From Armatimonadota bacterium (GTDB taxonomy: Bacteria > Armatimonadota > Fimbriimonadia > Fimbriimonadales > GBS-DC): a stretch of DNA of 64,000 nt. The stretch covers positions 1 through 64,000 of the forward strand of contig JBBIJY010000008.1 in the NCBI GenBank assembly GCA_037445735.1, given 5' to 3'. A model generated the notes under the pieces. The model searched no databases. It was not told the origin of the DNA and saw nothing but the letters and a program-made list of their open reading frames with translations. A program made the translations under genes and the position numbers. Below, one piece after another: positions 1 through 64,000 of this stretch (the first letter of the stretch is position 1; every line of letters begins with the position of its first letter).

Positions 1-51
1 GAGGGTGGTCGGACGGTGGGTGCTGGGGTGGTGACGGACATCCTGGACTAA
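1..51 (+). CDS. tuf: Elongation factor Tu, C-terminal fragment (runs off window start)
   Basis: Frame 1 reads EGGRTVGAGVVTDILD*, the conserved EF-Tu C-terminus, directly upstream of rpsJ. Confidence 0.93.
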   Translation, partial: EGGRTVGAGVVTDILD

Positions 52-81
52 GCCCCCGTACGGCAACCCTCAAGGAGGCGG

Positions 82-396
82 ATGTTTATGCGACGCGACA
101 AGATACGGATACGGCTGAGGGCATACGATCATCGGGTGCTGGATGAATCGGTGCGGCGGATAGTGGAGCAGGTGCGTAGCACGGGCGCGCAGGTGCGCGG
201 TCCCGTGCCCCTGCCCACCGACATCCGCCGATTCTGCGTGATTCGCGGTCCGCACATCGATAAAATTGGCATGGAACACTTCGAAATCCGCACCCATAAG
301 CGATTGATCGATATCCTTGAGCCGAACAACCGTACCATCGACGCGCTGAGCCGACTGGATTTGCCCAGCGGCGTGGATATCGAAATCAAGCTCTGA
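82..396 (+). CDS. rpsJ: 30S ribosomal protein S10 (true start probably ATG at 88)
   Basis: [34 protein letters not shown] motifs; AGGAGG at 73-78. Confidence 0.98.
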
Positions 397-408
397 TCGG
401 AGGGCGTT

Positions 409-1278
409 ATGAACGAGGAGAAGCCGACTCAGGACGAGGTTAACGCGGCGGAGCAGCCCGGATCGGCGGAAGGCACGTCGGCATCGGCGGAGCCAGCGGG
501 CGAGCCCGCTCAGGCGGAAGCAGGCGAACCGACAGCCGCCACCGAGCAGGTGGAAGCGCCGGAGCCATCGGAACAGCCTGCAGCACAGGTGGCGTCCGAA
601 CCTGCTGCCCCGCCGAAGCCGTCCCTGCCGCCGCCGCCCGTGTTGAGCGGGCTGATCGGACGCAAACGCGGCATGACCCACATCTTCGACGCCGAAGGGC
701 GCATGATCCCCGTCACGGTGCTGGAGGTGGGTCCGTGCTTTGTGGTGCAGGTGCGCACGCCTGAAAAGGATGGCTACTTTGCTGCCCAGATCGGCTTCGA
801 GCGCATTCCGCGCCGCAAGCTGAACAAACCGCTCGCGGGCATCTTCAGGAAGGCGGGGCTGGATCAGCCCCTGCGCTACCTGAAGGAGTTCCGCGTCCTG
901 TCGGGTCAGGCGGTGCCGGGACAGGAGATCCGACCTGGCGATGTGTTCGCTGAGGGCGAAACCGTGCGCGTGACGGGCATCTCCAAAGGCAAGGGCTTCG
1001 CGGGCGTGGTCAAACGCTACGGGTTCGCCGGCGGTCCGATGACGCACGGCTCCATGACCCACCGTCGACCGCTCTCCAGCGGCGCCACTGGACCCCAGCG
1101 CGTGTTCAAAAACAAGCCGATGCCAGGGCGGATGGGCGGCGAGCGCGTCACGGTGCGCGGGCTGACCGTCGTGCGAATCGACACGGAGCGCAACCTGATG
1201 CTTATTAGGGGCGCGGTGCCCGGCGGCAACGGCTCCATCGTCTATGTGCAGAAACAGCTCTCCAGTAAACAACAGTGA
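409..1278 (+). CDS. rplC: 50S ribosomal protein L3 with long N-terminal Ala/Glu/Pro-rich extension
   Basis: GLIGRKRGMTHIF, GKGFAGVVKRYGF, MPGRMG, GAVPG motifs; operon order. Confidence 0.97.
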   Translation: MNEEKPTQDEVNAAEQPGSAEGTSASAEPAGEPAQAEAGEPTAATEQVEAPEPSEQPAAQVASEPAAPPKPSLPPPPVLSGLIGRKRGMTHIFDAEGRMIPVTVLEVGPCFVVQVRTPEKDGYFAAQIGFERIPRRKLNKPLAGIFRKAGLDQPLRYLKEFRVLSGQAVPGQEIRPGDVFAEGETVRVTGISKGKGFAGVVKRYGFAGGPMTHGSMTHRRPLSSGATGPQRVFKNKPMPGRMGGERVTVRGLTVVRIDTERNLMLIRGAVPGGNGSIVYVQKQLSSKQQ

Positions 1279-1289
1279 GGTGAACAGGG

Positions 1290-1919
1290 ATGGCGAAGGC
1301 AACGGTTTATAACGCGCAGGGTGAACCCGTGGGGGAGATGGAGCTGAATCCCGCCCTGTTTGAGCGGGCGGCGAAGCGGGCGGTGCTGCACCGCGTGGTG
1401 GTGGCGGAGTTAGCCCACCAGCGGCAGGGCACTCACAGCACGCTCACACGCGGCGAGGTGCGCGGCGGCGGACGCAAGCCGTGGCCCCAAAAGCATACGG
1501 GACGCGCCCGACAGGGTTCCATTCGCGCACCCCAGTGGCGACACGGTGGCGTGGTGCATGGACCCAAACCGCGCGACTATAACCCCGCCGTGAACAAGAA
1601 AGAGCGGCGGCAGGCGTTCGCCGCCGCACTCACCGATAAAGCCCAATCGGGTGCCCTGCGCATCGTCGACGAACTGAACTTCCCCGAAATCAAAACCCGA
1701 CTCGCCGTGCAGTTCCTGAATCAGCTGGGAGTCGCGGACGGGCGCGTGCTGATCCTGCTGGATCAGCCCAACGAGGTGGTGTTCAAATCGTTCCGCAACC
1801 TGCCGAATGTGCTGGTGCGAATCGCGCCTGCTTTCGCATTACACGAACTCATTCCCGCCCGCCATGTGATTGCCACCCGGGCCGCCATCCAGAAGCTGGA
1901 GGAGGTGTGGGCGCGATGA
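1290..1919 (+). CDS. rplD: 50S ribosomal protein L4
   Basis: [39 protein letters not shown]. Confidence 0.98.
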
Positions 1920-2206
1920 AACATCCCACCGAAGTGATTATTCGACCGCTGCTGACCGAGAAGGGCACCCGCCTGCGCACCACGCAGAACCAGTACCTGT
2001 TCGAGGTCGCGGGCGACGCCACCAAGATCGACATCGCCACCGCCATCAGGGCACTCTATGGCGTGGAGGTGCTGAAGGTGCGCACCATGTGGGTTCGACC
2101 GAAGCCGCGCCGACTCGGACTGCGTCGACCCGGCTACACCCGGCGCTGGAAAAAAGCCATCGTCACGGTCAAACCCGGACAGGTGATTGAAGACTTCATC
2201 GTCTAA
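1916..2206 (+). CDS. rplW: 50S ribosomal protein L23
   Basis: IIRPLLTEK, ATKIDI, WKKAIVT; ATG at 1916 overlaps the rplD stop (ATGA). Confidence 0.96.
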   Translation: MKHPTEVIIRPLLTEKGTRLRTTQNQYLFEVAGDATKIDIATAIRALYGVEVLKVRTMWVRPKPRRLGLRRPGYTRRWKKAIVTVKPGQVIEDFIV

Positions 2207-2221
2207 ACGAGGTGATTATCG

Positions 2222-3046
2222 ATGCCCGTTAAAAAATGGAAACCGACATCGCCTGGCAGACGCTTTATGGTGACCTCCACCTATGAGGAGATCACCAAGA
2301 CGGAGCCGGAGAAGCGCCTGACCGTCGGCTTGCGCAAGACGGGCGGGCGCAACAATCAGGGGCGCGTGACGGCACGCCATCGCGGCGGGGGCAACAAGCG
2401 ACTCTACCGCATCATCGACTTCAAGCGCAACAAGGATGGTATCCCCGCCCGCGTGGTGGCGATTGAGTACGACCCGAACCGCTCCGCCCGCATCGCCCTG
2501 CTGGAGTACGAGGACGGCGAAAAACGCTATATCCTTGCCCCGGTCGGGCTGAGCGTCGGCGCGACGGTGATGAGCGGACCCGACGCCGACATCCAGCCGG
2601 GCAACGCGCTGCCCCTGCGCAACATCCCTGTCGGCACGCTGGTGCATAACATCGAGCTCTATCCGGGACGGGGCGGTCAGCTGGTGCGCAGTGCGGGCGC
2701 CGCCGCACAAATTCTGGCGAAAGAGGGCAACTACGCCACTTTGCGCATGCCCTCCGGCGAGATGCGCCTCATCCACCTCGACTGCCGTGCCACCATCGGG
2801 CAGGTCGGCAATCTGGATCACGAGAACGAGGTGTGGGGCAAGGCAGGCAAATCGCGCTGGATGGGGCGCCGACCCCATGTGCGCGGCTCCGCCATGACCC
2901 CGCGCGACCACCCGCACGGCGGCGGCGAGGGCAAAGCGCCTATCGGACTACCCCATCCCAAAACCCCATGGGGCAAGCCCGCGCTCGGCGTCAAAACCCG
3001 CCGCAATAAACGCACCAGCCGATTCATTCTCAAACGCCGAAAGTAA
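2222..3046 (+). CDS. rplB: 50S ribosomal protein L2
   Basis: [37 protein letters not shown]. Confidence 0.99.
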
Positions 3047-3058
3047 ACGGAGGTATCT

Positions 3059-3346
3059 ATGGGACGCTCGCTGAAAAAAGGACCCTATGTGGACCCGAAA
3101 CTGCTCAAAAAGGTGCGGGCGATGGCTGCCCAAGCGCAGAAACGCCCCATCAAGACCTGGTCGCGTCGCTCGACCATCGTGCCCGAAATGATCGGGCTAA
3201 CGATTGCTGTGCATGATGGGCGCAAACATGTGCCTATCTACATCACCGAGCAGATGGTCGGGCACAAACTGGGCGAGTTCGTGCCCACGCGCACCTTCCG
3301 CGGGCACGCCGGCTCCAGCGAGCGCACCTCGAAGGTGAGGAGGTAA
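3059..3346 (+). CDS. rpsS: 30S ribosomal protein S19
   Basis: [29 protein letters not shown]. Confidence 0.99.
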
Positions 3347-3350
3347 AGCC

Positions 3351-3746
3351 ATGCGAGCCAGAGCCAGCTATGTGCGCATTCCGCCCCGAAAAGCCCGACT
3401 GGTGATCGACCTTGTGCGGGGCAAGCCGGTGCAGGAGGCGCTGGTGATTCTGAACCAGCTGCCGAACAAGGCGGCGCGCCTCACCCGCAAGGTGCTGCAG
3501 TCGGCCATCGCGAACGCGGTGCATAACGAGGGCTATGACCCGCGCGAGCTGTTCATCGCGCGCGCCTATGTGGACGAGGGCCCGCGCTGGAAACGCATTC
3601 TGCCCAAAGATCGCGGACGCGCCTTCCGAATCCTCAAGCGCACCAGCCATATCACCATCGAGCTGGGCGCGCTCATGGCGCAGCCACGACGCACCGCACG
3701 ACGGCAAGCTGCCCCTTCACCCACAAGCAGGGAGGAACAAGCATAA
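3351..3746 (+). CDS. rplV: 50S ribosomal protein L22
   Basis: PRKARLVIDLVRGK, SAIANAVHN, KRTSHITI. Confidence 0.98.
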   Translation: MRARASYVRIPPRKARLVIDLVRGKPVQEALVILNQLPNKAARLTRKVLQSAIANAVHNEGYDPRELFIARAYVDEGPRWKRILPKDRGRAFRILKRTSHITIELGALMAQPRRTARRQAAPSPTSREEQA

Positions 3747-4670
3747 ATGGGTCAGAAAATTCATCCGATTGGGTTCCGTGTGGGTATCACGCGCGACTGG
3801 GAGAGCCGCTGGTACGCGCCCAAGTCGCAGTACCGCCATCTGGTCTATGAGGACTATCTCATTCGCAAGACGATCAAAAAGGGCTGGTACGGCGCCGGCA
3901 TCTCCCGAATCGATATCGAGCGCGCCGCGAACATTGTGCGGGTGATTATCTACGCGGCGCGACCGGGTCAGATTATCGGGCGTGGTGGGCACGGCATCGA
4001 GGAGTTGACCCGCGCCGTGCATAAAGCGCTGGCGCCCGGCAAGCCCGAGATTCGAATCGATGTGGAAGATGTGCGCAATCCCGACACCGATGCGCAGCTG
4101 GTGGCGGAGAACATCGCGCAGCAGCTGGAGCGGCGCGTGTCCCACCGCCGCGCGATGCGCCAGGCGCTGGCACGCGCCGAGCGCGCCAATGTGCGCGGCA
4201 TCAAGATTATGGTGGCGGGGCGACTGGGCGGCGCGGAAATCGCCCGCACTGAATGGGAGCGCGTCGGGCGTGTACCGCTGCAGACCCTCCGTGCCGATAT
4301 CGACTACGGCTTCGCCGTCGCCTACACCATCTACGGCACCATCGGCGTCAAAGTATGGATTTACAAGGGCGATATCCCCGTTACCGAGCGGCGCATCCTG
4401 ATGTCGACCGTGACCACACCCGAATCGGCGTTCGAGCCGCCCTCGCGCGCGGCACGCCCTGCACCGTCCGACCGCCCCGCAGGACCGCGCCGCCGACGCG
4501 GTGGCGGGCGCCGACGCGGGCGTGGCGGCGGTGGCGGTGGGGGCGCACAGGCACAGTCGCGCGGCAACGCCCAGGGGCGCAACGCCTCGCGCAACCGTGG
4601 CGCCCGCGGCAGAGGCACACCACCACCCGACAGCAGCACGACCCCTGAAAACGGCACGAGCCAGGAATGA
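3747..4670 (+). CDS. rpsC: 30S ribosomal protein S3 with long Gly/Arg-rich C-terminal tail
   Basis: [46 protein letters not shown]. Confidence 0.98.
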
Positions 4671-4687
4671 AAACGAGGTGAACCGCT

Positions 4688-5137
4688 ATGCTGATGCCGA
4701 AAAAGACCAGGTATAGAAAACAGCAGCGTGGGCGACGCAAGGGCATCTCCAAAGGTGCCCGTGAACTGCACTTTGGCGACTACGGGCTGGTTGCGATGGA
4801 ACCCTGCTGGCTGACCAATCGCCAGATGGAAGCCGCGCGCGTCGCCATCGTGCGCTACCTCCGACGCGGGGGCAAAATCTGGTTCCGTGTCTTCCCCGAT
4901 AAGCCCTACACCAAGCGCGCCGCCGAGACCCGCATGGGCGGCGGCAAGGGCAGCGTGGAAGGCTGGGTCGCCGTCGTCAAACGCGGACGCATCATTCTGG
5001 AGCTGGGCGGCGTGGACGAAGAGCGCGCCCGCGAAGCGCTCCGACGCGCCAGCCATAAACTGCCCATCAAAACCCGAATCGTCACCCGCGCCGACTTCCA
5101 GCTCGGTGCGGTTGCCACGGGAGGTGAAACCGAATGA
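4688..5137 (+). CDS. rplP: 50S ribosomal protein L16
   Basis: [32 protein letters not shown]. Confidence 0.98.
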
Positions 5138-5346
5138 AACCGCTCAAACCCGACCAGCTGCGACGCATGACCACACAGGAGCTGGAACAGGAGTTAGAGA
5201 AGCTGCGCAACGAGCTGTATCGCCTGCGCGTGCAACAGGCGGTGCGCCAGCTCAAAGACACAGCCGCCATGCGCATCACGCGGCGCAACATCGCGCGCAT
5301 CCAGACCATTCTCAACGAGCGACGCCGATCAACACCCGCAGGATAA
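5134..5346 (+). CDS. rpmC: 50S ribosomal protein L29
   Basis: [13 protein letters not shown]...[11 protein letters not shown]; position after rplP. Confidence 0.96.
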
Positions 5347-5358
5347 GGAGGCTTACGA

Positions 5359-5673
5359 ATGGACGAAGCGATTCAGGCAGCAACAGCGTTGGAGCAGAGC
5401 GCAGCAGCGACCACCCGACCCTATCGCGGTAAGCGCAAGGTGCGCGTCGGGCGAGTCGTCAGCGACAAGATGGACAAAACGGTGGTGGTCGCCGTCGTGC
5501 GCAGCTTCCGCCACCCGCTCTACGGCAAGACGATTCGGCGCACCAAAAAGTATATGGCGCACGACGAGCGCAACGAGTGTCGCGTGGGCGACCTGGTGGA
5601 GATTGTGGAGACTCGCCCGCTCAGCCGCCACAAACGCTGGCGCGTGCGGGCGATACTGGAGCGACCCGAATAA
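5359..5673 (+). CDS. rpsQ: 30S ribosomal protein S17
   Basis: [31 protein letters not shown]. Confidence 0.98.
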
Positions 5674-5693
5674 GCGGCAGGAGGTGAAACACG

Positions 5694-6062
5694 ATGATTC
5701 AACAGTTTACACGGCTGAAGGTGGCGGACAACTCGGGCGCACGCGAGGTGATGTGCATCCGCGTGCTGAAAGGCTCTAACGCGCGCTACGCGCGGGTCGG
5801 CGATGTGATTGTCGCCTCGGTCAAAGACGCCGCGCCCAACATGCCCATCAAGAAGGGCGATGTGGTGCGGGCGGTGGTCGTGCGCACCCGCCGTGCCATC
5901 CGCCGACCCGATGGCACCACCCTGCGCTTCGACGATAACGCCTGCGTGATTATTAACAATCAGGGCGAGCCGCGCGGCACCCGAATCTTCGGACCCGTCG
6001 CCCGCGAACTGCGCGACCGCAACTTCATGCGCATCGTCTCGCTCGCGCCCGAAGTGCTATAG
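5694..6062 (+). CDS. rplN: 50S ribosomal protein L14
   Basis: [28 protein letters not shown]. Confidence 0.99.
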
Positions 6063-6074
6063 GAGGCGATCCGT

Positions 6075-6425
6075 ATGGTACGCAAGTTAGAGAAACCTAT
6101 CCGCATGAAAATCAAGACGGGCGATACCGTGTATGTGCTGTCGGGTAAAGATAAGGGGCGGCGCGGGCGTGTCATCCGCGTGATGCCCCGTGAGAACCGC
6201 CTTATTGTCGACGGCATCAATCTGGTGACCAGGCACCAGAAACCGCGCACTGCCACGCAGAAAGGCTCGCGCATCCAGAAGCCCGCGCCCATCTTCGCCA
6301 GCAAGGTGATGCTGGTCTGCCCCCACTGCGACCAGCCCACCCGCGTCCGGCGCGTCCGCGGCGAAAATAACCGCTGGTTCCGTGTGTGCAAACGCTGCAA
6401 CGAAATGATCGACGCCACAAAGTAA
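6075..6425 (+). CDS. rplX: 50S ribosomal protein L24
   Basis: IKTGDTVYVLSGKDKG KOW motif; CPHC/CKRC pairs. Confidence 0.97.
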   Translation: MVRKLEKPIRMKIKTGDTVYVLSGKDKGRRGRVIRVMPRENRLIVDGINLVTRHQKPRTATQKGSRIQKPAPIFASKVMLVCPHCDQPTRVRRVRGENNRWFRVCKRCNEMIDATK

Positions 6426-6440
6426 ACGGAGGCGATTCGT

Positions 6441-7094
6441 ATGGCAAAACAGCAGACCAAATCCGCCGCCAGTCCGAAACCGCAGGAGAAGAAGGCAGGT
6501 AAGCAGGAGAAGGGCGAACTGTTCGAAACCGCTGAAGTCGCGCTCCAGTTCGTGCCCAACCTGCGCCGCCACTATGAAGAGGTGGTCAAGCCCGAACTGC
6601 AGCGCCAGTTCGGCTACAAAAACCCGATGCAGATCCCGCGCCTCGAAAAGATTGTGATTAATATGGGCGTCGGCAAGGGCGAGCAGGAACCCCGGCAGCT
6701 GGAGAACGCCATGCGCGACCTCGCGCTCATCAGCGGGCAGAAACCCGTCGCCACCCTCGCCAAACGCGCCATCTCCAACTTCCGCATCCGCAAAGGGCAC
6801 CGCATCGGCTGCAAAGTTACCCTGCGCGGCAACCGCATGTATGTGTTCCTGGAGAAACTTATCAATATCGTGCTGCCGCGTATCCGCGACTTCCACGGGC
6901 TTTCGCCCCACTCGTTCGATGGGCGCGGCAACTACTCGCTGGGACTGCGCGAGCAGATTCTCTTCCCCGAAATCGTCTATGACCAGGTGGATCGCATTCG
7001 CGGCATGGACATCACCCTTTGCACCACTGCCGAAACGGACGAGGAAGCGCTCGCCCTGCTGAAGGCGCTGGGACTGCCGTTCCGCTCCAGTTAA
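6441..7094 (+). CDS. rplE: 50S ribosomal protein L5 with N-terminal extension
   Basis: [38 protein letters not shown]. Confidence 0.98.
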
Positions 7095-7113
7095 TGAGCA
7101 GGAGGAGGCACCG

Positions 7114-9207
7114 ATGAAACCGTATCCAGCAGAGCGTATTCGGAATGTGGCACTGGCGGGGCACGGCGGGAGTGGCAAGACCACGCTCGCCGAGCATCTG
7201 CTCTATATCGCCGGGCACATCGACCGCATCGGCTCCATCGAAAGCGGCAACACCACCTCCGACTTCGATCCCGAAGAGATTCGGCGTAAAATCAGCCTTA
7301 GCACCTCCCTGATCCCTGTTGAGTGGAACGACTACAAACTCAACCTGCTCGATGTGCCGGGCTTTCCCGATTTTATTGGCGAACTCTACTCCGCCCTGCG
7401 CGTGGTCGACGCGGTGCTGCTGGTCAGTCCCGCTCAGGCGGAGATCGAGGTCGGCTTCGAAAACGCATGGGAGCTGTGCGAAAGGTATCGGCTGCCGCGC
7501 CTGATCTTTGTGAACAAGATGGAGCGCGATAATGCTGACCACAGCAGCCTGATTCAGAACCTGCGGGCGACCTATGGCAACCGTGTCGTGCCCGTGCAGG
7601 TGCCCATCGGCACGCAAACGGGCTTTCGCGGCGTGGTCGATGTGCTGCACAACAAAGCCTATCTGGGCACGGATCGCGACACGACCGCCAGCGCGGTGCC
7701 CGCGGATTTGCAGGCAGAGGTTCAGCAGGTGCGGGAGATGCTGATGGAGGCGGCGGCTGAGACCGATGACGCCCTGCTGGAGAAATATCTGGAGGGCGAG
7801 CCGCTCACCGATGAGGAGCTGGTGCGCGGTTTTCATGCGGGCGTGCGGGCGGGCACGATTGTGCCCGTGCTGTACGGCTCGGCGCAGGCAGGCATCGGGC
7901 TAACCCCGCTCTTGCAGGCGCTCATCGAACTGGCGCCCAGCCCTGTGGAGGCGCCCGCGCCCACCGCGACCGACCCGCGCACCGAGCAGTCCGTCCCGGT
8001 CGCATGTGATGCGAGCGCGCCCCTGTGCGCCTTCGTGTTCAAAACAACCGCCGATCCTTATGTGGGCAAACTGACCTACTTCCGCGTCTATGCCGGGGTC
8101 ATTCGCGCCGACTCGCAGGTCTATAACGCCAATCGGGAGCGCGACGAACGCATCGGGCAACTCTTCTATGTGCGTGGCAAGAACCAGGAAGCCACCTCCG
8201 AGATTCGGGCGGGCGATATGGGCGTGGTCGCCAAACTGCAGGAGACCGCCACGGGGCACACGCTGTGCGATCGCAGCCGCCCGCTTATCCTGCCACCCAT
8301 AGAGTTCCCCGATCCCATCTACACCGTCGCGATTGTGCCCAAAACGAAAGCGGATGAAGACCGCATGGGACCCGCGCTGGCACGCTTGCAGGAGGAAGAC
8401 CCCACCCTGCGTGCACGGCGCGACCCTGAAACGGGGCAAACCCTGCTGATGGGCATGGGCGACCTGCATATCGAGAGCGTTATCGAAAAGCTCAAGCGCA
8501 AGTTCGGCGCGGAAGTCGGCACCGAAGAGCTGCGAATCCCCTATCGGGAGACCATCAGCCGCCCGGTGCAGCGCGTCGAGGGCAAGTTCAAGCGTCAAAC
8601 TGGCGGGCGCGGGCAGTACGGGCACTGCTTCGTCAACATGGAGCCACTGCCACGCGGCACTGGTATCGAGTTCACCGAGACCATCGTCGGCGGCGCCATC
8701 CCCAAAAACTATATCCCCGCGATTGAGAAGGGCGTGCGCGAAGCCGCCGAGAAGGGCGTGATCGCGGGCTACCCTGTCACCGACTTCCGCGTGGTGGTCG
8801 TCGACGGCTCCTATCACGAGGTCGACTCGTCCGATCAGGCGTTCCGCATCGCGGGCAGCCTCGCGTTCCAGAGCGCGGCGGCGCAGGCGAACCCCATCAT
8901 TCTGGAGCCGATACTGGAGGTGGAGGTGGATGTGCCCGACGCCTACACGGGCGATGTGATGGGCGATTTGAACGGGCGACGCGGGCGCATTCAGGGCATC
9001 GAGAGCCTCGGCACAGGACGCCAGCTCATCCGCGCGCTCGTGCCGATGAGCGAAATGACCCGCTACGCGCTCGAGCTGCGCTCCATCACGCGCGGGCGCG
9101 GACGGTTCCGAACCCGATTCTCCCACTATGAGGAGGTACCGTTCAATATCGCGCAGGCGCTCATCGAAAAGTACCAGAAAGAGAAGGCCGCCGCTGCCGA
9201 ACACTGA
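7114..9207 (+). CDS. Elongation factor G paralog (EF-G II / FusA2-type translational GTPase)
   Basis: 697 aa EF-G architecture: IRNVALAGHGGSGKTT, DVPG, NKME, EEDPTL, GMGDLH, KRQTGGRGQYG, GGAIPKNYIP, DGSYHEVDSS, ELRSITRGRG. G1/G2 differ from canonical AHIDAGKTT/RGIT. Confidence 0.93.
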   Translation: MKPYPAERIRNVALAGHGGSGKTTLAEHLLYIAGHIDRIGSIESGNTTSDFDPEEIRRKISLSTSLIPVEWNDYKLNLLDVPGFPDFIGELYSALRVVDAVLLVSPAQAEIEVGFENAWELCERYRLPRLIFVNKMERDNADHSSLIQNLRATYGNRVVPVQVPIGTQTGFRGVVDVLHNKAYLGTDRDTTASAVPADLQAEVQQVREMLMEAAAETDDALLEKYLEGEPLTDEELVRGFHAGVRAGTIVPVLYGSAQAGIGLTPLLQALIELAPSPVEAPAPTATDPRTEQSVPVACDASAPLCAFVFKTTADPYVGKLTYFRVYAGVIRADSQVYNANRERDERIGQLFYVRGKNQEATSEIRAGDMGVVAKLQETATGHTLCDRSRPLILPPIEFPDPIYTVAIVPKTKADEDRMGPALARLQEEDPTLRARRDPETGQTLLMGMGDLHIESVIEKLKRKFGAEVGTEELRIPYRETISRPVQRVEGKFKRQTGGRGQYGHCFVNMEPLPRGTGIEFTETIVGGAIPKNYIPAIEKGVREAAEKGVIAGYPVTDFRVVVVDGSYHEVDSSDQAFRIAGSLAFQSAAAQANPIILEPILEVEVDVPDAYTGDVMGDLNGRRGRIQGIESLGTGRQLIRALVPMSEMTRYALELRSITRGRGRFRTRFSHYEEVPFNIAQALIEKYQKEKAAAAEH

Positions 9208-9214
9208 CCGCTCA

Positions 9215-9222
9215 GGTATAAT
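9215..9222 (+). promoter_or_regulatory. Putative internal promoter -10 element (GGTATAAT) for rpsN and downstream spc genes
   Basis: TATAAT at 9217-9222 in the 41-bp gap between the EF-G paralog stop and rpsN; the GG-TATAAT form recurs before many genes in the window. Confidence 0.6.
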
Positions 9223-9248
9223 ACACCCTTGCACGAGGTGAACGACGC

Positions 9249-9434
9249 ATGCCAAAAACAGCATGGATAGTCAAAGCGAAACGGAAACCGAAGTTCAAGG
9301 TGCGCAAGGTGAACCGTTGCAACATTTGCGGGCGACGGCACGGCTACTTCCGCTACTTCGGGCTGTGCCGTATCTGCCTGCGCGAGCAGGCGCACCGGGG
9401 CGTGCTGCCCGGCGTGCGCAAAGCCAGCTGGTAA
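9249..9434 (+). CDS. rpsN: 30S ribosomal protein S14, short zinc-binding type (type Z)
   Basis: 61 aa, RCNICGR...GLCRICLRE...LPGVRKASW. Confidence 0.97.
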
Positions 9435-9451
9435 GGAGGTAGAAACCGCCG

Positions 9452-9847
9452 ATGATGACCGACCCGATTGCCGATATGCTGACCCGAATACGGAACGCTT
9501 CGCGGGCGGGCAAGCCCGAAGTGAACCTGCCCAGCTCGAAACTGAAGGAGCAAATCGCTGCCCTGCTCAAGCAGGAGGGCTTCATTCAGGATTACAGGGT
9601 GCAGCGCACAGGCGTCCACGCCACACTCACCCTCACGCTCAAATATACGCCCGAGGGCGAGCCGGTCATCCACCACATCGAGCGGGTGAGCAAGCCTGGA
9701 CGCCGGGTGTACGCCTCGGTGGACGACCTGCGCCCCATCCAGCGCGGGCTGGGCACCGCAATCGTGTCCACATCCAGAGGCTTGCTGCCTGACCGCGAAT
9801 GCCGTAAACAACGCATCGGCGGCGAAGTCGTCTGCATCGTCTGGTAA
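9452..9847 (+). CDS. rpsH: 30S ribosomal protein S8
   Basis: TDPIADMLTRIRNA, SKPGRRVY, GGEVVCIVW. Confidence 0.98.
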   Translation: MMTDPIADMLTRIRNASRAGKPEVNLPSSKLKEQIAALLKQEGFIQDYRVQRTGVHATLTLTLKYTPEGEPVIHHIERVSKPGRRVYASVDDLRPIQRGLGTAIVSTSRGLLPDRECRKQRIGGEVVCIVW

Positions 9848-9859
9848 GGAGGTGAAACT

Positions 9860-10429
9860 ATGTCGAGAGTGGGCAAGCAACCGATCCCGATCCCGCAGGG
9901 CGTGCAGGTGCGAATCGAGGGCAACCGGATCACCGTCCAAGGTCCCAAAGGCGAGCTGAGCCACCAGCTGCCCGATGTGGTGCGCGTGGTGCAGGACGAT
10001 GGTCAACTGCGCGTCGAACGGGTGAGCGACGACCGATTCGCCCGCTCCCAGCATGGGCTGCAGCGCACGCTGATTGCCAATATGGTCAAAGGCGTCTCGG
10101 ACGGCTTCGAGAAGACGCTGGTGCTGGTGGGCGTCGGCTACCGCGCCCAGCTGGAGGGCAACACGCTCGTGCTGCAGGTCGGCTATTCGCACCCTGTGCG
10201 CATTCAGCCCTATGCGGGCATCAGCTTCGCCGTCGAGCAGGATCAGCAGACGCGCAGCCTGTTGATCCGGGTGCGCGGCATCGATAAGCAGGTCGTGGGT
10301 CAGCAGGCAGCGGACATTCGCGCCGTGCGCCCGCCCGACTCCTACAAGGGCAAGGGATTGCGCTATCTCGACGAACAGCCGCGTCTCAAGCCTGGCAAAC
10401 AGCAGGCGGGCAAAGGCGGCAAGAAGTAA
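9860..10429 (+). CDS. rplF: 50S ribosomal protein L6
   Basis: MSRVGKQPI, GPKGEL, GVGYRA, RPPDSYKGKG. Confidence 0.98.
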   Translation: MSRVGKQPIPIPQGVQVRIEGNRITVQGPKGELSHQLPDVVRVVQDDGQLRVERVSDDRFARSQHGLQRTLIANMVKGVSDGFEKTLVLVGVGYRAQLEGNTLVLQVGYSHPVRIQPYAGISFAVEQDQQTRSLLIRVRGIDKQVVGQQAADIRAVRPPDSYKGKGLRYLDEQPRLKPGKQQAGKGGKK

Positions 10430-10444
10430 GGAGGCGAACGCACG

Positions 10445-10807
10445 ATGAAACGCACTCCACAGGAAAAACGCATGATTCGGCATCGGCGCATTCGGCGGGT
10501 CATCTTCGGCACGCCCGACCGACCGCGCCTGTGCGTCTACAAGAGCCTGAAACATATGTATGCGCAAATTATTGACGATACGCGCGGGCACACGCTGGTC
10601 GCCGCCTCCACATTAGACCCCGCCCTGCGCGAGCAGCTGACCAGCACGGGCAACAAGGAGGCGGCAGCCGCTGTCGGACGACTGATTGCCCAGCGAGCGC
10701 TCGAAAAGGGCATTACCCAGGTGGTGTTCGACAGGGGTGGCTTCCGCTATCACGGACGGGTCGCCGCCTTAGCCGACGCCGCCCGCGAAGCGGGTCTCAA
10801 ATTCTGA
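10445..10807 (+). CDS. rplR: 50S ribosomal protein L18
   Basis: [37 protein letters not shown]. Confidence 0.98.
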
Positions 10808-10821
10808 ACGGAGGCAACTTT

Positions 10822-11376
10822 ATGAGACAGAAAAGTAAAGAGCGGATCAATCCCGATTTACTGAACCTGCATGTGGAGCGTGTGGTCTACACGAACCGCG
10901 TCTCCAAGACGCACAAGGGCGGGCGCACGCTCAGCTTTCAGGTGATGGTGGTGGTGGGCGACACGGACGGGCATGTGGGCGTGGGGCTGGGCAAGGCGCG
11001 ACAGGTGCCCGACGCCATCCGCAAAGCCATCGAGGCTGCCCGCAAAAGCCTGGTGTATGTGCCCCGAATCGGCACCACCATCCCGCACGAGGTGACGGTG
11101 GAGTTCGGTGCCACTCGCCTTGTGCTGAAACCCGCTTCGCCGGGCACGGGCATCGTGGCGGGCAGCACCGTACGCGCCCTGCTCGAAGCCGCGGGCGTCA
11201 CCGATGTGCTGGCGAAGCTCGTCGGCTCGCGCAACCCCATTAATGCCGCTTATGCCACCATCAGGGCGTTCCAGCAGCTGCGCACGCCCGAACAGGTCGC
11301 TCAGTCCCGCAACATGCACCTGCGCACGCTCACGCCCTGGTATGTACGCAAGTTCAAGGAGGTGGCTGCCGAATGA
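10822..11376 (+). CDS. rpsE: 30S ribosomal protein S5
   Basis: NRVSKTHKGGR, VVVGD, LKPASPGTGIVAG, GSRNPIN. Confidence 0.98.
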   Translation: MRQKSKERINPDLLNLHVERVVYTNRVSKTHKGGRTLSFQVMVVVGDTDGHVGVGLGKARQVPDAIRKAIEAARKSLVYVPRIGTTIPHEVTVEFGATRLVLKPASPGTGIVAGSTVRALLEAAGVTDVLAKLVGSRNPINAAYATIRAFQQLRTPEQVAQSRNMHLRTLTPWYVRKFKEVAAE

Positions 11377-11642
11377 GCAGGCTCAAAATCACGCTGATCC
11401 GCAGCCCCATCGGGCACAACGAGACCCAGAAGCGCACCGTGCGCGCGCTGGGGCTTCGGCGGCTCCACCAGACCGTCTACCAGCCTGATAACCCCTCCAT
11501 TCGCGGCATGATCGCCCGCATCCCGCACCTGCTGATGGTGGAGGTGATTGAGGAGCCGCAGCCGAAGCCCAAACGCGCTCGCACGCGCAAAACCAGTGAA
11601 AGTCCAGCCGCTGAATCGGCGGCAGAGGAGGTTTCGCCATGA
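11373..11642 (+). CDS. rpmD: 50S ribosomal protein L30 with C-terminal extension
   Basis: [25 protein letters not shown]. Confidence 0.96.
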
Positions 11643-12088
11643 TACAGTTGCACGATTTGAAGCCTGTACCAGGTAGCAAGAAGCGTCGCAAGCGTGTGGG
11701 GCGCGGCATCGGCTCCGGGCACGGCAAGACCGCCGGGCGCGGCACCAAAGGGCAAAAGGCGCGCGACACCATCCCGCCCCGCTTCGAAGGCGGTCAAACG
11801 CCCATCCATCGCCGACTGCCTGTGCGAGTCGGCTTCAAAAACATCAATCGCACCGAGTACGCGATTGTGAATGTGGGCACGCTGGCAGCGCGATTTGAGC
11901 CGAACGCCGAAATCACGCCCGGACTGCTCCTGAAGAAGCGGATCATCCGCAAACTCAAAGACGGGCTGAAAGTGCTGGGCGAGGGCGAGATTAACTTCCC
12001 CATCACGGTGCGGGCACACGCCATCAGCCAGTCCGCCCGCGCCAAAATCGAAGCGGCGGGCGGGCAGGTCATCCTGCTGGAGGAATAG
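11639..12088 (+). CDS. rplO: 50S ribosomal protein L15
   Basis: [38 protein letters not shown]. Confidence 0.98.
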
Positions 12089-12091
12089 AGC

Positions 12092-13396
12092 ATGCTCAGC
12101 ACCAACTTCGTCTCGGCGCTGCAGAGCGCGTGGAAACTGCCCGACCTGCGGGCACGCATCCTGTTCGTGTTCGCGATGTTCACCGTGTACGCCGTCGGGC
12201 TGCATATCCCCGTGCCTGGCGTCGATAGAGAACAACTGGCTCGGATTTTCCAGAATCAGGAGTTGCTACAATTTCTGAACATCTTTACGGGGGGCGCGCT
12301 GCGCCGCCTGACCATCCTCGCACTGGGGCTGAACCCCTACATCACCGCCTCGATCATCATGCAGATTTTTTCCTATGCGGACCCGCGCATGCGGGAGGAG
12401 ATGCGCGAGGAAGCGGGACGCCGCAAAATGCAGCAGCGCACCCGCCTGCTCACCATCCTGATTGCATTCATTCAGGCAATTGGCTTCCTGTCCACTTTCC
12501 GCTCGGCTGGCGTGCTGGAGGTTTCCGGTGTGCAGATGGCGCAGGTCATCATCGCATGGGTGGCGGGCGCGATGTTCCTGCTATGGCTTGGCGAGCAGAT
12601 CAACGAGAAGGGGCTGGGCAACGGCATCTCGCTGATGATCTTCGCCAGCATCGTCGCCAGCATGCCCTATCAGGTGTCGCGCACCTATGAGCTGGTGGTG
12701 AATGGCACCGTGACGATGTTCCAGGTGCTGCTGCTGCTGGCGATTTTTGTGGGCACGGTGTGGGGTGTTATCTATGTGACGATGTCGCAGCGGCGCATTC
12801 CGATTCAGCACATGCGGCGCATCATCGGGCGGCGGCAGACGGTCGGCGGCACCTCCTATCTGCCCATCCCCGTGAACGCGGCGGGCGTGATCCCCATCAT
12901 CTTCGCCGTCTCGCTGCAACTGCTGCCCGCGACCATCCTGCAGATGCTGCCATACGACCGCGCGAACCCGCCCACATGGGCAATCTGGGTCAACAGCATC
13001 CTCACCATCCTGACGCCCGGCGGAGGCGTATGGGGGTCGCTCATCTATGCGTTCCTGATTTTCATCTTCACCTACTTCTATGTGGCGGTTGTATTCAACA
13101 CCGACGAGATTGCGGAGAACCTGAAGCGGCAGGGGGCGTTCATTCAGGGCGTGCGCCCGGGCAAGCCGACCGCCGACTACCTCAACGATGTGCTGACGCG
13201 CATCACGGTGGCGGGCGCACTGTTCCTCGCCATCGTCGCCCTGCTGCAATACTGGGTTCCCGACCTGACCCGTATCCAGACGCTGACGATTGTGGGCGGC
13301 ACCTCGGTGCTGATTCTGGTCGGCGTCGCTATCGACTTCGCTCGCCAGTTGCAGGCGCAGCTGGCGATGCGCCAGTATGAAGACTTCCTGAAATGA
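12092..13396 (+). CDS. secY: Preprotein translocase subunit SecY
   Basis: HIPVPGV, LGLNPYITASII, GLGNGISL, GVIPIIFA, GVRPGKPT, GGTSVLI; multi-TM. Confidence 0.98.
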   Translation: MLSTNFVSALQSAWKLPDLRARILFVFAMFTVYAVGLHIPVPGVDREQLARIFQNQELLQFLNIFTGGALRRLTILALGLNPYITASIIMQIFSYADPRMREEMREEAGRRKMQQRTRLLTILIAFIQAIGFLSTFRSAGVLEVSGVQMAQVIIAWVAGAMFLLWLGEQINEKGLGNGISLMIFASIVASMPYQVSRTYELVVNGTVTMFQVLLLLAIFVGTVWGVIYVTMSQRRIPIQHMRRIIGRRQTVGGTSYLPIPVNAAGVIPIIFAVSLQLLPATILQMLPYDRANPPTWAIWVNSILTILTPGGGVWGSLIYAFLIFIFTYFYVAVVFNTDEIAENLKRQGAFIQGVRPGKPTADYLNDVLTRITVAGALFLAIVALLQYWVPDLTRIQTLTIVGGTSVLILVGVAIDFARQLQAQLAMRQYEDFLK

Positions 13397-14040
13397 GGCT
13401 CGTTCTGCTGGGACCACCGGGCATCGGCAAGGGCACGCAGGCGAAACGGCTGCAGCAGCACTATGGCTGGCCGGTGATTGCCACTGGCGACCTGCTGCGC
13501 GAGGCGATTGCCCGGCGCACACCGCTGGGCGAGCAGGCGCACGCCTATGTGTCGCGCGGCGAACTCGTGCCCGACGAACTGGTCAACCAGATTGTGTTTG
13601 AGCGGTTGCGCACGCTGGACGATTTCGTGCTGGATGGCTACCCGCGCAATCTGGCGCAGGCACAGGTGCTGGACGAGTTCCTGCAGGGTCAGAACCGCCC
13701 GCTTGACGCAGTGCTGGCGTTCGAGCTGGATGACGAGCGCATCGTGGAGCGGTTGAGCGGTCGGCGCGTCTGCCCGAACTGCGGCGCCATCTATCATATT
13801 GTGAGCCATCCGAGTCGTGCGGGCGACCGCTGCGAGCGGTGCGAGACGACGCTGATCACGCGCGAGGACGACCAGCCCGACACCATCCGCCGCCGCCTGC
13901 AGGTCTATCGTCAGCAGACCGAGCCGCTGATTGCCTACTATCGCGAGCGCGGCTTGCTGCGTTCGGTGGATGCCAGCGGCGACCCCGACACTGTGTACCA
14001 GCAGGTCTTGCAGGCACTGCAAGCAATGATAGCCCCATGA
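13393..14040 (+). CDS. adk: Adenylate kinase with Cys4 zinc-type LID
   Basis: GPPGIGKGTQ, GDLLR, LDGYPR, CPNC...CERC, REDD. Confidence 0.97.
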   Translation: MRLVLLGPPGIGKGTQAKRLQQHYGWPVIATGDLLREAIARRTPLGEQAHAYVSRGELVPDELVNQIVFERLRTLDDFVLDGYPRNLAQAQVLDEFLQGQNRPLDAVLAFELDDERIVERLSGRRVCPNCGAIYHIVSHPSRAGDRCERCETTLITREDDQPDTIRRRLQVYRQQTEPLIAYYRERGLLRSVDASGDPDTVYQQVLQALQAMIAP

Positions 14041-14795
14041 GGTATCTGCACCCGATTAAATCCGCTGACGAGATTGCCCGCATTCGCAAGGCGGGTCGCA
14101 TCCTTGCGCGGGTGCTGAAAGCCTGCGCGGAAGCCATCGAGCCGAACCGCACGACAGGCGCGGAACTGAACGCGCTCGCCGAGCGGCTCGTGCTGGAGAT
14201 GGGCGGCTTCCCCGCCTTCAAAGGCTATCGTCTCTACCCCGCTGCGCTCTGCGTCTCCTTCAATGAGGTCGTTGTGCATGGCATTCCTGACCAGCGCGTT
14301 CTGCGTGAGGGCGACCTTGTGAGCCTCGATATGGGCGTATTCTATGAGGGCTACTGTGCCGATGCCGCGCTCACCGTCGCTGTTGGGCGCGTGGACTATC
14401 CGCGCAAACGGCTGGTTCGCGCCACCGAAGAGGCGTTCTATGAGGCGCTGAAGGTCGCCCGCGCGGGCAACACCACCGGCGATATTGGCGCCGCGGTGCA
14501 GCGCTATGTGGAGCAGTTCGGCTTCCAGCCGGCGCACGGGCTGGCAGGGCACGGCGTCGGGCGCGCCGTGCATGAGCCGCCCGAAGTGCCCAACGCTGGC
14601 GAGCCTGGCAGCGGCGTGCGCCTGCAACCCGGTATGGTCATCGCCATCGAACCGATGATTGTGATGGGCGCGCCCGATGTGGAGGTTGCGGACGACGGCT
14701 GGGCGATCCGTACCGCCGACCGCCAGCCCGCCGCCCACTACGAACACACCGTCGTCATCACCGCCGATGGAGCCGATATTCTTACGGTGGAGTAA
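14037..14795 (+). CDS. map: Methionine aminopeptidase type I
   Basis: PAFKGY, NEVVVHGIP, DMG..D, GHGVG..HE, AIEPM, AHYEHT; ATG at 14037 overlaps the adk stop. Confidence 0.97.
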   Translation: MRYLHPIKSADEIARIRKAGRILARVLKACAEAIEPNRTTGAELNALAERLVLEMGGFPAFKGYRLYPAALCVSFNEVVVHGIPDQRVLREGDLVSLDMGVFYEGYCADAALTVAVGRVDYPRKRLVRATEEAFYEALKVARAGNTTGDIGAAVQRYVEQFGFQPAHGLAGHGVGRAVHEPPEVPNAGEPGSGVRLQPGMVIAIEPMIVMGAPDVEVADDGWAIRTADRQPAAHYEHTVVITADGADILTVE

Positions 14796-14820
14796 AATAT
14801 ATTAATGAGGAGGTGATGCG

Positions 14821-15045
14821 ATGGCGAAGGTCGAAGGCAAGGAGATCGAGGTCGAGGGCACCGTGGTCGAATGCCTGCCCAACACCATGTTCCGGGTGGA
14901 GCTGGAGAACGGGCATCAGGTGCTGGCGCACCTGTCGGGCAAGATGCGCATCCATTTCATTCGCATCCTGCCCGGCGATCGCGTGAAGGTCGCGCTCTCG
15001 CCCTATGATCTGACGCGCGGGCGGATCGTCTATCGGTACAAATAG
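14821..15045 (+). CDS. infA: Translation initiation factor IF-1
   Basis: [28 protein letters not shown]. Confidence 0.98.
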
Positions 15046-15065
15046 GGCTTGCATCGCATCGATGG

Positions 15066-15073
15066 GGTATAAT
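15066..15073 (+). promoter_or_regulatory. Putative promoter -10 (GGTATAAT) for the rpmJ-rpsM-alpha operon
   Basis: TATAAT at 15068-15073 in the infA-rpmJ gap, followed by a hairpin at 15082-15111. Confidence 0.6.
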
Positions 15074-15128
15074 AGGCGTTCGCGTGTGGCAGCGTTCGCG
15101 CCTGCCCACGCATGTTGAGGTGAGACCC

Positions 15129-15242
15129 ATGAAAGTACGGGCATCGGTGAAGCGGATGTGCGCCAAGTGCAAAATCATTCGGCGTCGCGGGGTCGTGCGG
15201 GTCATCTGCACGAACCCGAAACATAAACAGCGACAGGGATAG
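15129..15242 (+). CDS. rpmJ: 50S ribosomal protein L36 (not in ORF track, <60 aa)
   Basis: Manual translation [45 protein letters not shown] upstream. Confidence 0.97.
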
Positions 15243-15251
15243 GAGGCAAGT

Positions 15252-15635
15252 ATGGCACGAATCGCCGGCGTGGACCTGCCACGCGATCGGAAAATCGAGT
15301 ACGCGCTGCCAGTCATCTATGGCATCGGGCTGAGTACCGCCCGCAAAATCTTGCAAAAAACGGGCGTCGACCCGAACAAGCGCGTGCAGGAGTTGACCGA
15401 AGAGGAGGTCGCCCGACTGCGCGACGAGATTGAGCGCAACTACACCATCGAGGGCGACCTGCGCCGCCAGCAACAGATGAACATTCGGCGGCTGATCGAA
15501 ATCGGCTGCTATCGCGGGCTGCGCCATCGACGCGGGCTGCCCGTGCGCGGACAACGCACCCGCACCAACGCCCGCACCCGCAAGGGTCCCAAGAAGACCG
15601 TCAGCACCGGTCGACGCCGCAAAGCCAAGAAATAA
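15252..15635 (+). CDS. rpsM: 30S ribosomal protein S13
   Basis: [36 protein letters not shown]. Confidence 0.99.
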
Positions 15636-15651
15636 ATAAGAGGGAGCGACT

Positions 15652-16047
15652 ATGGCACGCAAAGCACGAGCCGGAGTGGCACAGAAACGGGAGCGCAAAA
15701 ACATCACGCACGGCGTCGCCCATATCCAGGCGACCTTCAACAACACGATTGTCACCATCACCGATGTTAAGGGCAACGCCATCGCGTGGGCAAGCGGTGG
15801 CACGGTGGGCTTCAAGGGAACCAAGAAGGGCACGCCCTTCGCCGCGCAACTGGCAGCGGAGCGCGCTGCCCGCGCCGCGATGGAACACGGCGTGCGTAAG
15901 GTCGATGTGATGGTCAAGGGACCCGGTCCGGGGCGCGAGACAGCTATCCGCTCGTTGCAAGCCGCCGGGCTGGAGATCCTCTCCATCAAAGATGTGACGC
16001 CTATTCCGCACAACGGCTGCCGCCCGCCCAAACGGCGCCGCGTATAA
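15652..16047 (+). CDS. rpsK: 30S ribosomal protein S11
   Basis: [40 protein letters not shown]. Confidence 0.99.
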
Positions 16048-16065
16048 GCAAGGAGGAAACCTGTT

Positions 16066-16698
16066 ATGTCGGTTATCTGGGAAGCGAAATGCAAGCTGTG
16101 TCGTCGCGCAGGGGTCAAGCTCTTTTTGAAGGGCGACCGCTGCTACACCAGAAAGTGCGCCCTCGAACGGCGCAACTTCCCGCCCGGTCAGCACGGACCC
16201 CGCACGCGCGACCGCAAATTGAGCGAATACGGCGAGCAGCTGCGCGAGAAGCAGAAACTGCGCCAGATTTACCAGCTGCGCGAGGCGCAGTTCCATCGCT
16301 ATGTGGAAGAAGCCCAGCGCCAGCGCGGTGTCACGGGCGAGGTGCTCCTGCGCCAGCTGGAGATGCGCCTCGACAATGTGGTCTACCGGCTCGGGTTCGC
16401 CACCTCCCGCGGGCAAGCCCGCCAGATGGTCAGCCACCGCTTCATCACCGTCAACGGGCGCAGGGTCAACATCCCCTCCTATCAGGTGCGCCCCGGCGAT
16501 GTGATTGCCCTGCATGAGTCGAAGCGCGACACGGTGCTGGGCAAGCAGGCGCTCGCCCGCGCCGCCGAGACCAACCCGCCCGCATGGCTGCGCTATGACC
16601 CCGAAACCCAGCAGGGCGTCGTCGTGCAACCACCCGAACGCGAACAGGTCGACACCAACGTCGATTTGCAGAAGATTATCGAGTTCTACAGCCGATAA
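16066..16698 (+). CDS. rpsD: 30S ribosomal protein S4 (zinc-binding type)
   Basis: CKLCRR..LFLKG.RC...[29 protein letters not shown]. Confidence 0.98.
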
Positions 16699-16711
16699 GG
16701 AGGCAAACGCT

Positions 16712-17683
16712 ATGGTTCGAGAGATGGTCCAGCCACAGGTGCGGGTCATTCGGGCGGATGACGCCTACGGCAAGTTCGAAGTGGAGCCGCTGGAGCAGGG
16801 CTACGGCACCACGCTGGGGAACGCCCTGCGGCGCGTGCTGCTGTCCTCCATCGAAGGCGCCGCCATCACCGGCGTGCGCATCGAAGGCGTGCTGCACGAG
16901 TTCGACACCATCCCCGGCATGAAAGAGGATGTGCTGCAGTTCCTGCTCAACCTCAAAAATGTCGCCCTGCGCGTCAACAGCCTGCACCCGCTGAGCCACT
17001 ACACCCTGCGCCTGAATGTGCAGGGACCCGGGCGCGTGCATGCTGCCGACATCCAGTGCCCCGCCGATATCGAGATTGTGAACCCCGAGCTCTATCTGGC
17101 GACGCTGAGCGATGTGGGCGCCTCGATTAACGCCGAGATTCTGGTGGAGATGGGGCGCGGCTTCGTGCCTGCCATCAAGCGCGAGCGCGAACGCGGGCAA
17201 ATCGGCTTGATCCGCCTGAATGCCCTGTTCAACCCTGTGCGCAAGGTGAACTTCCTGGTGGAGCAGACGCTGGTCGGCGAGCGCACCGACTACGACCGCC
17301 TGATTCTGGAGGTGTGGACGAACGGCGCGATGCACCCCGTCGAAGCCGTTCAACGCGCCGCGCAAATCCTGCGCGACCAGTTCGAACTGCTCACCAGCAT
17401 CAGCATGGATGAACTGCCCACCGAGATTGCCGTCTCCGCCCCCGAGATCAGCTCATTCGGCGTGCCCGACCGACCGCTGGAAGAGATAGGGCTGTCCACC
17501 CGCATCATTAATGCGCTGCGCTCTGCCAACATCACCACGCTGCACCAGCTGCTCGACCGCACGCGCGAGCAGCTGAGTGAGGTGCGCAACCTGGGAGATA
17601 AAGCCCTCAGGGAACTGGAGGAGCGCCTGCAGGCGATGGGGCTGGAACTGCGTAAGGAAGGAAGGAGGCGAAAAACACGATGA
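16712..17683 (+). CDS. rpoA: RNA polymerase alpha subunit
   Basis: [43 protein letters not shown], alpha-CTD NLGDK; start 16712 after AGGAGG. Confidence 0.98.
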
Positions 17684-18033
17684 ACCACGGCGCTGGCTAC
17701 CGAAAGCTGGGACGCGCGAGCGACCATCGCCGCGCAATGCTGCGGAACCTGGTGCGCTCCCTGCTGATTAACGAGCGCATCGTGACCACGGTGCCGCGGG
17801 CAAAGGAGGCACGACGGCTCGCCGAACGCATGATCACGCTGGCAAAACAGAACAGCCTGCACGCACGGCGCCAGGCACGACGGTTCCTCAACGACGAAAG
17901 CCTGGTCAAGCACCTGTTCGATAATATCGGTCCGCGCTATCGCGACCGCAACGGCGGCTACACGCGCATCGTGCGAATCGGCGTCCGACGCGGCGATGCT
18001 GCCGAGACCGCCGTGCTGGAGCTGGTCGAGTAG
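17680..18033 (+). CDS. rplQ: 50S ribosomal protein L17
   Basis: [28 protein letters not shown]. Confidence 0.98.
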
Positions 18034-18762
18034 ATGCGCAACCTGCGACTGCTCGTGGAGTATGACGGCACCGACTTTCACGGTTTCGCCCGCCAGAAAG
18101 ATGCCCGTACCGTGCAGGGCGTGCTGGAGGCTGCCCTGCAGGCGCTTCTGAAGGAGCCTGTGCAGGTGATTGGCGCGAGCCGCACCGACGCAGGCGTGCA
18201 TGCGCGCGGGCAGGTGGTCAATTTCTTCACCAGCCGTCCTATACCTGCCGAGCGACTCGTGCCTGCGCTCAATCGGCGGCTGCCGCCCGATCTGAAGGTG
18301 CTTCGCGCATCGGAGGCGTCGCCGGAATTCCACGCCCGCCATTCCGCCCGCAGCCGTCTCTATCGCTATACGCTCTACACGCGCCCGCACCCGTCCGTGT
18401 GGCGCATCCGCTACGCCTATCACTACCCCTATCCGCTGGACACCGAACGGATGCAGCAGGCGTTGCAGCGGCTGGAAGGCACGCACGACTTCCGCGCCTT
18501 CAGCATCAAAACGCCCGATGAGCAGACGACCGTCCGCACACTCTATCGCACCGCCGTGCGACGCGCGCGCGACAGCATCCAGATCGAGCTGGAAGGCAGC
18601 GGCTTCCTGCGGGGCATGGTGCGCCTGATTGTGGGGAGCCTGCTGATGGTTGGGCGCGGACGCCTGCACCCCGACGCGCTCCACGAACGCCTGCAAAGCG
18701 GACGGCGCGTCACCACGATGGCACCCCCGCAGGGACTGTGCCTGATTCGGGTAAAATACTGA
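18034..18762 (+). CDS. truA: tRNA pseudouridine(38-40) synthase
   Basis: YDGTDFHG, SRTDAGVHA, GTHDFRAF, FLRGMVR, APPQGL. Confidence 0.97.
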   Translation: MRNLRLLVEYDGTDFHGFARQKDARTVQGVLEAALQALLKEPVQVIGASRTDAGVHARGQVVNFFTSRPIPAERLVPALNRRLPPDLKVLRASEASPEFHARHSARSRLYRYTLYTRPHPSVWRIRYAYHYPYPLDTERMQQALQRLEGTHDFRAFSIKTPDEQTTVRTLYRTAVRRARDSIQIELEGSGFLRGMVRLIVGSLLMVGRGRLHPDALHERLQSGRRVTTMAPPQGLCLIRVKY

Positions 18763-18788
18763 CTCGGTTCGCAACGAAGGAGGCAACG

Positions 18789-19220
18789 ATGAGACAGCGT
18801 ACATACACGGCGAAACCAGAGGAGATCACCCGCACATGGTGGGTCGTGGACGCAGCGGGCAAACCCGCCGGGCGGCTCGCCGCCCAGGTCGCACGCCTGC
18901 TGCAGGGCAAACACAAGCCCATCTACACCCCCCACATGGATGTGGGCGACCATGTGATTATTCTGAACGCTGAAAAAGTGGTCTTCACAGGCAGAAAGTG
19001 GCAGGAGATGCTCTACCATCACACGATGTATCCGGGCGGTCTGCGAGCCTACACGCGCAAACAGCTATTTGAGAAAAGCCCGGAGGCGCTGCTGGAGCGG
19101 GTCATCAGCGGCATGCTGCCCAAGAACAAACTGCGCGACCGCATGCTGAAGCGTCTGCGCATCTATCGGGGCGCGGAGCATCCCCACGCCGCCCAGCAGC
19201 CGCAACCGTATGAACTCTGA
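18789..19220 (+). CDS. rplM: 50S ribosomal protein L13
   Basis: WWVVDA, GKHKPIYTPHMDVGD, GMLPKN, HPHAAQQP; start 18789 after AGGAGG. Confidence 0.98.
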   Translation: MRQRTYTAKPEEITRTWWVVDAAGKPAGRLAAQVARLLQGKHKPIYTPHMDVGDHVIILNAEKVVFTGRKWQEMLYHHTMYPGGLRAYTRKQLFEKSPEALLERVISGMLPKNKLRDRMLKRLRIYRGAEHPHAAQQPQPYEL

Positions 19221-19238
19221 GCGAGGTGAACACAGACG

Positions 19239-19634
19239 ATGGCGGAACAGGTTCGTTATTATGGCACGGGGCGTCGGAAGACCGCATCGGCGCGTGTGTG
19301 GCTGATGCCCGGCACCGGCAGGATCGTGATTAACGGGCGTGAGGCGCCCGATTACCTGCGACGGCTGACCCTTCAGCGGATCGTTCAGCAGCCGTTGCGC
19401 CTGCTGGGGCTGGAAGGGCAATACGATGTGATGGCGACCGTGCGTGGGGGCGGGCTGTCGGGTCAGGCAGGCGCGATCCGGCTGGGCATCGCCCGCGCCC
19501 TGCTGCAGGTCAACCCCGAATTTCGTCCCGTTCTCAAGCAGAACGGCTTGCTTACCCGCGACGCCCGCGAGAAGGAGCGCAAGAAGTACGGACGACACGG
19601 CGCCCGACGCGGGTTCCAGTATGTCAAGCGGTAG
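19239..19634 (+). CDS. rpsI: 30S ribosomal protein S9
   Basis: [38 protein letters not shown]. Confidence 0.98.
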
Positions 19635-20900
19635 ATGCGCCTTCTGTTAGTTGGCGGCGGCGGACGCGAACACGCGCTCGCATGGAAACTGGCTCAAAGT
19701 CAGAGCTGCGAGCGGCTGTTCGTTGCGCCCGGCAACGTGGGCATCGCCGCCATCGCCGAGTGCATCCCCATCCCGCCTGGGGACATCCCCGCGCTGGTGC
19801 GATTCGCCCGCGAGCAACGCATCGATCTGGTGGTGGTCGGTCCCGAATCGCCGCTGATTGCGGGGCTTGCGGACGCCCTGCAGGAGAGTGGCATCCCCTG
19901 CTTCGGTCCTTCACGCGCCGCTGCCCGACTGGAAGGCAGCAAGGCGTTCGCCAAACAGCTCATGGCGGAACTGGGCGTGCCCACCGCGCCGTTCCGCGCC
20001 TTCGACGACCCCGCCGAAGCCCGGCGCTACCTGCAGGAACGCTTCGCCTATCAGAAATGCGTGGTCAAGGCGGATGGCGAGGCGCTGGGCAAGGGCGCGT
20101 TCGTGTGTGAGACGCTTCAGGACGCGCTGGATGCGGTGGAGTTCCTGATGGAGCAGCGCGGGCTGGGCGAGGCGGGGGCGCGCGTGGTCATCGAAGACCG
20201 CCTGTACGGGCGCGAACTGTCGCTGCTCTGCTTCACCGACGGTCAGGCGGTGTGCCCGATGCCGCCCGTGCGCGACTACAAACGCGCCTTCGACGGCGAT
20301 CGGGGTCCGAACACGGGCGGGATGGGCTGCTTCACGCCCGTGCCCGACGCCACGCCCGCCCTGCTGGAGCAAGCCGTTCAGCAGATTGTTCAGCCCGTCG
20401 TGCGGGCGCTCGCCGGGCGCGGCACGCCCTATCGGGGCGTCCTCTACGCAGGATTAATGATTGTCAACGAACAGCCCTGCACGCTGGAGTTCAACTGTCG
20501 CTTTGGCGACCCCGAAGCGCAGGTGCTGCTGCCCCTGCTCCAGACCGATCTGGTGGCGATTGCGCAGGCGGTGGTGGCGGGCAGGCTGGGCGAGCTGCGC
20601 GTGGCGTTTGATGCCCGCGCGGCGGTATGCGTCGTGCTGACATCGGGCGGCTACCCGGGCGACTACCGCACCGGTCTGCCCATCGAGGGGCTGGAGCGCG
20701 CCCAGCAGATGCCCGATGTGCTGATTTTCCACGCGGGCACGCGCCTGCAGGAGGGGCGCATCGTCACCAGCGGCGGGCGCGTGCTGAATGTGGTCGGGCT
20801 GGGCGACACCCTCCCCGAAGCCCGCCAGAACGCCTACCGCGCTGTCGAACAAATCCACTTCGACGGCATGCACTTCCGCACCGACATCGGTTCAACCTGA
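19635..20900 (+). CDS. purD: Phosphoribosylamine--glycine ligase
   Basis: GGGGREHALAW, LEGSKAFAK, DYKRAFDGDRGPNTGGMG, EFNCRFGDPE, HAGT, GGRVL. Confidence 0.97.
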   Translation: MRLLLVGGGGREHALAWKLAQSQSCERLFVAPGNVGIAAIAECIPIPPGDIPALVRFAREQRIDLVVVGPESPLIAGLADALQESGIPCFGPSRAAARLEGSKAFAKQLMAELGVPTAPFRAFDDPAEARRYLQERFAYQKCVVKADGEALGKGAFVCETLQDALDAVEFLMEQRGLGEAGARVVIEDRLYGRELSLLCFTDGQAVCPMPPVRDYKRAFDGDRGPNTGGMGCFTPVPDATPALLEQAVQQIVQPVVRALAGRGTPYRGVLYAGLMIVNEQPCTLEFNCRFGDPEAQVLLPLLQTDLVAIAQAVVAGRLGELRVAFDARAAVCVVLTSGGYPGDYRTGLPIEGLERAQQMPDVLIFHAGTRLQEGRIVTSGGRVLNVVGLGDTLPEARQNAYRAVEQIHFDGMHFRTDIGST

Positions 20901-21008
20901 ACCCTCAAAGGGACGGGTTCAGAAAGCGAGGGAACCCGACTCCCGAATCGGATTTCCAGCCTCTCGCTCTCTGAGGGCGTTCGAAAAATCCAACCAGAGG
21001 CAAGACTG

Positions 21009-21315
21009 CCCCTCACCCCGACCCTCTCCCCAGGCTTGTTAGCCCCCCTCACCCGTACCCTCTCCCCCGCAGGCGGGGGAGAGGGGGTTTTGTTCCTCCC
21101 TCTCCCCTGTGTCCCCTCTTCCGCAGCTTCGGGCGCGGGGGATTTTGCATGCGCGCGTCGCTCCCCTCTCCCACAGCGTGGGAGAGGGGTAGGGGTGAGG
21201 GGTTTTCTACCAGCGTGAGCCGTTTAGCCCCCTCACCCCAACCCTCTCCCCCAAAGGGGGAGAGGGATTCGGAATCCCCTCTCCCACAGCGTGGGAGAGG
21301 GGCTGGGGGTGAGGG
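21009..21315. repeat. Intergenic array of CCCTC-type palindromic repeats (BIME-like), purD-smc
   Basis: Several units CCCTCACCC..CCCTCTCCC-loop-GGGAGAGGG in alternating orientation. Confidence 0.9.
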
Positions 21316-21383
21316 CAACTTATCCCCCAGATTGCAGGAAACGCGCCGGTAGGCGCGAAACTCCCTGTCAGGACACCAGAACG

Positions 21384-24300
21384 ATGGCACGGACGCTGAC
21401 ACGAATCCGAATCCACGGCTTCAAGACCTTCGCCCAGCGCGTGGAGATCGAACTCAACCACGATCTCGTCGCGGTGGTCGGTCCGAACGGATGCGGCAAG
21501 AGCAACCTCGTCGATGCGATTGTGTGGGCGCTGGGCGAGGTCAGCGTGCGCTCGCTGCGAGCCGCCACGCCGACCGAAGTGCTGTTCAGCGGCTCCAGCA
21601 CCGAGAAGCCGCTCGGCATGGCGGAGGTCACCCTTTGGTTCAATAACGAGTCGCGCTGGCTGCCGCTCGATGTGGATGAGGTTCAGATCACGCGCCGCCT
21701 GTATCGTTCGGGTGAGTGGGAGTGCTGGATCAATCGCACGCCTGCCCGCCTGCGCGAGGTGGCGGAGCTGTTCGCCAACACGGGGCTGGGGCGCGGCGGC
21801 TACGCGATTGTCGGGCAGGGCGAGATCGAAGCCTTCCTGACCGCCGAACCCGACGAGCGGCGCCGCTGGCTCGAAGAGCTGGCGGGCATCGCCTTCTACC
21901 GCCACCGCCGACGCGACACCGTGCGCGACCTCGAATCGACCCGAATCCATCTGCAGCGCGTGGAGGATGTGCTGCGCGAGCTGGAGCGCCAGCGCGAACC
22001 CCTGCGCGAGCAGGCGGAGCGCGCCCTGCTCTACCGCCAGCTGCAACAGCAACTGCGCCAGATGGAGCGCCAGCTGCTCCAGCAGGAACTCGCCCAGCTC
22101 CACCAGCAACTGAGCCAGACGCTCGGCGAACGCCAGCAACTGCGCACGGCGATGGAGCAGGTTCAGCAGGAACTGACCCTCTGCGAGAATCAGGCAGAAG
22201 CGGAAGGTCAGATTGTCGCCCGCCTCGAAGCCGAGATGGAAACCCTGCGGATGCTGCTGCAGAACCAGCTGAGCGCGGAAGAGCGACTGCAGGGCGATTT
22301 GAAAGCCATGCATGAGCGCGAGCGTACCCTGCAGGAGCTGAGGCAGACCCTTGAGGAGGAGACCGCCACACTCCGCGAGCAGGAGAGCCGTCAGGAGCGT
22401 ACCATCCACCTGCTGCAGGCGCGCCTGCAGACTGCCCGCGCCGCGCTCCAGCAGCACCTGCCCCGCCTGCAACAGGCGCGCGCCAGAGTGGACGAGCTGG
22501 AGCAGGTTCGCAGGGATTTCGAGAGCCGCTATCAGCAGGCGTTGCAGGCGCAAGCGCAACGGGAGCAGCGCCGCCGTGAACAGCTCGCTCTGCAGGCGCG
22601 CTTGCAGGAGATCGAGAACGCCGAACCCGCGGCGCAGGCGAGCCTGCAGCGGGCGATCCATGCTTTTGAAACCGCCCTCGCGCACGAGCACGCGCTCCGC
22701 CAGCAACTGAGCGAGGCAGAAGCCGACCATTCGGAGGCGAACCGTCAGCTGGAGATGCGCCAGGCGCAACGGAACGCTCTGAACGCCCGCATCAGCCAGC
22801 TTCAGGCACGGATACAGGCGCTCACGGCGAGCCTGCAGGCAGGTGAGGGCGCGTCGCCCGCCGTGCGCCGCCTGCTCCAGGCGTTGCAACGGGGCGAACT
22901 GCAGGGTGAGTATTATCCCGTCGGCAGCATCCTGACCGTGCCACCTGAGCTCCAGCATGCCGTTGAAGCCGCGCTGGGCGCCAGTGTGAACGATATTATC
23001 ACGCCCACCGAAGCCGAAGCCCGCGCCGCCATCGACTGGCTCAACCGCACCCAGTCGGGTCGGCTCACCTTCCTGCCCCTGAACATTCTGCGCGAGGGGG
23101 ATAGCCCCTCACCCCAGAGGGGAGAGGGGGTTCATTCAGCCCTCTCCCCCAGCGGGGGAGAGGGTACGGGTGAGGGGGCATTTTGCCCCGCGCCTGCGAA
23201 TAGCCCCTCACCCCAACCCTCTCCCCAGAGGGGAGAGGGAGAAACTAATCCCCTCTCCCACAGCGTGGGAGAGGGGGCAGGGGGTGAGGGGGCTTTCCTG
23301 GGCAGGATGCCCAAGCTACGCGAAGAGGGTACGGGTAAGGGGGATGGCGTTCTCGGCTGGGCAGCCGAGATGGTGGCGTATGAGCCGCGCTTCGAACGCG
23401 CCGTGCAGCACCTGCTGCGCCGCACGCTGATTGTGGACACGCTGGAGAACGCCATCCGTCTCCTGCAAGCCCTGCGTCGCGCCCAGCCAGGCGGGCGAAT
23501 CCCGCGTATGGTGACGCTCAGCGGCGAGCTGGTTCAGCCCAGCGGGGTGCTAACAGGCGGCAGATACGGCAGCGAACGCGCCAGCATGCTCGCGCTCAAA
23601 CGCCAGCTGGACGACGCCCGAACCGCCCTGCACGACGCCCAGCACGAATATGCCCGTCAGGAAGCCGAGCTGGACACCCTGCGCCAGCAGCACGCCGAAT
23701 CCCAGCAGCGCGTGGAGAGCCTGCGTCAGGCGTTGCATGATTCCATCCAGCGACGGCTCGCCGCCGAAGCCGAGCGCGCCCGTGCCGAACACGCGCTCGA
23801 CCAGTTGCACAGGGAGCGCGACCGCATCCAGGCGCTACTCCAGCAGATTGAGACAGAGCTTGCCGCTCAGCCGATGCCCGATTTAGCCGCCCTGCAGACC
23901 GAGCGTGACACCATCCAGCAGGCGCACGCCACTGCCCTGCAAGCCCTTACCAGCCTGCAAGCCGAACACGAGGCGCTCCAGCGCGAAGCGGAAGAGACCG
24001 CCGCCCGCCTGCAAAGCGAATCGCAGCAGCTGGAACAGCTTCGGCAACGCCTGCAGAGCCGCGCGGCACGCCTGCAAGCCGTCCAGCAGGAGCAGACGCA
24101 GATTCAGGCGAACCGCGAGCGACTCCAGCATGATAGCGAGACCCTGCTCCAGCAAATCGAAGCCACCCAGGCGCAGCTGGAGGCGCGTCGCGCGGAACGC
24201 CAGCAGCATCTGGAGAACAGCCTGCAGTTCAGTGCGCAGGCGCGTGAGCATCGGCAGACTCTTCAGCATCTGCAGGAGCGCGACCGCGCCCTCGAGCTGC

Positions 24301-25325
24301 GTGCCGCCCGCCTCGAAGTGCGCATCGCCGAGCTTAACGAGCAGTGGCAACGCCTGTTTGGAGACCCCTCACCCCAACCCTCACCCCAGAGGGGAGAGGG
24401 GGTTCATTCAGCCCTCTCCCCCAGCGGGGGAGAGGGTACGGGTGAGGGGGCATTTTGCCCCGCGCCTGCGAATAGCCCCTCACCCCAACCCTCTCCCCAG
24501 AGGGGAGAGGGAGAAACTAATCCCCTCTCCCACAGCGTGGGAGAGGGGGCAGGGGGTGAGGGCATGCCCGTCACCCGCGCCGCGGTCGAGAAACTGCGCC
24601 AAATGGTGCAGGCGATGGGCGAGGTGAACCTCGGTGCCGCCGATGAGTACGCCCGCCTGACCGAACGCATCACCACGCTCACCCGGCAGCGCGACGACCT
24701 CCTCCAGACCTGCGAGCAACTCGAACACACCCTGCGCGACATCGACCGCCACGCACGCCAGCGGTTCGAAGAAACTTTTGAGGCGGCGCGCGTCGCCTTC
24801 CGCCAGCGGTTCCAGCAGCTGTTTGAAGGCGGGCATGCCGACCTGATCCTGACCGATGTGCGCGACCCGCTGAGCGCAGGCGTGCTGATTGAAGCCCAGC
24901 CGCCGGGCAAGCGACGCCAGCGACTGGAACTGCTCTCTGGCGGCGAGCGCGCACTGACCGCCACCGCCCTGCTGTTCGCCTTCATGGATGTCAAGCCCAG
25001 CCCGCTCTGCGTGCTGGACGAGGTGGACGCCGCCCTCGATGGGCGCAATGTGCAGCGGTTCGCCGAGCATCTCCAGCAGATGGCGCAAAGCACGCAGGTG
25101 CTGATCGTGACTCACAACCCCATCACGACCGCCGTCGCCCAGCAGTGGATTGGAATCGCGCTGACGGGCGGTGTGTCGCGCGTGGTGCCCTATGTGCCCC
25201 GACTGTCCGATTCGGAGACTGACGGGCTCGACCGTCGGCGGGCGGTCATCCAGCTCCAGAGCCAGCCGACGCCAGAGCCGACGACTGCGCCGATCAGCCA
25301 GCCGCCCAGCACATCGGAGGGGTAA
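21384..25325 (+). CDS. smc: Chromosome segregation protein SMC with two in-frame palindromic-repeat insertions
   Basis: GFKTFA, Walker A GPNGCGKSN, Q-loop GQG, hinge GRLTFLPL, GEVNLGAADEY, LSGGE, LDEVDAALD, IVTHN; long coiled coils; start set at ATG 21384. Confidence 0.95.
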   Translation: MARTLTRIRIHGFKTFAQRVEIELNHDLVAVVGPNGCGKSNLVDAIVWALGEVSVRSLRAATPTEVLFSGSSTEKPLGMAEVTLWFNNESRWLPLDVDEVQITRRLYRSGEWECWINRTPARLREVAELFANTGLGRGGYAIVGQGEIEAFLTAEPDERRRWLEELAGIAFYRHRRRDTVRDLESTRIHLQRVEDVLRELERQREPLREQAERALLYRQLQQQLRQMERQLLQQELAQLHQQLSQTLGERQQLRTAMEQVQQELTLCENQAEAEGQIVARLEAEMETLRMLLQNQLSAEERLQGDLKAMHERERTLQELRQTLEEETATLREQESRQERTIHLLQARLQTARAALQQHLPRLQQARARVDELEQVRRDFESRYQQALQAQAQREQRRREQLALQARLQEIENAEPAAQASLQRAIHAFETALAHEHALRQQLSEAEADHSEANRQLEMRQAQRNALNARISQLQARIQALTASLQAGEGASPAVRRLLQALQRGELQGEYYPVGSILTVPPELQHAVEAALGASVNDIITPTEAEARAAIDWLNRTQSGRLTFLPLNILREGDSPSPQRGEGVHSALSPSGGEGTGEGAFCPAPANSPSPQPSPQRGEGETNPLSHSVGEGAGGEGAFLGRMPKLREEGTGKGDGVLGWAAEMVAYEPRFERAVQHLLRRTLIVDTLENAIRLLQALRRAQPGGRIPRMVTLSGELVQPSGVLTGGRYGSERASMLALKRQLDDARTALHDAQHEYARQEAELDTLRQQHAESQQRVESLRQALHDSIQRRLAAEAERARAEHALDQLHRERDRIQALLQQIETELAAQPMPDLAALQTERDTIQQAHATALQALTSLQAEHEALQREAEETAARLQSESQQLEQLRQRLQSRAARLQAVQQEQTQIQANRERLQHDSETLLQQIEATQAQLEARRAERQQHLENSLQFSAQAREHRQTLQHLQERDRALELRAARLEVRIAELNEQWQRLFGDPSPQPSPQRGEGVHSALSPSGGEGTGEGAFCPAPANSPSPQPSPQRGEGETNPLSHSVGEGAGGEGMPVTRAAVEKLRQMVQAMGEVNLGAADEYARLTERITTLTRQRDDLLQTCEQLEHTLRDIDRHARQRFEETFEAARVAFRQRFQQLFEGGHADLILTDVRDPLSAGVLIEAQPPGKRRQRLELLSGGERALTATALLFAFMDVKPSPLCVLDEVDAALDGRNVQRFAEHLQQMAQSTQVLIVTHNPITTAVAQQWIGIALTGGVSRVVPYVPRLSDSETDGLDRRRAVIQLQSQPTPEPTTAPISQPPSTSEG
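23105..23344. repeat. In-frame CCCTC palindromic array in smc hinge, with nested GTAG-type REP at 23299-23319
   Basis: Encodes PSPQRGEG...SGGEGTGEG...PSPQPSPQRGEG...GEGAGGEG between TFLPL and GVLGWA. Confidence 0.92.
24365..24562. repeat. Second in-frame CCCTC palindromic array in smc
   Basis: 24378-24562 is identical to 23106-23290 (185 bp, offset 1272 = 424 codons). Confidence 0.92.
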
Positions 25326-25774
25326 TGCACGCCCACATACACGCGCGATAGCCCCACCAGCAGGGGCAGCCACAGCAAGCATATCGCCACGCGCCAGCCG
25401 CCAATCGTGCCTGCCAGCCCCACCAGCGTCGCCATGTTCGTCGCGTGCGCCGATGGAAACGAAGGCGAGGCGAGCCGACCCGTGAGCGGCTCAATCGGCA
25501 ACATGATGCAGGGACGCTCGCGACCCACCCAATCCTTCAACCAATCGCACAGCTCGTTGGACACAATCAGAGCGGGAATCAGCAACAGCGCAAACAGACG
25601 CCATCTGCCACCCCGCCAGACGAGCCACAACCACAATAACAACGCCCCGATTCGTACCGTCCACCATTTGTTGCCCTCCGAAAGCAACAGCATCAGGGGC
25701 GTGAGCCAGTTCGAGCGCAACCCCTCAAATATCCAGTAGAAAACCTGCGTGTCCCACTGCTGGAGCGTATCCAT
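25190..25774 (-). CDS. PAP2-family membrane phosphatase (undecaprenyl-PP phosphatase-like)
   Basis: KxxxxRxRP (KDWVGRERP), SFPSAH, SRVYVGVHYPSDV motifs; hydrophobic. Confidence 0.9.
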   Translation of the reverse strand: MDTLQQWDTQVFYWIFEGLRSNWLTPLMLLLSEGNKWWTVRIGALLLWLWLVWRGGRWRLFALLLIPALIVSNELCDWLKDWVGRERPCIMLPIEPLTGRLASPSFPSAHATNMATLVGLAGTIGGWRVAICLLWLPLLVGLSRVYVGVHYPSDVLGGWLIGAVVGSGVGWLWSWMTARRRSSPSVSESDSRGT

Positions 25775-25849
25775 CTGCCAGAGATGATTCAGCGTTCTAA
25801 CGGCAACCCCCTGCTATTGGGAGCGGGTATAATCGGGCTGGTGAGCAGA

Positions 25850-26629
25850 ATGGCGACGCTTTCTGCCGGAACCAGACCGAAGAAGCGCAGGCGCACTCCC
25901 GCCGTGCCCGTGCCGCGCCTGCCCCGTATCAAACTCATCGATAGCGACGGTGAACCGTTGGAAAGCGAGTGGCATGTCTATCAGATGTGGCTGCTGCTGG
26001 AGCTGACGCGCCAGCACTGGAAGGGGCGCACCGACTTCTTCTGCGCCGCCAATATGTTCGTCTACTACAGCCTCAAGCAAGCGCGCGCCATCAAAAAGGG
26101 CAGCCGTGTCGCCTTCCGCGGTCCCGACTTCTTCATCGTGAAGGGCGTGGATGGGCAGAGGCTGCGCAAATACTGGGCGGTATGGGAAGAGGACGGCAAG
26201 ATGCCGAACCTCGTGATTGAACTCCTCTCGCCCACCACAGCCGCCTACGATAAGACCGAGAAGAAGGAGTTCTACGCGACTGTGTTCCACACCTACGAAT
26301 ACTTCTGGTTCGATGGCGAGCGCGACTTCGCAGGTTTTCGACTGATGGGTGAGGAGTATGTGCCGATAGAGCCAAACGAGCGCGGCTGGCTGTGGAGCGA
26401 GGTGCTGGGCGCATGGCTGGGCATCTGGGAAGGGGTCTATCTGGGGCGGCGCTACCGCTGGCTGCGCCTCTTTCGCGAAAACGGCGAGATGGTGCCCACC
26501 CACGCCGAACTGATGCAACAGTACCAGCAGCAAGCCGAAGCGGAGCGCGCCAGAGCCGAAGCCGAACGCCAGCGGGCGGAACGGCTGGCACAACGCCTGC
26601 GCGAGCTGGGCGTTAAACCCGATGAATGA
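25850..26629 (+). CDS. Uma2-family (DUF820) putative endonuclease
   Basis: DSDGEPLESEWH, GPDFFIV, PNLVIELLSPTT, EYFWFD, C-terminal RAERLAQRLRELG coil; GGTATAAT upstream. Confidence 0.85.
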   Translation: MATLSAGTRPKKRRRTPAVPVPRLPRIKLIDSDGEPLESEWHVYQMWLLLELTRQHWKGRTDFFCAANMFVYYSLKQARAIKKGSRVAFRGPDFFIVKGVDGQRLRKYWAVWEEDGKMPNLVIELLSPTTAAYDKTEKKEFYATVFHTYEYFWFDGERDFAGFRLMGEEYVPIEPNERGWLWSEVLGAWLGIWEGVYLGRRYRWLRLFRENGEMVPTHAELMQQYQQQAEAERARAEAERQRAERLAQRLRELGVKPDE

Positions 26630-26642
26630 GGTGTGAATCGTC

Positions 26643-27404
26643 ATGATTATGCGTATCGCGCTGGGGATTGCAGGATCTGGCATGCTGGTGCTGACGGCGC
26701 TCGCCTTCTTCTGGGTGCCACCTGCGCAAAACTTTCAGGACCCTGGCTCGGCGCGGATTGTTCTGTTCCATGTGCCTGCGGCAATCATCTGCGTGCTGTG
26801 CTTTCTGATGGGCGGATTCTTTGGCTGGCGATATTTGCGACGGCGCGACATGCTGGACGACGCGCGGGCGAACGCCGCGAATGAGGTCGGGATGCTGTTC
26901 GGCATTCTCACCACGCTCACGGGCATGGTGTTCGCCAGCCAGCAGTGGGGCAAGCCGTGGCACTGGGACCCGCGCCAGACCACGATCTTGATTCAGCTGC
27001 TGATTTATGCGGCGTATTTTGCGCTGCGGGCGGCGGTGGAGGACGACCGCCAGCGGGCGTCGTTGAGCGCAGGCTACACGGTGTTCGCCGCGCTGACCGT
27101 GCCGTTCCTGATCTTCGTGTTGCCGCGCTTGCCCGCAATCGCCGAGCGCTCGCTCCATCCGAGCAATGTGCTGGCGCAGAAGGGGGGACTCGACTGGTTC
27201 TACCGCAGTGGCATCTATCTGGGCTTTTTGACTTACGGCGCGCTCGCCGTTGCGCTCTATCGGCTGCGCGTGCAGCTAACCCGACTGGAGGAACAGGCGC
27301 ATGAGCTGGCAGATCGCCTTAAGCGTGAGCATCGCCATCGTGTGGGCTGGCATCTTCGCGTACCTGCTGTGGCTCCACGCGCGGATGGCGAGGCTTCAGA
27401 ATGA
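26643..27404 (+). CDS. ccmC: Cytochrome c biogenesis heme exporter CcmC/CcsA family
   Basis: IVLFHVPAA, WWD-domain-like WGKPWHWDPRQT, SLHP; multi-TM. Confidence 0.82.
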   Translation: MIMRIALGIAGSGMLVLTALAFFWVPPAQNFQDPGSARIVLFHVPAAIICVLCFLMGGFFGWRYLRRRDMLDDARANAANEVGMLFGILTTLTGMVFASQQWGKPWHWDPRQTTILIQLLIYAAYFALRAAVEDDRQRASLSAGYTVFAALTVPFLIFVLPRLPAIAERSLHPSNVLAQKGGLDWFYRSGIYLGFLTYGALAVALYRLRVQLTRLEEQAHELADRLKREHRHRVGWHLRVPAVAPRADGEASE

Positions 27405-27456
27405 ACTGGATCGTTTGACCCCGCCCCGTGAAGAGCCATCGTCAAGCGCGGATTAG
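27301..27456 (+). CDS. CcmD-like small membrane protein (not in ORF track), overlapping ccmC 3' end
   Basis: Manual translation MSWQIALSVSIAIVWAGIFAYLLWLHARMARLQNELDRLTPPREEPSSSAD*: one TM helix plus charged tail; GGAGG upstream. Confidence 0.68.
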   Translation: MSWQIALSVSIAIVWAGIFAYLLWLHARMARLQNELDRLTPPREEPSSSAD

Positions 27457-29911
27457 CGGACTGCTGATCGGGCTGTTCTGGCTGCTGCTGCACGGTCGCC
27501 TGCTGGCGGGCGAGCTGTTCTGGGGCGACGCGGGCATCTACTTCTACCCGATGTGGGAGTTTGTGCGCCGCTGCCTGCTGAAGGGCGAGCTGCCCTTTTG
27601 GAACCCCTTCATTAATGGCGGTCAGCCGCTGATTGGCAACCCGCAGATGGGCGTGTTCTATCCCACCACGCCCCTTCTCTACTGGCTCCCTACCGAGCGA
27701 TGGCTGAGCCTCGTCACCGCGTTGCACCTGCTCTGGAGCGGTGTGGGGATGGCGTTCTGGCTGCGGGCGCTGGGTTGTGGTGAGCTGGCGCGGGCGTGGG
27801 GCGCATGCGTCTGGATGGGCTGTACGGCAGTGGTTGCACGGGCGCAGTTCCCCCCGTTTCTGATGACGATTGCCTGGTATCCATGGGTGCTGTGGGCAGT
27901 GGAGCGCGTGTGGCAGCAGCCTGGCATGCGTTCGATGCTCTGGCTGGCGCTGGTGGGTGCGCTCTGTCTGATGGCGGGGCATCCGCAGGGCGCGTACCTG
28001 ATTGCGCTTGGCGCTCTGCTCTACATCGGCGTGCGCTGGTGGGCAGATGGGAGTTCCGCGCGTCAGGAGAAACGGCGCACGCTGGGCTGGCTGCTGGGTG
28101 CGGGATTGCTAACGCTGGGGTTGAGCGCGCTCGACTGGTTGCCCGCCAGCGCGGTCGGCGCACTCTCCAACTATCATCAGATGTCGCTCGGCGAGGCGCA
28201 GCGGTTCCGATGGTACTTCGCCAATCTCGGCACGCTGCTCTATCCCTTCCTGTGGGGCAACCCGATGGGCTTGTATGTGGCGAAGGGCAACTACTGGGAG
28301 TCGGCGGCGTTTATCGGCACAGTGCCGTTGCTGCTGGTGCCCTTCGCGCTGGGGCGCGGGCGGCAGGTTCGGCTGGGCTGGGGGCTGGGGCTGATCGCGC
28401 TGCTGATGGTCTGGCTTGCGCTGGGCACAGACGGTGGGCTTTACACGGTGGCGTTTCACTACCTGCCAGGCATGCGCATGTTTCACGATCCGGCTCGCTG
28501 GCTGCTGATTGCCTGCCTGATGCTGACGGCGCTGAGCGCGCTGGGCTATGAGCGGGTGATGCCCTCACCCCCTTCCCCTTCTCCCGACGCTGCGGGCGAG
28601 GGGGCTAACCAGTCCCTCGCCCCCAGCGGGGGAGAGGGCACGGGTGAGGGGGCGTCTCACCTCGCGCCTGCAACCAGCCCCTCACCCCAACCCTCTCCCC
28701 AGAGGGGAGAGGGAGTTTCCAAAACCCTCGCCCCCAGCGGGGGAGAGGGTACGGGTGAGGGGGTATCGCCGAGCCTCTGGCTGGGGTTGCTGATTGCTGG
28801 CGTGGGGCTGTGCCTGCTGATGGCGATGGTGCCCCACACGCGCACAGGTACTGCATGGCAGCGGGCGTTTCTGACCCCGCGCGCGGCGGAAGATTATCCC
28901 CAGCCGTCGGCGGAGCAGATGCTGGAGGTGGCGCGGCGCGGCTGGCAGCAGGGCGCGCTCTGGCTCGGTGCATCGCTGGGACTGCTCGCGCTCGCCTGGC
29001 GGCTGCCACGCTCGCGTGCCCTGCTGCTGTGGCTCGGCTTCGCGCCCCTGCAACTCTATGCAGTCTACTGCTCGCTGCCCGTTGCGCCTGCAGGCAGCTG
29101 GGCGAAGGCGAAGCGCATGTTGCACGCCCCTGGTGAACGCTGGTGGTATCCGCAAACCTATGACGGCTGGCGACGCCATATCTCCTATCTCACCTATGCG
29201 AACACGAGCCCGGCGCAGATGGTGGGGGCATGCATTCCGAATCTGCCCATGCTGTTGCCTGCCAGCGTGTGGGGCGCGTATGAGCCGCTTGCGCCCCAGC
29301 GCGTGAGCCGAATCGAGCGACGCCTGCAGATCGCTGCCTCTATTGCGACAGAGACTGGCTCGCCATCGGTGCGCGCTCACCTTGAACGCTGGCTTCAGGC
29401 GCTGGGCATCGGCTGGAGAGCGCGCCTGCAAAGCGCTCAGGCGCGGTTTGAGCGGTTAAAGCCCCCGTGTGCGCCTGTGCAGGTGGTGTCGCAGGCGGTG
29501 CCCGTGAGCGATTTTGAGCAGGCGTTGCGCCAGTTTCGGCTGGAGCGGGGCGATGTGTGTCAGCGCGTGCGCGTGGAAGGGTTGAACCGCGTGGTGCAGT
29601 CAGCGGGCGGGCGAATCGAGCGCATCGAGCGGCGCAACGACAGATTGCATATTCGCGTGTCGTGCGCAAGCGAATCGGTGCTGGTGGTGCGCGAGACGCT
29701 ATTGCCTGGATGGCGGGCGTGGATCGATGGGCGACCTGCGCCGCTGCGCTATGCGGAGGGCATCCTGCGGGCGATAGTTGTGCCCGCTGGCACGCACGAG
29801 GTGCAGATGCGCTATCGCCCGCCTTACTGGGAGGCAGGGTTGACGCTCTCGCTCATCAGCGCGCTTTGCTGGCTTGGGGCAGGGTTCAGCCTTCGAACGC
29901 GCCGAAGATGA
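27428..29911 (+). CDS. YfhO-like GT-C-type integral membrane protein with in-frame repeat insertion
   Basis: D...YFYP, GELPFWNPF..GG.P..GNPQ.GVFYP, AGHPQ, F..PARW, C-terminal PGWRAWIDG...VPAGTHEV.MRYRP. Confidence 0.75.
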   Translation: MKSHRQARISGLLIGLFWLLLHGRLLAGELFWGDAGIYFYPMWEFVRRCLLKGELPFWNPFINGGQPLIGNPQMGVFYPTTPLLYWLPTERWLSLVTALHLLWSGVGMAFWLRALGCGELARAWGACVWMGCTAVVARAQFPPFLMTIAWYPWVLWAVERVWQQPGMRSMLWLALVGALCLMAGHPQGAYLIALGALLYIGVRWWADGSSARQEKRRTLGWLLGAGLLTLGLSALDWLPASAVGALSNYHQMSLGEAQRFRWYFANLGTLLYPFLWGNPMGLYVAKGNYWESAAFIGTVPLLLVPFALGRGRQVRLGWGLGLIALLMVWLALGTDGGLYTVAFHYLPGMRMFHDPARWLLIACLMLTALSALGYERVMPSPPSPSPDAAGEGANQSLAPSGGEGTGEGASHLAPATSPSPQPSPQRGEGVSKTLAPSGGEGTGEGVSPSLWLGLLIAGVGLCLLMAMVPHTRTGTAWQRAFLTPRAAEDYPQPSAEQMLEVARRGWQQGALWLGASLGLLALAWRLPRSRALLLWLGFAPLQLYAVYCSLPVAPAGSWAKAKRMLHAPGERWWYPQTYDGWRRHISYLTYANTSPAQMVGACIPNLPMLLPASVWGAYEPLAPQRVSRIERRLQIAASIATETGSPSVRAHLERWLQALGIGWRARLQSAQARFERLKPPCAPVQVVSQAVPVSDFEQALRQFRLERGDVCQRVRVEGLNRVVQSAGGRIERIERRNDRLHIRVSCASESVLVVRETLLPGWRAWIDGRPAPLRYAEGILRAIVVPAGTHEVQMRYRPPYWEAGLTLSLISALCWLGAGFSLRTRRR
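28562..28763. repeat. In-frame CCCTC palindromic array inside YfhO-like gene
   Basis: Encodes PSPPSPSP..GEG..SGGEGTGEG..PSPQPSPQRGEG..SGGEGTGEG between two hydrophobic segments. Confidence 0.9.
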
Positions 29912-31127
29912 GGGCAGTGTTGTGCCCGCCGAAGCCGAAGGAGTTGGTCATCGCATAGCGCACGCGCGCGGGGCGCGGCTCGTTCGGCACATAATCCAGG
30001 TCGCATTCGGGGTCGGGATATTCATAGTTGATGGTGGGCGGCAATATCTGGTGCTGGATGGCAAGGATGGTGGCGGCGGCTTCGACCGCGCCTGCCGCAC
30101 CCAGCAGATGCCCCGTCACCGACTTGGTGGAGCTGACGGGCAGTTGATAGGCATAGTCGCCGAACAGCCGCTTGATGGCGAGCGTTTCCTTCGCATCGTT
30201 GTAGCGGGTGGAGGTGCCGTGCGCGTTGATGTAGTGGATGTCGGTGGGTTGCAGCCCTGCGTCGCGGATGGCGTTGCGCATGCAGCGCATGGCGCCGTCG
30301 CCTTCGGGGTCGGGCTGGGTGATGTGGTAGGCGTCGGCGGACATACCATAGCCCATTAACTCGGCGTAGATGCGGGCGCCGCGTGCCTGCGCATGCTCCA
30401 GCGCTTCTAAGATTAACACGCCCGCGCCCTCGCCCATCACAAAGCCGTCGCGCTCGGCGTCGAAGGGGCGACAGGCATGTTCGGGGTCGTCATTGCGGGT
30501 GGACATGGCACGCGCGGCGCAGAAGGCGGCAACGCCGATGGGCACAATCGCCGCTTCGCTCCCGCCCGCAAGCATCACATCGGCGTCGCCGCGCTCAATC
30601 AGCCGCGCCGCCTGACCGAGACAATCCGCGCCTGTCGAGCATGCCGTGACGACGCACAGGTTCGGTCCCTTCGCCCCAAAGGTGATCGACACGAAACCCG
30701 ACGCCATATCGCTGATCATCATGGGGGCAAGGAAGGGTGTGATACGGTCGGGTCCCTGATCGAGCAGCACGCGCATCTGGCTGTCCATATAGTCGATGCC
30801 GCCGATGCCAGAGCCGATCAGCACGCCGATTCGCTCGGCGTTATCAGGCGTGATAGTGAGCTGGGCGTCGTCGAGCGCCATGCGGGTGGCGGCGACGGCG
30901 AACTGGATGAATCGCGAGGCGCGGCGGGCATCCTTGCGCTCCATAAACTGGGTGGGGTCGAAGTCCCTGACCTCTGCGGCGATGCGCGTGGTCAGCCCGC
31001 TCGCGTCAAAATGGGTGATGGGTCCGATCACCCGCCGTCCTTGCAACAGCCCCTGCCAGAACGGTTCGATGCCGATGCCCAGCGGGGTGATCAGCCCCAT
31101 CCCGGTGACAACAACGCGCCGTCGCAT
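29886..31127 (-). CDS. fabF: Beta-ketoacyl-ACP synthase II
   Basis: RRVVVTGMG, TACSTG, YINAHGTST, STKSVTGHLLGAAG, NSFGFGGHN. Confidence 0.97.
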   Translation of the reverse strand: MRRRVVVTGMGLITPLGIGIEPFWQGLLQGRRVIGPITHFDASGLTTRIAAEVRDFDPTQFMERKDARRASRFIQFAVAATRMALDDAQLTITPDNAERIGVLIGSGIGGIDYMDSQMRVLLDQGPDRITPFLAPMMISDMASGFVSITFGAKGPNLCVVTACSTGADCLGQAARLIERGDADVMLAGGSEAAIVPIGVAAFCAARAMSTRNDDPEHACRPFDAERDGFVMGEGAGVLILEALEHAQARGARIYAELMGYGMSADAYHITQPDPEGDGAMRCMRNAIRDAGLQPTDIHYINAHGTSTRYNDAKETLAIKRLFGDYAYQLPVSSTKSVTGHLLGAAGAVEAAATILAIQHQILPPTINYEYPDPECDLDYVPNEPRPARVRYAMTNSFGFGGHNTALIFGAFEG

Positions 31128-31130
31128 GGC

Positions 31131-31379
31131 TCAGACTTCCATCTGCAGTTTCTCGGCGAGCAGGCGCACCGCGTCGGCGACCGTACGCACCTGCTCCGCC
31201 TCCTCCTCCGCGATGCTGACATCGAACTCCTGTTCGAATGCCATCACCAGCTCGACCAGATCCAGCGAGTCGGCGCCCAGGTCATCGGTGAAGCTTGCGT
31301 CGGGTGTGACCTCCTCCTCGCGCACATCCAGCTGCTCCACGATAACCTTGCGCACACGCTCAAACAGCTCTCGATCCAT
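31131..31379 (-). CDS. acpP: Acyl carrier protein
   Basis: [21 protein letters not shown]; start MDREL at 31379 after GAGGAGG. Confidence 0.96.
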
Positions 31380-31402
31380 CGCTTCTAACCTCCTCTTAGT
31401 GT

Positions 31403-32155
31403 TTAGAGTCCGACGGTGAGACCACCGTCGATGGTCAGCACCTGCCCCGTAATGTACGAGGCGTAATCGCTGCACAGAAAGAGTACCCCAAACGCCACCT
31501 CTTCTGGGGTGCCGAACCGTCCGAGAGGGATGCGCTGGAGGGCATATGCCCGCAGGTTGTCGGGCAGGGCGCGAGTCATGTCGGTTTCGATGAGACCGGG
31601 CGCGATCGCGTTGCAGGTGATGTTGCGGCTGCCCACTTCGAGGGCGACGCTGCGGGTGAAGCCGATCAGCGCGGCTTTGGACGCCACATAGTTCGCCTGA
31701 CCCGCGTTGCCTGTCAGCCCCACAACGGAGCTGATGTTGATGATGCGTCCCCATCGCTGGCGCAGCATCGGCTTGAGCGCGGCGCGGGTCGCCACAAAAG
31801 CGCCCCGCAGGTTCACCTCCAGCACGCGATCCCAGTCCTCATCCTTCATGCGCAGCAGCAGGGTGTCGCGATTGATGCCCGCGTTATTGACGAGGATGTC
31901 GAGCCGCTCCCAGCGGTTGAGGACGGACTCGATGGCGTTTTCGAGGGCGGTCGCGTCGGCGACATCGGCGGCGATGGGCATCGCCTCACCGCCTGCTTGC
32001 AGAATCTGCTGGGCGACCTGCTGGGCGTTGGTGTCGGTGCGGCTCAACACGGCGACCTTCGCGCCCGCCTGTGCCAGCGCCGTCGCAATCGCCTGCCCGA
32101 TGCCGCGCCCCGCGCCCGTTACCAGCGCCACACGCCCGTCTAACGCGATGGTCAT
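31403..32155 (-). CDS. fabG: 3-oxoacyl-ACP reductase
   Basis: [28 protein letters not shown]. Confidence 0.95.
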
Positions 32156-33102
32156 GCCGCACCTCGCAATCCCTGCACCGTCTCTTGCAGTGTCTTTGAG
32201 TCTACCACACGCAGGCAGCGTGCGTCGGGCACGATGCGCTTGATCAGCCCGATCAGCACCTCGCCGACGCCCACCTCAATGAAGGTGTCCACGCCCTGCG
32301 CGTGCATCCACTCCACGCACTCCTGCCAGCGCACGGGGCTGGCAATCTGGCGGCTCATGATGTCCCGAATCGCTTCGGGGTCGGTCATTGGGCGGGCGGT
32401 TACATTCGACACGATGGGGATGATGGGGCGGTGGAAGGTGGCGGTGCGGTAGGCGCTGGCGATCACTTCCGCGGCTTCGTTCATCAGGGGCGAATGGAAC
32501 GCGCCAGCGACGGCGAGCGGAATGACGCGCCGTGCGCCCATTGCCCGGGCGATTTCGGCGGCGCGTTCGAGCGCCTTCGGCGTGCCCGAGATGACCACCT
32601 GCATCGGCGCGTTGTAGTTGGCGGGCACCACAATCTCGCCTGTCTCCTGTTGTGCCTGCTGGCACGCTGCTTCCACCTTCGCCGTCTCCAGCCCGATAAT
32701 GGCGACCATCGAGCCGACGATGCGGTCGGCGACCTTGCGCATCGCTTTCGCCCGCTCTTCAACCCAGTAGAAGGTTTCCTCGAAGCTCCAGACGCCGCCC
32801 GCTGCCAGCGCGGTGTATTCGCCCATGCTGTGCCCCGCCAGATAGTCGGGCTGGAAGTCGGGCAGGGCTTCGCGCAGGGCTTCCCACGCGGCGTAGCAGA
32901 CGGTCAGCAGCGCGGGCTGCGCGTTCTCCGTGCGCTTGAGCGTCTCTTCGTCCGATTCGAAGCAGAGCTGGGTGAAGGAGCGTCCTGCCTGCTCGCTGGC
33001 GATATCGAACACGCGCCGCGCCGCCGCGCTCTGCTCATACAGCTCGCGCCCCATGCCAGGACGCTGCGAACCCTGCCCTGGAAACACAACCGCCACGCCC
33101 AT
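32152..33102 (-). CDS. fabD: Malonyl-CoA:ACP transacylase
   Basis: FPGQGSQ, GHSMGEY, AFHS, SPVRW, FIEVG. Confidence 0.96.
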
Positions 33103-33114
33103 AATTGGGGGGGA

Positions 33115-33378
33115 TTATACCTGCAAATCACCAAAAACCTGATAGCAGATGCAGCAGCCGAACAGCCCCGTTTGTTGAATCTGTTCAGGTGTGGTGCCGC
33201 AGAGGGGGCAGCAGGTGTGCCTGTGGGGAGGTGGGCGCAGCTGCTGGAGCCAGCGACTGATGGGGACGGTCAACATACGGCGTTCGTAGCGTGTGGCGCA
33301 TGACCGACACAGCACAAGCCATCGCCGTTCAGTGCGCACCCGCAGCCACGCCGCCGCGCCACACAGGGCACAGGTCAT
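33115..33378 (-). CDS. Small Cys-rich protein resembling the N-terminal zinc-binding part of McsA
   Basis: Four CxxC pairs; CPLCGTT....QTGLFGCCICYQVF; start overlaps the ilvE stop. Confidence 0.55.
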   Translation of the reverse strand: MTCALCGAAAWLRVRTERRWLVLCRSCATRYERRMLTVPISRWLQQLRPPPHRHTCCPLCGTTPEQIQQTGLFGCCICYQVFGDLQV

Positions 33379-34265
33379 CGCACGCCCACCGACACCAGCA
33401 CACCCATCTCGCGCGTGCGCTGGCGAAACTCCTGAATGATGCGCTGGGTGAGAGCACCTGGCTTGCCGTCGCCAATCGGTCGCCGATCAAGGCTGATCAT
33501 CGGGATAATCTCGGCAGCCGTGCCCGTCAGAAACGCTTCGTCCGCCGTGTACACATCGTGCAGGGTCAGCCAGTCCTCAATCGACGGGATGCCAAGGTCG
33601 TGCGCGATTTCGATCACGGTCTGGCGCGTGATGCCCTTGAGAATGCCACAGGCGGGATGCGGCGTGCGCAACACGCCGTCATGCACCACGAAGATGTTGT
33701 CGCCCGTCGCTTCCGCCACATAGCCCTGCGCGTTCAGCATCAACCCTTCGCCCGCGCCCTGACGATTCGCCTCCAGCTTCGCCTGAATGTTGCTCACATA
33801 GCGCCCGATCGACTTGATGCGGGGATCCAGCGAATCGGGCGTCATCACGCGCGTGGAGACCGTCACCACATGCAGTCCCGTCTCGTACATTTCGGGCGGG
33901 TAGAGCGCGAGGCGCGTAACGGCAATCATCACATTGGGGGTCTGGTCGATGTTTTCGGGGTTCAACCCGATGCCCGTGCCGCGCGAGACGGAGACGCGGA
34001 TATAGGCGTTCTCCGCGCCCGAAGCCTCCACCGTGTCGATAATCCGTTGCTTCAGCTCCTCATAAGGCAACATGCCCCGAATGTCCAGGTGGCGGATGCC
34101 GTCATAGAGCCGTCGGAGATGCTCGTCCAGTCGGAAGATTCGGCGGTTATAGAGGCGGATACCCTCAAACACGCCGTCGCCATACAGATAGGCATGGTCG
34201 AACACGGGGATTCGTGCATCCTGCAGCGGCATCAGCGTGCCGTTCCAGTTGACCATCATCTGCAT
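33375..34265 (-). CDS. ilvE: Branched-chain amino acid aminotransferase (PLP class IV)
   Basis: YGDGVFEGIR, HLRRL, IKS, EATGDNIF, ILKGITR, EAFLTGTAAEI. Confidence 0.92.
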   Translation of the reverse strand: MQMMVNWNGTLMPLQDARIPVFDHAYLYGDGVFEGIRLYNRRIFRLDEHLRRLYDGIRHLDIRGMLPYEELKQRIIDTVEASGAENAYIRVSVSRGTGIGLNPENIDQTPNVMIAVTRLALYPPEMYETGLHVVTVSTRVMTPDSLDPRIKSIGRYVSNIQAKLEANRQGAGEGLMLNAQGYVAEATGDNIFVVHDGVLRTPHPACGILKGITRQTVIEIAHDLGIPSIEDWLTLHDVYTADEAFLTGTAAEIIPMISLDRRPIGDGKPGALTQRIIQEFRQRTREMGVLVSVGVR

Positions 34266-34402
34266 CGTCGCATAGAACCTCCTCGATGGGGATTATACCG
34301 CATCGAGCGCGGGTCTTTGAGGGGATAGTGGCGTCTGGACGGCAAGCTGCAGGGTGAGGAGCGGCTAACGCATGCGCGCTGGACGCGCGTCAGCACGGTT
34401 TT

Positions 34403-35983
34403 TTAGCCCGCGACGCCCACCATCGCCGCGCCGATCGCTTCGCGCGAGAAGTCGGCGCGGCGGAACAGTTTGACTACGCGCCCGCGATACAGCACGCCGA
34501 TACGGTCGCAGTGCACCATCAGCTCGTCCAGATCGAGCGAGATGACCAGCGCGCTCATCCCGTGCAGGCATGCCTCCCGAATGGCGGTATAGGTCGCCTC
34601 GGTGCCGCGAATGTCCAGCCCGCGCGTGGGCGCGTAAGCAATCAGCAGGCGCGGCTGACCGTACAGGGCGCGCGCCACCACCAGCCGCTGCTGATTGCCG
34701 CCCGATAGCGTGGTCAGCGGCGCGCGCAGGGAGGGCACTTTGACCTGGAACCGCTCGATCAGTGCGAGCGCCCGCTTCTCAATCGCCTTCGGGTGCAGCC
34801 AGCCAAGCCGCTGAAGCTCGCGCTCGCGCTGGGCGCCCAGAATCGCGTTCTCCAGCACGCTCCAGCTAACAATAATCCCGCGCCGAAAGCGGTCGTCGAA
34901 CAGGAACCGCATGCCCGCCTGAAGCCTGCGGGCAGGACTCCAGCGCTCGATGGGCGTGCCATCCAGTCGCAGATGCCCGCGCGCGATGGCTCGCAAGCCC
35001 GCGAGCGCCTCCATCAGCTCCTGCTGACCGTTGCCGTCCACGCCTGCCAGCCCCAGAATCTCGCCGGGCATTACCTCGAGGCTCAACTCCTGCACGCCCC
35101 AGCCACCCCGATCGGAGCGCACAAAGAGCGATTCAATCGCAAGGCGCGGCACGATGCCAGAGTGTTTTGCCCCCTCACCCGTACCCTCTCCCCCGCAGGC
35201 GGGGGAGAGGGACTCAGATGCTCCCTCTGGGGGTGAGAGGTTTACTCTATCGCTGGGCGGCTCCTCGCCGATAATCCAGCGGGTGAGCGTCGCGGCGTCA
35301 GTCGCGCTCACGGGCGATTCGGCGACCTTGCGCCCGCCCCGCAACACCGTCACCCAGTCGGCATACTCCAGCACCTCCTGCAGCTTGTGCGTCACCAGCA
35401 GGATGGTACGCCCGTCGGCTTTCAGGCGCAACAGCGTGCTGAACAGCGTCTGCACATCGGCAGGCGAGAGCATCGCCGTCGGCTCGTCCAGAATCAGAAT
35501 CTCGGCGTTGCGCCAGAGCAGCTTCAGAATCTCCAGTTTCTGGCGGGACGCCACGCTCAGCTCTTCGGCGGGGCGGTTCCAGTCGGCTTCGAACTGAAGG
35601 CTCTGCGCCAGTTGCTCGGCTCGCTGGCGTGCCGCGCGGCGGTTCAGAATGCCCAGCGCCCCCGCCTGCTCCGCGCCCAGCATCAGATTGTCGAGGACGC
35701 TCAGTTCGGGGATGATGCTGTAGTGCTGGCTGACCATGCCGATGCCGTGCGCGATGGCGTCGGCGGGGCTGGTGAAACGCACGCGCTGCCCTCTAAGATA
35801 GATTTCGCCTGCGTCGGGCGTATAGTAGCCGTACAGGATGCGCATGAGGGTGGTCTTGCCCGCGCCGTTCTCGCCAACAATCGCGTGCAGGGTGCCCGCG
35901 CGCACATGCAGGTCGACGCCGTCATTCGCCACGAGGCTGCCGAACCGCTTCGTGATGGCGTGCATCTGCACAATCGCGTCCAT
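34403..35983 (-). CDS. Double-NBD ABC transporter ATPase (sugar/nucleoside type)
   Basis: GENGAGKTT, ILDEPTA, THKL, GVDGNGQ, LSGGNQQ, PTRGLD. Confidence 0.9.
   Translation of the reverse strand: MDAIVQMHAITKRFGSLVANDGVDLHVRAGTLHAIVGENGAGKTTLMRILYGYYTPDAGEIYLRGQRVRFTSPADAIAHGIGMVSQHYSIIPELSVLDNLMLGAEQAGALGILNRRAARQRAEQLAQSLQFEADWNRPAEELSVASRQKLEILKLLWRNAEILILDEPTAMLSPADVQTLFSTLLRLKADGRTILLVTHKLQEVLEYADWVTVLRGGRKVAESPVSATDAATLTRWIIGEEPPSDRVNLSPPEGASESLSPACGGEGTGEGAKHSGIVPRLAIESLFVRSDRGGWGVQELSLEVMPGEILGLAGVDGNGQQELMEALAGLRAIARGHLRLDGTPIERWSPARRLQAGMRFLFDDRFRRGIIVSWSVLENAILGAQRERELQRLGWLHPKAIEKRALALIERFQVKVPSLRAPLTTLSGGNQQRLVVARALYGQPRLLIAYAPTRGLDIRGTEATYTAIREACLHGMSALVISLDLDELMVHCDRIGVLYRGRVVKLFRRADFSREAIGAAMVGVAG
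35170..35240. repeat. In-frame CCCTC palindromic unit(s) in ABC ATPase inter-domain linker
   Basis: CCCCTCACCCGTACCCTCTCCCCCGCAGGCGGGGGAGAGGG; read on the - strand as LSPACGGEGTGEG. Confidence 0.85.
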
Positions 35984-35986
35984 CGG

Positions 35987-36781
35987 TTACTCCTCTGCGG
36001 GGTAGAAGGCGTGGAAGTGGTGGGGCGGGCTGTGCCCATGCCCAACGGCGACGGCGGTGCGCAGGGCGGCGGTCAGGTAGTCTTTGGCGCGGCGGACAGC
36101 GGTCGGCACATCGTTGCCTTTTGCCAGGAAGGCGGCAATCGCAGCGGAGAAGGCGCAGCCGGTGCCGTGTGTGTGGGGCGTGTCGATATGCTCGGCAGGC
36201 AGCCACAGGAACCGCTCGCCATCATAGAGCAGGTCGTCAGCGCGGTCAGGCAGATGCCCGCCCTTGACCACCACCCAGCGCGGTCCCAGCGCGTGGATGG
36301 CTCGCGCCGCCTCCTGCATGGCGGCTTTATCCTGCACCGGGAAGCCTGTGAGCACGCTCGCCTCGCCCAGATTCGGCGTGACGACGAGCGCGAGGGGCAG
36401 CAGTTCGCGTCGTAAAGCCTCAATCGCGTCCTCGCGCAGCAGGCGGTCGCCGCTCTTGGCAACCATCACGGGGTCCACCACCAGGTTGCGGATGTTCCAG
36501 CGGCGGACGCGCTCCGCCACGATGCGGATGATCGCCTCGCTGAACAGCATGCCCGTTTTGGCGGCGTCGGCGCCGATGTCACTCATGATGGAGTCGATCT
36601 GTTGACCCACGAAGTCGGGTTCGACGGGGAACACGCCCTGCACGCCGAGCGTGTTCTGGGCGGTGAGCGCGGTGATGGCGCTGGTGCCGTACACGCCCAG
36701 CGCGGCGAAGGTCTTCAGGTCCGCCTGAATGCCCGCTCCGCCCCCCGAATCGGAGCCAGCAATCGTGAGTGCCCTGCGCAT
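35987..36781 (-). CDS. thiD: Hydroxymethylpyrimidine/phosphomethylpyrimidine kinase
   Basis: [40 protein letters not shown]. Confidence 0.96.
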
Positions 36782-36796
36782 GGTGAGGAGTGTACC

Positions 36797-37429
36797 CTAT
36801 CGGAGGCGGCTTTCGATGAGGGCGACGATTTCGGGGTCGTGGCTGCGGCGGGCGACCTCCAGCACCGTTTCGCCCAGCAGGCTGCGAGCGCTGGGGTCGG
36901 CGCCATGGTCGAGCAGCAGGCGCACGGTGTCGCGATGCCCGTTCTCGGCGGCGAGCATCAGCAGGGTGCGCCCGTTGCGGTCGCGCTCGTTGGGCGAGAT
37001 GCCACGCGCCAGCATCGCTTTCAGCACGCGCGTGCGCCCGTACACCGCCGCGTAATAGGCGGGCGAGTTGCCCGGCGTCATCTCGCGCAGGTAGCCCGTG
37101 CGGTCGCGCGCGCCCAGACTCGCACCATGCTCAATCAGCAGGAGCGCGATGTCTTCATAGCCGCGCGCAATCGCAAGAGTCAGCGCGGTGAGACCGGAGC
37201 GCGTGGCGGCGTTCACCGAAGCGCCCCGTTTCAGCAGGGTCGCCACCTGCGCCCGATCGCCCTGCTCCACCGCCTGCAGCAACTGCTGGTTCAGCTGGCG
37301 ATTGCGCTCGCGCAGATGCCGAAACTGAGGCGAGAGCATCACCATCACGGTCAGCACAATCGGCAGCACGAAAAAGCCGATAATCAGCGCCTTCTGCCAC
37401 TGCGCCCGCGCCGCATCCGTCTCTGCCAT
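36797..37429 (-). CDS. Membrane-anchored ankyrin-repeat protein
   Basis: N-terminal TM segment, then ankyrin repeats (GLTALTLA, GRTLLMLAAENGH, LLDHGAD); start MAETD at 37429. Confidence 0.82.
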   Translation of the reverse strand: MAETDAARAQWQKALIIGFFVLPIVLTVMVMLSPQFRHLRERNRQLNQQLLQAVEQGDRAQVATLLKRGASVNAATRSGLTALTLAIARGYEDIALLLIEHGASLGARDRTGYLREMTPGNSPAYYAAVYGRTRVLKAMLARGISPNERDRNGRTLLMLAAENGHRDTVRLLLDHGADPSARSLLGETVLEVARRSHDPEIVALIESRLR

Positions 37430-37484
37430 CCGATTCGATGATACCCCCTGAACGGGTACAATCTGGGGCGGAGGCACACGCGAA

Positions 37485-37829
37485 ATGAAGATGCCGAAGA
37501 TACCCGGTGGACAGATGCGCCAGCTGATGGAGGAGGCGCAACGCATGCTGGCGGAAGCCGAACAGTTCGAGCAGGAGATGGAGCAGCTGCAGGTGCAGGC
37601 GACGGCGGGCGGCGGCGTGGTCAAAGCGACCGTGAACGGCAAGGGCATGCTGGTCAGCCTCGAAATCGCCCGCGAGGTGATTGACCCCGACGACCCTGAG
37701 ATGCTTCAGGACTTGGTGGTGAGTGCAGTGCGCGAAGCGCAGGCGCAGGCTGAAGCCGTCCGAACCGAACGGATGCAACAGATCACAGGCGCGTTCGGCG
37801 GACTGGGTAATATCGGGCTGCCGTTCTGA
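37485..37829 (+). CDS. ybaB: Nucleoid-associated protein YbaB/EbfC
   Basis: AGGGVVKATVNG, DPDDPEMLQDLVVSA; precedes recR. Confidence 0.92.
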   Translation: MKMPKIPGGQMRQLMEEAQRMLAEAEQFEQEMEQLQVQATAGGGVVKATVNGKGMLVSLEIAREVIDPDDPEMLQDLVVSAVREAQAQAEAVRTERMQQITGAFGGLGNIGLPF

Positions 37830-37833
37830 ACCG

Positions 37834-38433
37834 ATGGCACTCTTTCCACCCGCGTTGCGTCAGTTGATTACGCTGCTGGAGCGGTTGCCGGGCATCGGAC
37901 CCCGCTCGGCGCAGCGGCTCGCGCTCTACTTGATCCGTCGCCCCCAGGACGAGGTGGAACAGCTCGCGAGCGCGCTGCTCAACGCCCGCCACAGAGTGCG
38001 CCTGTGCGAGCGATGCTTCTTTTTGAGCGAACAGCCCCTGTGCGAAATCTGTCAGGACAGCACGCGCGACGCCAGCCTGCTCTGTATCGTCGCCGATCCG
38101 CGCGATGTGGTCTCACTGGAGCGACTGGAACAGTATCGCGGGCTGTACCATGTGCTGCACGGGCTGATCTCGCCCGCGGAGGGCGTCCAGCCAGAAGACC
38201 TGAAGATTCGGGAGCTGATGGAGCGCGTGCGGGCGCAACCCCCGCAGGAGGTAATCCTGGCGACTCCACCCACCGTGGAGGGCGACACCACCGCGCTTTA
38301 TCTGGCACGGCTCCTCAAGCCGATGGGGATTCGAACCACGCGCATCGCCTACGGCATGCCCGTCGGCGGCGAGCTGGACTACGCCGACGCCGCCACGCTC
38401 GGCTACGCCCTCAGCGGCAGACGCGAAATCTAA
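37834..38433 (+). CDS. recR: Recombination mediator RecR
   Basis: LPGIGPRSAQRLA, CERC...CEIC, YHVLHG, VEGDTTA, GGELDYAD. Confidence 0.96.
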   Translation: MALFPPALRQLITLLERLPGIGPRSAQRLALYLIRRPQDEVEQLASALLNARHRVRLCERCFFLSEQPLCEICQDSTRDASLLCIVADPRDVVSLERLEQYRGLYHVLHGLISPAEGVQPEDLKIRELMERVRAQPPQEVILATPPTVEGDTTALYLARLLKPMGIRTTRIAYGMPVGGELDYADAATLGYALSGRREI

Positions 38434-38453
38434 AATCACTCACATCACTAAAT

Positions 38454-38476
38454 CACGGGCAGGATGCCCGTGCTAC
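38454..38476 (-). repeat. GTAG-type REP-like palindrome
   Basis: Minus strand GTAG-CACGGGCA-TCC-TGCCCGTG: GTAG tetramer followed by a perfect hairpin. Confidence 0.7.
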
Positions 38477-38515
38477 TACGCAAGTGCGAAATCTGAACGG
38501 AGGAAGAAACCCAAA

Positions 38516-39877
38516 ATGTTGTTAGCCGACCGACTGGCACGCTATGCAACGGAGCTGCGCTATGAGCAGTTGCCGCCCGAAACGGTGCATGAGGTCAAGC
38601 GCCGCTGGATCGATTCGATTGCGTGCGCGTTTGGCGCGTGGCGGGACGAGACCGCCGAACTCGTGCGCCGTGTGGCAACGCAGGTAAGCAGTCCCTACGG
38701 GGCGACGATCATCGGCACGCGCCATAAAGCCTCGCCCGACTGGGCTGCCTTCGCGAACGGGCTGCTCATCCGCTATCTGGACTACAACGACACCTATCTC
38801 TCTAAAGAGCCTGCCCATCCGAGCGATAACCTCGCGGCGGTGCTCGCGGCAGCGGAAGCGGAACGCGCCGACGGCAAAGCGGCGATCCTCGCCACCGTGA
38901 TTGCCTACGAGATTCAGTGCCGCCTGTGCGACGCGGCGAGCCTGCGAGCGCGCGGCTGGGACCATGTGAACTATGGGCTGTTCTCGGCGTCGGCAGCCGC
39001 TTCGCGCCTGATGGGTCTATCGGCAGAAGCCACGAAGCACGCGATGAGCATCGCGGGCGTGTCGGGTCTGGCGATGCGTCAGACGCGCGTGGGCGAACTC
39101 TCCATGTGGAAAGGCTGCGCCTTCGCGAACGCGGCGCGGCATGCGACCTTCGCCAGCTGGCTCGCCAAACACGGCATGACAGGTCCCTCCGAAATCTTCG
39201 AGGGCAAGATGGGCTTTATGAAGCAGGTGGCGGGCGAGTTCACGCTCGGCGCACTCGGCGGGGAAGAAGGGCACGGGTTTATGATTAATCAAACATACAT
39301 CAAATATTTTCCTGTGGAATACCATGCGCAGAGCGCGGTGTGGGCGGCGCTGGCACTGCGCGAACAAATCGGCGGCGACATCAGCCAGATTGAGGCAGTG
39401 GAGATTGACACCTTCGAGGCGTGCTACTCCATCATCGGCAGCGAGCCAGAGAAGTGGACGCCCCGCAGCCGCGAGACCGCCGACCACAGCCTGCCCTATA
39501 TCGTCGGCGTGGCGCTGGTGGACGGCAAGGTGGATTTGGAATCGTTCGAGGAATCACGCTACACCGACCCGAACCTGCTGGCGTTTCTCAAAAAGATTAC
39601 CGTGCGCCATGACCCCAGCATGGACGCCCGCTATCCTGAAGGCATCCCGAACCGAATCACGCTCCGCCTGAAGGACGGGCGCACGCTCACCGAAGAGAAC
39701 ACCTTCCCGCGCGGACACGCCCGCAACCCGATGAGCGACGAAGAGGTGGAAGCCAAGTTCCGTCGCCTGACCGCGTGGGCGCTTTCGCCCGCGCGCCAGG
39801 ATGAGGTATTGCGCTTCCTCTGGAACCTCGAATCGCAGCCAGGCATCGCGCCGCTGATGGAGCTGCTGAGCCAGTGA
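38516..39877 (+). CDS. prpD: MmgE/PrpD family protein (2-methylcitrate dehydratase-like)
   Basis: RYLDYNDTYL, HPSDN, GWDHV, SMWKG, ETADHSLPY, RGHARNPM. Confidence 0.85.
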   Translation: MLLADRLARYATELRYEQLPPETVHEVKRRWIDSIACAFGAWRDETAELVRRVATQVSSPYGATIIGTRHKASPDWAAFANGLLIRYLDYNDTYLSKEPAHPSDNLAAVLAAAEAERADGKAAILATVIAYEIQCRLCDAASLRARGWDHVNYGLFSASAAASRLMGLSAEATKHAMSIAGVSGLAMRQTRVGELSMWKGCAFANAARHATFASWLAKHGMTGPSEIFEGKMGFMKQVAGEFTLGALGGEEGHGFMINQTYIKYFPVEYHAQSAVWAALALREQIGGDISQIEAVEIDTFEACYSIIGSEPEKWTPRSRETADHSLPYIVGVALVDGKVDLESFEESRYTDPNLLAFLKKITVRHDPSMDARYPEGIPNRITLRLKDGRTLTEENTFPRGHARNPMSDEEVEAKFRRLTAWALSPARQDEVLRFLWNLESQPGIAPLMELLSQ

Positions 39878-39911
39878 ACAAAACATGAGAGCAGACCGCG
39901 CCAGCGAGAAA

Positions 39912-40168
39912 CCCCTTCACTCCAACCCTCTCCCCAGAGGGGAGAGGGAACGAATCAGCCCTCTCCCCCGCCTGCAGGGAGGAGGGGGTTCTGTGCCCCT
40001 CTCCCCCAAAGGGGGAGAGGGTACGGGTGAGGGGGCTAAGCCGCTTGCGCCTGCAGGAAACCCCTCACCCCCAGCCCCTCTCCCACACTGTTGGAGAGGG
40101 GAGCCACACACTCGCTCGCAAAAACCCCCTCTCCCCAAGCTTGGGGAGAGGGGGCACGGGGGTGAGGG
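39912..40168. repeat. Intergenic CCCTC palindromic array on the left side of the vapBC-like module
   Basis: Several hairpin units; 40011-40100 matches 41027-41116 at 88/90. Confidence 0.9.
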
Positions 40169-40230
40169 CTAACACCCACCGCCGAAGTTGAACAACACAA
40201 TCAGCACGAAATATGCTCGCACAGCGGGTA

Positions 40231-40632
40231 TTAGACCGTCCAGTCTTCGCAAACCAGATTCGGAACTCGTGCGAACTCACGGATGTTGTTCGTGACCAGT
40301 ACAACCCCATTGGCAAGGGCAATTGCCGCAATGAGCAGGTCGTGAGGACCAATAAGCTGCCCGCTGGCGGTCAAGCTGGCGCGAATTGCCCCATACACCT
40401 GAGCCGCGCGCGAACAGAAGGGCAACACGAGAAACGGCTCGAAAAACGCCTCAAGCAGGTTGAGGTTGTGCGTCGGGTTTTGGCTGCGCCATGCACCATA
40501 GTAAAGCTCCGCCTGCACAATCGTACACAACGCTACCTCACTGGGCGCGATTGCCCTCAATCGCTCCCGTACCCGCGAGTGAGGAGACCTCAGGTAGTCG
40601 ATACAGGTGCTGGTGTCAAGAAGATACTTCAT
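40231..40632 (-). CDS. vapC: VapC-family PIN-domain toxin
   Basis: MKYLLDTS, AELYYGA, IGPHDLLIAAIA, LVTNNIREF. Confidence 0.9.
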   Translation of the reverse strand: MKYLLDTSTCIDYLRSPHSRVRERLRAIAPSEVALCTIVQAELYYGAWRSQNPTHNLNLLEAFFEPFLVLPFCSRAAQVYGAIRASLTASGQLIGPHDLLIAAIALANGVVLVTNNIREFARVPNLVCEDWTV

Positions 40633-40876
40633 CGCTCTCGTCGAGTGAAGGACGAATTTCATAGTCCCCTGGTGAGGGGCGCTCGAAGTCTCCTTCCCAG
40701 CGTCCGCAGGTGGTCTCAAAGAAGGCGTCCGGCCAGCGGGAGGCGGGGCAGGTCTTCACCGCCCGCGCCATCAGGAACACCTCAACCTCACCTGCGGGCA
40801 GAGTGGTTGGAACCTTCACCTCCAGCACGCCGTCGTCATCAACCCTCGCCGTGATGTGGATGCTCAGTGTGTCCAT
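40616..40876 (-). CDS. Putative antitoxin
   Basis: 86 aa ORF upstream of and overlapping vapC; WPDAFFETTCGRW...ERP acidic C-terminus. Confidence 0.65.
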   Translation of the reverse strand: MDTLSIHITARVDDDGVLEVKVPTTLPAGEVEVFLMARAVKTCPASRWPDAFFETTCGRWEGDFERPSPGDYEIRPSLDESDEVSS

Positions 40877-40954
40877 ATCGCTGGAATTTTACCCCAGCGC
40901 AGAAACCCGCCCGCCGCGAATAAGTGAGCTTGCCGCAAGCGCAGGCGCACAAAA

Positions 40955-41199
40955 CCCCCTCGCCCGAAGCATCAGGCGAGAGGGCGTGGGGGCGAGAGCA
41001 CAAAAAATTCTCTCTCCCCTGCAGGTGGGGGAGAGGGTACGGGTGAGGGGGCTAAGCCGCTTGCGCCTGCAAGAAACCCCTCACCCCCAGCCCCTCTCCC
41101 ACACTGTGGGAGAGGGAGGTCTAATCCCCTCCCCCGCAGGCGGGGGAGAGGGATTTTGAACACCCTCTCCCCTTTGGGGAGAGAGCAGGGGTGAGGGGC
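40955..41199. repeat. Intergenic CCCTC palindromic array on the right side of the vapBC-like module
   Basis: Several hairpin units including the 90-bp direct repeat 41027-41116. Confidence 0.9.
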
Positions 41200-41396
41200 A
41201 TCCTTTCCTCTGGTTGGATTTTTCGAACAGCCTCAGGAGGTCAGGGGCAAATTCCAGGCAAAATGCGGGACTCGCACGCCCGGAAAGCATCCCAGCATTA
41301 CGGGGATGTTCCCGAAGTCGTGCGGACACAGCGTGCAGGAAGGGGGGCATCTTTGAAGCGCAGGTGGCGCCGTTTCTGGCGAACTTTTGCCCCTCT

Positions 41397-42962
41397 CTAC
41401 CGTTGCAGACGCGGGAAGAGAGGTTTCGGCGGCTGGAGCGGATGACCCGCGGGCAGGGGCGCACCGCCGTGCGCCCCTACCTCCAGCTCGCTCCAGCGCG
41501 GCACCTCCGGCAGGTTCAGAAAGGCAGCCATCGCACGGGCGACCGCCGGCATCACGGGTTCCACCAGCATGCAGAGCAGGCGCACCGCCTCCAGCCCCGC
41601 GTACAGCACTGTCCCCGCCCGCTGAGTCTCACCCGCCTTCATCAGCGACCAGGGCGCCTGCTCGTCATAATAGCGGTTGACCGTTGCGATAATCTCCCAC
41701 GCTTCGCGCAGCCCGCGCGGGAAATCGACCGCCTCGTACGCCTCCGCCACCCGCGCCACCTGCTGACGGAACACCGCCACCAGCCCATCGTCCACCTGAG
41801 CCCCTGAAGGCACACGCCCCTCAAAGTAGCGATGCACCATCGACAGCGTGCGATGCACCAGATTGCCCAGGTCGTTCGCGAGGTCGCCATTATAGCGCGT
41901 CTCCAGCCCCAGCAGGCTGAACTCGGCGTCCGAATCGGTGGGCATCTCGCGCAGCATATAGTAGCGGAAGGCGTCGACCGCGCAGGGCAGCTCGCAGCCG
42001 GACGCCTGCGCGAGCATCTGCGCCACCTCTAACGGCGCATACACATTCCCCAGCGACTTGGACATCTTCTGCTGGTTCACCACCCACCAGCCGTGCCCAT
42101 AGAGGCGAACGGGCAACGGGATGCCCAGCGCCATCAGCATCGCGGGCCAGATGGTCGCGTGGAAGCGAGGCAAAATATCTTTGCCCATCAGCTGCAAATC
42201 GGGTGGCCAGATATCGAGATAGTCCTCGCCGCGCTCCAGCCAGTTGGTCGCGGTGAGGTAGTTCAGCAGGGCATCGAACCACACATAGACCACCGCGCCG
42301 CTCTCGTCGTCGGGCACGGGCACGCCCCAGTCGGTGCCCGAGCGGCTCACTGCCACATCCTGAAGCCCTTCAGCGATAAAGCCCAGCGTCTCGTTGCGCC
42401 GTACTTCTGGCTGAACGAACTCAGGGTGGCTCCCAATATGCTCGCGCAGGCGCGATTCGTAAGCGGAGAGTCGAAAGTAGTAGCACGGCTCATCGCGCCA
42501 CTCCAGCGGCTTGCCGCAGTCGGGGCACGCTCGCTCCGCGCCAATCTTGCTGGATGCCCAGAAGGTCTCGCACGAGATGCAGTACCAGCCCTGATAGCTG
42601 CCCCTGTAAATATCGCCCTGCTCGCGCAGGCGGCGGAACACCGCCTCCACCGTGCGCTTATGGCGCTCTTCGGTCGTGCGGATGAACACATCGTACTCGA
42701 TATGCAGTGCCTGCCAGGTGCGGGCGAACACCTCCGCCATCTCGTCCACGAACTGCTGGGTCGGCTTGCCCTGCTCCTGCGCGACGCGATGCACTTTGGG
42801 CGCGTTTTCGTCCGTGCCCGTGAGAAAATAGACCGCGCGCCCGCGCCGCTTCTGGAACCGTGCGCAGGCATCCGCCACAATCGTGGTGAGCGCCGTGCCG
42901 ATGTGCGGCGCGCTGTTCACATAGTAAATCGGCGTCGTGATGTAATAGCACCGTTTGCCCAT
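41397..42962 (-). CDS. metG: Methionyl-tRNA synthetase (short form without C-terminal tRNA-binding domain)
   Basis: YITTPIYYVN, HIGT (HIGH-like), TGTDE, YVWFDAL, GKDI..FH, KMSKS, LANDLGNL; start 42962. Confidence 0.96.
   Translation of the reverse strand: MGKRCYYITTPIYYVNSAPHIGTALTTIVADACARFQKRRGRAVYFLTGTDENAPKVHRVAQEQGKPTQQFVDEMAEVFARTWQALHIEYDVFIRTTEERHKRTVEAVFRRLREQGDIYRGSYQGWYCISCETFWASSKIGAERACPDCGKPLEWRDEPCYYFRLSAYESRLREHIGSHPEFVQPEVRRNETLGFIAEGLQDVAVSRSGTDWGVPVPDDESGAVVYVWFDALLNYLTATNWLERGEDYLDIWPPDLQLMGKDILPRFHATIWPAMLMALGIPLPVRLYGHGWWVVNQQKMSKSLGNVYAPLEVAQMLAQASGCELPCAVDAFRYYMLREMPTDSDAEFSLLGLETRYNGDLANDLGNLVHRTLSMVHRYFEGRVPSGAQVDDGLVAVFRQQVARVAEAYEAVDFPRGLREAWEIIATVNRYYDEQAPWSLMKAGETQRAGTVLYAGLEAVRLLCMLVEPVMPAVARAMAAFLNLPEVPRWSELEVGAHGGAPLPAGHPLQPPKPLFPRLQR
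41455..41480 (-). repeat. GTAG-type REP-like palindrome inside metG
   Basis: Minus strand GTAGGGGCGCACGGCGGTGCGCCCCT, translated in frame as VGAHGGAP. Confidence 0.7.
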
Positions 42963-43047
42963 CGCTATCCCGATAGAGTTTACCTGCTGGCGATGGGGTA
43001 TAATACTGCTGGCTGCAACTCCACACGGGCAGCCGAAAGGAGGATCA

Positions 43048-44574
43048 ATGATGATGAACCGATGGCTTCTGGCAACGGTTAGCATGCTGGGCGCGCTCAG
43101 CATCGCCCTTGCGCAACCGCGCGTCGTGATCAACGAGTTCGCCTACGACGATACGGGCACTGACGATGTGGAGTTCGTCGAACTCTATAACGCCGATACG
43201 GTGCCGGTGGACATTTCGGGCTGGGTGCTGGAAAGCGGCGACCTGGTATCGGGTGATAACAACGCCGACTACACCATCCCCGCAGGCACGGTGCTTCAAC
43301 CCGGCGACTACTATGTGATTGGCTCCGGGAATGTGCCGAATGTGGACCTTGTGGTGGGTGCCAACAACCTGTTCGAGAACGATAACGAGTGGACGGCTCT
43401 CAGGATGCCTGACGGCACGGTGGTGGATGCGATTGCCTATGAGACCAATAAGAACCCCGATCTCACTGCGTGGGTGCCTGCCGCCGTGATTCCGCAGCTG
43501 GGTCGGGGCATCTGGGGCAACTACATCACTTTGCAAGCCAGCACCTCCACGGATAACACCCTGCTCTCGCTTCAGCGCTGGAAGGATGGGCTGGACACCA
43601 ACGATAACGGGCGCGACTTCGGGCATATGCCCTGGACGCCCGGCGCATCCAATAACACCACCCCCACGCCCTTCACGCAAAACTTTAATGCGCTCAATGT
43701 GTATGACCTCGTGCCGAACCTGAGCGGCGCGTTCCGCGCCCCGCGCGTGATCGACCCGACCCAGTGGGATGGCACCTACACCACCACGCCAAACCCGAAC
43801 TCAATCCCCTACTCGCCCGATGGCGGCAACGCGATGATCGCCTGGGACTGGGCAGGCGGCGGCAACATGGCAACCTCCACCTTCGCCTTCCAGAACCGCG
43901 CCGGCTATGAACTCTATATCTACATCGATAACACCCAGCCCATTCCGGGCGAATTAGAATCGTGGATAATCGGGCTGATGGGCACTGCCGATTCGTTCTA
44001 TAATATCCCGTTCCGATATCTGGTGAATGCATGCGGTGTGACAGGTGTCGGCTGGCTGTTCAAACGCGCGAACACCACCAGCGACGAGGTGGCGGTGAAG
44101 CTGCGCCTCGTCGATGCGGGTCCGGGCGGCGACAGCAATCCACAGGGCACGATGCAGTGGACAACCTTTGGCGAGATCGACCTGAGCAGCATTACGCCCG
44201 GCTGGTATCGCCTGCGTCTGGAAGTGAAGGGCAACAAGGTGCGCGGTATCTTCGGCGGCACCTACGGCTCCTCTTCTGACGGCACGATTATTGAGGGCAC
44301 CACCAGCGGCTGGATCGGCGCGTTTTACATCGGCTACCGTGAAGTCTACGCCACCGACCAGTTCGCCAATCCCGTACGCATCGACGCGCTGAACCTGTTC
44401 ATCCCCGTCGATGGCGATGTGGATGGCAACGGCTGTGTGGATGACGCCGACCTGCTGGAGGTGCTGTTCGCCTTCGGGCAGACAGGTGCCTCACGCGCCG
44501 ATGTGAACGGCGATGGCACAGTCGACGACGCCGACCTGCTGACCGTGCTGTTCGACTTCGGCAGCGGCTGTTAG
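43048..44574 (+). CDS. Secreted protein: signal peptide, lamin-tail-like domain, C-terminal dockerin-like double EF-hand tag
   Basis: Signal peptide ending ALA; VVINEF...EFVELYN...VDISGW; GDVDGNGCVDDADLL...DVNGDGTVDDADLL...FGSGC. Confidence 0.78.
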   Translation: MMMNRWLLATVSMLGALSIALAQPRVVINEFAYDDTGTDDVEFVELYNADTVPVDISGWVLESGDLVSGDNNADYTIPAGTVLQPGDYYVIGSGNVPNVDLVVGANNLFENDNEWTALRMPDGTVVDAIAYETNKNPDLTAWVPAAVIPQLGRGIWGNYITLQASTSTDNTLLSLQRWKDGLDTNDNGRDFGHMPWTPGASNNTTPTPFTQNFNALNVYDLVPNLSGAFRAPRVIDPTQWDGTYTTTPNPNSIPYSPDGGNAMIAWDWAGGGNMATSTFAFQNRAGYELYIYIDNTQPIPGELESWIIGLMGTADSFYNIPFRYLVNACGVTGVGWLFKRANTTSDEVAVKLRLVDAGPGGDSNPQGTMQWTTFGEIDLSSITPGWYRLRLEVKGNKVRGIFGGTYGSSSDGTIIEGTTSGWIGAFYIGYREVYATDQFANPVRIDALNLFIPVDGDVDGNGCVDDADLLEVLFAFGQTGASRADVNGDGTVDDADLLTVLFDFGSGC

Positions 44575-44760
44575 CCCTCACCCCCTGCCCTCTCTCCCAC
44601 GCAGCGGGAGAGGGGGTTCCGAAGCCCTCTCCCCCTTCAGGAGGGTACGGGTGAGGGGGCTTTGCACCTCTGTGCTGGGGATAAGTCCCTCACCCCCTGC
44701 CCCTGCTCCCGAAGCTTCGGGAGGGGCTGAAGCCCTCTCCCCTTGAAGGGGCTGGGTGAG
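44575..44760. repeat. Intergenic CCCTC palindromic array beginning at the stop codon of the secreted protein
   Basis: CCCTCACCCCC..CTCTCCC..GGGAGAGGG, GAGGGTACGGGTGAGGG units, partly degenerate. Confidence 0.85.
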
Positions 44761-44792
44761 ATGGGTATAATCTTCTGACAGGGGAGCGAACG

Positions 44793-45581
44793 ATGAAAAC
44801 AAGGGGCTTTACGCTGATTGAGCTGCTGGTCGTGATCGCGATCATCGCCATCCTGGCGGCGATCCTGTTCCCCGTGTTCGCACAGGCACGCAACAAGGCT
44901 CGTCAGACCGCCTGCATCAGCAACATCCGCCAGTGCTGGCTGGCGCTAACGATGTACCGGGACGACCACGACAGCGTGTATCCCTATGGCGTCGATGTGA
45001 ATCTGTCCGAGCGAATCGATAGCTGCGCTCGCTGGAACCGCTCCCAGCTGATTCTCACCTGGGAGGGGCCCAATCTGCCTCGCCAGGGTTCACCGGTGGG
45101 CTGCATCGTTTTCGGCACTGCATTCCCTGTCTGGCTGCCGACCGCTCAAGGACGCCGCCCCATTATCGAGCCGTATTTGAAGGACAATAAGGTTATCTAC
45201 TGCCCGAATGTGCCTCAATGCTGGATCGAGGGCAACTGTCCAAACCCGATAGAGCGCTATATCGTGAATGGGCAGCTTTATGAGACCTACATGTACGCCC
45301 CTGAACGCTCCCGTGGACGCTCCAGCTACTACTATCCAAACTATGAGTGGGGCGCCTTTTTCTATACTGGCTCCTCACGCGATGAGGCACACACACTGGC
45401 AGAGCAAAACCTGATCTGGGGGCGCTCAGGCGATACGCTGGACGAACGGGTGCGCATCCTGCTGGATAACTACCTGCGGGCACAGCGCCATATTGACAGC
45501 CATGGGCATCATACGATGGTATCCGTCTTTCAGAACGGTTCCACCAAAGTCTGGAAGTGGTATCAGGACGAGCGCCCATGA
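44793..45581 (+). CDS. Prepilin-type N-terminal methylation domain protein (DUF1559-like)
   Basis: [41 protein letters not shown]; degenerate C-terminal VFQNG. Confidence 0.85.
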
Positions 45582-45653
45582 AGCCTTATTAACTGCAACC
45601 GTTCGGGGACACGATATTTGCACGCCCACGAACCCCTCTTGCCACCCATCAAA

Positions 45654-45706
45654 GCAGGAATCGCCCCGGAGGTGGGGTATAATAGAAGGTGATTGAAGCG
45701 CTTCAA
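45654..45706 (+). promoter_or_regulatory. Putative promoter (GCAGGAA..GGGTATAAT) with LacI-like operator TTGAAGCGCTTCAA
   Basis: TATAAT 45678-45683; perfect 14-bp palindrome 45693-45706; near-copy at 60424-60474. Confidence 0.7.
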
Positions 45707-45750
45707 AAGCGTGGGCAACCCACCACCGAAGCGCGAGGGAGGCTCAAACG

Positions 45751-46554
45751 ATGAGGCGAAGGGGCTTTACGCTGATTGAGCTGCTGGTCGTCATCGCGAT
45801 CATCGCCATCTTAGCGGCGATGCTGTTCCCGGTGTTCGCGCAGGCGCGCGAAAAAGCGCGTCAAATCACCTGCACCAGCAACGATAAACAGATGGGCATG
45901 GCAACGATGATGTACCTCAACGACTATGACCAGCTCTGGTTCCCTGCCTGGGTGGAAGTGCCCGGACCTGGCAACGGGCACTGGTTCTTCAAAATCTCGC
46001 CTTATATCAAATCGGGCACTGGCGCCGACTGGAGTACCTATCGCCGCGACCGCAATGTGGAGATTCGCATCTGCCCGTCGGGTGTCGCCATCGCTTTCAA
46101 CTACAGCATGAACGGGCATATCAGCCTTCTGCGCCAGGACTGCCCTCTGGGTCCTTACACCTGCTACGACCCCGATTCGGAAGCCATCTTCACCCACCCT
46201 GCCGAGACGATTATTTATGGCGATGCGACTCAGCTGGAGGGCTGGGACTGGGCGTCGTCGGCGAACTTCTGCTGGTGGCCGTCGCAGGCGACCTGCTGGA
46301 ACGGCGGGCGGTTCCCGCAGGGCGATGAGGACCCGCTCTGGCGGATTGTGGATCGCGACCTGCCCGCCTCCGTGTGCAATCCGCGACAGAGGGACTGCTC
46401 GAATCTCGGCTACGGGCAGGTACGCTATCGTCATCAGCGGTTCGCTGTGTTCGTCTTCGCGGATGGGCACGCCAAAGCGATTCGACGCGGCGCCGTCAAA
46501 GTGCCCTGGAACTGGTCAATCACCGCCCAGCACGAGAACGACTGGGCACGGTGA
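45751..46554 (+). CDS. Prepilin-type protein with C-terminal H-X9-DG motif (DUF1559-like)
   Basis: [41 protein letters not shown]. Confidence 0.88.
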
Positions 46555-46645
46555 AGCAGGAGCGCCGCCATCAGCCTGCACTCCCCACCATGCTGGAAGG
46601 AATTGCAGGCTGAACGGCTAAACAGAGTGTGCGGAGGGAACAGCG

Positions 46646-46894
46646 ATGCTCAGGCAAGAGATACCGACGCCTGTGGCGATAGGGATTATCGTCGTGGTAT
46701 TGTTGATTGTGGGCTTTCTGGTCTATCGGTTTGTGTTTGCGCCTGCGCCCACCGTGAGCACCATTCCGGAGGTGCAGATGCCGTCGCCCAGCGCGACGGC
46801 GCCGCCGGCTCCGGGAGGTCAGCCGCAGGCGCCTGCGAATGACCCGACCCGTGCGCCTTTCACACCGCCGCCGAACTACGGCGCACCGCGATAG
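46646..46894 (+). CDS. Small single-pass membrane protein with Pro-rich tail
   Basis: One TM segment (VAIGIIVVVLLIVGFLVY) plus Pro/Ala-rich C-terminus; GGAGG SD. Confidence 0.6.
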   Translation: MLRQEIPTPVAIGIIVVVLLIVGFLVYRFVFAPAPTVSTIPEVQMPSPSATAPPAPGGQPQAPANDPTRAPFTPPPNYGAPR

Positions 46895-46909
46895 AGCGCT
46901 AACAGGCGT

Positions 46910-47584
46910 TCAGGTGTTCTCCTCAACGCCCAGCTCGCGCAGCCGCTGGGCTAACTGCTCGGCGCGCTGACGCTCCTGCTCGGCGCGGGCAATCGCTTCC
47001 TGCAGCGCCTGCTTGACCGCTTCAAATCGCACGAAACGGTTGCCCTCCGCGTCGTACACGCCAGGGTCGTCTCCTTCACCGCGTTCGAACCGAATCCCCA
47101 GCAGGGGGCTGACCCAGCCCTCCATGTTCTCGATTGGCTCCAGGAAATCGCCCTTGCGAATCGCGCCGTACCACTGACCTGTGTCGGGATCGTAGATGTA
47201 GTACTCCTGCACGCCGAAACGGTCGTAGAAAGCGTGCTTGAAGCCCCAATCTGCCAGCGTGTTGCCGGGTGAGACGACCTCGAACACCACCTGGGGCGCG
47301 ACGCCACCCTCTTCCCACTGTTTGTAGGAGCCGCGATGCCCCTTCGGGCGCCCAATCACCACCATCACATCGGGCGCCGTGCGAATATCGGGGCGACCCT
47401 CCACCGGGTACCAGAACAGATCCATCGCCACGAACACATCCGCGCGACTGGCAAACATCGCTTCCAGATTATCTTTCAGCAGGGTCATCACATTCGCCTG
47501 TATCGTGTTACTCGCCATCGGTTGACCGTCCGTCTCCGGGTAGACAATCCCGGCTTTTAGCGCTTCGGATGCCGTCGCTTGCAT
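46910..47584 (-). CDS. Uma2-family (DUF820) putative endonuclease
   Basis: YPETDGQPMA, APDVMVV, YKQWEE, VVFEVVSP, GVQEYYIYDP, RAEQLAQRLRELG. Confidence 0.87.
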   Translation of the reverse strand: MQATASEALKAGIVYPETDGQPMASNTIQANVMTLLKDNLEAMFASRADVFVAMDLFWYPVEGRPDIRTAPDVMVVIGRPKGHRGSYKQWEEGGVAPQVVFEVVSPGNTLADWGFKHAFYDRFGVQEYYIYDPDTGQWYGAIRKGDFLEPIENMEGWVSPLLGIRFERGEGDDPGVYDAEGNRFVRFEAVKQALQEAIARAEQERQRAEQLAQRLRELGVEENT

Positions 47585-47674
47585 CGCTCATCACCCCCAT
47601 CAGTATACCTCGTGTTGTCGGGAACGCCAGATTCAGCCACCCTGAGCTGCAACTAATCAGCACGCGCAGAGAGG

Positions 47675-48112
47675 TTAGCCAGTATCTGCCTCCTTTCGCG
47701 GAACCTGATACCGACCCGCTCGGATTAGAAGCTCACGCTCGGCAATCCGCGAAGGGTGATTTAGGCCAAGCAACCTGACGGTCGCCTCACCAACTTTGGT
47801 CAAAGGAACGATATAAGCACCATCCAGTCGGAAGTGATCCTGCCAGCGGTCGCGTCGGGGATTAAAAAGTCGCACGGGGTAATCAGCGTCATCTATGATA
47901 GTTGCTATGTCGGTACCCTTTGCGTAGTTGCAAAAGGCACATGCATAAGCAAGATTATCGAGGGTATCGGTGCCGCCATGTTTGAGGCTGATGATATGCT
48001 CAACCTGGCAACCATAGAAGGTATCGCTTTCATGAATCTGACAATATTCACAACGATAGCCTGCGCGTTCAGCCACTACAGCGCGGAGCTTTGCAGAGAT
48101 TTTACGCCTCAT
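47675..48112 (-). CDS. HNH endonuclease
   Basis: RAGYRCEYC, VEHII...HGG, NLAYACAFCN..KG, LFNPR; visibly AT-richer. Confidence 0.85.
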   Translation of the reverse strand: MRRKISAKLRAVVAERAGYRCEYCQIHESDTFYGCQVEHIISLKHGGTDTLDNLAYACAFCNYAKGTDIATIIDDADYPVRLFNPRRDRWQDHFRLDGAYIVPLTKVGEATVRLLGLNHPSRIAERELLIRAGRYQVPRKEADTG

Positions 48113-48342
48113 AGATTGTTTATCAACTCTTGCGCTCTGGCTTTCGCCAAACGAAACAGATGTTCAATCACCAGATAGTTTTCTAACTCTTCCTCTTCTT
48201 CAGGGGTCAGCGCCGATTCGCGGCGGCGTTTCAGCAGGTCTTCCAGCCGTTGTCGTGATACTTCCGATGGACGGAAGTTGACCACTTCCTTCGGGCTGAG
48301 CCGCGCAATAAACTCCACCAGCTCCTCGTAAACTTTAGGCAT
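48109..48342 (-). CDS. Small helical protein, putative antitoxin partner of the HNH nuclease
   Basis: 77 aa from ATG 48342; RLEDLL...LTPEEEEELE.Y...EHL.RLAKARA; ATGA overlap with HNH gene. Confidence 0.62.
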   Translation of the reverse strand: MPKVYEELVEFIARLSPKEVVNFRPSEVSRQRLEDLLKRRRESALTPEEEEELENYLVIEHLFRLAKARAQELINNL

Positions 48343-48400
48343 CGCCAATATTGTACCCAGCTCCCCACATGGGAGGAGCGAGCCATGATGAGGGGTACCC

Positions 48401-49435
48401 CTATTTGCTGGCGAAGGGCGCCAGCGCGGTTCGAATCGCCTGTATCTTCGCCATCAGCTCGGCGAACTCATCGGGTCGCAACGATTGGGCGCCGTCGGAG
48501 AGCGCGCGTTCTGGTTGCGGATGCACCTCGATCAGCAAGCCGTCCGCGCCCGCTGCCACCGCCGCCAGCGCGACGGCAGGCACATAGCGGGCGTGCCCGA
48601 TTCCGTGGCTGGGATCCACAATCACAGGCAGATGCGAATGGTAGCGCAAAATGGGCACCGCATTGATGTCCAGCGTATGGCGGGCGTAGGTGCGGTCGAT
48701 GGGCACGATCCCGCGCTCGCACAGCATCACCTGCTCGTTGTCCTGCATCAGCAGGTACTCGGCGGCGGCGAGCCACTCGTCGATGGTGGCGTGCGGCGCG
48801 CGCTTGAGCAATACGGGCTTGCCCGAACGCCCCGCCGCCACCAGCAGCGGGAAGTTCTGCATGCTTCGCGCCCCAATCTGCAGAATATCCACATACTCCG
48901 CCACCAGCTCCACATCGTGTGGGTCCAGCACCTCGCTCACGGTCGGGATGCCCACTTCCTCACTCACGGCTTTTAAGATTTCCAGCCCTTCGCGTTGAAG
49001 ACCCTGGAACGAGTAGGGCGAGGTGCGCGGTTTGTACGCGCCGCCGCGCAGGATGCTGGCGCCCGCCGCTTTCACCGCCCGCGCCGCGCTCAGCGTCTGC
49101 TCATAGCTCTCCACCGCGCACGGACCCGCCATCACCACGAAGTGCCCCGCGCCGATGCGCACCTCGCCGACGCGCACCTCCGTGTCATGCGGATGGAAAT
49201 CGCGCGAGGCGAGCTTGTACGGGCGCGACACATGCACCACCTGGTCCACGCCGGGCATCGCCGACAGAATCTCGTCCAGCAGCGGGCGCAGGTTCGGCGG
49301 AATCGCGCTCGGTATGCCCACCGCCGTGCGCTCGCCACCCGGCAACGGCTGCGCCTTCAGCCCATGCGACTCGATGGTCTGAACCACCGCCTGAATCTGC
49401 TCTTCCGTTGCTTCCTTCCGCATCAGCACAATCAT
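48401..49435 (-). CDS. aroF: DAHP synthase type I-beta with N-terminal regulatory domain
   Basis: AGPCAVES, RGGAYKPRTSPYSFQG, QIGARSMQN, LCERGI, VDPSH, IEVHP, SDGAQS. Confidence 0.92.
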   Translation of the reverse strand: MIVLMRKEATEEQIQAVVQTIESHGLKAQPLPGGERTAVGIPSAIPPNLRPLLDEILSAMPGVDQVVHVSRPYKLASRDFHPHDTEVRVGEVRIGAGHFVVMAGPCAVESYEQTLSAARAVKAAGASILRGGAYKPRTSPYSFQGLQREGLEILKAVSEEVGIPTVSEVLDPHDVELVAEYVDILQIGARSMQNFPLLVAAGRSGKPVLLKRAPHATIDEWLAAAEYLLMQDNEQVMLCERGIVPIDRTYARHTLDINAVPILRYHSHLPVIVDPSHGIGHARYVPAVALAAVAAGADGLLIEVHPQPERALSDGAQSLRPDEFAELMAKIQAIRTALAPFASK

Positions 49436-49553
49436 CGTCGACTCCCCTCTATCACACAGCTGGCTTCCCAAGTATACCCTGCCCAATAACCATGAGCGCA
49501 CAGGTATCTGATCACCGCATGAGGACGGCGGGTATATTCACTTTGGGCAGCAA

Positions 49554-50174
49554 ATGACGAAGAGGCATCTGATAGTGAGTGTCAGTTCATGGGCGGAAGA
49601 AAAGGTTCCCTTTACAATTTGTCAGAATCTTACAGGGAAATTGCTCTTCCGTCCCTTTCTACGGCATCGTGTGGGTGATGCACCTGTATTTGACCTCGTG
49701 CTGGCTGCAGAGCCTCAAAAGCGGCTGCAGTGGTGTGGGCATGGTGCGCTACCATTCAACACCTATCTCGCTGTGGGGCAAATCACTGCTTGCTATAAGC
49801 CTGATTGGCGCTGTGGTCGCGCACGGCGCACTGATCTGGAAATTGTGCTGGATTGCGAACTGCCACTCCACTCGGCTCAGGTGGGAGATGAATATTGCAT
49901 TTTCGGCGCCGCTCCTTATGTCCCTTTCAAGGCGTTGAAGCCAGGTACATGGCTGGCAGGTTTAGGGCAACTGAGCTTCACCCCCTGTTGCCAGACTGAA
50001 ACATGTGTGGCAGTACGCTTGTTGTCGCGCTGGATTGTAGATCTGCGCGTCGATTCGCCCACCTTCGGTTGCCTTATCCCGTGGGAGTTTGGTGCTGCCT
50101 TACCTTTTGATGACACGCACCTTATAGACTCAATGAACTATTATGTGGTGGAGGTCTCTCAGGGGACAGATTAG
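49554..50174 (+). CDS. Hypothetical Cys-rich protein in lower-GC segment
   Basis: 206 aa ORF filling the aroF-50214 gap; no recognisable motif; atypical codon usage. Confidence 0.45.
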   Translation: MTKRHLIVSVSSWAEEKVPFTICQNLTGKLLFRPFLRHRVGDAPVFDLVLAAEPQKRLQWCGHGALPFNTYLAVGQITACYKPDWRCGRARRTDLEIVLDCELPLHSAQVGDEYCIFGAAPYVPFKALKPGTWLAGLGQLSFTPCCQTETCVAVRLLSRWIVDLRVDSPTFGCLIPWEFGAALPFDDTHLIDSMNYYVVEVSQGTD

Positions 50175-50213
50175 ACGCAGCTGCCATGCTGGGTATACTG
50201 AAAGTGCGCTGAT

Positions 50214-52202
50214 ATGAATCGAATCGGCTGGATGGTGGGGCTGGGGTTATTGTTGATCGGGATCGGCTGGTGGCTGATGCGCCCCAGAGCCAGCCCCATC
50301 GAACAGCCACAGGAGGCACCCGCGATGCAGGATCGGCTAACCGCGCCCGATTTTCCCGAAGGGCTGGAATGGCTCAACACCGACCGACCGCTCAGCCTGC
50401 GCGACCTGCGCGGCAAAGTGGTGCTGCTCGACTTCTGGACCTACTGCTGCATCAACTGCATGCACATCCTGCCCGACCTCAAACGGCTGGAACGCAAATA
50501 TCCCGACGAGCTGGTGGTCATCGGTGTCCACTCCGCCAAGTTCTTCACCGAGCAGGACTCGCGCAACATCCGTCAGGCGATTTTGCGCTATGAGATTGAG
50601 CATCCCGTCGTGAACGATAACCAGATGCTCATCTGGGATCGCTACGGTGTGCGCGCCTGGCCCACACTGGTGCTGATCGACCCGCAGGGCAAAATCGTCT
50701 ATTACCGTTCGGGCGAGGGGGTCTATGCGGCGTTTGACCCGATTATCGCGAAGGTGATAGCGGAGTTCGACAGGCGCGGTCTGCTGGATCGCACGCCGCT
50801 CAGGTTCAAGCTGGAGCGCGAGCGCAAGCCCGTCACCCCGCTCAACTTCCCTGGCAAGGTGCTGGCAGATGAAGCCACCAATCGCCTCTTTATTGCCGAT
50901 TCGAATCACCATCGCATCGTGGTGCTGTCGCTGAAGGACAACAGCGTGCAGATGGTGATTGGCAGTGGTCAGCCGGGCTTGCAGGATGGCGATTTTGATG
51001 CTGCCCGCTTTCGCAACCCGCAGGGTATGGCGTTTGACCCTGCCACCGAAACGCTCTATATTGCCGACACCGACAATCACGCCATTCGCAAAGCCGACCT
51101 GCGCACACGCAGGGTGGAGACGCTGGCGGGCACAGGCGAACAGAGCCGCTTCTACCCACCGCAGGCAGGCGCTGGCAAGCAGACCGCGCTCAGCTCCCCA
51201 TGGGATGTGGTGCTGCATGGGGAGATGCTCTATATCGCGATGGCGGGCTGCCACCAGCTCTGGCGACTGAACCTGCGCACGGGTCGCGTCGAGCCGCACG
51301 CAGGTACAGGGCGCGAAGCGCTCATCGATGCGCCGCTGGCTATGGCGGCGCTGGCACAACCCTCGGGCATCGCCACCGACGGCACGCGCCTCTATTTTGC
51401 CGATAGCGAGGTCAGCAGCATTCGCGCCGCCGATATCGACCCGAACGGGCGTGTGGAGACGCTGGTCGGCGGCGACCTGTTCGACTTCGGCGACCGCGAT
51501 GGCGTCGGGCGGGAGGCACGCCTGCAGCATCCACTCGGCGTCGCTTACTATAATGGCATGCTCTATGTCGCCGACACCTACAACAACAAAATCAAGCGCC
51601 TGGATCCCCGCACGCGGCGCATCGAGACATTTCTGGGCACGGGCGAAGAGGGCGCACGCGACGGTGAGAACCCCACCTTCGATGAGCCAGGCGGACTGAG
51701 CGTGGCGCACGGCAAGCTCTACATCGCGGACACCAACAACCACCGCATTCGTGTGGCGGATTTGCAGACCCGTCGCGTGTCGACGCTGGTCATCCGGGGG
51801 CTGGAGCAGCTGAAACCGCCAGCGGCAGTGATGCGCCCGCAGGTGATGGAGCTGCCCGAAGCGGCGGTCGCGCCTGAAAACAGCCGTCTGCGCCTGCAGA
51901 TTCGCCTGCCGGACGGCTACAAGCTCAATCCGAACGCTCCGTCGCGCGTATCTATCAAGGTTAGCGGTGCCACCGTCGATGGGCAAACCGAGATCAACCG
52001 TCCCCTGACCACCACCACGCTGGAGCTGCCGCTGAAACTCAGCGGGCGTACCGCCACGCTGGAGATCGACCTGCTGCTTTACTACTGCCAGAGCGGGCGC
52101 GAGGCACTCTGCTTCATTCGCGAAGCCCAGCTCAAACAGCCCCTGCGACAGAATGGCAACTCCGCCACCGTCTCCATCGAATACACCGTGGCGCCGCCCT
52201 GA
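50214..52202 (+). CDS. Thioredoxin-like + NHL-repeat protein (NHLRC2/SOQ1-like), N-terminally membrane anchored
   Basis: LLDFWTYCCINC, GVHSAKF, AWPT, repeated YIADT.NH.IR NHL units. Confidence 0.88.
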   Translation: MNRIGWMVGLGLLLIGIGWWLMRPRASPIEQPQEAPAMQDRLTAPDFPEGLEWLNTDRPLSLRDLRGKVVLLDFWTYCCINCMHILPDLKRLERKYPDELVVIGVHSAKFFTEQDSRNIRQAILRYEIEHPVVNDNQMLIWDRYGVRAWPTLVLIDPQGKIVYYRSGEGVYAAFDPIIAKVIAEFDRRGLLDRTPLRFKLERERKPVTPLNFPGKVLADEATNRLFIADSNHHRIVVLSLKDNSVQMVIGSGQPGLQDGDFDAARFRNPQGMAFDPATETLYIADTDNHAIRKADLRTRRVETLAGTGEQSRFYPPQAGAGKQTALSSPWDVVLHGEMLYIAMAGCHQLWRLNLRTGRVEPHAGTGREALIDAPLAMAALAQPSGIATDGTRLYFADSEVSSIRAADIDPNGRVETLVGGDLFDFGDRDGVGREARLQHPLGVAYYNGMLYVADTYNNKIKRLDPRTRRIETFLGTGEEGARDGENPTFDEPGGLSVAHGKLYIADTNNHRIRVADLQTRRVSTLVIRGLEQLKPPAAVMRPQVMELPEAAVAPENSRLRLQIRLPDGYKLNPNAPSRVSIKVSGATVDGQTEINRPLTTTTLELPLKLSGRTATLEIDLLLYYCQSGREALCFIREAQLKQPLRQNGNSATVSIEYTVAPP

Positions 52203-52318
52203 CCCTGGGTGTGCCGCACATCCGCTGACGTGGCAGGCTGGCTGTCATCCTGCGCGGGGGTAAGCAGCGTGAGACGCGGCAGGAATCGACGATTGCGGGG
52301 CGAATCTTTTCAGGTGCT

Positions 52319-53287
52319 ATGCCGTACCTGCCATACGCAGTGGAGCGCCCCGACCGCTATCGGGTGCGGGTGGAGCAGTATGTTCACTATCGGCGTGAGG
52401 GCTACCTGAAGGTGGAGGGGCTGGTTCCACCTGAAGATGTGGCGCGCCTGCGCGAATGGGCAGACTCACGCTGGCAACCGCCCGAATCGCTGGAGCAGCC
52501 CGAAAAAGCCGCCCTCCACCAGGTGCCAAAGGGCACGCGCGTGCACCAGATCCATCGCGTCGATCCCGTCGCCGAGTGGGGATTGCTGCACCCGCGCGTT
52601 CTGGATGTGCTGGAAGCCCTCATCGGTCCCGATGTGCTGGCTCTGCAGACGATGCTGTTCTACAACCCGCCGGGCACGGGCGGTCAGGGCTGGCATCAGG
52701 ATTCGTTCTACATCACGACCTATCCCGATACGCTGATTGGCGCGTGGCTGGCGATTGACCCCGCCGACGAGGAGAACGGCTGCCTGTGGGTCATTCCCGG
52801 CTCGCACTGTGAACCGATCTATCCGCCACCCTACACGCCGTTCGGGCAGGTGCATGCGGCGAACGCCTTCGAAGATTTGCACGCGGTGGAGAATGTGAGC
52901 CATCTGGACGACGAGCTGAACACGCTGACGCGCGTTGCCCGCAAATATCCGCCGCCCATCCCTGTGCCGATGGCGCCGGGCGATGTGCTGTTCTTTGACG
53001 GGCATCTGCTGCATCGTTCCTATCCGAACCGCACGCGGGATCGGTGGCGGCGCTCATTTGTGTGCCACTACTGCAACGCGCGCTCGTGGGTGCCGTGGAA
53101 TCATGGGGAGCCGTTCGAGGGCGACAGCGCGAACTATCTGCACATTCTGGCGCGGGGCAGCACGCACCTGCCGTATGCCCGCCCGAAGTTCGGCACGCGC
53201 GTCGACCTCTACTCGCCCGATCTGGCGCCGGGCGCACCGCCCCCACGCATGATGGGCGACACCGAAGGGAATATGGGCATGGGATGA
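52319..53287 (+). CDS. Phytanoyl-CoA dioxygenase (PhyH)-family 2OG-Fe(II) oxygenase
   Basis: WHQD, WLAID, NGCLWVIPGSH, PGDVLFF...LLHRS..N...R. Confidence 0.85.
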   Translation: MPYLPYAVERPDRYRVRVEQYVHYRREGYLKVEGLVPPEDVARLREWADSRWQPPESLEQPEKAALHQVPKGTRVHQIHRVDPVAEWGLLHPRVLDVLEALIGPDVLALQTMLFYNPPGTGGQGWHQDSFYITTYPDTLIGAWLAIDPADEENGCLWVIPGSHCEPIYPPPYTPFGQVHAANAFEDLHAVENVSHLDDELNTLTRVARKYPPPIPVPMAPGDVLFFDGHLLHRSYPNRTRDRWRRSFVCHYCNARSWVPWNHGEPFEGDSANYLHILARGSTHLPYARPKFGTRVDLYSPDLAPGAPPPRMMGDTEGNMGMG

Positions 53288-55920
53288 GGCGCGAATGGCT
53301 GCTCGCACTGCTGTGGGGGCTGATGGGCACATCGGCACAGGCTGAACCGCGCCTGCGATTCGATGGCGTGTTCACGCGCCAGGCGGTGCTGCGCCCCGGC
53401 GAAACGGCGGAGGGCATCGCTTTCATCCGCAACATCGGCAAAGATACATGGCGCGGCGACACCCTGCGCCTGGAGCTGACCCCGATTCAGGATGCGCAGG
53501 TGCTCAAACGCCCCGAAGCCGACTTCGAGCAGCTGGAGCCGGGCGAGCGGGGCGCAGTGCGCTTTCGCATCCGTGTGGGGGCGCAACCGAAGCTGGCGCT
53601 GCTGCTGCGCTCCCGCGCGGGCAACGACGCCTTCATCCTGATGCCTGTGGTCGCCAGCCTGCCGCCCGATGTGCCCGCTTCAGGGCGCCTCGCCCGCAAG
53701 TTCGGCTCACACCTCGTGCTGCAGAACGAGCAGCTGCGCCTGGTGCTGAGTCCCGCATCGGCGTCAGGGCTGTGTGCGCGGCTGTTCGGCAGGCAGGGCG
53801 AGCGCTGGGTGCTGCTGGCTACCATGCCGACCATCGCCGACGCGATTCTGAACGCCGAGAACGCGCCGCCGAAGCCTGCGCCCTTCATGCTGGAAGACGC
53901 CTCGCTGGATGAGCCGAACCTGCGCCTGCTGCTGCAGGGGCGGATGGGGCTGGTCGGGCGCGTTCAGATCGAGTTTCGCCTGAACGCCAATCGGCTGGAG
54001 TGCCTTGCCCGCCTGACCAGCATCGTGAATGCGCATCTCTATCGGTTCTGTTTCCCCGACTGGCGCATCGGCGACGGCTCATTCGGCGAGCGCAAAGAGG
54101 AGGCGCTCTTTCCCGGACTGGAGTATCTGCTCGACGGTGAGCGCTCTTCGGGTGAGGCGAACGCCGCGCCTCCGCACCATCTGCGCTTTGCGCCCCATCC
54201 GTACAAAATCACGATACCGATGATGGCACTACGCTGGCGCAACTGGCTCGTTCAGCTGAGCTGGGACGCTCAGCGGAGCTGGTCAGGCGTGCTGACCGCG
54301 CCGAACGCGCTTTTTCTCTCGCCCAACTGGCTGGAGGGCGGCGCGCATCACCGCTTCGCGCTGTGGGTGCCCACCATCCCGCGCTGGGCAGATGAAAACA
54401 GCCTGCAGGCGCGTGAGCCGTTCCGCATGCTTAAAGAGGAACCCGTCACGCTCAGCGCGACGCTGATGGTGCGCTCCGGATCCCGCGACAGCAGCGAGGC
54501 AGTGGAAACCTATCTCCAGCAGTACGGCGTGCCCTATCCGCCCGCGCCCCAGCGCAACGACGCTCAGGCGCTGACGCTCAGCCTCAAAGGGCTGATTAAC
54601 AGCTGGGACGCCAATCAGCGTGCGTGGCGACACACCAACACGGGACCCGTGTTCTATGACCCGCTGGTCGCGCTCGGCTTGTGGGTGCTGGCGCATCGGT
54701 TGCCACCCGACGATTCGAACCGTCAGCGCGCCGTTGAGCAGGTGCGCTCGGCGGCGGAAGCCGTCGGTCCCGAATCGCTCGGCTGGGAACTGGCGTTCTA
54801 TGTGGGGCGGTTGCCCACCGTGCTGAACAGCTGGGCACAGAGCATTCGTGCGACGGTACGGGCGCAGCGGGACGACGGCAGCTGGGCATGGCAGCCGCCC
54901 AGCGAGCGGCATGCGCGGCTCGGCAAAGCGGGCGACACCTCCAGCGGATACACGGGCGAGCGGGCAGCGCAGGTCGGACGCTACGCGCTTGCCACTCTGG
55001 AACCTGACGCGCTGCAGAGCCTGCGCCGCGCGCTCCGCTACCTCGCCCAGCAGCGTCGCCCCGAAGGCGCCCAGACATGGGAGCTACCCCTGCATGTGCC
55101 TGACCTGCTCGCCGCGCCGCACGGCATCAACGCCTGCCTGAACGCCTGTGAAGCGACGGGCGACGCTCAATACCTTCAGCAGGCGCGGCGCTGGGCGCTG
55201 CGCGGCGTGCCCTTCATCTACCTCTGGCGGGCAGCTGATCGCCCCATCATGCTCGGCGCCAGCATCCCCGTGTTCGGCGTTACTTGGCTCTCCCAGCAGC
55301 CGTGGTTCGGCGTCGCCGTGCAGTGGAACGGACTGGTGTACGCCCATGCGCTCTACCGCCTTGCAGAGTACGACACCACCCTCGCCTGGCGTCAGCTGGC
55401 GGACACCATCACCATGTGTGCCGTTCAACAGCAGGAGTGGATCACCGAGCGCTATCCCGCCGATGAGGGCTTCTATCCCGATGCGTTCAGCATCACGCGC
55501 GGCACCGAGGAGTATCACTGGGATTTGAACCCGCGCCTGATCCCGCCCTGCCTCGCCCGCAAAATGGGCTTTGCGATTGAGCCAGTCACGCGCGTGGTGC
55601 GTGCCGACGGACGCCCGATCGCCGTCACCGCGCCCGGCTTGAAAAACGCGCGCTGGGAGGCGAACCGCCTGACCCTCGAGATAGAGCCGCCCGCGGAACT
55701 GCCCGCGCTGTTTGTGCTGGTCAGCGGACTGCCATCAGCAGAGCAGGTGCTGCTCAACGGTCAGCCGCTGTCCCCCGTGAACGACATGGACACGCTCATC
55801 TGGCAGCAGCCGAGCCTGATCAGCGGCTATGCCCGCCACCCGAAAGGGATGATTATCCGAATCGTGAACCCCACGCCCACCCTCAACCTTCAGCTCCCCT
55901 TGAAGGGGGAGGGGGATTAA
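53284..55920 (+). CDS. Large secreted hypothetical protein (Ig-like N-terminus, probable alpha/alpha-toroid C-terminus)
   Basis: Signal peptide MRREWLLALLWGLMGTSAQA; QRDDGSW, GAQTWE, YLQQARRWA, VQWNGLVY; ATGA coupling to phyH. Confidence 0.65.
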   Translation: MRREWLLALLWGLMGTSAQAEPRLRFDGVFTRQAVLRPGETAEGIAFIRNIGKDTWRGDTLRLELTPIQDAQVLKRPEADFEQLEPGERGAVRFRIRVGAQPKLALLLRSRAGNDAFILMPVVASLPPDVPASGRLARKFGSHLVLQNEQLRLVLSPASASGLCARLFGRQGERWVLLATMPTIADAILNAENAPPKPAPFMLEDASLDEPNLRLLLQGRMGLVGRVQIEFRLNANRLECLARLTSIVNAHLYRFCFPDWRIGDGSFGERKEEALFPGLEYLLDGERSSGEANAAPPHHLRFAPHPYKITIPMMALRWRNWLVQLSWDAQRSWSGVLTAPNALFLSPNWLEGGAHHRFALWVPTIPRWADENSLQAREPFRMLKEEPVTLSATLMVRSGSRDSSEAVETYLQQYGVPYPPAPQRNDAQALTLSLKGLINSWDANQRAWRHTNTGPVFYDPLVALGLWVLAHRLPPDDSNRQRAVEQVRSAAEAVGPESLGWELAFYVGRLPTVLNSWAQSIRATVRAQRDDGSWAWQPPSERHARLGKAGDTSSGYTGERAAQVGRYALATLEPDALQSLRRALRYLAQQRRPEGAQTWELPLHVPDLLAAPHGINACLNACEATGDAQYLQQARRWALRGVPFIYLWRAADRPIMLGASIPVFGVTWLSQQPWFGVAVQWNGLVYAHALYRLAEYDTTLAWRQLADTITMCAVQQQEWITERYPADEGFYPDAFSITRGTEEYHWDLNPRLIPPCLARKMGFAIEPVTRVVRADGRPIAVTAPGLKNARWEANRLTLEIEPPAELPALFVLVSGLPSAEQVLLNGQPLSPVNDMDTLIWQQPSLISGYARHPKGMIIRIVNPTPTLNLQLPLKGEGD

Positions 55921-55950
55921 GGAGGCTCCCCCTCCCGGTGGGAAAATGGG
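55869..55950. repeat. Degenerate CCCTC-type repeat forming the 3' end of the 53284-55920 gene
   Basis: CTCCCCTTGAAGGGGGAGGGGG hairpin encoding LPLKGEGD*, then CCCCCTCCCGGTGGGA. Confidence 0.5.
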
Positions 55951-55957
55951 TTGAAAC

Positions 55958-57145
55958 TCAGAGGCGGCTGGCAGAGGAACCCGCCTCGATGAGGTACCAG
56001 CGGTCACCCACGCGCTCGAAGGTATAGGAGATATAGACCAGCCGCAGGGTTCCCGTCGCCTCGTCGATGTAGCGGTGTTCACCGCGCACTACCATCTGGC
56101 TCTCGCCGCGCTTGCTGACGCGATAGAAGGTGAGCTGCTCGGTTTTGACAGCGCGAATCGCATCGCGGGTGATAGCCAGGAAGTCCTCCGCCGGCAGCGA
56201 GTAGGCGTATTTGCCCTCCAGATAGATGGCGATGTAGCTGTTCGGTCGGATGTAGCGCTCCAGCAGGCTGGGATCGCGCAGGATCCATGCGTGGCGGATG
56301 TCGCTCAGCAGCTGCTGGCGGTCATCCACAGACTGGCTGGGTCGCTCCAGATAGTAAGGCGTCGTGATGTAGACGGGCACCTCCACATAGATGACATGCG
56401 GGGGCGGGATATAGACAATGCGATAGACCGGAATAAAGGGCGGGCACGGATCATAGTACCAGTAGGGCGCGTAGCAGACGCGGTATGGCTCCGGTGTGTA
56501 GCAGTAGTAGCGGTAGCCGAAGCTGAAGGCGCCGCCGCGATACTCGTAGTAGAACTCGTAGCCCGACGAGCGCGGAGGCAGAATGACAAATCGCTGCCAG
56601 CGGCGCGGGTCGAGCCCCTCGGTGCGGCTGACCAGCGCGGGCAGGTTCCCCTCGCTCAGCGGCACAGGACGGTTCAGCACAGGCTGGGAGTTAATCGGCA
56701 CCGGCTGGGAGTTGAGCGGCACGCGCTGGGGATTGTTCAGCACAGGCTGAGAGTTAAGGGGCACCTGGCGCGGATCTGGTGGCGGGGTGTAGGGATTGCC
56801 CTGCGGGTTGCCAAACCCACCCGGTTGCTGATCGCGTGGCTTTTTGCGGAACGGGTCATTATCAGGCGGCGGTGCAGGTTGATTGGCAGGTTGCGGGTTG
56901 CTGTAGCCGCGATTCGGGTTCACCGGCTGAGGCTTGTTGCCGCCCTGATTGTCGACGGGGCGCGGCTTGTTGCCATCGTCCCTGTGAAACGGTGAGGACT
57001 GCCCCTCGTTCGCGCTGCGCGTCGGCGCAGGCTTGTTGTCCCCCTTCTTGCCTTCGGTCTTGCCTGCCAGCTTTTTGAGGTCGTCGGCTGCCGCAAGGCT
57101 CAGGGAGAGCGCAACGATGCTCACCAGACTCAGAATCCGTATCAT
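55958..57145 (-). CDS. Secreted Pro/Gln/Asn-rich, Tyr-rich hypothetical protein
   Basis: Signal peptide; P(L/I)NSQPV x3; Tyr/Pro-rich middle; globular C-terminus; GGGGTATAAT upstream on - strand. Confidence 0.7.
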   Translation of the reverse strand: MIRILSLVSIVALSLSLAAADDLKKLAGKTEGKKGDNKPAPTRSANEGQSSPFHRDDGNKPRPVDNQGGNKPQPVNPNRGYSNPQPANQPAPPPDNDPFRKKPRDQQPGGFGNPQGNPYTPPPDPRQVPLNSQPVLNNPQRVPLNSQPVPINSQPVLNRPVPLSEGNLPALVSRTEGLDPRRWQRFVILPPRSSGYEFYYEYRGGAFSFGYRYYCYTPEPYRVCYAPYWYYDPCPPFIPVYRIVYIPPPHVIYVEVPVYITTPYYLERPSQSVDDRQQLLSDIRHAWILRDPSLLERYIRPNSYIAIYLEGKYAYSLPAEDFLAITRDAIRAVKTEQLTFYRVSKRGESQMVVRGEHRYIDEATGTLRLVYISYTFERVGDRWYLIEAGSSASRL

Positions 57146-57273
57146 TCTGGATCACCGTCCTTCGATATTATACCCCACAGTGGGGATGCCGAACTGCATC
57201 TTTTGGCACGCCATCGAGTAAGACGCCGGGTGGGTCATGATGTTTCACCCGTGAAAAGGTAAACTTCTGGCGC

Positions 57274-58032
57274 ATGGACGGCATCATTCTGGTGATGCTG
57301 GTGTGGCTACTGGCGGCGTTGTGGGTGTTCGCGCTCATTATGATGGGCATTACGGGCGATATATCGCCCTCGGAGGCGATTCTGGGTTCGGCGATTGCCG
57401 TGCTGCTGGCGTTCGCCGCCGCCCGTCAGGCGTTTCCCTACGCGGGGCTGTTCGCGTTGCTCACGCTCAGCATCGGCGCAGTCGCCCTGCCTGTGGGACG
57501 CAACTATCTCAATCGTCAGGCGCACGCCCAGATCGATTCGGAGCTGATGGAGCGCGCCTGCCGCGCCGTCGAGTTCGACCCGAAAAACTGGGGCGCGCTC
57601 ATCCAGCTGGCAAACCTGTGCTATCGACACGACCTGATGGAGCATGCAGTGCATTACATGGAGCAGGCGGTGCAGATGGCACCGCTCTATACCTATAGCG
57701 AGAAGCGCACCCTGCGCGACTGGCAGCACGAGTTAGACCAGTTCGGCAGGCGATACGGCTTCACGCCATGTTTGAACTGCGGCATGCGCAACCCGATTGG
57801 CGCGTTGCGCTGTGCCCAGTGTGGTGAGCTGCTGCTGCCCCTGCTGGTGCGCGGACGCTGGATTCCCAAACGGCTGATGGTCAAAGTGGTGCGCGTGTGG
57901 GTCATCAGCACGGTGGGCGTCAGCGCGAGCCTGATTGCCGCCGATCACCTGCCTGGCACGGTGGCGGTCGTCGCTGTGCCGCTGATTCTGCTGTTGACGG
58001 GAGGCTCGATTCTGTGGGTGTTGCGCAGGTGA
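57274..58032 (+). CDS. Membrane protein with TPR-like and zinc-ribbon segments
   Basis: Three N-terminal TMs, TPR-like EFDPKN..ALIQLA, CLNCG..CAQCG, two C-terminal TMs. Confidence 0.7.
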   Translation: MDGIILVMLVWLLAALWVFALIMMGITGDISPSEAILGSAIAVLLAFAAARQAFPYAGLFALLTLSIGAVALPVGRNYLNRQAHAQIDSELMERACRAVEFDPKNWGALIQLANLCYRHDLMEHAVHYMEQAVQMAPLYTYSEKRTLRDWQHELDQFGRRYGFTPCLNCGMRNPIGALRCAQCGELLLPLLVRGRWIPKRLMVKVVRVWVISTVGVSASLIAADHLPGTVAVVAVPLILLLTGGSILWVLRR

Positions 58033-59132
58033 TAAGACGGCTCCGATATACCCTGCCGCCCTTCACGCGGCTGGACCGCTACCTGCTGCGTGAGATGCTG
58101 GTGCCGCTGGGTATCGGCACGGGCGCGGTCGTGCTGATGCTCATCGGCAACCTGCTGTTTAACTACGCGCAGATATTTTTCAGCTACGGTGTGCCGCTGA
58201 TGGCGGTGGCGCAGCTGGTGCTGTATTACACGCCCTACCTGCTGGTGTTGAGCCTGCCCGTAGGGACAGCGGTCGCGGTGTCGCTCACGGTCAATCGTCT
58301 CACGCGCGACAGCGAGATCACCGTGATGCGCATGGCGGGTATTAGCCTGCGCCGAATCTTTTTGCCGCTGCTGCTGATGGGGCTGCTGCTGTCGGGGCTG
58401 AACTACTGGCTGAACGAGCGCGTGGTGCCGCCCGCGATGCGCCAGTTCTATCGGTTGCGCAACCGCATGTTGCTGCTGGCGCCCGTGCCGACCATCACCA
58501 GCAACGCCGTGCTGAAGGTACAGAACTACGCGGTGGTGATTGGCATCGCGCAGGAGACGGGTGGGCGCGTGCTGATGGAGGAGGTGATCCTGATTGAGCA
58601 GCGCGGGCGGGGCGAATGGCTGGTGATTCAGGCGCCGCGCGGCACCTACAAAGACGGCATCTGGGAGCTGGAACGCCCGAAACTGCACTACTATCGCGCC
58701 GATGGCACTGTGATCGATGTGCGCTCGCCCCGAAAACTTGTGCTGAACCTGCAGGTTGCCCTGCAGGACTTTTTCGCCGCGCCTGAACCCGAGGAGCTGA
58801 CCCGTGCGCAGTTAGGCGAGCAGATCGAGCGCAATCGGCAGATGGGCGCTCGCAACCCGCGGCTGGAGGTGAGTTACCATCTGAAGGTGGCGGTGCCTGT
58901 GGCGTGTTTCATTCTGGCGCTGTGCAGTCCGATGTTGAGCCTGTGGCTGGCGCGGGCAGGCAGCTTCGTCGGCGTGCTGCTGGCTATCGTGCTGGTGTTC
59001 GTGTTCTGGAACACACTGCTGCTCTTTCAGATTCTGGGCAATCAGGGTCTGTTGCCGCCGATGCTGGCGGCGTGGATGCCCAACCTGCTGTTTGGCGCGG
59101 GCGGGTTTTATCTGCTCTATCGTTCCGAATAG
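58029..59132 (+). CDS. LptF/LptG-family permease
   Basis: RLDRYLLRE, RLTRDSEITVMRMAGISL, NERVVP, P.LAAWMPNLLF; GTG start overlaps the upstream stop. Confidence 0.85.
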   Translation: MIRRLRYTLPPFTRLDRYLLREMLVPLGIGTGAVVLMLIGNLLFNYAQIFFSYGVPLMAVAQLVLYYTPYLLVLSLPVGTAVAVSLTVNRLTRDSEITVMRMAGISLRRIFLPLLLMGLLLSGLNYWLNERVVPPAMRQFYRLRNRMLLLAPVPTITSNAVLKVQNYAVVIGIAQETGGRVLMEEVILIEQRGRGEWLVIQAPRGTYKDGIWELERPKLHYYRADGTVIDVRSPRKLVLNLQVALQDFFAAPEPEELTRAQLGEQIERNRQMGARNPRLEVSYHLKVAVPVACFILALCSPMLSLWLARAGSFVGVLLAIVLVFVFWNTLLLFQILGNQGLLPPMLAAWMPNLLFGAGGFYLLYRSE

Positions 59133-59138
59133 GCTCGG

Positions 59139-64000: not shown

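What the first reader, a model, noticed from the sequence alone, without database searches (positions are those of the whole stretch)
23106..24562. smc carries two identical 185-bp repeat blocks, one in the hinge and one near the head-proximal coiled coil
Seen: 23106-23290 and 24378-24562 match base for base at an offset of 1272 nt (424 codons). The ~62-aa peptide PSPQRGEGVHSALSPSGGEGTGEGAFCPAPANSPSPQPSPQRGEGETNPLSHSVGEGAGGEG therefore appears twice. Copy 1 lies between the hinge motif GRLTFLPL and GVLGWA. Copy 2 lies just before the helix leading to GEVNLGAADEY. Walker A, signature, Walker B and H-loop are intact. Inference: perfect identity implies very recent copying or gene conversion between arrays. 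Recombination between the copies would delete 424 codons in frame, so the gene has a built-in instability.
Basis: partly seen in the sequence, partly recalled or inferred. Interest (0 to 1): 0.8.

Follow-up and report, generated by a model that had tools for sequence, protein, structure and literature searches.

The report
Twin triplex-motif repeat insertions inside smc
The chromosome-organising gene smc carries two identical, in-frame copies of a known G/C-rich hairpin repeat that is abundant in this genome, adding floppy loops without breaking the gene; this is a fresh example of a known kind of selfish DNA.

Summary
Window 23106-23290 and 24378-24562 are 185/185 identical, 1272 nt apart, in one intact smc reading frame.

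Each is two inverted pairs of the BoxC / PIT / TM_ECO "intrastrand triplex motif" (Holder 2015, PMC4666352). This 2.78-Mb genome holds 228 clusters of it. 51 clusters lie in open frames with coding-like flanks. 13 of 15 such frames tested hold Pfam domains.

Both smc sites tolerate insertions:
- Site 1 is the hinge linker. AlphaFold2 gives pLDDT 27-36 for residues 604-684.
- Site 2 is a Pro-rich break in the C-terminal coiled coil.

The sister species G002 has short, different units at both sites. 7 of 10 relatives have nothing at the hinge site, 9 of 10 nothing at the coil site.

The 100% identity is unique among 1543 aligned cluster pairs (median 78.7%). Clusters within 5 kb are more alike than distant ones. 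I read this as recent short-range copying or gene conversion.

Public contigs (k=31) support all four junctions. They cannot phase the interior or show the deletion.

This scan had already reported the same repeat inside other genes of this genome. Interest is moderate to low.

The parts
21291..25325 (+). smc open reading frame (1344 codons from the first GTG; probable true start ATG at 21384)
   Evidence: ORF list and translation. TIGR02168 SMC_prok_B 862 bits against cut-off 567. Pfam SMC_N 36-1292 and SMC_hinge split into 2 stretches.
23106..23290 (+). Identical block, copy 1 (residues 606-667). Two inverted pairs of BoxC/TM units in the hinge linker.
   Evidence: 100% identical to copy 2 (D3). 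Strict TM_ECO pattern hit at 23205-23239 on the minus strand. Unitigs of run X1 cover 22600-23135 and 23261-24407 with 0 differences.
24378..24562 (+). Identical block, copy 2 (residues 1030-1091), in the break of the C-terminal coiled coil upstream of GEVNLGAADEY.
   Evidence: D3. Strict TM_ECO hits at 24366-24400 and 24477-24511 on the minus strand. X1 unitigs 23261-24407 and 24533-25100. RNA fold of 24355-24575 gives -142 kcal/mol, z -7.4.
23099..23345 (+). Whole repeat-derived insertion at site 1: block plus a third partial unit (CTTTCC..GGGCAGGATGCCC..GAGGGTACGGGTAAGGGGG).
   Evidence: The G002-type contig joins 23098 to 23324 with 33 other letters between. 23324-23345 aligns with the 3' arm of G002's unit. 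The tail spacer recurs in G002's cluster in the YfhO-like gene. AF2 pLDDT is below 50 for residues 604-684, which is nt 23100-23342.
24365..24562 (+). Whole repeat-derived insertion at site 2 (block plus 13 nt of a 5' outer arm, CCCCTCACCCCAA).
   Evidence: The G002-type contig joins 24365 to 24539 with 50 other letters between. The 3' end GGGGGCAGGGGGTGAGGGCATGCC is shared with G002.
21008..21320 (.). Intergenic cluster of the same repeat family directly upstream of smc. It overlaps the first GTG of the ORF.
   Evidence: cluster 21058-21301, 4 hairpins. 165 nt longer than in G002.
28559..28766 (+). Another in-frame cluster of the family, inside the YfhO-like membrane protein ORF 27428-29911. 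It is 82.6% identical to the smc block.
   Evidence: Pfam YfhO hit on the ORF. 60 nt longer than in G002, with different units.

Best explanation
The two blocks are in-frame, translated insertions of a dispersed G/C-rich palindromic repeat. The unit is the BoxC / PIT / TM_ECO 'intrastrand triplex motif': C-rich arm CCCTCTCCC, loop, GGGAGAGGG, 3-nt linker, GGGTGAGGG. Each block holds two inverted pairs of this unit.

The family is proliferating in this lineage and survives in genes only where the protein tolerates a floppy Gly/Pro/Ser/Glu-rich loop. In smc those places are the linker between the two halves of the hinge and a proline-rich break in the C-terminal coiled coil. Both sites were already occupied by short units in the common ancestor with the sister species.

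In this genome a 185-nt two-unit block was then copied from one site to the other. The direction is more likely coil site to hinge site. The mechanism was short-range, homology-anchored copying, either gene conversion or template switching between the conserved arms. This happened so recently that no substitution has accumulated.

Shown: the identity, family membership, in-frame state, absence in most relatives, predicted disorder, and greater likeness of nearby clusters.

Inferred: translation of the insert, the copying mechanism and its direction, and the risk of a RecA-type deletion between the copies. Such a deletion would give a non-functional smc allele.
For: Identity and frame.

Family membership:
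- Holder's pattern CCCTCNCCC N3-6 GGGNGAGGG N3 GGGNGAGGG (PMC4666352, sections 16 and 18 read) gives 74 strict hits in the genome, 3 of them in the two smc insertions.
- There are 480 inner hairpins in 228 clusters.

In genes:
- 51 of 228 clusters lie in a spanning open frame with coding-like GC1/2/3 on both sides.
- 13 of 15 such frames tested carry Pfam domains: CarB, pyruvate kinase, Mfd, Mur ligases, an M16 peptidase with 3 clusters, and others.

Translation:
- The block is open in only 2 of 6 frames. The frame used gives G14 P10 S9 E7 of 62 residues.
- Of 104 GGGAGAGGG arms in the 51 intragenic clusters, 76 are read G-E-G, 17 E-R and 11 G-R-G.
- Length differences from G002 at the three intragenic clusters are 192, 123 and 60 nt, all multiples of 3.

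Permissive sites:
- Homology to hinge structure 5h69_A is split, with 83 residues where the structure has 15.
- The AF2 hinge model has block-mean pLDDT of 81 or more in all but one 10-residue block of the folded parts, 27-36 for residues 604-684, and no secondary structure there.
- An unrelated genus (G006) carries its own TM-type cluster in the same loop. G005 carries a different hairpin repeat there.

History:
- 7 of 10 relatives have no hinge insertion and 9 of 10 no coil insertion.
- G002 (93.7-96.6% nt identity over the syntenic region) has short, different units at both sites and shares the 3' end of the site-2 element.

Recent local copying:
- The smc pair is the only 100% pair of 1543 pairs aligned over 100 nt or more (median 78.7%, 95th percentile 86%).
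- 17 pairs within 5 kb have median identity 82.6%, against 79.4% for 2057 distant pairs (Mann-Whitney p 2.8e-4, or 8.7e-4 without the smc pair). 6 of the 17 are at 91% or more.

Ongoing burst:
- Strict motif counts are 74 in G000, 16 in sister G002 and 0 in 26 of the 30 relatives searched.
- All 4 clusters in the 34-kb syntenic stretch are longer in G000.

Assembly: in run X1 unitigs reach 30 nt into the block from all four flanks with 0 differences. No near-identical variant of the block interior is listed.
Against: - The interior of the two copies (about 23136-23260 and its twin) is not phased by any data I could see. Logan contigs use k=31 and break on the many family copies.
- Depth of the internal unitigs is 21, 12 and 12.8, against about 16.5 for the flanks. 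That is not the doubled depth two copies should give without G/C bias.
- No RNA or protein data exist, so translation of the insert is inferred.
- The frame bias is partly forced. The G-R-G frame puts TGA in the GGGTGAGGG arm. Arms within one cluster are not independent.
- The near-versus-far test uses non-independent pairs: four clusters on contig C20 give 6 of the 17 near pairs.
- The 5' edge of copy 1 looks chimeric (ATAG + outer arm + second half of a hairpin). A single clean conversion tract does not explain everything.
- The direction of copying rests on one shared 24-nt end.
- No enzyme or mechanism for BoxC spread is known (Holder 2015), and none was found here.
Confidence: 0.7

Rival explanations
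1. Assembly artefact. Both smc sites do hold repeat units, but the assembler threaded the same 185-nt path through both, so the true interiors differ in sequence or length.
For: - The block (185 nt) is probably longer than the reads and longer than any usual k.
- The genome is a 59-contig draft from a metagenome study.
- Internal unitigs in X1 have depth 12-21, not about 33.
- The graph is full of branches to about 200 other family copies.
Against: - All four junction unitigs carry 30 nt of block-specific sequence: unit-A-specific letters after flank A and after the inter-copy segment, unit-B-specific letters before the inter-copy segment and before flank D.
- The block has no internal 31-mer repeat that would allow a shortcut (read from the sequence).
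- No near-identical alternative interior at similar depth is listed for X1 (table 3).
- The unitig 23106-23167 must carry both flows by graph topology, yet has depth only 21. Depth is therefore depressed here regardless.
- Both copies keep the reading frame open in a block where only 2 of 6 frames are open.
Confidence: 0.13
2. Two independent, recent insertions of the same active 'master' composite element by a transposition-like process, rather than copying between the two smc sites.
For: - The family is expanding in this lineage: 74 strict motifs against 16 in the sister species.
- About 40-50 loci share the same two-unit architecture.
- Elements seem to land in or next to existing units. 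Both sites were pre-occupied in G002.
Against: - No third copy of the putative master exists. The best other copy is 84-85% identical, and the 95th percentile of all pairs is 86%.
- High identity elsewhere in the genome is also concentrated in physically close pairs.
- No target-site duplication is visible at the block edges.
- The only Y1 transposase gene is about 5 kb from the nearest cluster.
Confidence: 0.1
3. The twin repeats are a functional device: a programmed in-frame deletion switch for smc, or an RNA or peptide module selected for a role in SMC (flexible linkers, regulated ribosome pausing).
For: - The deletion would be in frame (1272 nt).
- The mRNA segment folds very strongly (-142 kcal/mol, z -7.4).
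- Insertions recur in the hinge loop in three lineages.
Against: - The same repeat sits in many unrelated genes and in intergenic DNA.
- 7 of 10 relatives have no hinge insertion and 9 of 10 no coil insertion.
- The insert sequence is not conserved even between sister species.
- The deletion product would lose half the hinge and one coiled-coil strand.
- Holder 2015 reports, citing earlier work on the same motif (Hoyne & Maher 2002), no promoter or terminator activity for it in E. coli.
Confidence: 0.03

Closest known systems
BoxC / PIT (potential intrastrand triplex) / TM_ECO repeats of E. coli and other bacteria (Holder et al. 2015, NAR, PMC4666352; sections 15, 16, 18, 20 and passages read)
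   Same: - Same sequence pattern, down to the arms CCCTCTCCC / GGGAGAGGG / GGGTGAGGG and the 3-nt second loop.
- Same habit of sitting as inverted pairs.
- Same patchy distribution among close relatives.
- Same link with local length variation between close genomes.
- No associated mobile-element gene.
   Different: - In E. coli K-12 all 23 copies are intergenic (paper, section 18). Here about a fifth of clusters lie in frame inside genes.
- Density is similar to the richest genome in the paper by the strict pattern: 26.6 per Mb here, against 143 copies in Enterobacter asburiae LF7a. With one mismatch per stem the density here is 94 per Mb.
- The paper lists the motif in 262 proteobacterial genomes. 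Here the host is said to be an Armatimonadota bacterium (earlier scan note, not checked by me). One search finds the arms in MAGs labelled Planctomycetota, Acidobacteriota, Nitrospirae, Anaerolineales, Omnitrophota and others.
Intragenic REPs and Rickettsia palindromic elements (Di Nocera et al. 2013, BMC Genomics, PMC3733652; abstract and passages read. The original RPE papers by Ogata and colleagues are recalled, not read.)
   Same: - Small palindromic repeats inserted in frame in known genes, often replication and repair genes, and encoding extra residues.
- Some genes are hit twice (uvrA, uvrB in the paper).
- Thought neutral because they lie in loops or linkers.
   Different: - Different repeat family. 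No GTAG or CGTC tag is seen at the unit ends (inspection sequence).
- The inserts here are larger: 62-82 residues, against 20-30 for REP dimers in the paper.
- The two inserts in one gene are base-for-base identical over 185 nt. The passages I read do not report that.
Bacterial SMC (TIGR02168; hinge structures 5h69, 1gxl; head structures 3zgx, 5xg3)
   Same: Full architecture. The ATPase motifs can be read in the translation (motif names recalled). Hinge and head align with solved structures.
   Different: - About 68 extra residues in the hinge linker. About 45-60 extra residues in the coiled-coil break, by eye from the alignment.
- Relatives without insertions run 1150-1198 aa in the longest open frame.

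Membership tests
BoxC / PIT / TM_ECO intrastrand triplex motif | Sequence pattern 5'-CCCTCNCCC N3-6 GGGNGAGGG N3 GGGNGAGGG-3' (Holder 2015, section 16) | tested here: met
   There are 74 exact matches in the genome, with 3 inside the two smc insertions (23205-23239, 24366-24400, 24477-24511). The other units in the blocks miss the strict pattern only by a 7-nt first loop and pass with relaxed settings (262 hits). The reversed control pattern gives 0 in all 31 genomes.
BoxC / PIT / TM_ECO intrastrand triplex motif | Frequent inverted-pair ('palindromic') arrangement of two units | tested here: met
   Each block is two inverted pairs: outer arms CCCCTCACCCC / GGGGTGAGGGG enclosing two inner hairpins.
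BoxC / PIT / TM_ECO intrastrand triplex motif | Intergenic location (always so in E. coli K-12; a property, not part of the definition) | tested here: not met
   Both smc copies, and 51 of 228 clusters, lie inside open frames with coding-like flanks.
BoxC / PIT / TM_ECO intrastrand triplex motif | Raised local variability between closely related genomes | tested here: met
   4 of the 5 breaks between collinear G000/G002 segments over 34 kb are the 4 clusters. All 4 differ in length and unit content.
BoxC / PIT / TM_ECO intrastrand triplex motif | Forms a purine-motif intrastrand DNA triplex in vitro | not testable with these tools
   Only hairpin folding could be computed.
In-frame palindromic insertions in genes (RPE / intragenic REP kind) | Reading frame kept, host gene otherwise intact, insert absent from orthologues | tested here: met
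   ORF of 1344 codons is intact. 7 of 10 relatives lack the hinge insert and 9 of 10 the coil insert.
In-frame palindromic insertions in genes (RPE / intragenic REP kind) | Insert lies in a surface loop or linker | tested here: met
   Hinge site: a split alignment to 5h69_A and AF2 pLDDT 27-36 with no secondary structure over residues 604-684. Coil site: relatives have a Pro-rich 15-20-residue segment there. No model was made for this site.
In-frame palindromic insertions in genes (RPE / intragenic REP kind) | Sequence membership in the RPE or GTAG/CGTC-tagged REP families | tested here: not met
   No GTAG or CGTC tag flanks the stems (inspection). The units match BoxC/TM instead.
MITE / REPIN (transposase-mobilised miniature element) | Target-site duplications and a cognate transposase (such as a RAYT flanked by the repeat) | tested here: not met
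   No duplication is seen at the block edges. There is one Y1_Tnp gene in the genome (C1:175227-175559), and the nearest cluster is about 5 kb away. Other transposase families were not searched.
SMC (TIGR02168 SMC_prok_B) | Score above the curated cut-off; head, coiled coil and hinge present | tested here: met
   862.2 bits against 567.35. Pfam SMC_N and SMC_hinge are found. PDB hinge and head alignments agree.

The most novel reading that the evidence does not exclude
BoxC / triplex-motif repeats have no known means of spread. The novel reading is that they multiply by short-range, homology-anchored patch copying between neighbouring clusters (gene conversion or template switching at the conserved arms), with no transposase. 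This lineage would be in the middle of a burst: 74 strict motifs against 16 in a sister species about 5% diverged. The identical smc pair would then be a copying event caught before any mutation, giving a donor, a recipient and tract ends that can be read directly.
Probability: 0.35. Interest if true: 0.55.

Novelty: new member of a known kind. Interest (0 to 1): 0.35.

Why it matters
- The E. coli BoxC/triplex motif was described as strictly intergenic and of unknown origin. Here it lives in frame inside core genes of a distant bacterium, even twice in smc.
- Which SMC positions accept 60-80 disordered residues is useful to people who engineer or tag SMC. Those positions are the hinge linker and the coiled-coil break near the head.
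- The zero-difference pair, together with the greater likeness of neighbouring clusters, gives a concrete and testable handle on how these repeats copy themselves.
- For annotation, GEG/PSP-rich low-complexity inserts in proteins of this lineage are repeat DNA, not domains. The first start codon of smc is probably an artefact of the upstream cluster.

Tried and rejected
- **Rfam** (E-value mode, 20500-29500): only sub-threshold matches to microRNA hairpin models and a frameshift element, all far below gathering scores. No curated RNA family.
- **RNA evidence:** no RNA holder is listed among the 4 runs found, so expression and translation could not be examined.
- **Deletion allele:** one search lists no contig with a 23106-to-24378 type joint. 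With k=31 contigs the deleted form is indistinguishable from the intact graph, so this says nothing. Several joints with sides under 30-40 nt and 'opposite strands' joints come from other copies of the family.
- **Depth as copy number:** abandoned. Contig depths sum other loci and are depressed in the G/C-rich block.
- **Intein or intron reading:** dropped. The insert is low-complexity Gly/Pro/Ser/Glu with no splicing motifs, and the same DNA occurs in intergenic regions.
- **RAYT link:** the single Y1_Tnp gene is not flanked by the repeat.
- **Donor outside smc:** the 33-nt tail of site 1 has only 18-25-nt matches elsewhere in this genome. It turned out to be a spacer variant of the family, seen in G002.
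- **Taxon:** the genome-contig scan leaves out the window's own records. I did not verify the phylum named in earlier notes.
- **Literature:** I searched for the motif inside coding regions. I found nothing on BoxC/TM in genes beyond Holder 2015 (intergenic only) and Di Nocera 2013 (other REP families). Supplementary tables of both papers were not seen and may list intragenic cases.
- **Not used:** Complex prediction, the protein database searches and the viral collections, because the question did not need them.

Full report
**1. Observation**

The window holds two stretches, 23106-23290 and 24378-24562, that are identical over all 185 bases and start 1272 bases apart (family D3; sequence). 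Both lie in one open frame, 21291-25325 on the + strand, 1344 codons. Both are read in the same phase. They give the same 62-residue peptide at residues 606-667 and 1030-1091.

The protein is a bacterial SMC:
- TIGR02168 scores 862 bits against a cut-off of 567.
- Pfam finds SMC_N over residues 36-1292 and an SMC_hinge match split into two stretches.
- The Walker A, Q-loop, signature, Walker B and H-loop residues can be read in the translation (motif names recalled). The head aligns end to end with B. subtilis SMC head structures.

The first start codon (GTG 21291) lies inside a repeat cluster. The likely true start is ATG 21384.

**2. What the blocks are**

They are not private to smc. Each block is built from outer arms CCCCTCACCCC / GGGGTGAGGGG that enclose two inner hairpins CCCTCTCCCC-loop-GGGGAGAGGG, and this arrangement occurs twice over. 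The RNA or single strand folds at -142 kcal/mol, z = -7.4.

The same unit occurs as 480 hairpins in 228 clusters across the 2.78-Mb, 59-contig genome. One cluster sits directly upstream of smc (21008-21320). Another lies in frame in a YfhO-like gene at 28559-28766.

A full-text search for the arm sequences led to Holder et al. 2015 (PMC4666352; I read sections 15, 16, 18, 20 and passages). The unit is their TM_ECO motif, earlier called BoxC and PIT, with pattern CCCTCNCCC N3-6 GGGNGAGGG N3 GGGNGAGGG. That exact pattern hits 74 times in this genome, 3 of them in the two smc insertions. With one mismatch allowed per stem it hits 262 times. Rfam has no family for it.

The paper reports the following:
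- 3610 copies in 262 proteobacterial genomes.
- 23 copies in E. coli K-12, all intergenic.
- No link to mobile elements.
- A stable triplex of the single strand in vitro, but not shown in vivo.
- Raised local variability among E. coli strains.

After I had reached this reading, I looked up the scan's earlier notes. They report the same family in frame inside mfd, murE and other genes of this same genome, and call the host an Armatimonadota bacterium. I did not verify the phylum.

**3. The repeat inside genes**

Of the 228 clusters, 89 lie in an open frame that extends at least 50 codons on both sides. 51 of these also have coding-like GC1/GC2/GC3 on both sides.

I picked 15 of the multi-hairpin cases, and 13 carry Pfam domains:
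- carbamoyl-phosphate synthase large chain
- pyruvate kinase
- Mfd
- two Mur-ligase proteins
- an M16 peptidase with three separate clusters
- a histidine kinase
- a purple acid phosphatase N-terminal domain protein
- a GH20 protein
- YfhO
- DUF3866
- an FAD oxidoreductase
- SpoIID

Two had no hit.

The frames in which the repeat is read are far from even. Of 104 GGGAGAGGG arms in the 51 intragenic clusters, 76 are read Gly-Glu-Gly, 17 Glu-Arg and 11 Gly-Arg-Gly. The last frame is partly excluded by a TGA in the neighbouring GGGTGAGGG arm. The 76:17 split is not explained that way, and it suggests selection on the peptide. Arms within a cluster are not independent, so this is a hint and not proof.

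The smc block is open in only 2 of its 6 frames. The frame used gives Gly 14, Pro 10, Ser 9 and Glu 7 of 62 residues.

**4. Where the insertions sit in SMC**

*Site 1, the hinge.* Sequence alignment to the Geobacillus hinge structure 5h69_A is split. Query residues up to about 602 align to chain residues 30-124, and residues from about 686 align to chain residues 140-242. So 83 residues stand where the structure has 15.

I made an AlphaFold2 model of residues 495-800 from an alignment of 11 sequences. The folded hinge has block-mean pLDDT of 81 or more in all but one 10-residue block. Residues 604-684 have pLDDT 27-36 and no secondary structure. They lie between the FLPL strand and the VLGW strand.

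*Site 2, the coiled coil.* This site lies in the C-terminal coiled coil, just before MPVTRAAVEKLRQMVQAMGEVNLGAADEY. Homology to solved head and coiled-coil structures resumes within about 40 residues after the insert. In relatives this position holds a proline-rich 15-20-residue segment, which is a natural break in the helix. I recall that this region is near the SMC 'joint', but no call tested that.

**5. Relatives**

I fetched smc from 10 relatives.
- At the hinge site 7 of 10 have no insertion: G001 and G003 of the same genus, and G012, G009, G017, G011 and G004.
- G002, the sister species, has a short single unit at the hinge site.
- G006, another genus, has its own TM-type cluster in the same loop. 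G005 has a different hairpin repeat there.
- At the coil site 9 of 10 have nothing. Only G002 has a short unit.

G002's contig C31 is collinear with window 1-34324 at 93.7-96.6% nucleotide identity. 4 of the 5 breaks between the six collinear segments are exactly the four repeat clusters. All four are longer in this genome, by 165, 192, 123 and 60 nt, and they carry different units.

At site 2 the last 24 nt of the element are shared with G002. At site 1, window 23324-23345 matches the 3' arm of G002's unit. Both sites were therefore occupied before the two species split, and both were remodelled afterwards.

The strict motif count is 74 here and 16 in G002. It is 41 in one genome of another family of the order, 1 in each of two others, and 0 in the remaining 26 relatives. 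The reversed control pattern gives 0 everywhere. The family looks to be in a burst in this lineage.

**6. Why the two blocks are identical**

Flanking smc DNA differs from G002 by 3.6-6.3%. Two copies that had diverged since the split would be expected to differ at several positions in 185 nt. They differ at none.

I compared the 72 clusters of at least 100 nt with each other:
- 1543 pairs align over 100 nt or more.
- Median identity is 78.7% and the 95th percentile is 86%.
- The smc pair is the only pair at 100%.

High identity elsewhere is also concentrated in neighbours. 17 pairs within 5 kb have a median of 82.6%, against 79.4% for 2057 distant pairs. The Mann-Whitney p is 2.8e-4, or 8.7e-4 without the smc pair. 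6 of the 17 are at 91% or more. These pairs are not independent: four clusters on C20 give 6 of them.

No third copy of a 'master' element exists. No target duplication is visible. The only Y1-transposase gene is about 5 kb from the nearest cluster.

The simplest reading is short-range copying anchored in the conserved arms, by gene conversion or template switching. The smc pair is the freshest case. The shared ancestral 3' end and the complete first unit at site 2 favour site 2 as donor, but weakly. The 5' edge of copy 1 looks chimeric.

**7. Is the assembly right?**

Four runs of one study (subsurface metagenome) hold the stretch. All are kept as k=31 contigs and none is RNA.

In run X1 (96% of sampled words, depth about 16.5), unitigs cover 22600-23135, 23261-24407 and 24533-25100 with no differences. 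All four flank-block junctions are therefore supported 30 nt into the block, including unit-specific letters. Three internal unitigs cover the interior with no differences, at depth 21, 12 and 12.8.

The first of these internal unitigs must carry both copies by graph topology, yet it is not doubled. Depth is therefore depressed in this G/C-rich DNA and cannot count copies. No near-identical alternative interior is listed. The interior is still not phased per site, and I leave about 13% for a threading artefact.

Runs X2 and X3 hold the G002-type organism on a 7079-nt contig with the short alleles at both sites. That confirms those alleles independently.

**8. The 'built-in instability'**

The arithmetic holds: 1272 nt is 424 codons. 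From general knowledge (recalled), 185-bp direct repeats are adequate substrates for homologous recombination. Holder et al. link the motif to local instability.

The deletion would remove the second half of the hinge and the entire C-terminal coiled-coil strand, so it would destroy SMC rather than vary it. The data on hand could neither show nor exclude such an allele.

**9. Comparison with what is known, and verdict**

In-frame palindromic repeats inside housekeeping genes are known from Rickettsia (RPE) and from GTAG/CGTC REPs. They include genes hit twice and a bias to replication and repair genes (Di Nocera 2013, PMC3733652, abstract and passages). The repeat family here is the known BoxC/TM motif.

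What is new:
- This family sits inside genes. My three literature searches found no report of that. Supplementary tables were not seen.
- The inserts are large.
- The two inserts in one essential-type gene are perfectly identical.
- Neighbouring clusters resemble each other more than distant ones.

This scan had already found the same repeat inside other genes of this genome, so the smc case adds an instance and a mechanistic hint, not a new phenomenon. I rate it a new member of a known kind, interest 0.35.

Noticed in passing
loci L023-L102, e.g. L057, L046, L071 (Enterobacter), L032, L094: The 31-base core CCCCTCACCCC-NN-CCCTCTCCCC-NNN-GGGGAGAGGG occurs exactly in genomes labelled as many different phyla: Gamma- and Alphaproteobacteria, Planctomycetota, Acidobacteriota, Nitrospirae, Omnitrophota, Anaerolineales, Myxococcaceae and Dormiibacterota. 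Enterobacter copies show the same outer-arm plus two-hairpin architecture as here. Why the same arms recur across phyla is unexplained.
   Followed up: partly
window 21291-21384: The longest smc ORF begins at a GTG inside the upstream repeat cluster and would add 31 repeat-derived residues (VGEGLGVRAT...). The conserved protein begins at ATG 21384. Automatic annotation may over-extend the gene.
   Followed up: partly
G000 contig C20:7036-10251 (L153): An M16-family peptidase ORF of 1072 codons carries three separate clusters of the repeat (7970-8261, 8819-8921, 9584-9692). A fourth cluster lies at 12027-12259. The clusters are up to 91-97% identical to each other.
   Followed up: partly
window 39926-40152 and 40957-41185: Two five-hairpin clusters lie 1 kb apart and share a 90-nt stretch at 97.8% identity. 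This is another close pair that looks locally copied. Their gene context was not examined.
   Followed up: no
L021 (G005 smc), hinge region: G005's SMC hinge carries a different hairpin repeat (peptide STDNPVRA...GRTDNPARA) in the same linker. It also has a TM-like cluster in a second hinge loop (SPHPRAAREGGADSPLPRRRRGDGGEG). SMC hinge loops in this bacterial family seem to collect palindromic repeats repeatedly.
   Followed up: partly
G028 (same order, another family): This genome has 41 strict TM_ECO motifs, with CCG/TTG second loops like E. coli types A and B, while 26 of the 30 relatives searched have none. This is an independent expansion or acquisition.
   Followed up: no
G000 contig C1:174400-176400: The single Y1_Tnp (IS200/IS605-type) match lies in a 327-codon open frame with a long N-terminal extension and a C-terminal helix-turn-helix-like tail. 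It is not flanked by the repeat.
   Followed up: no
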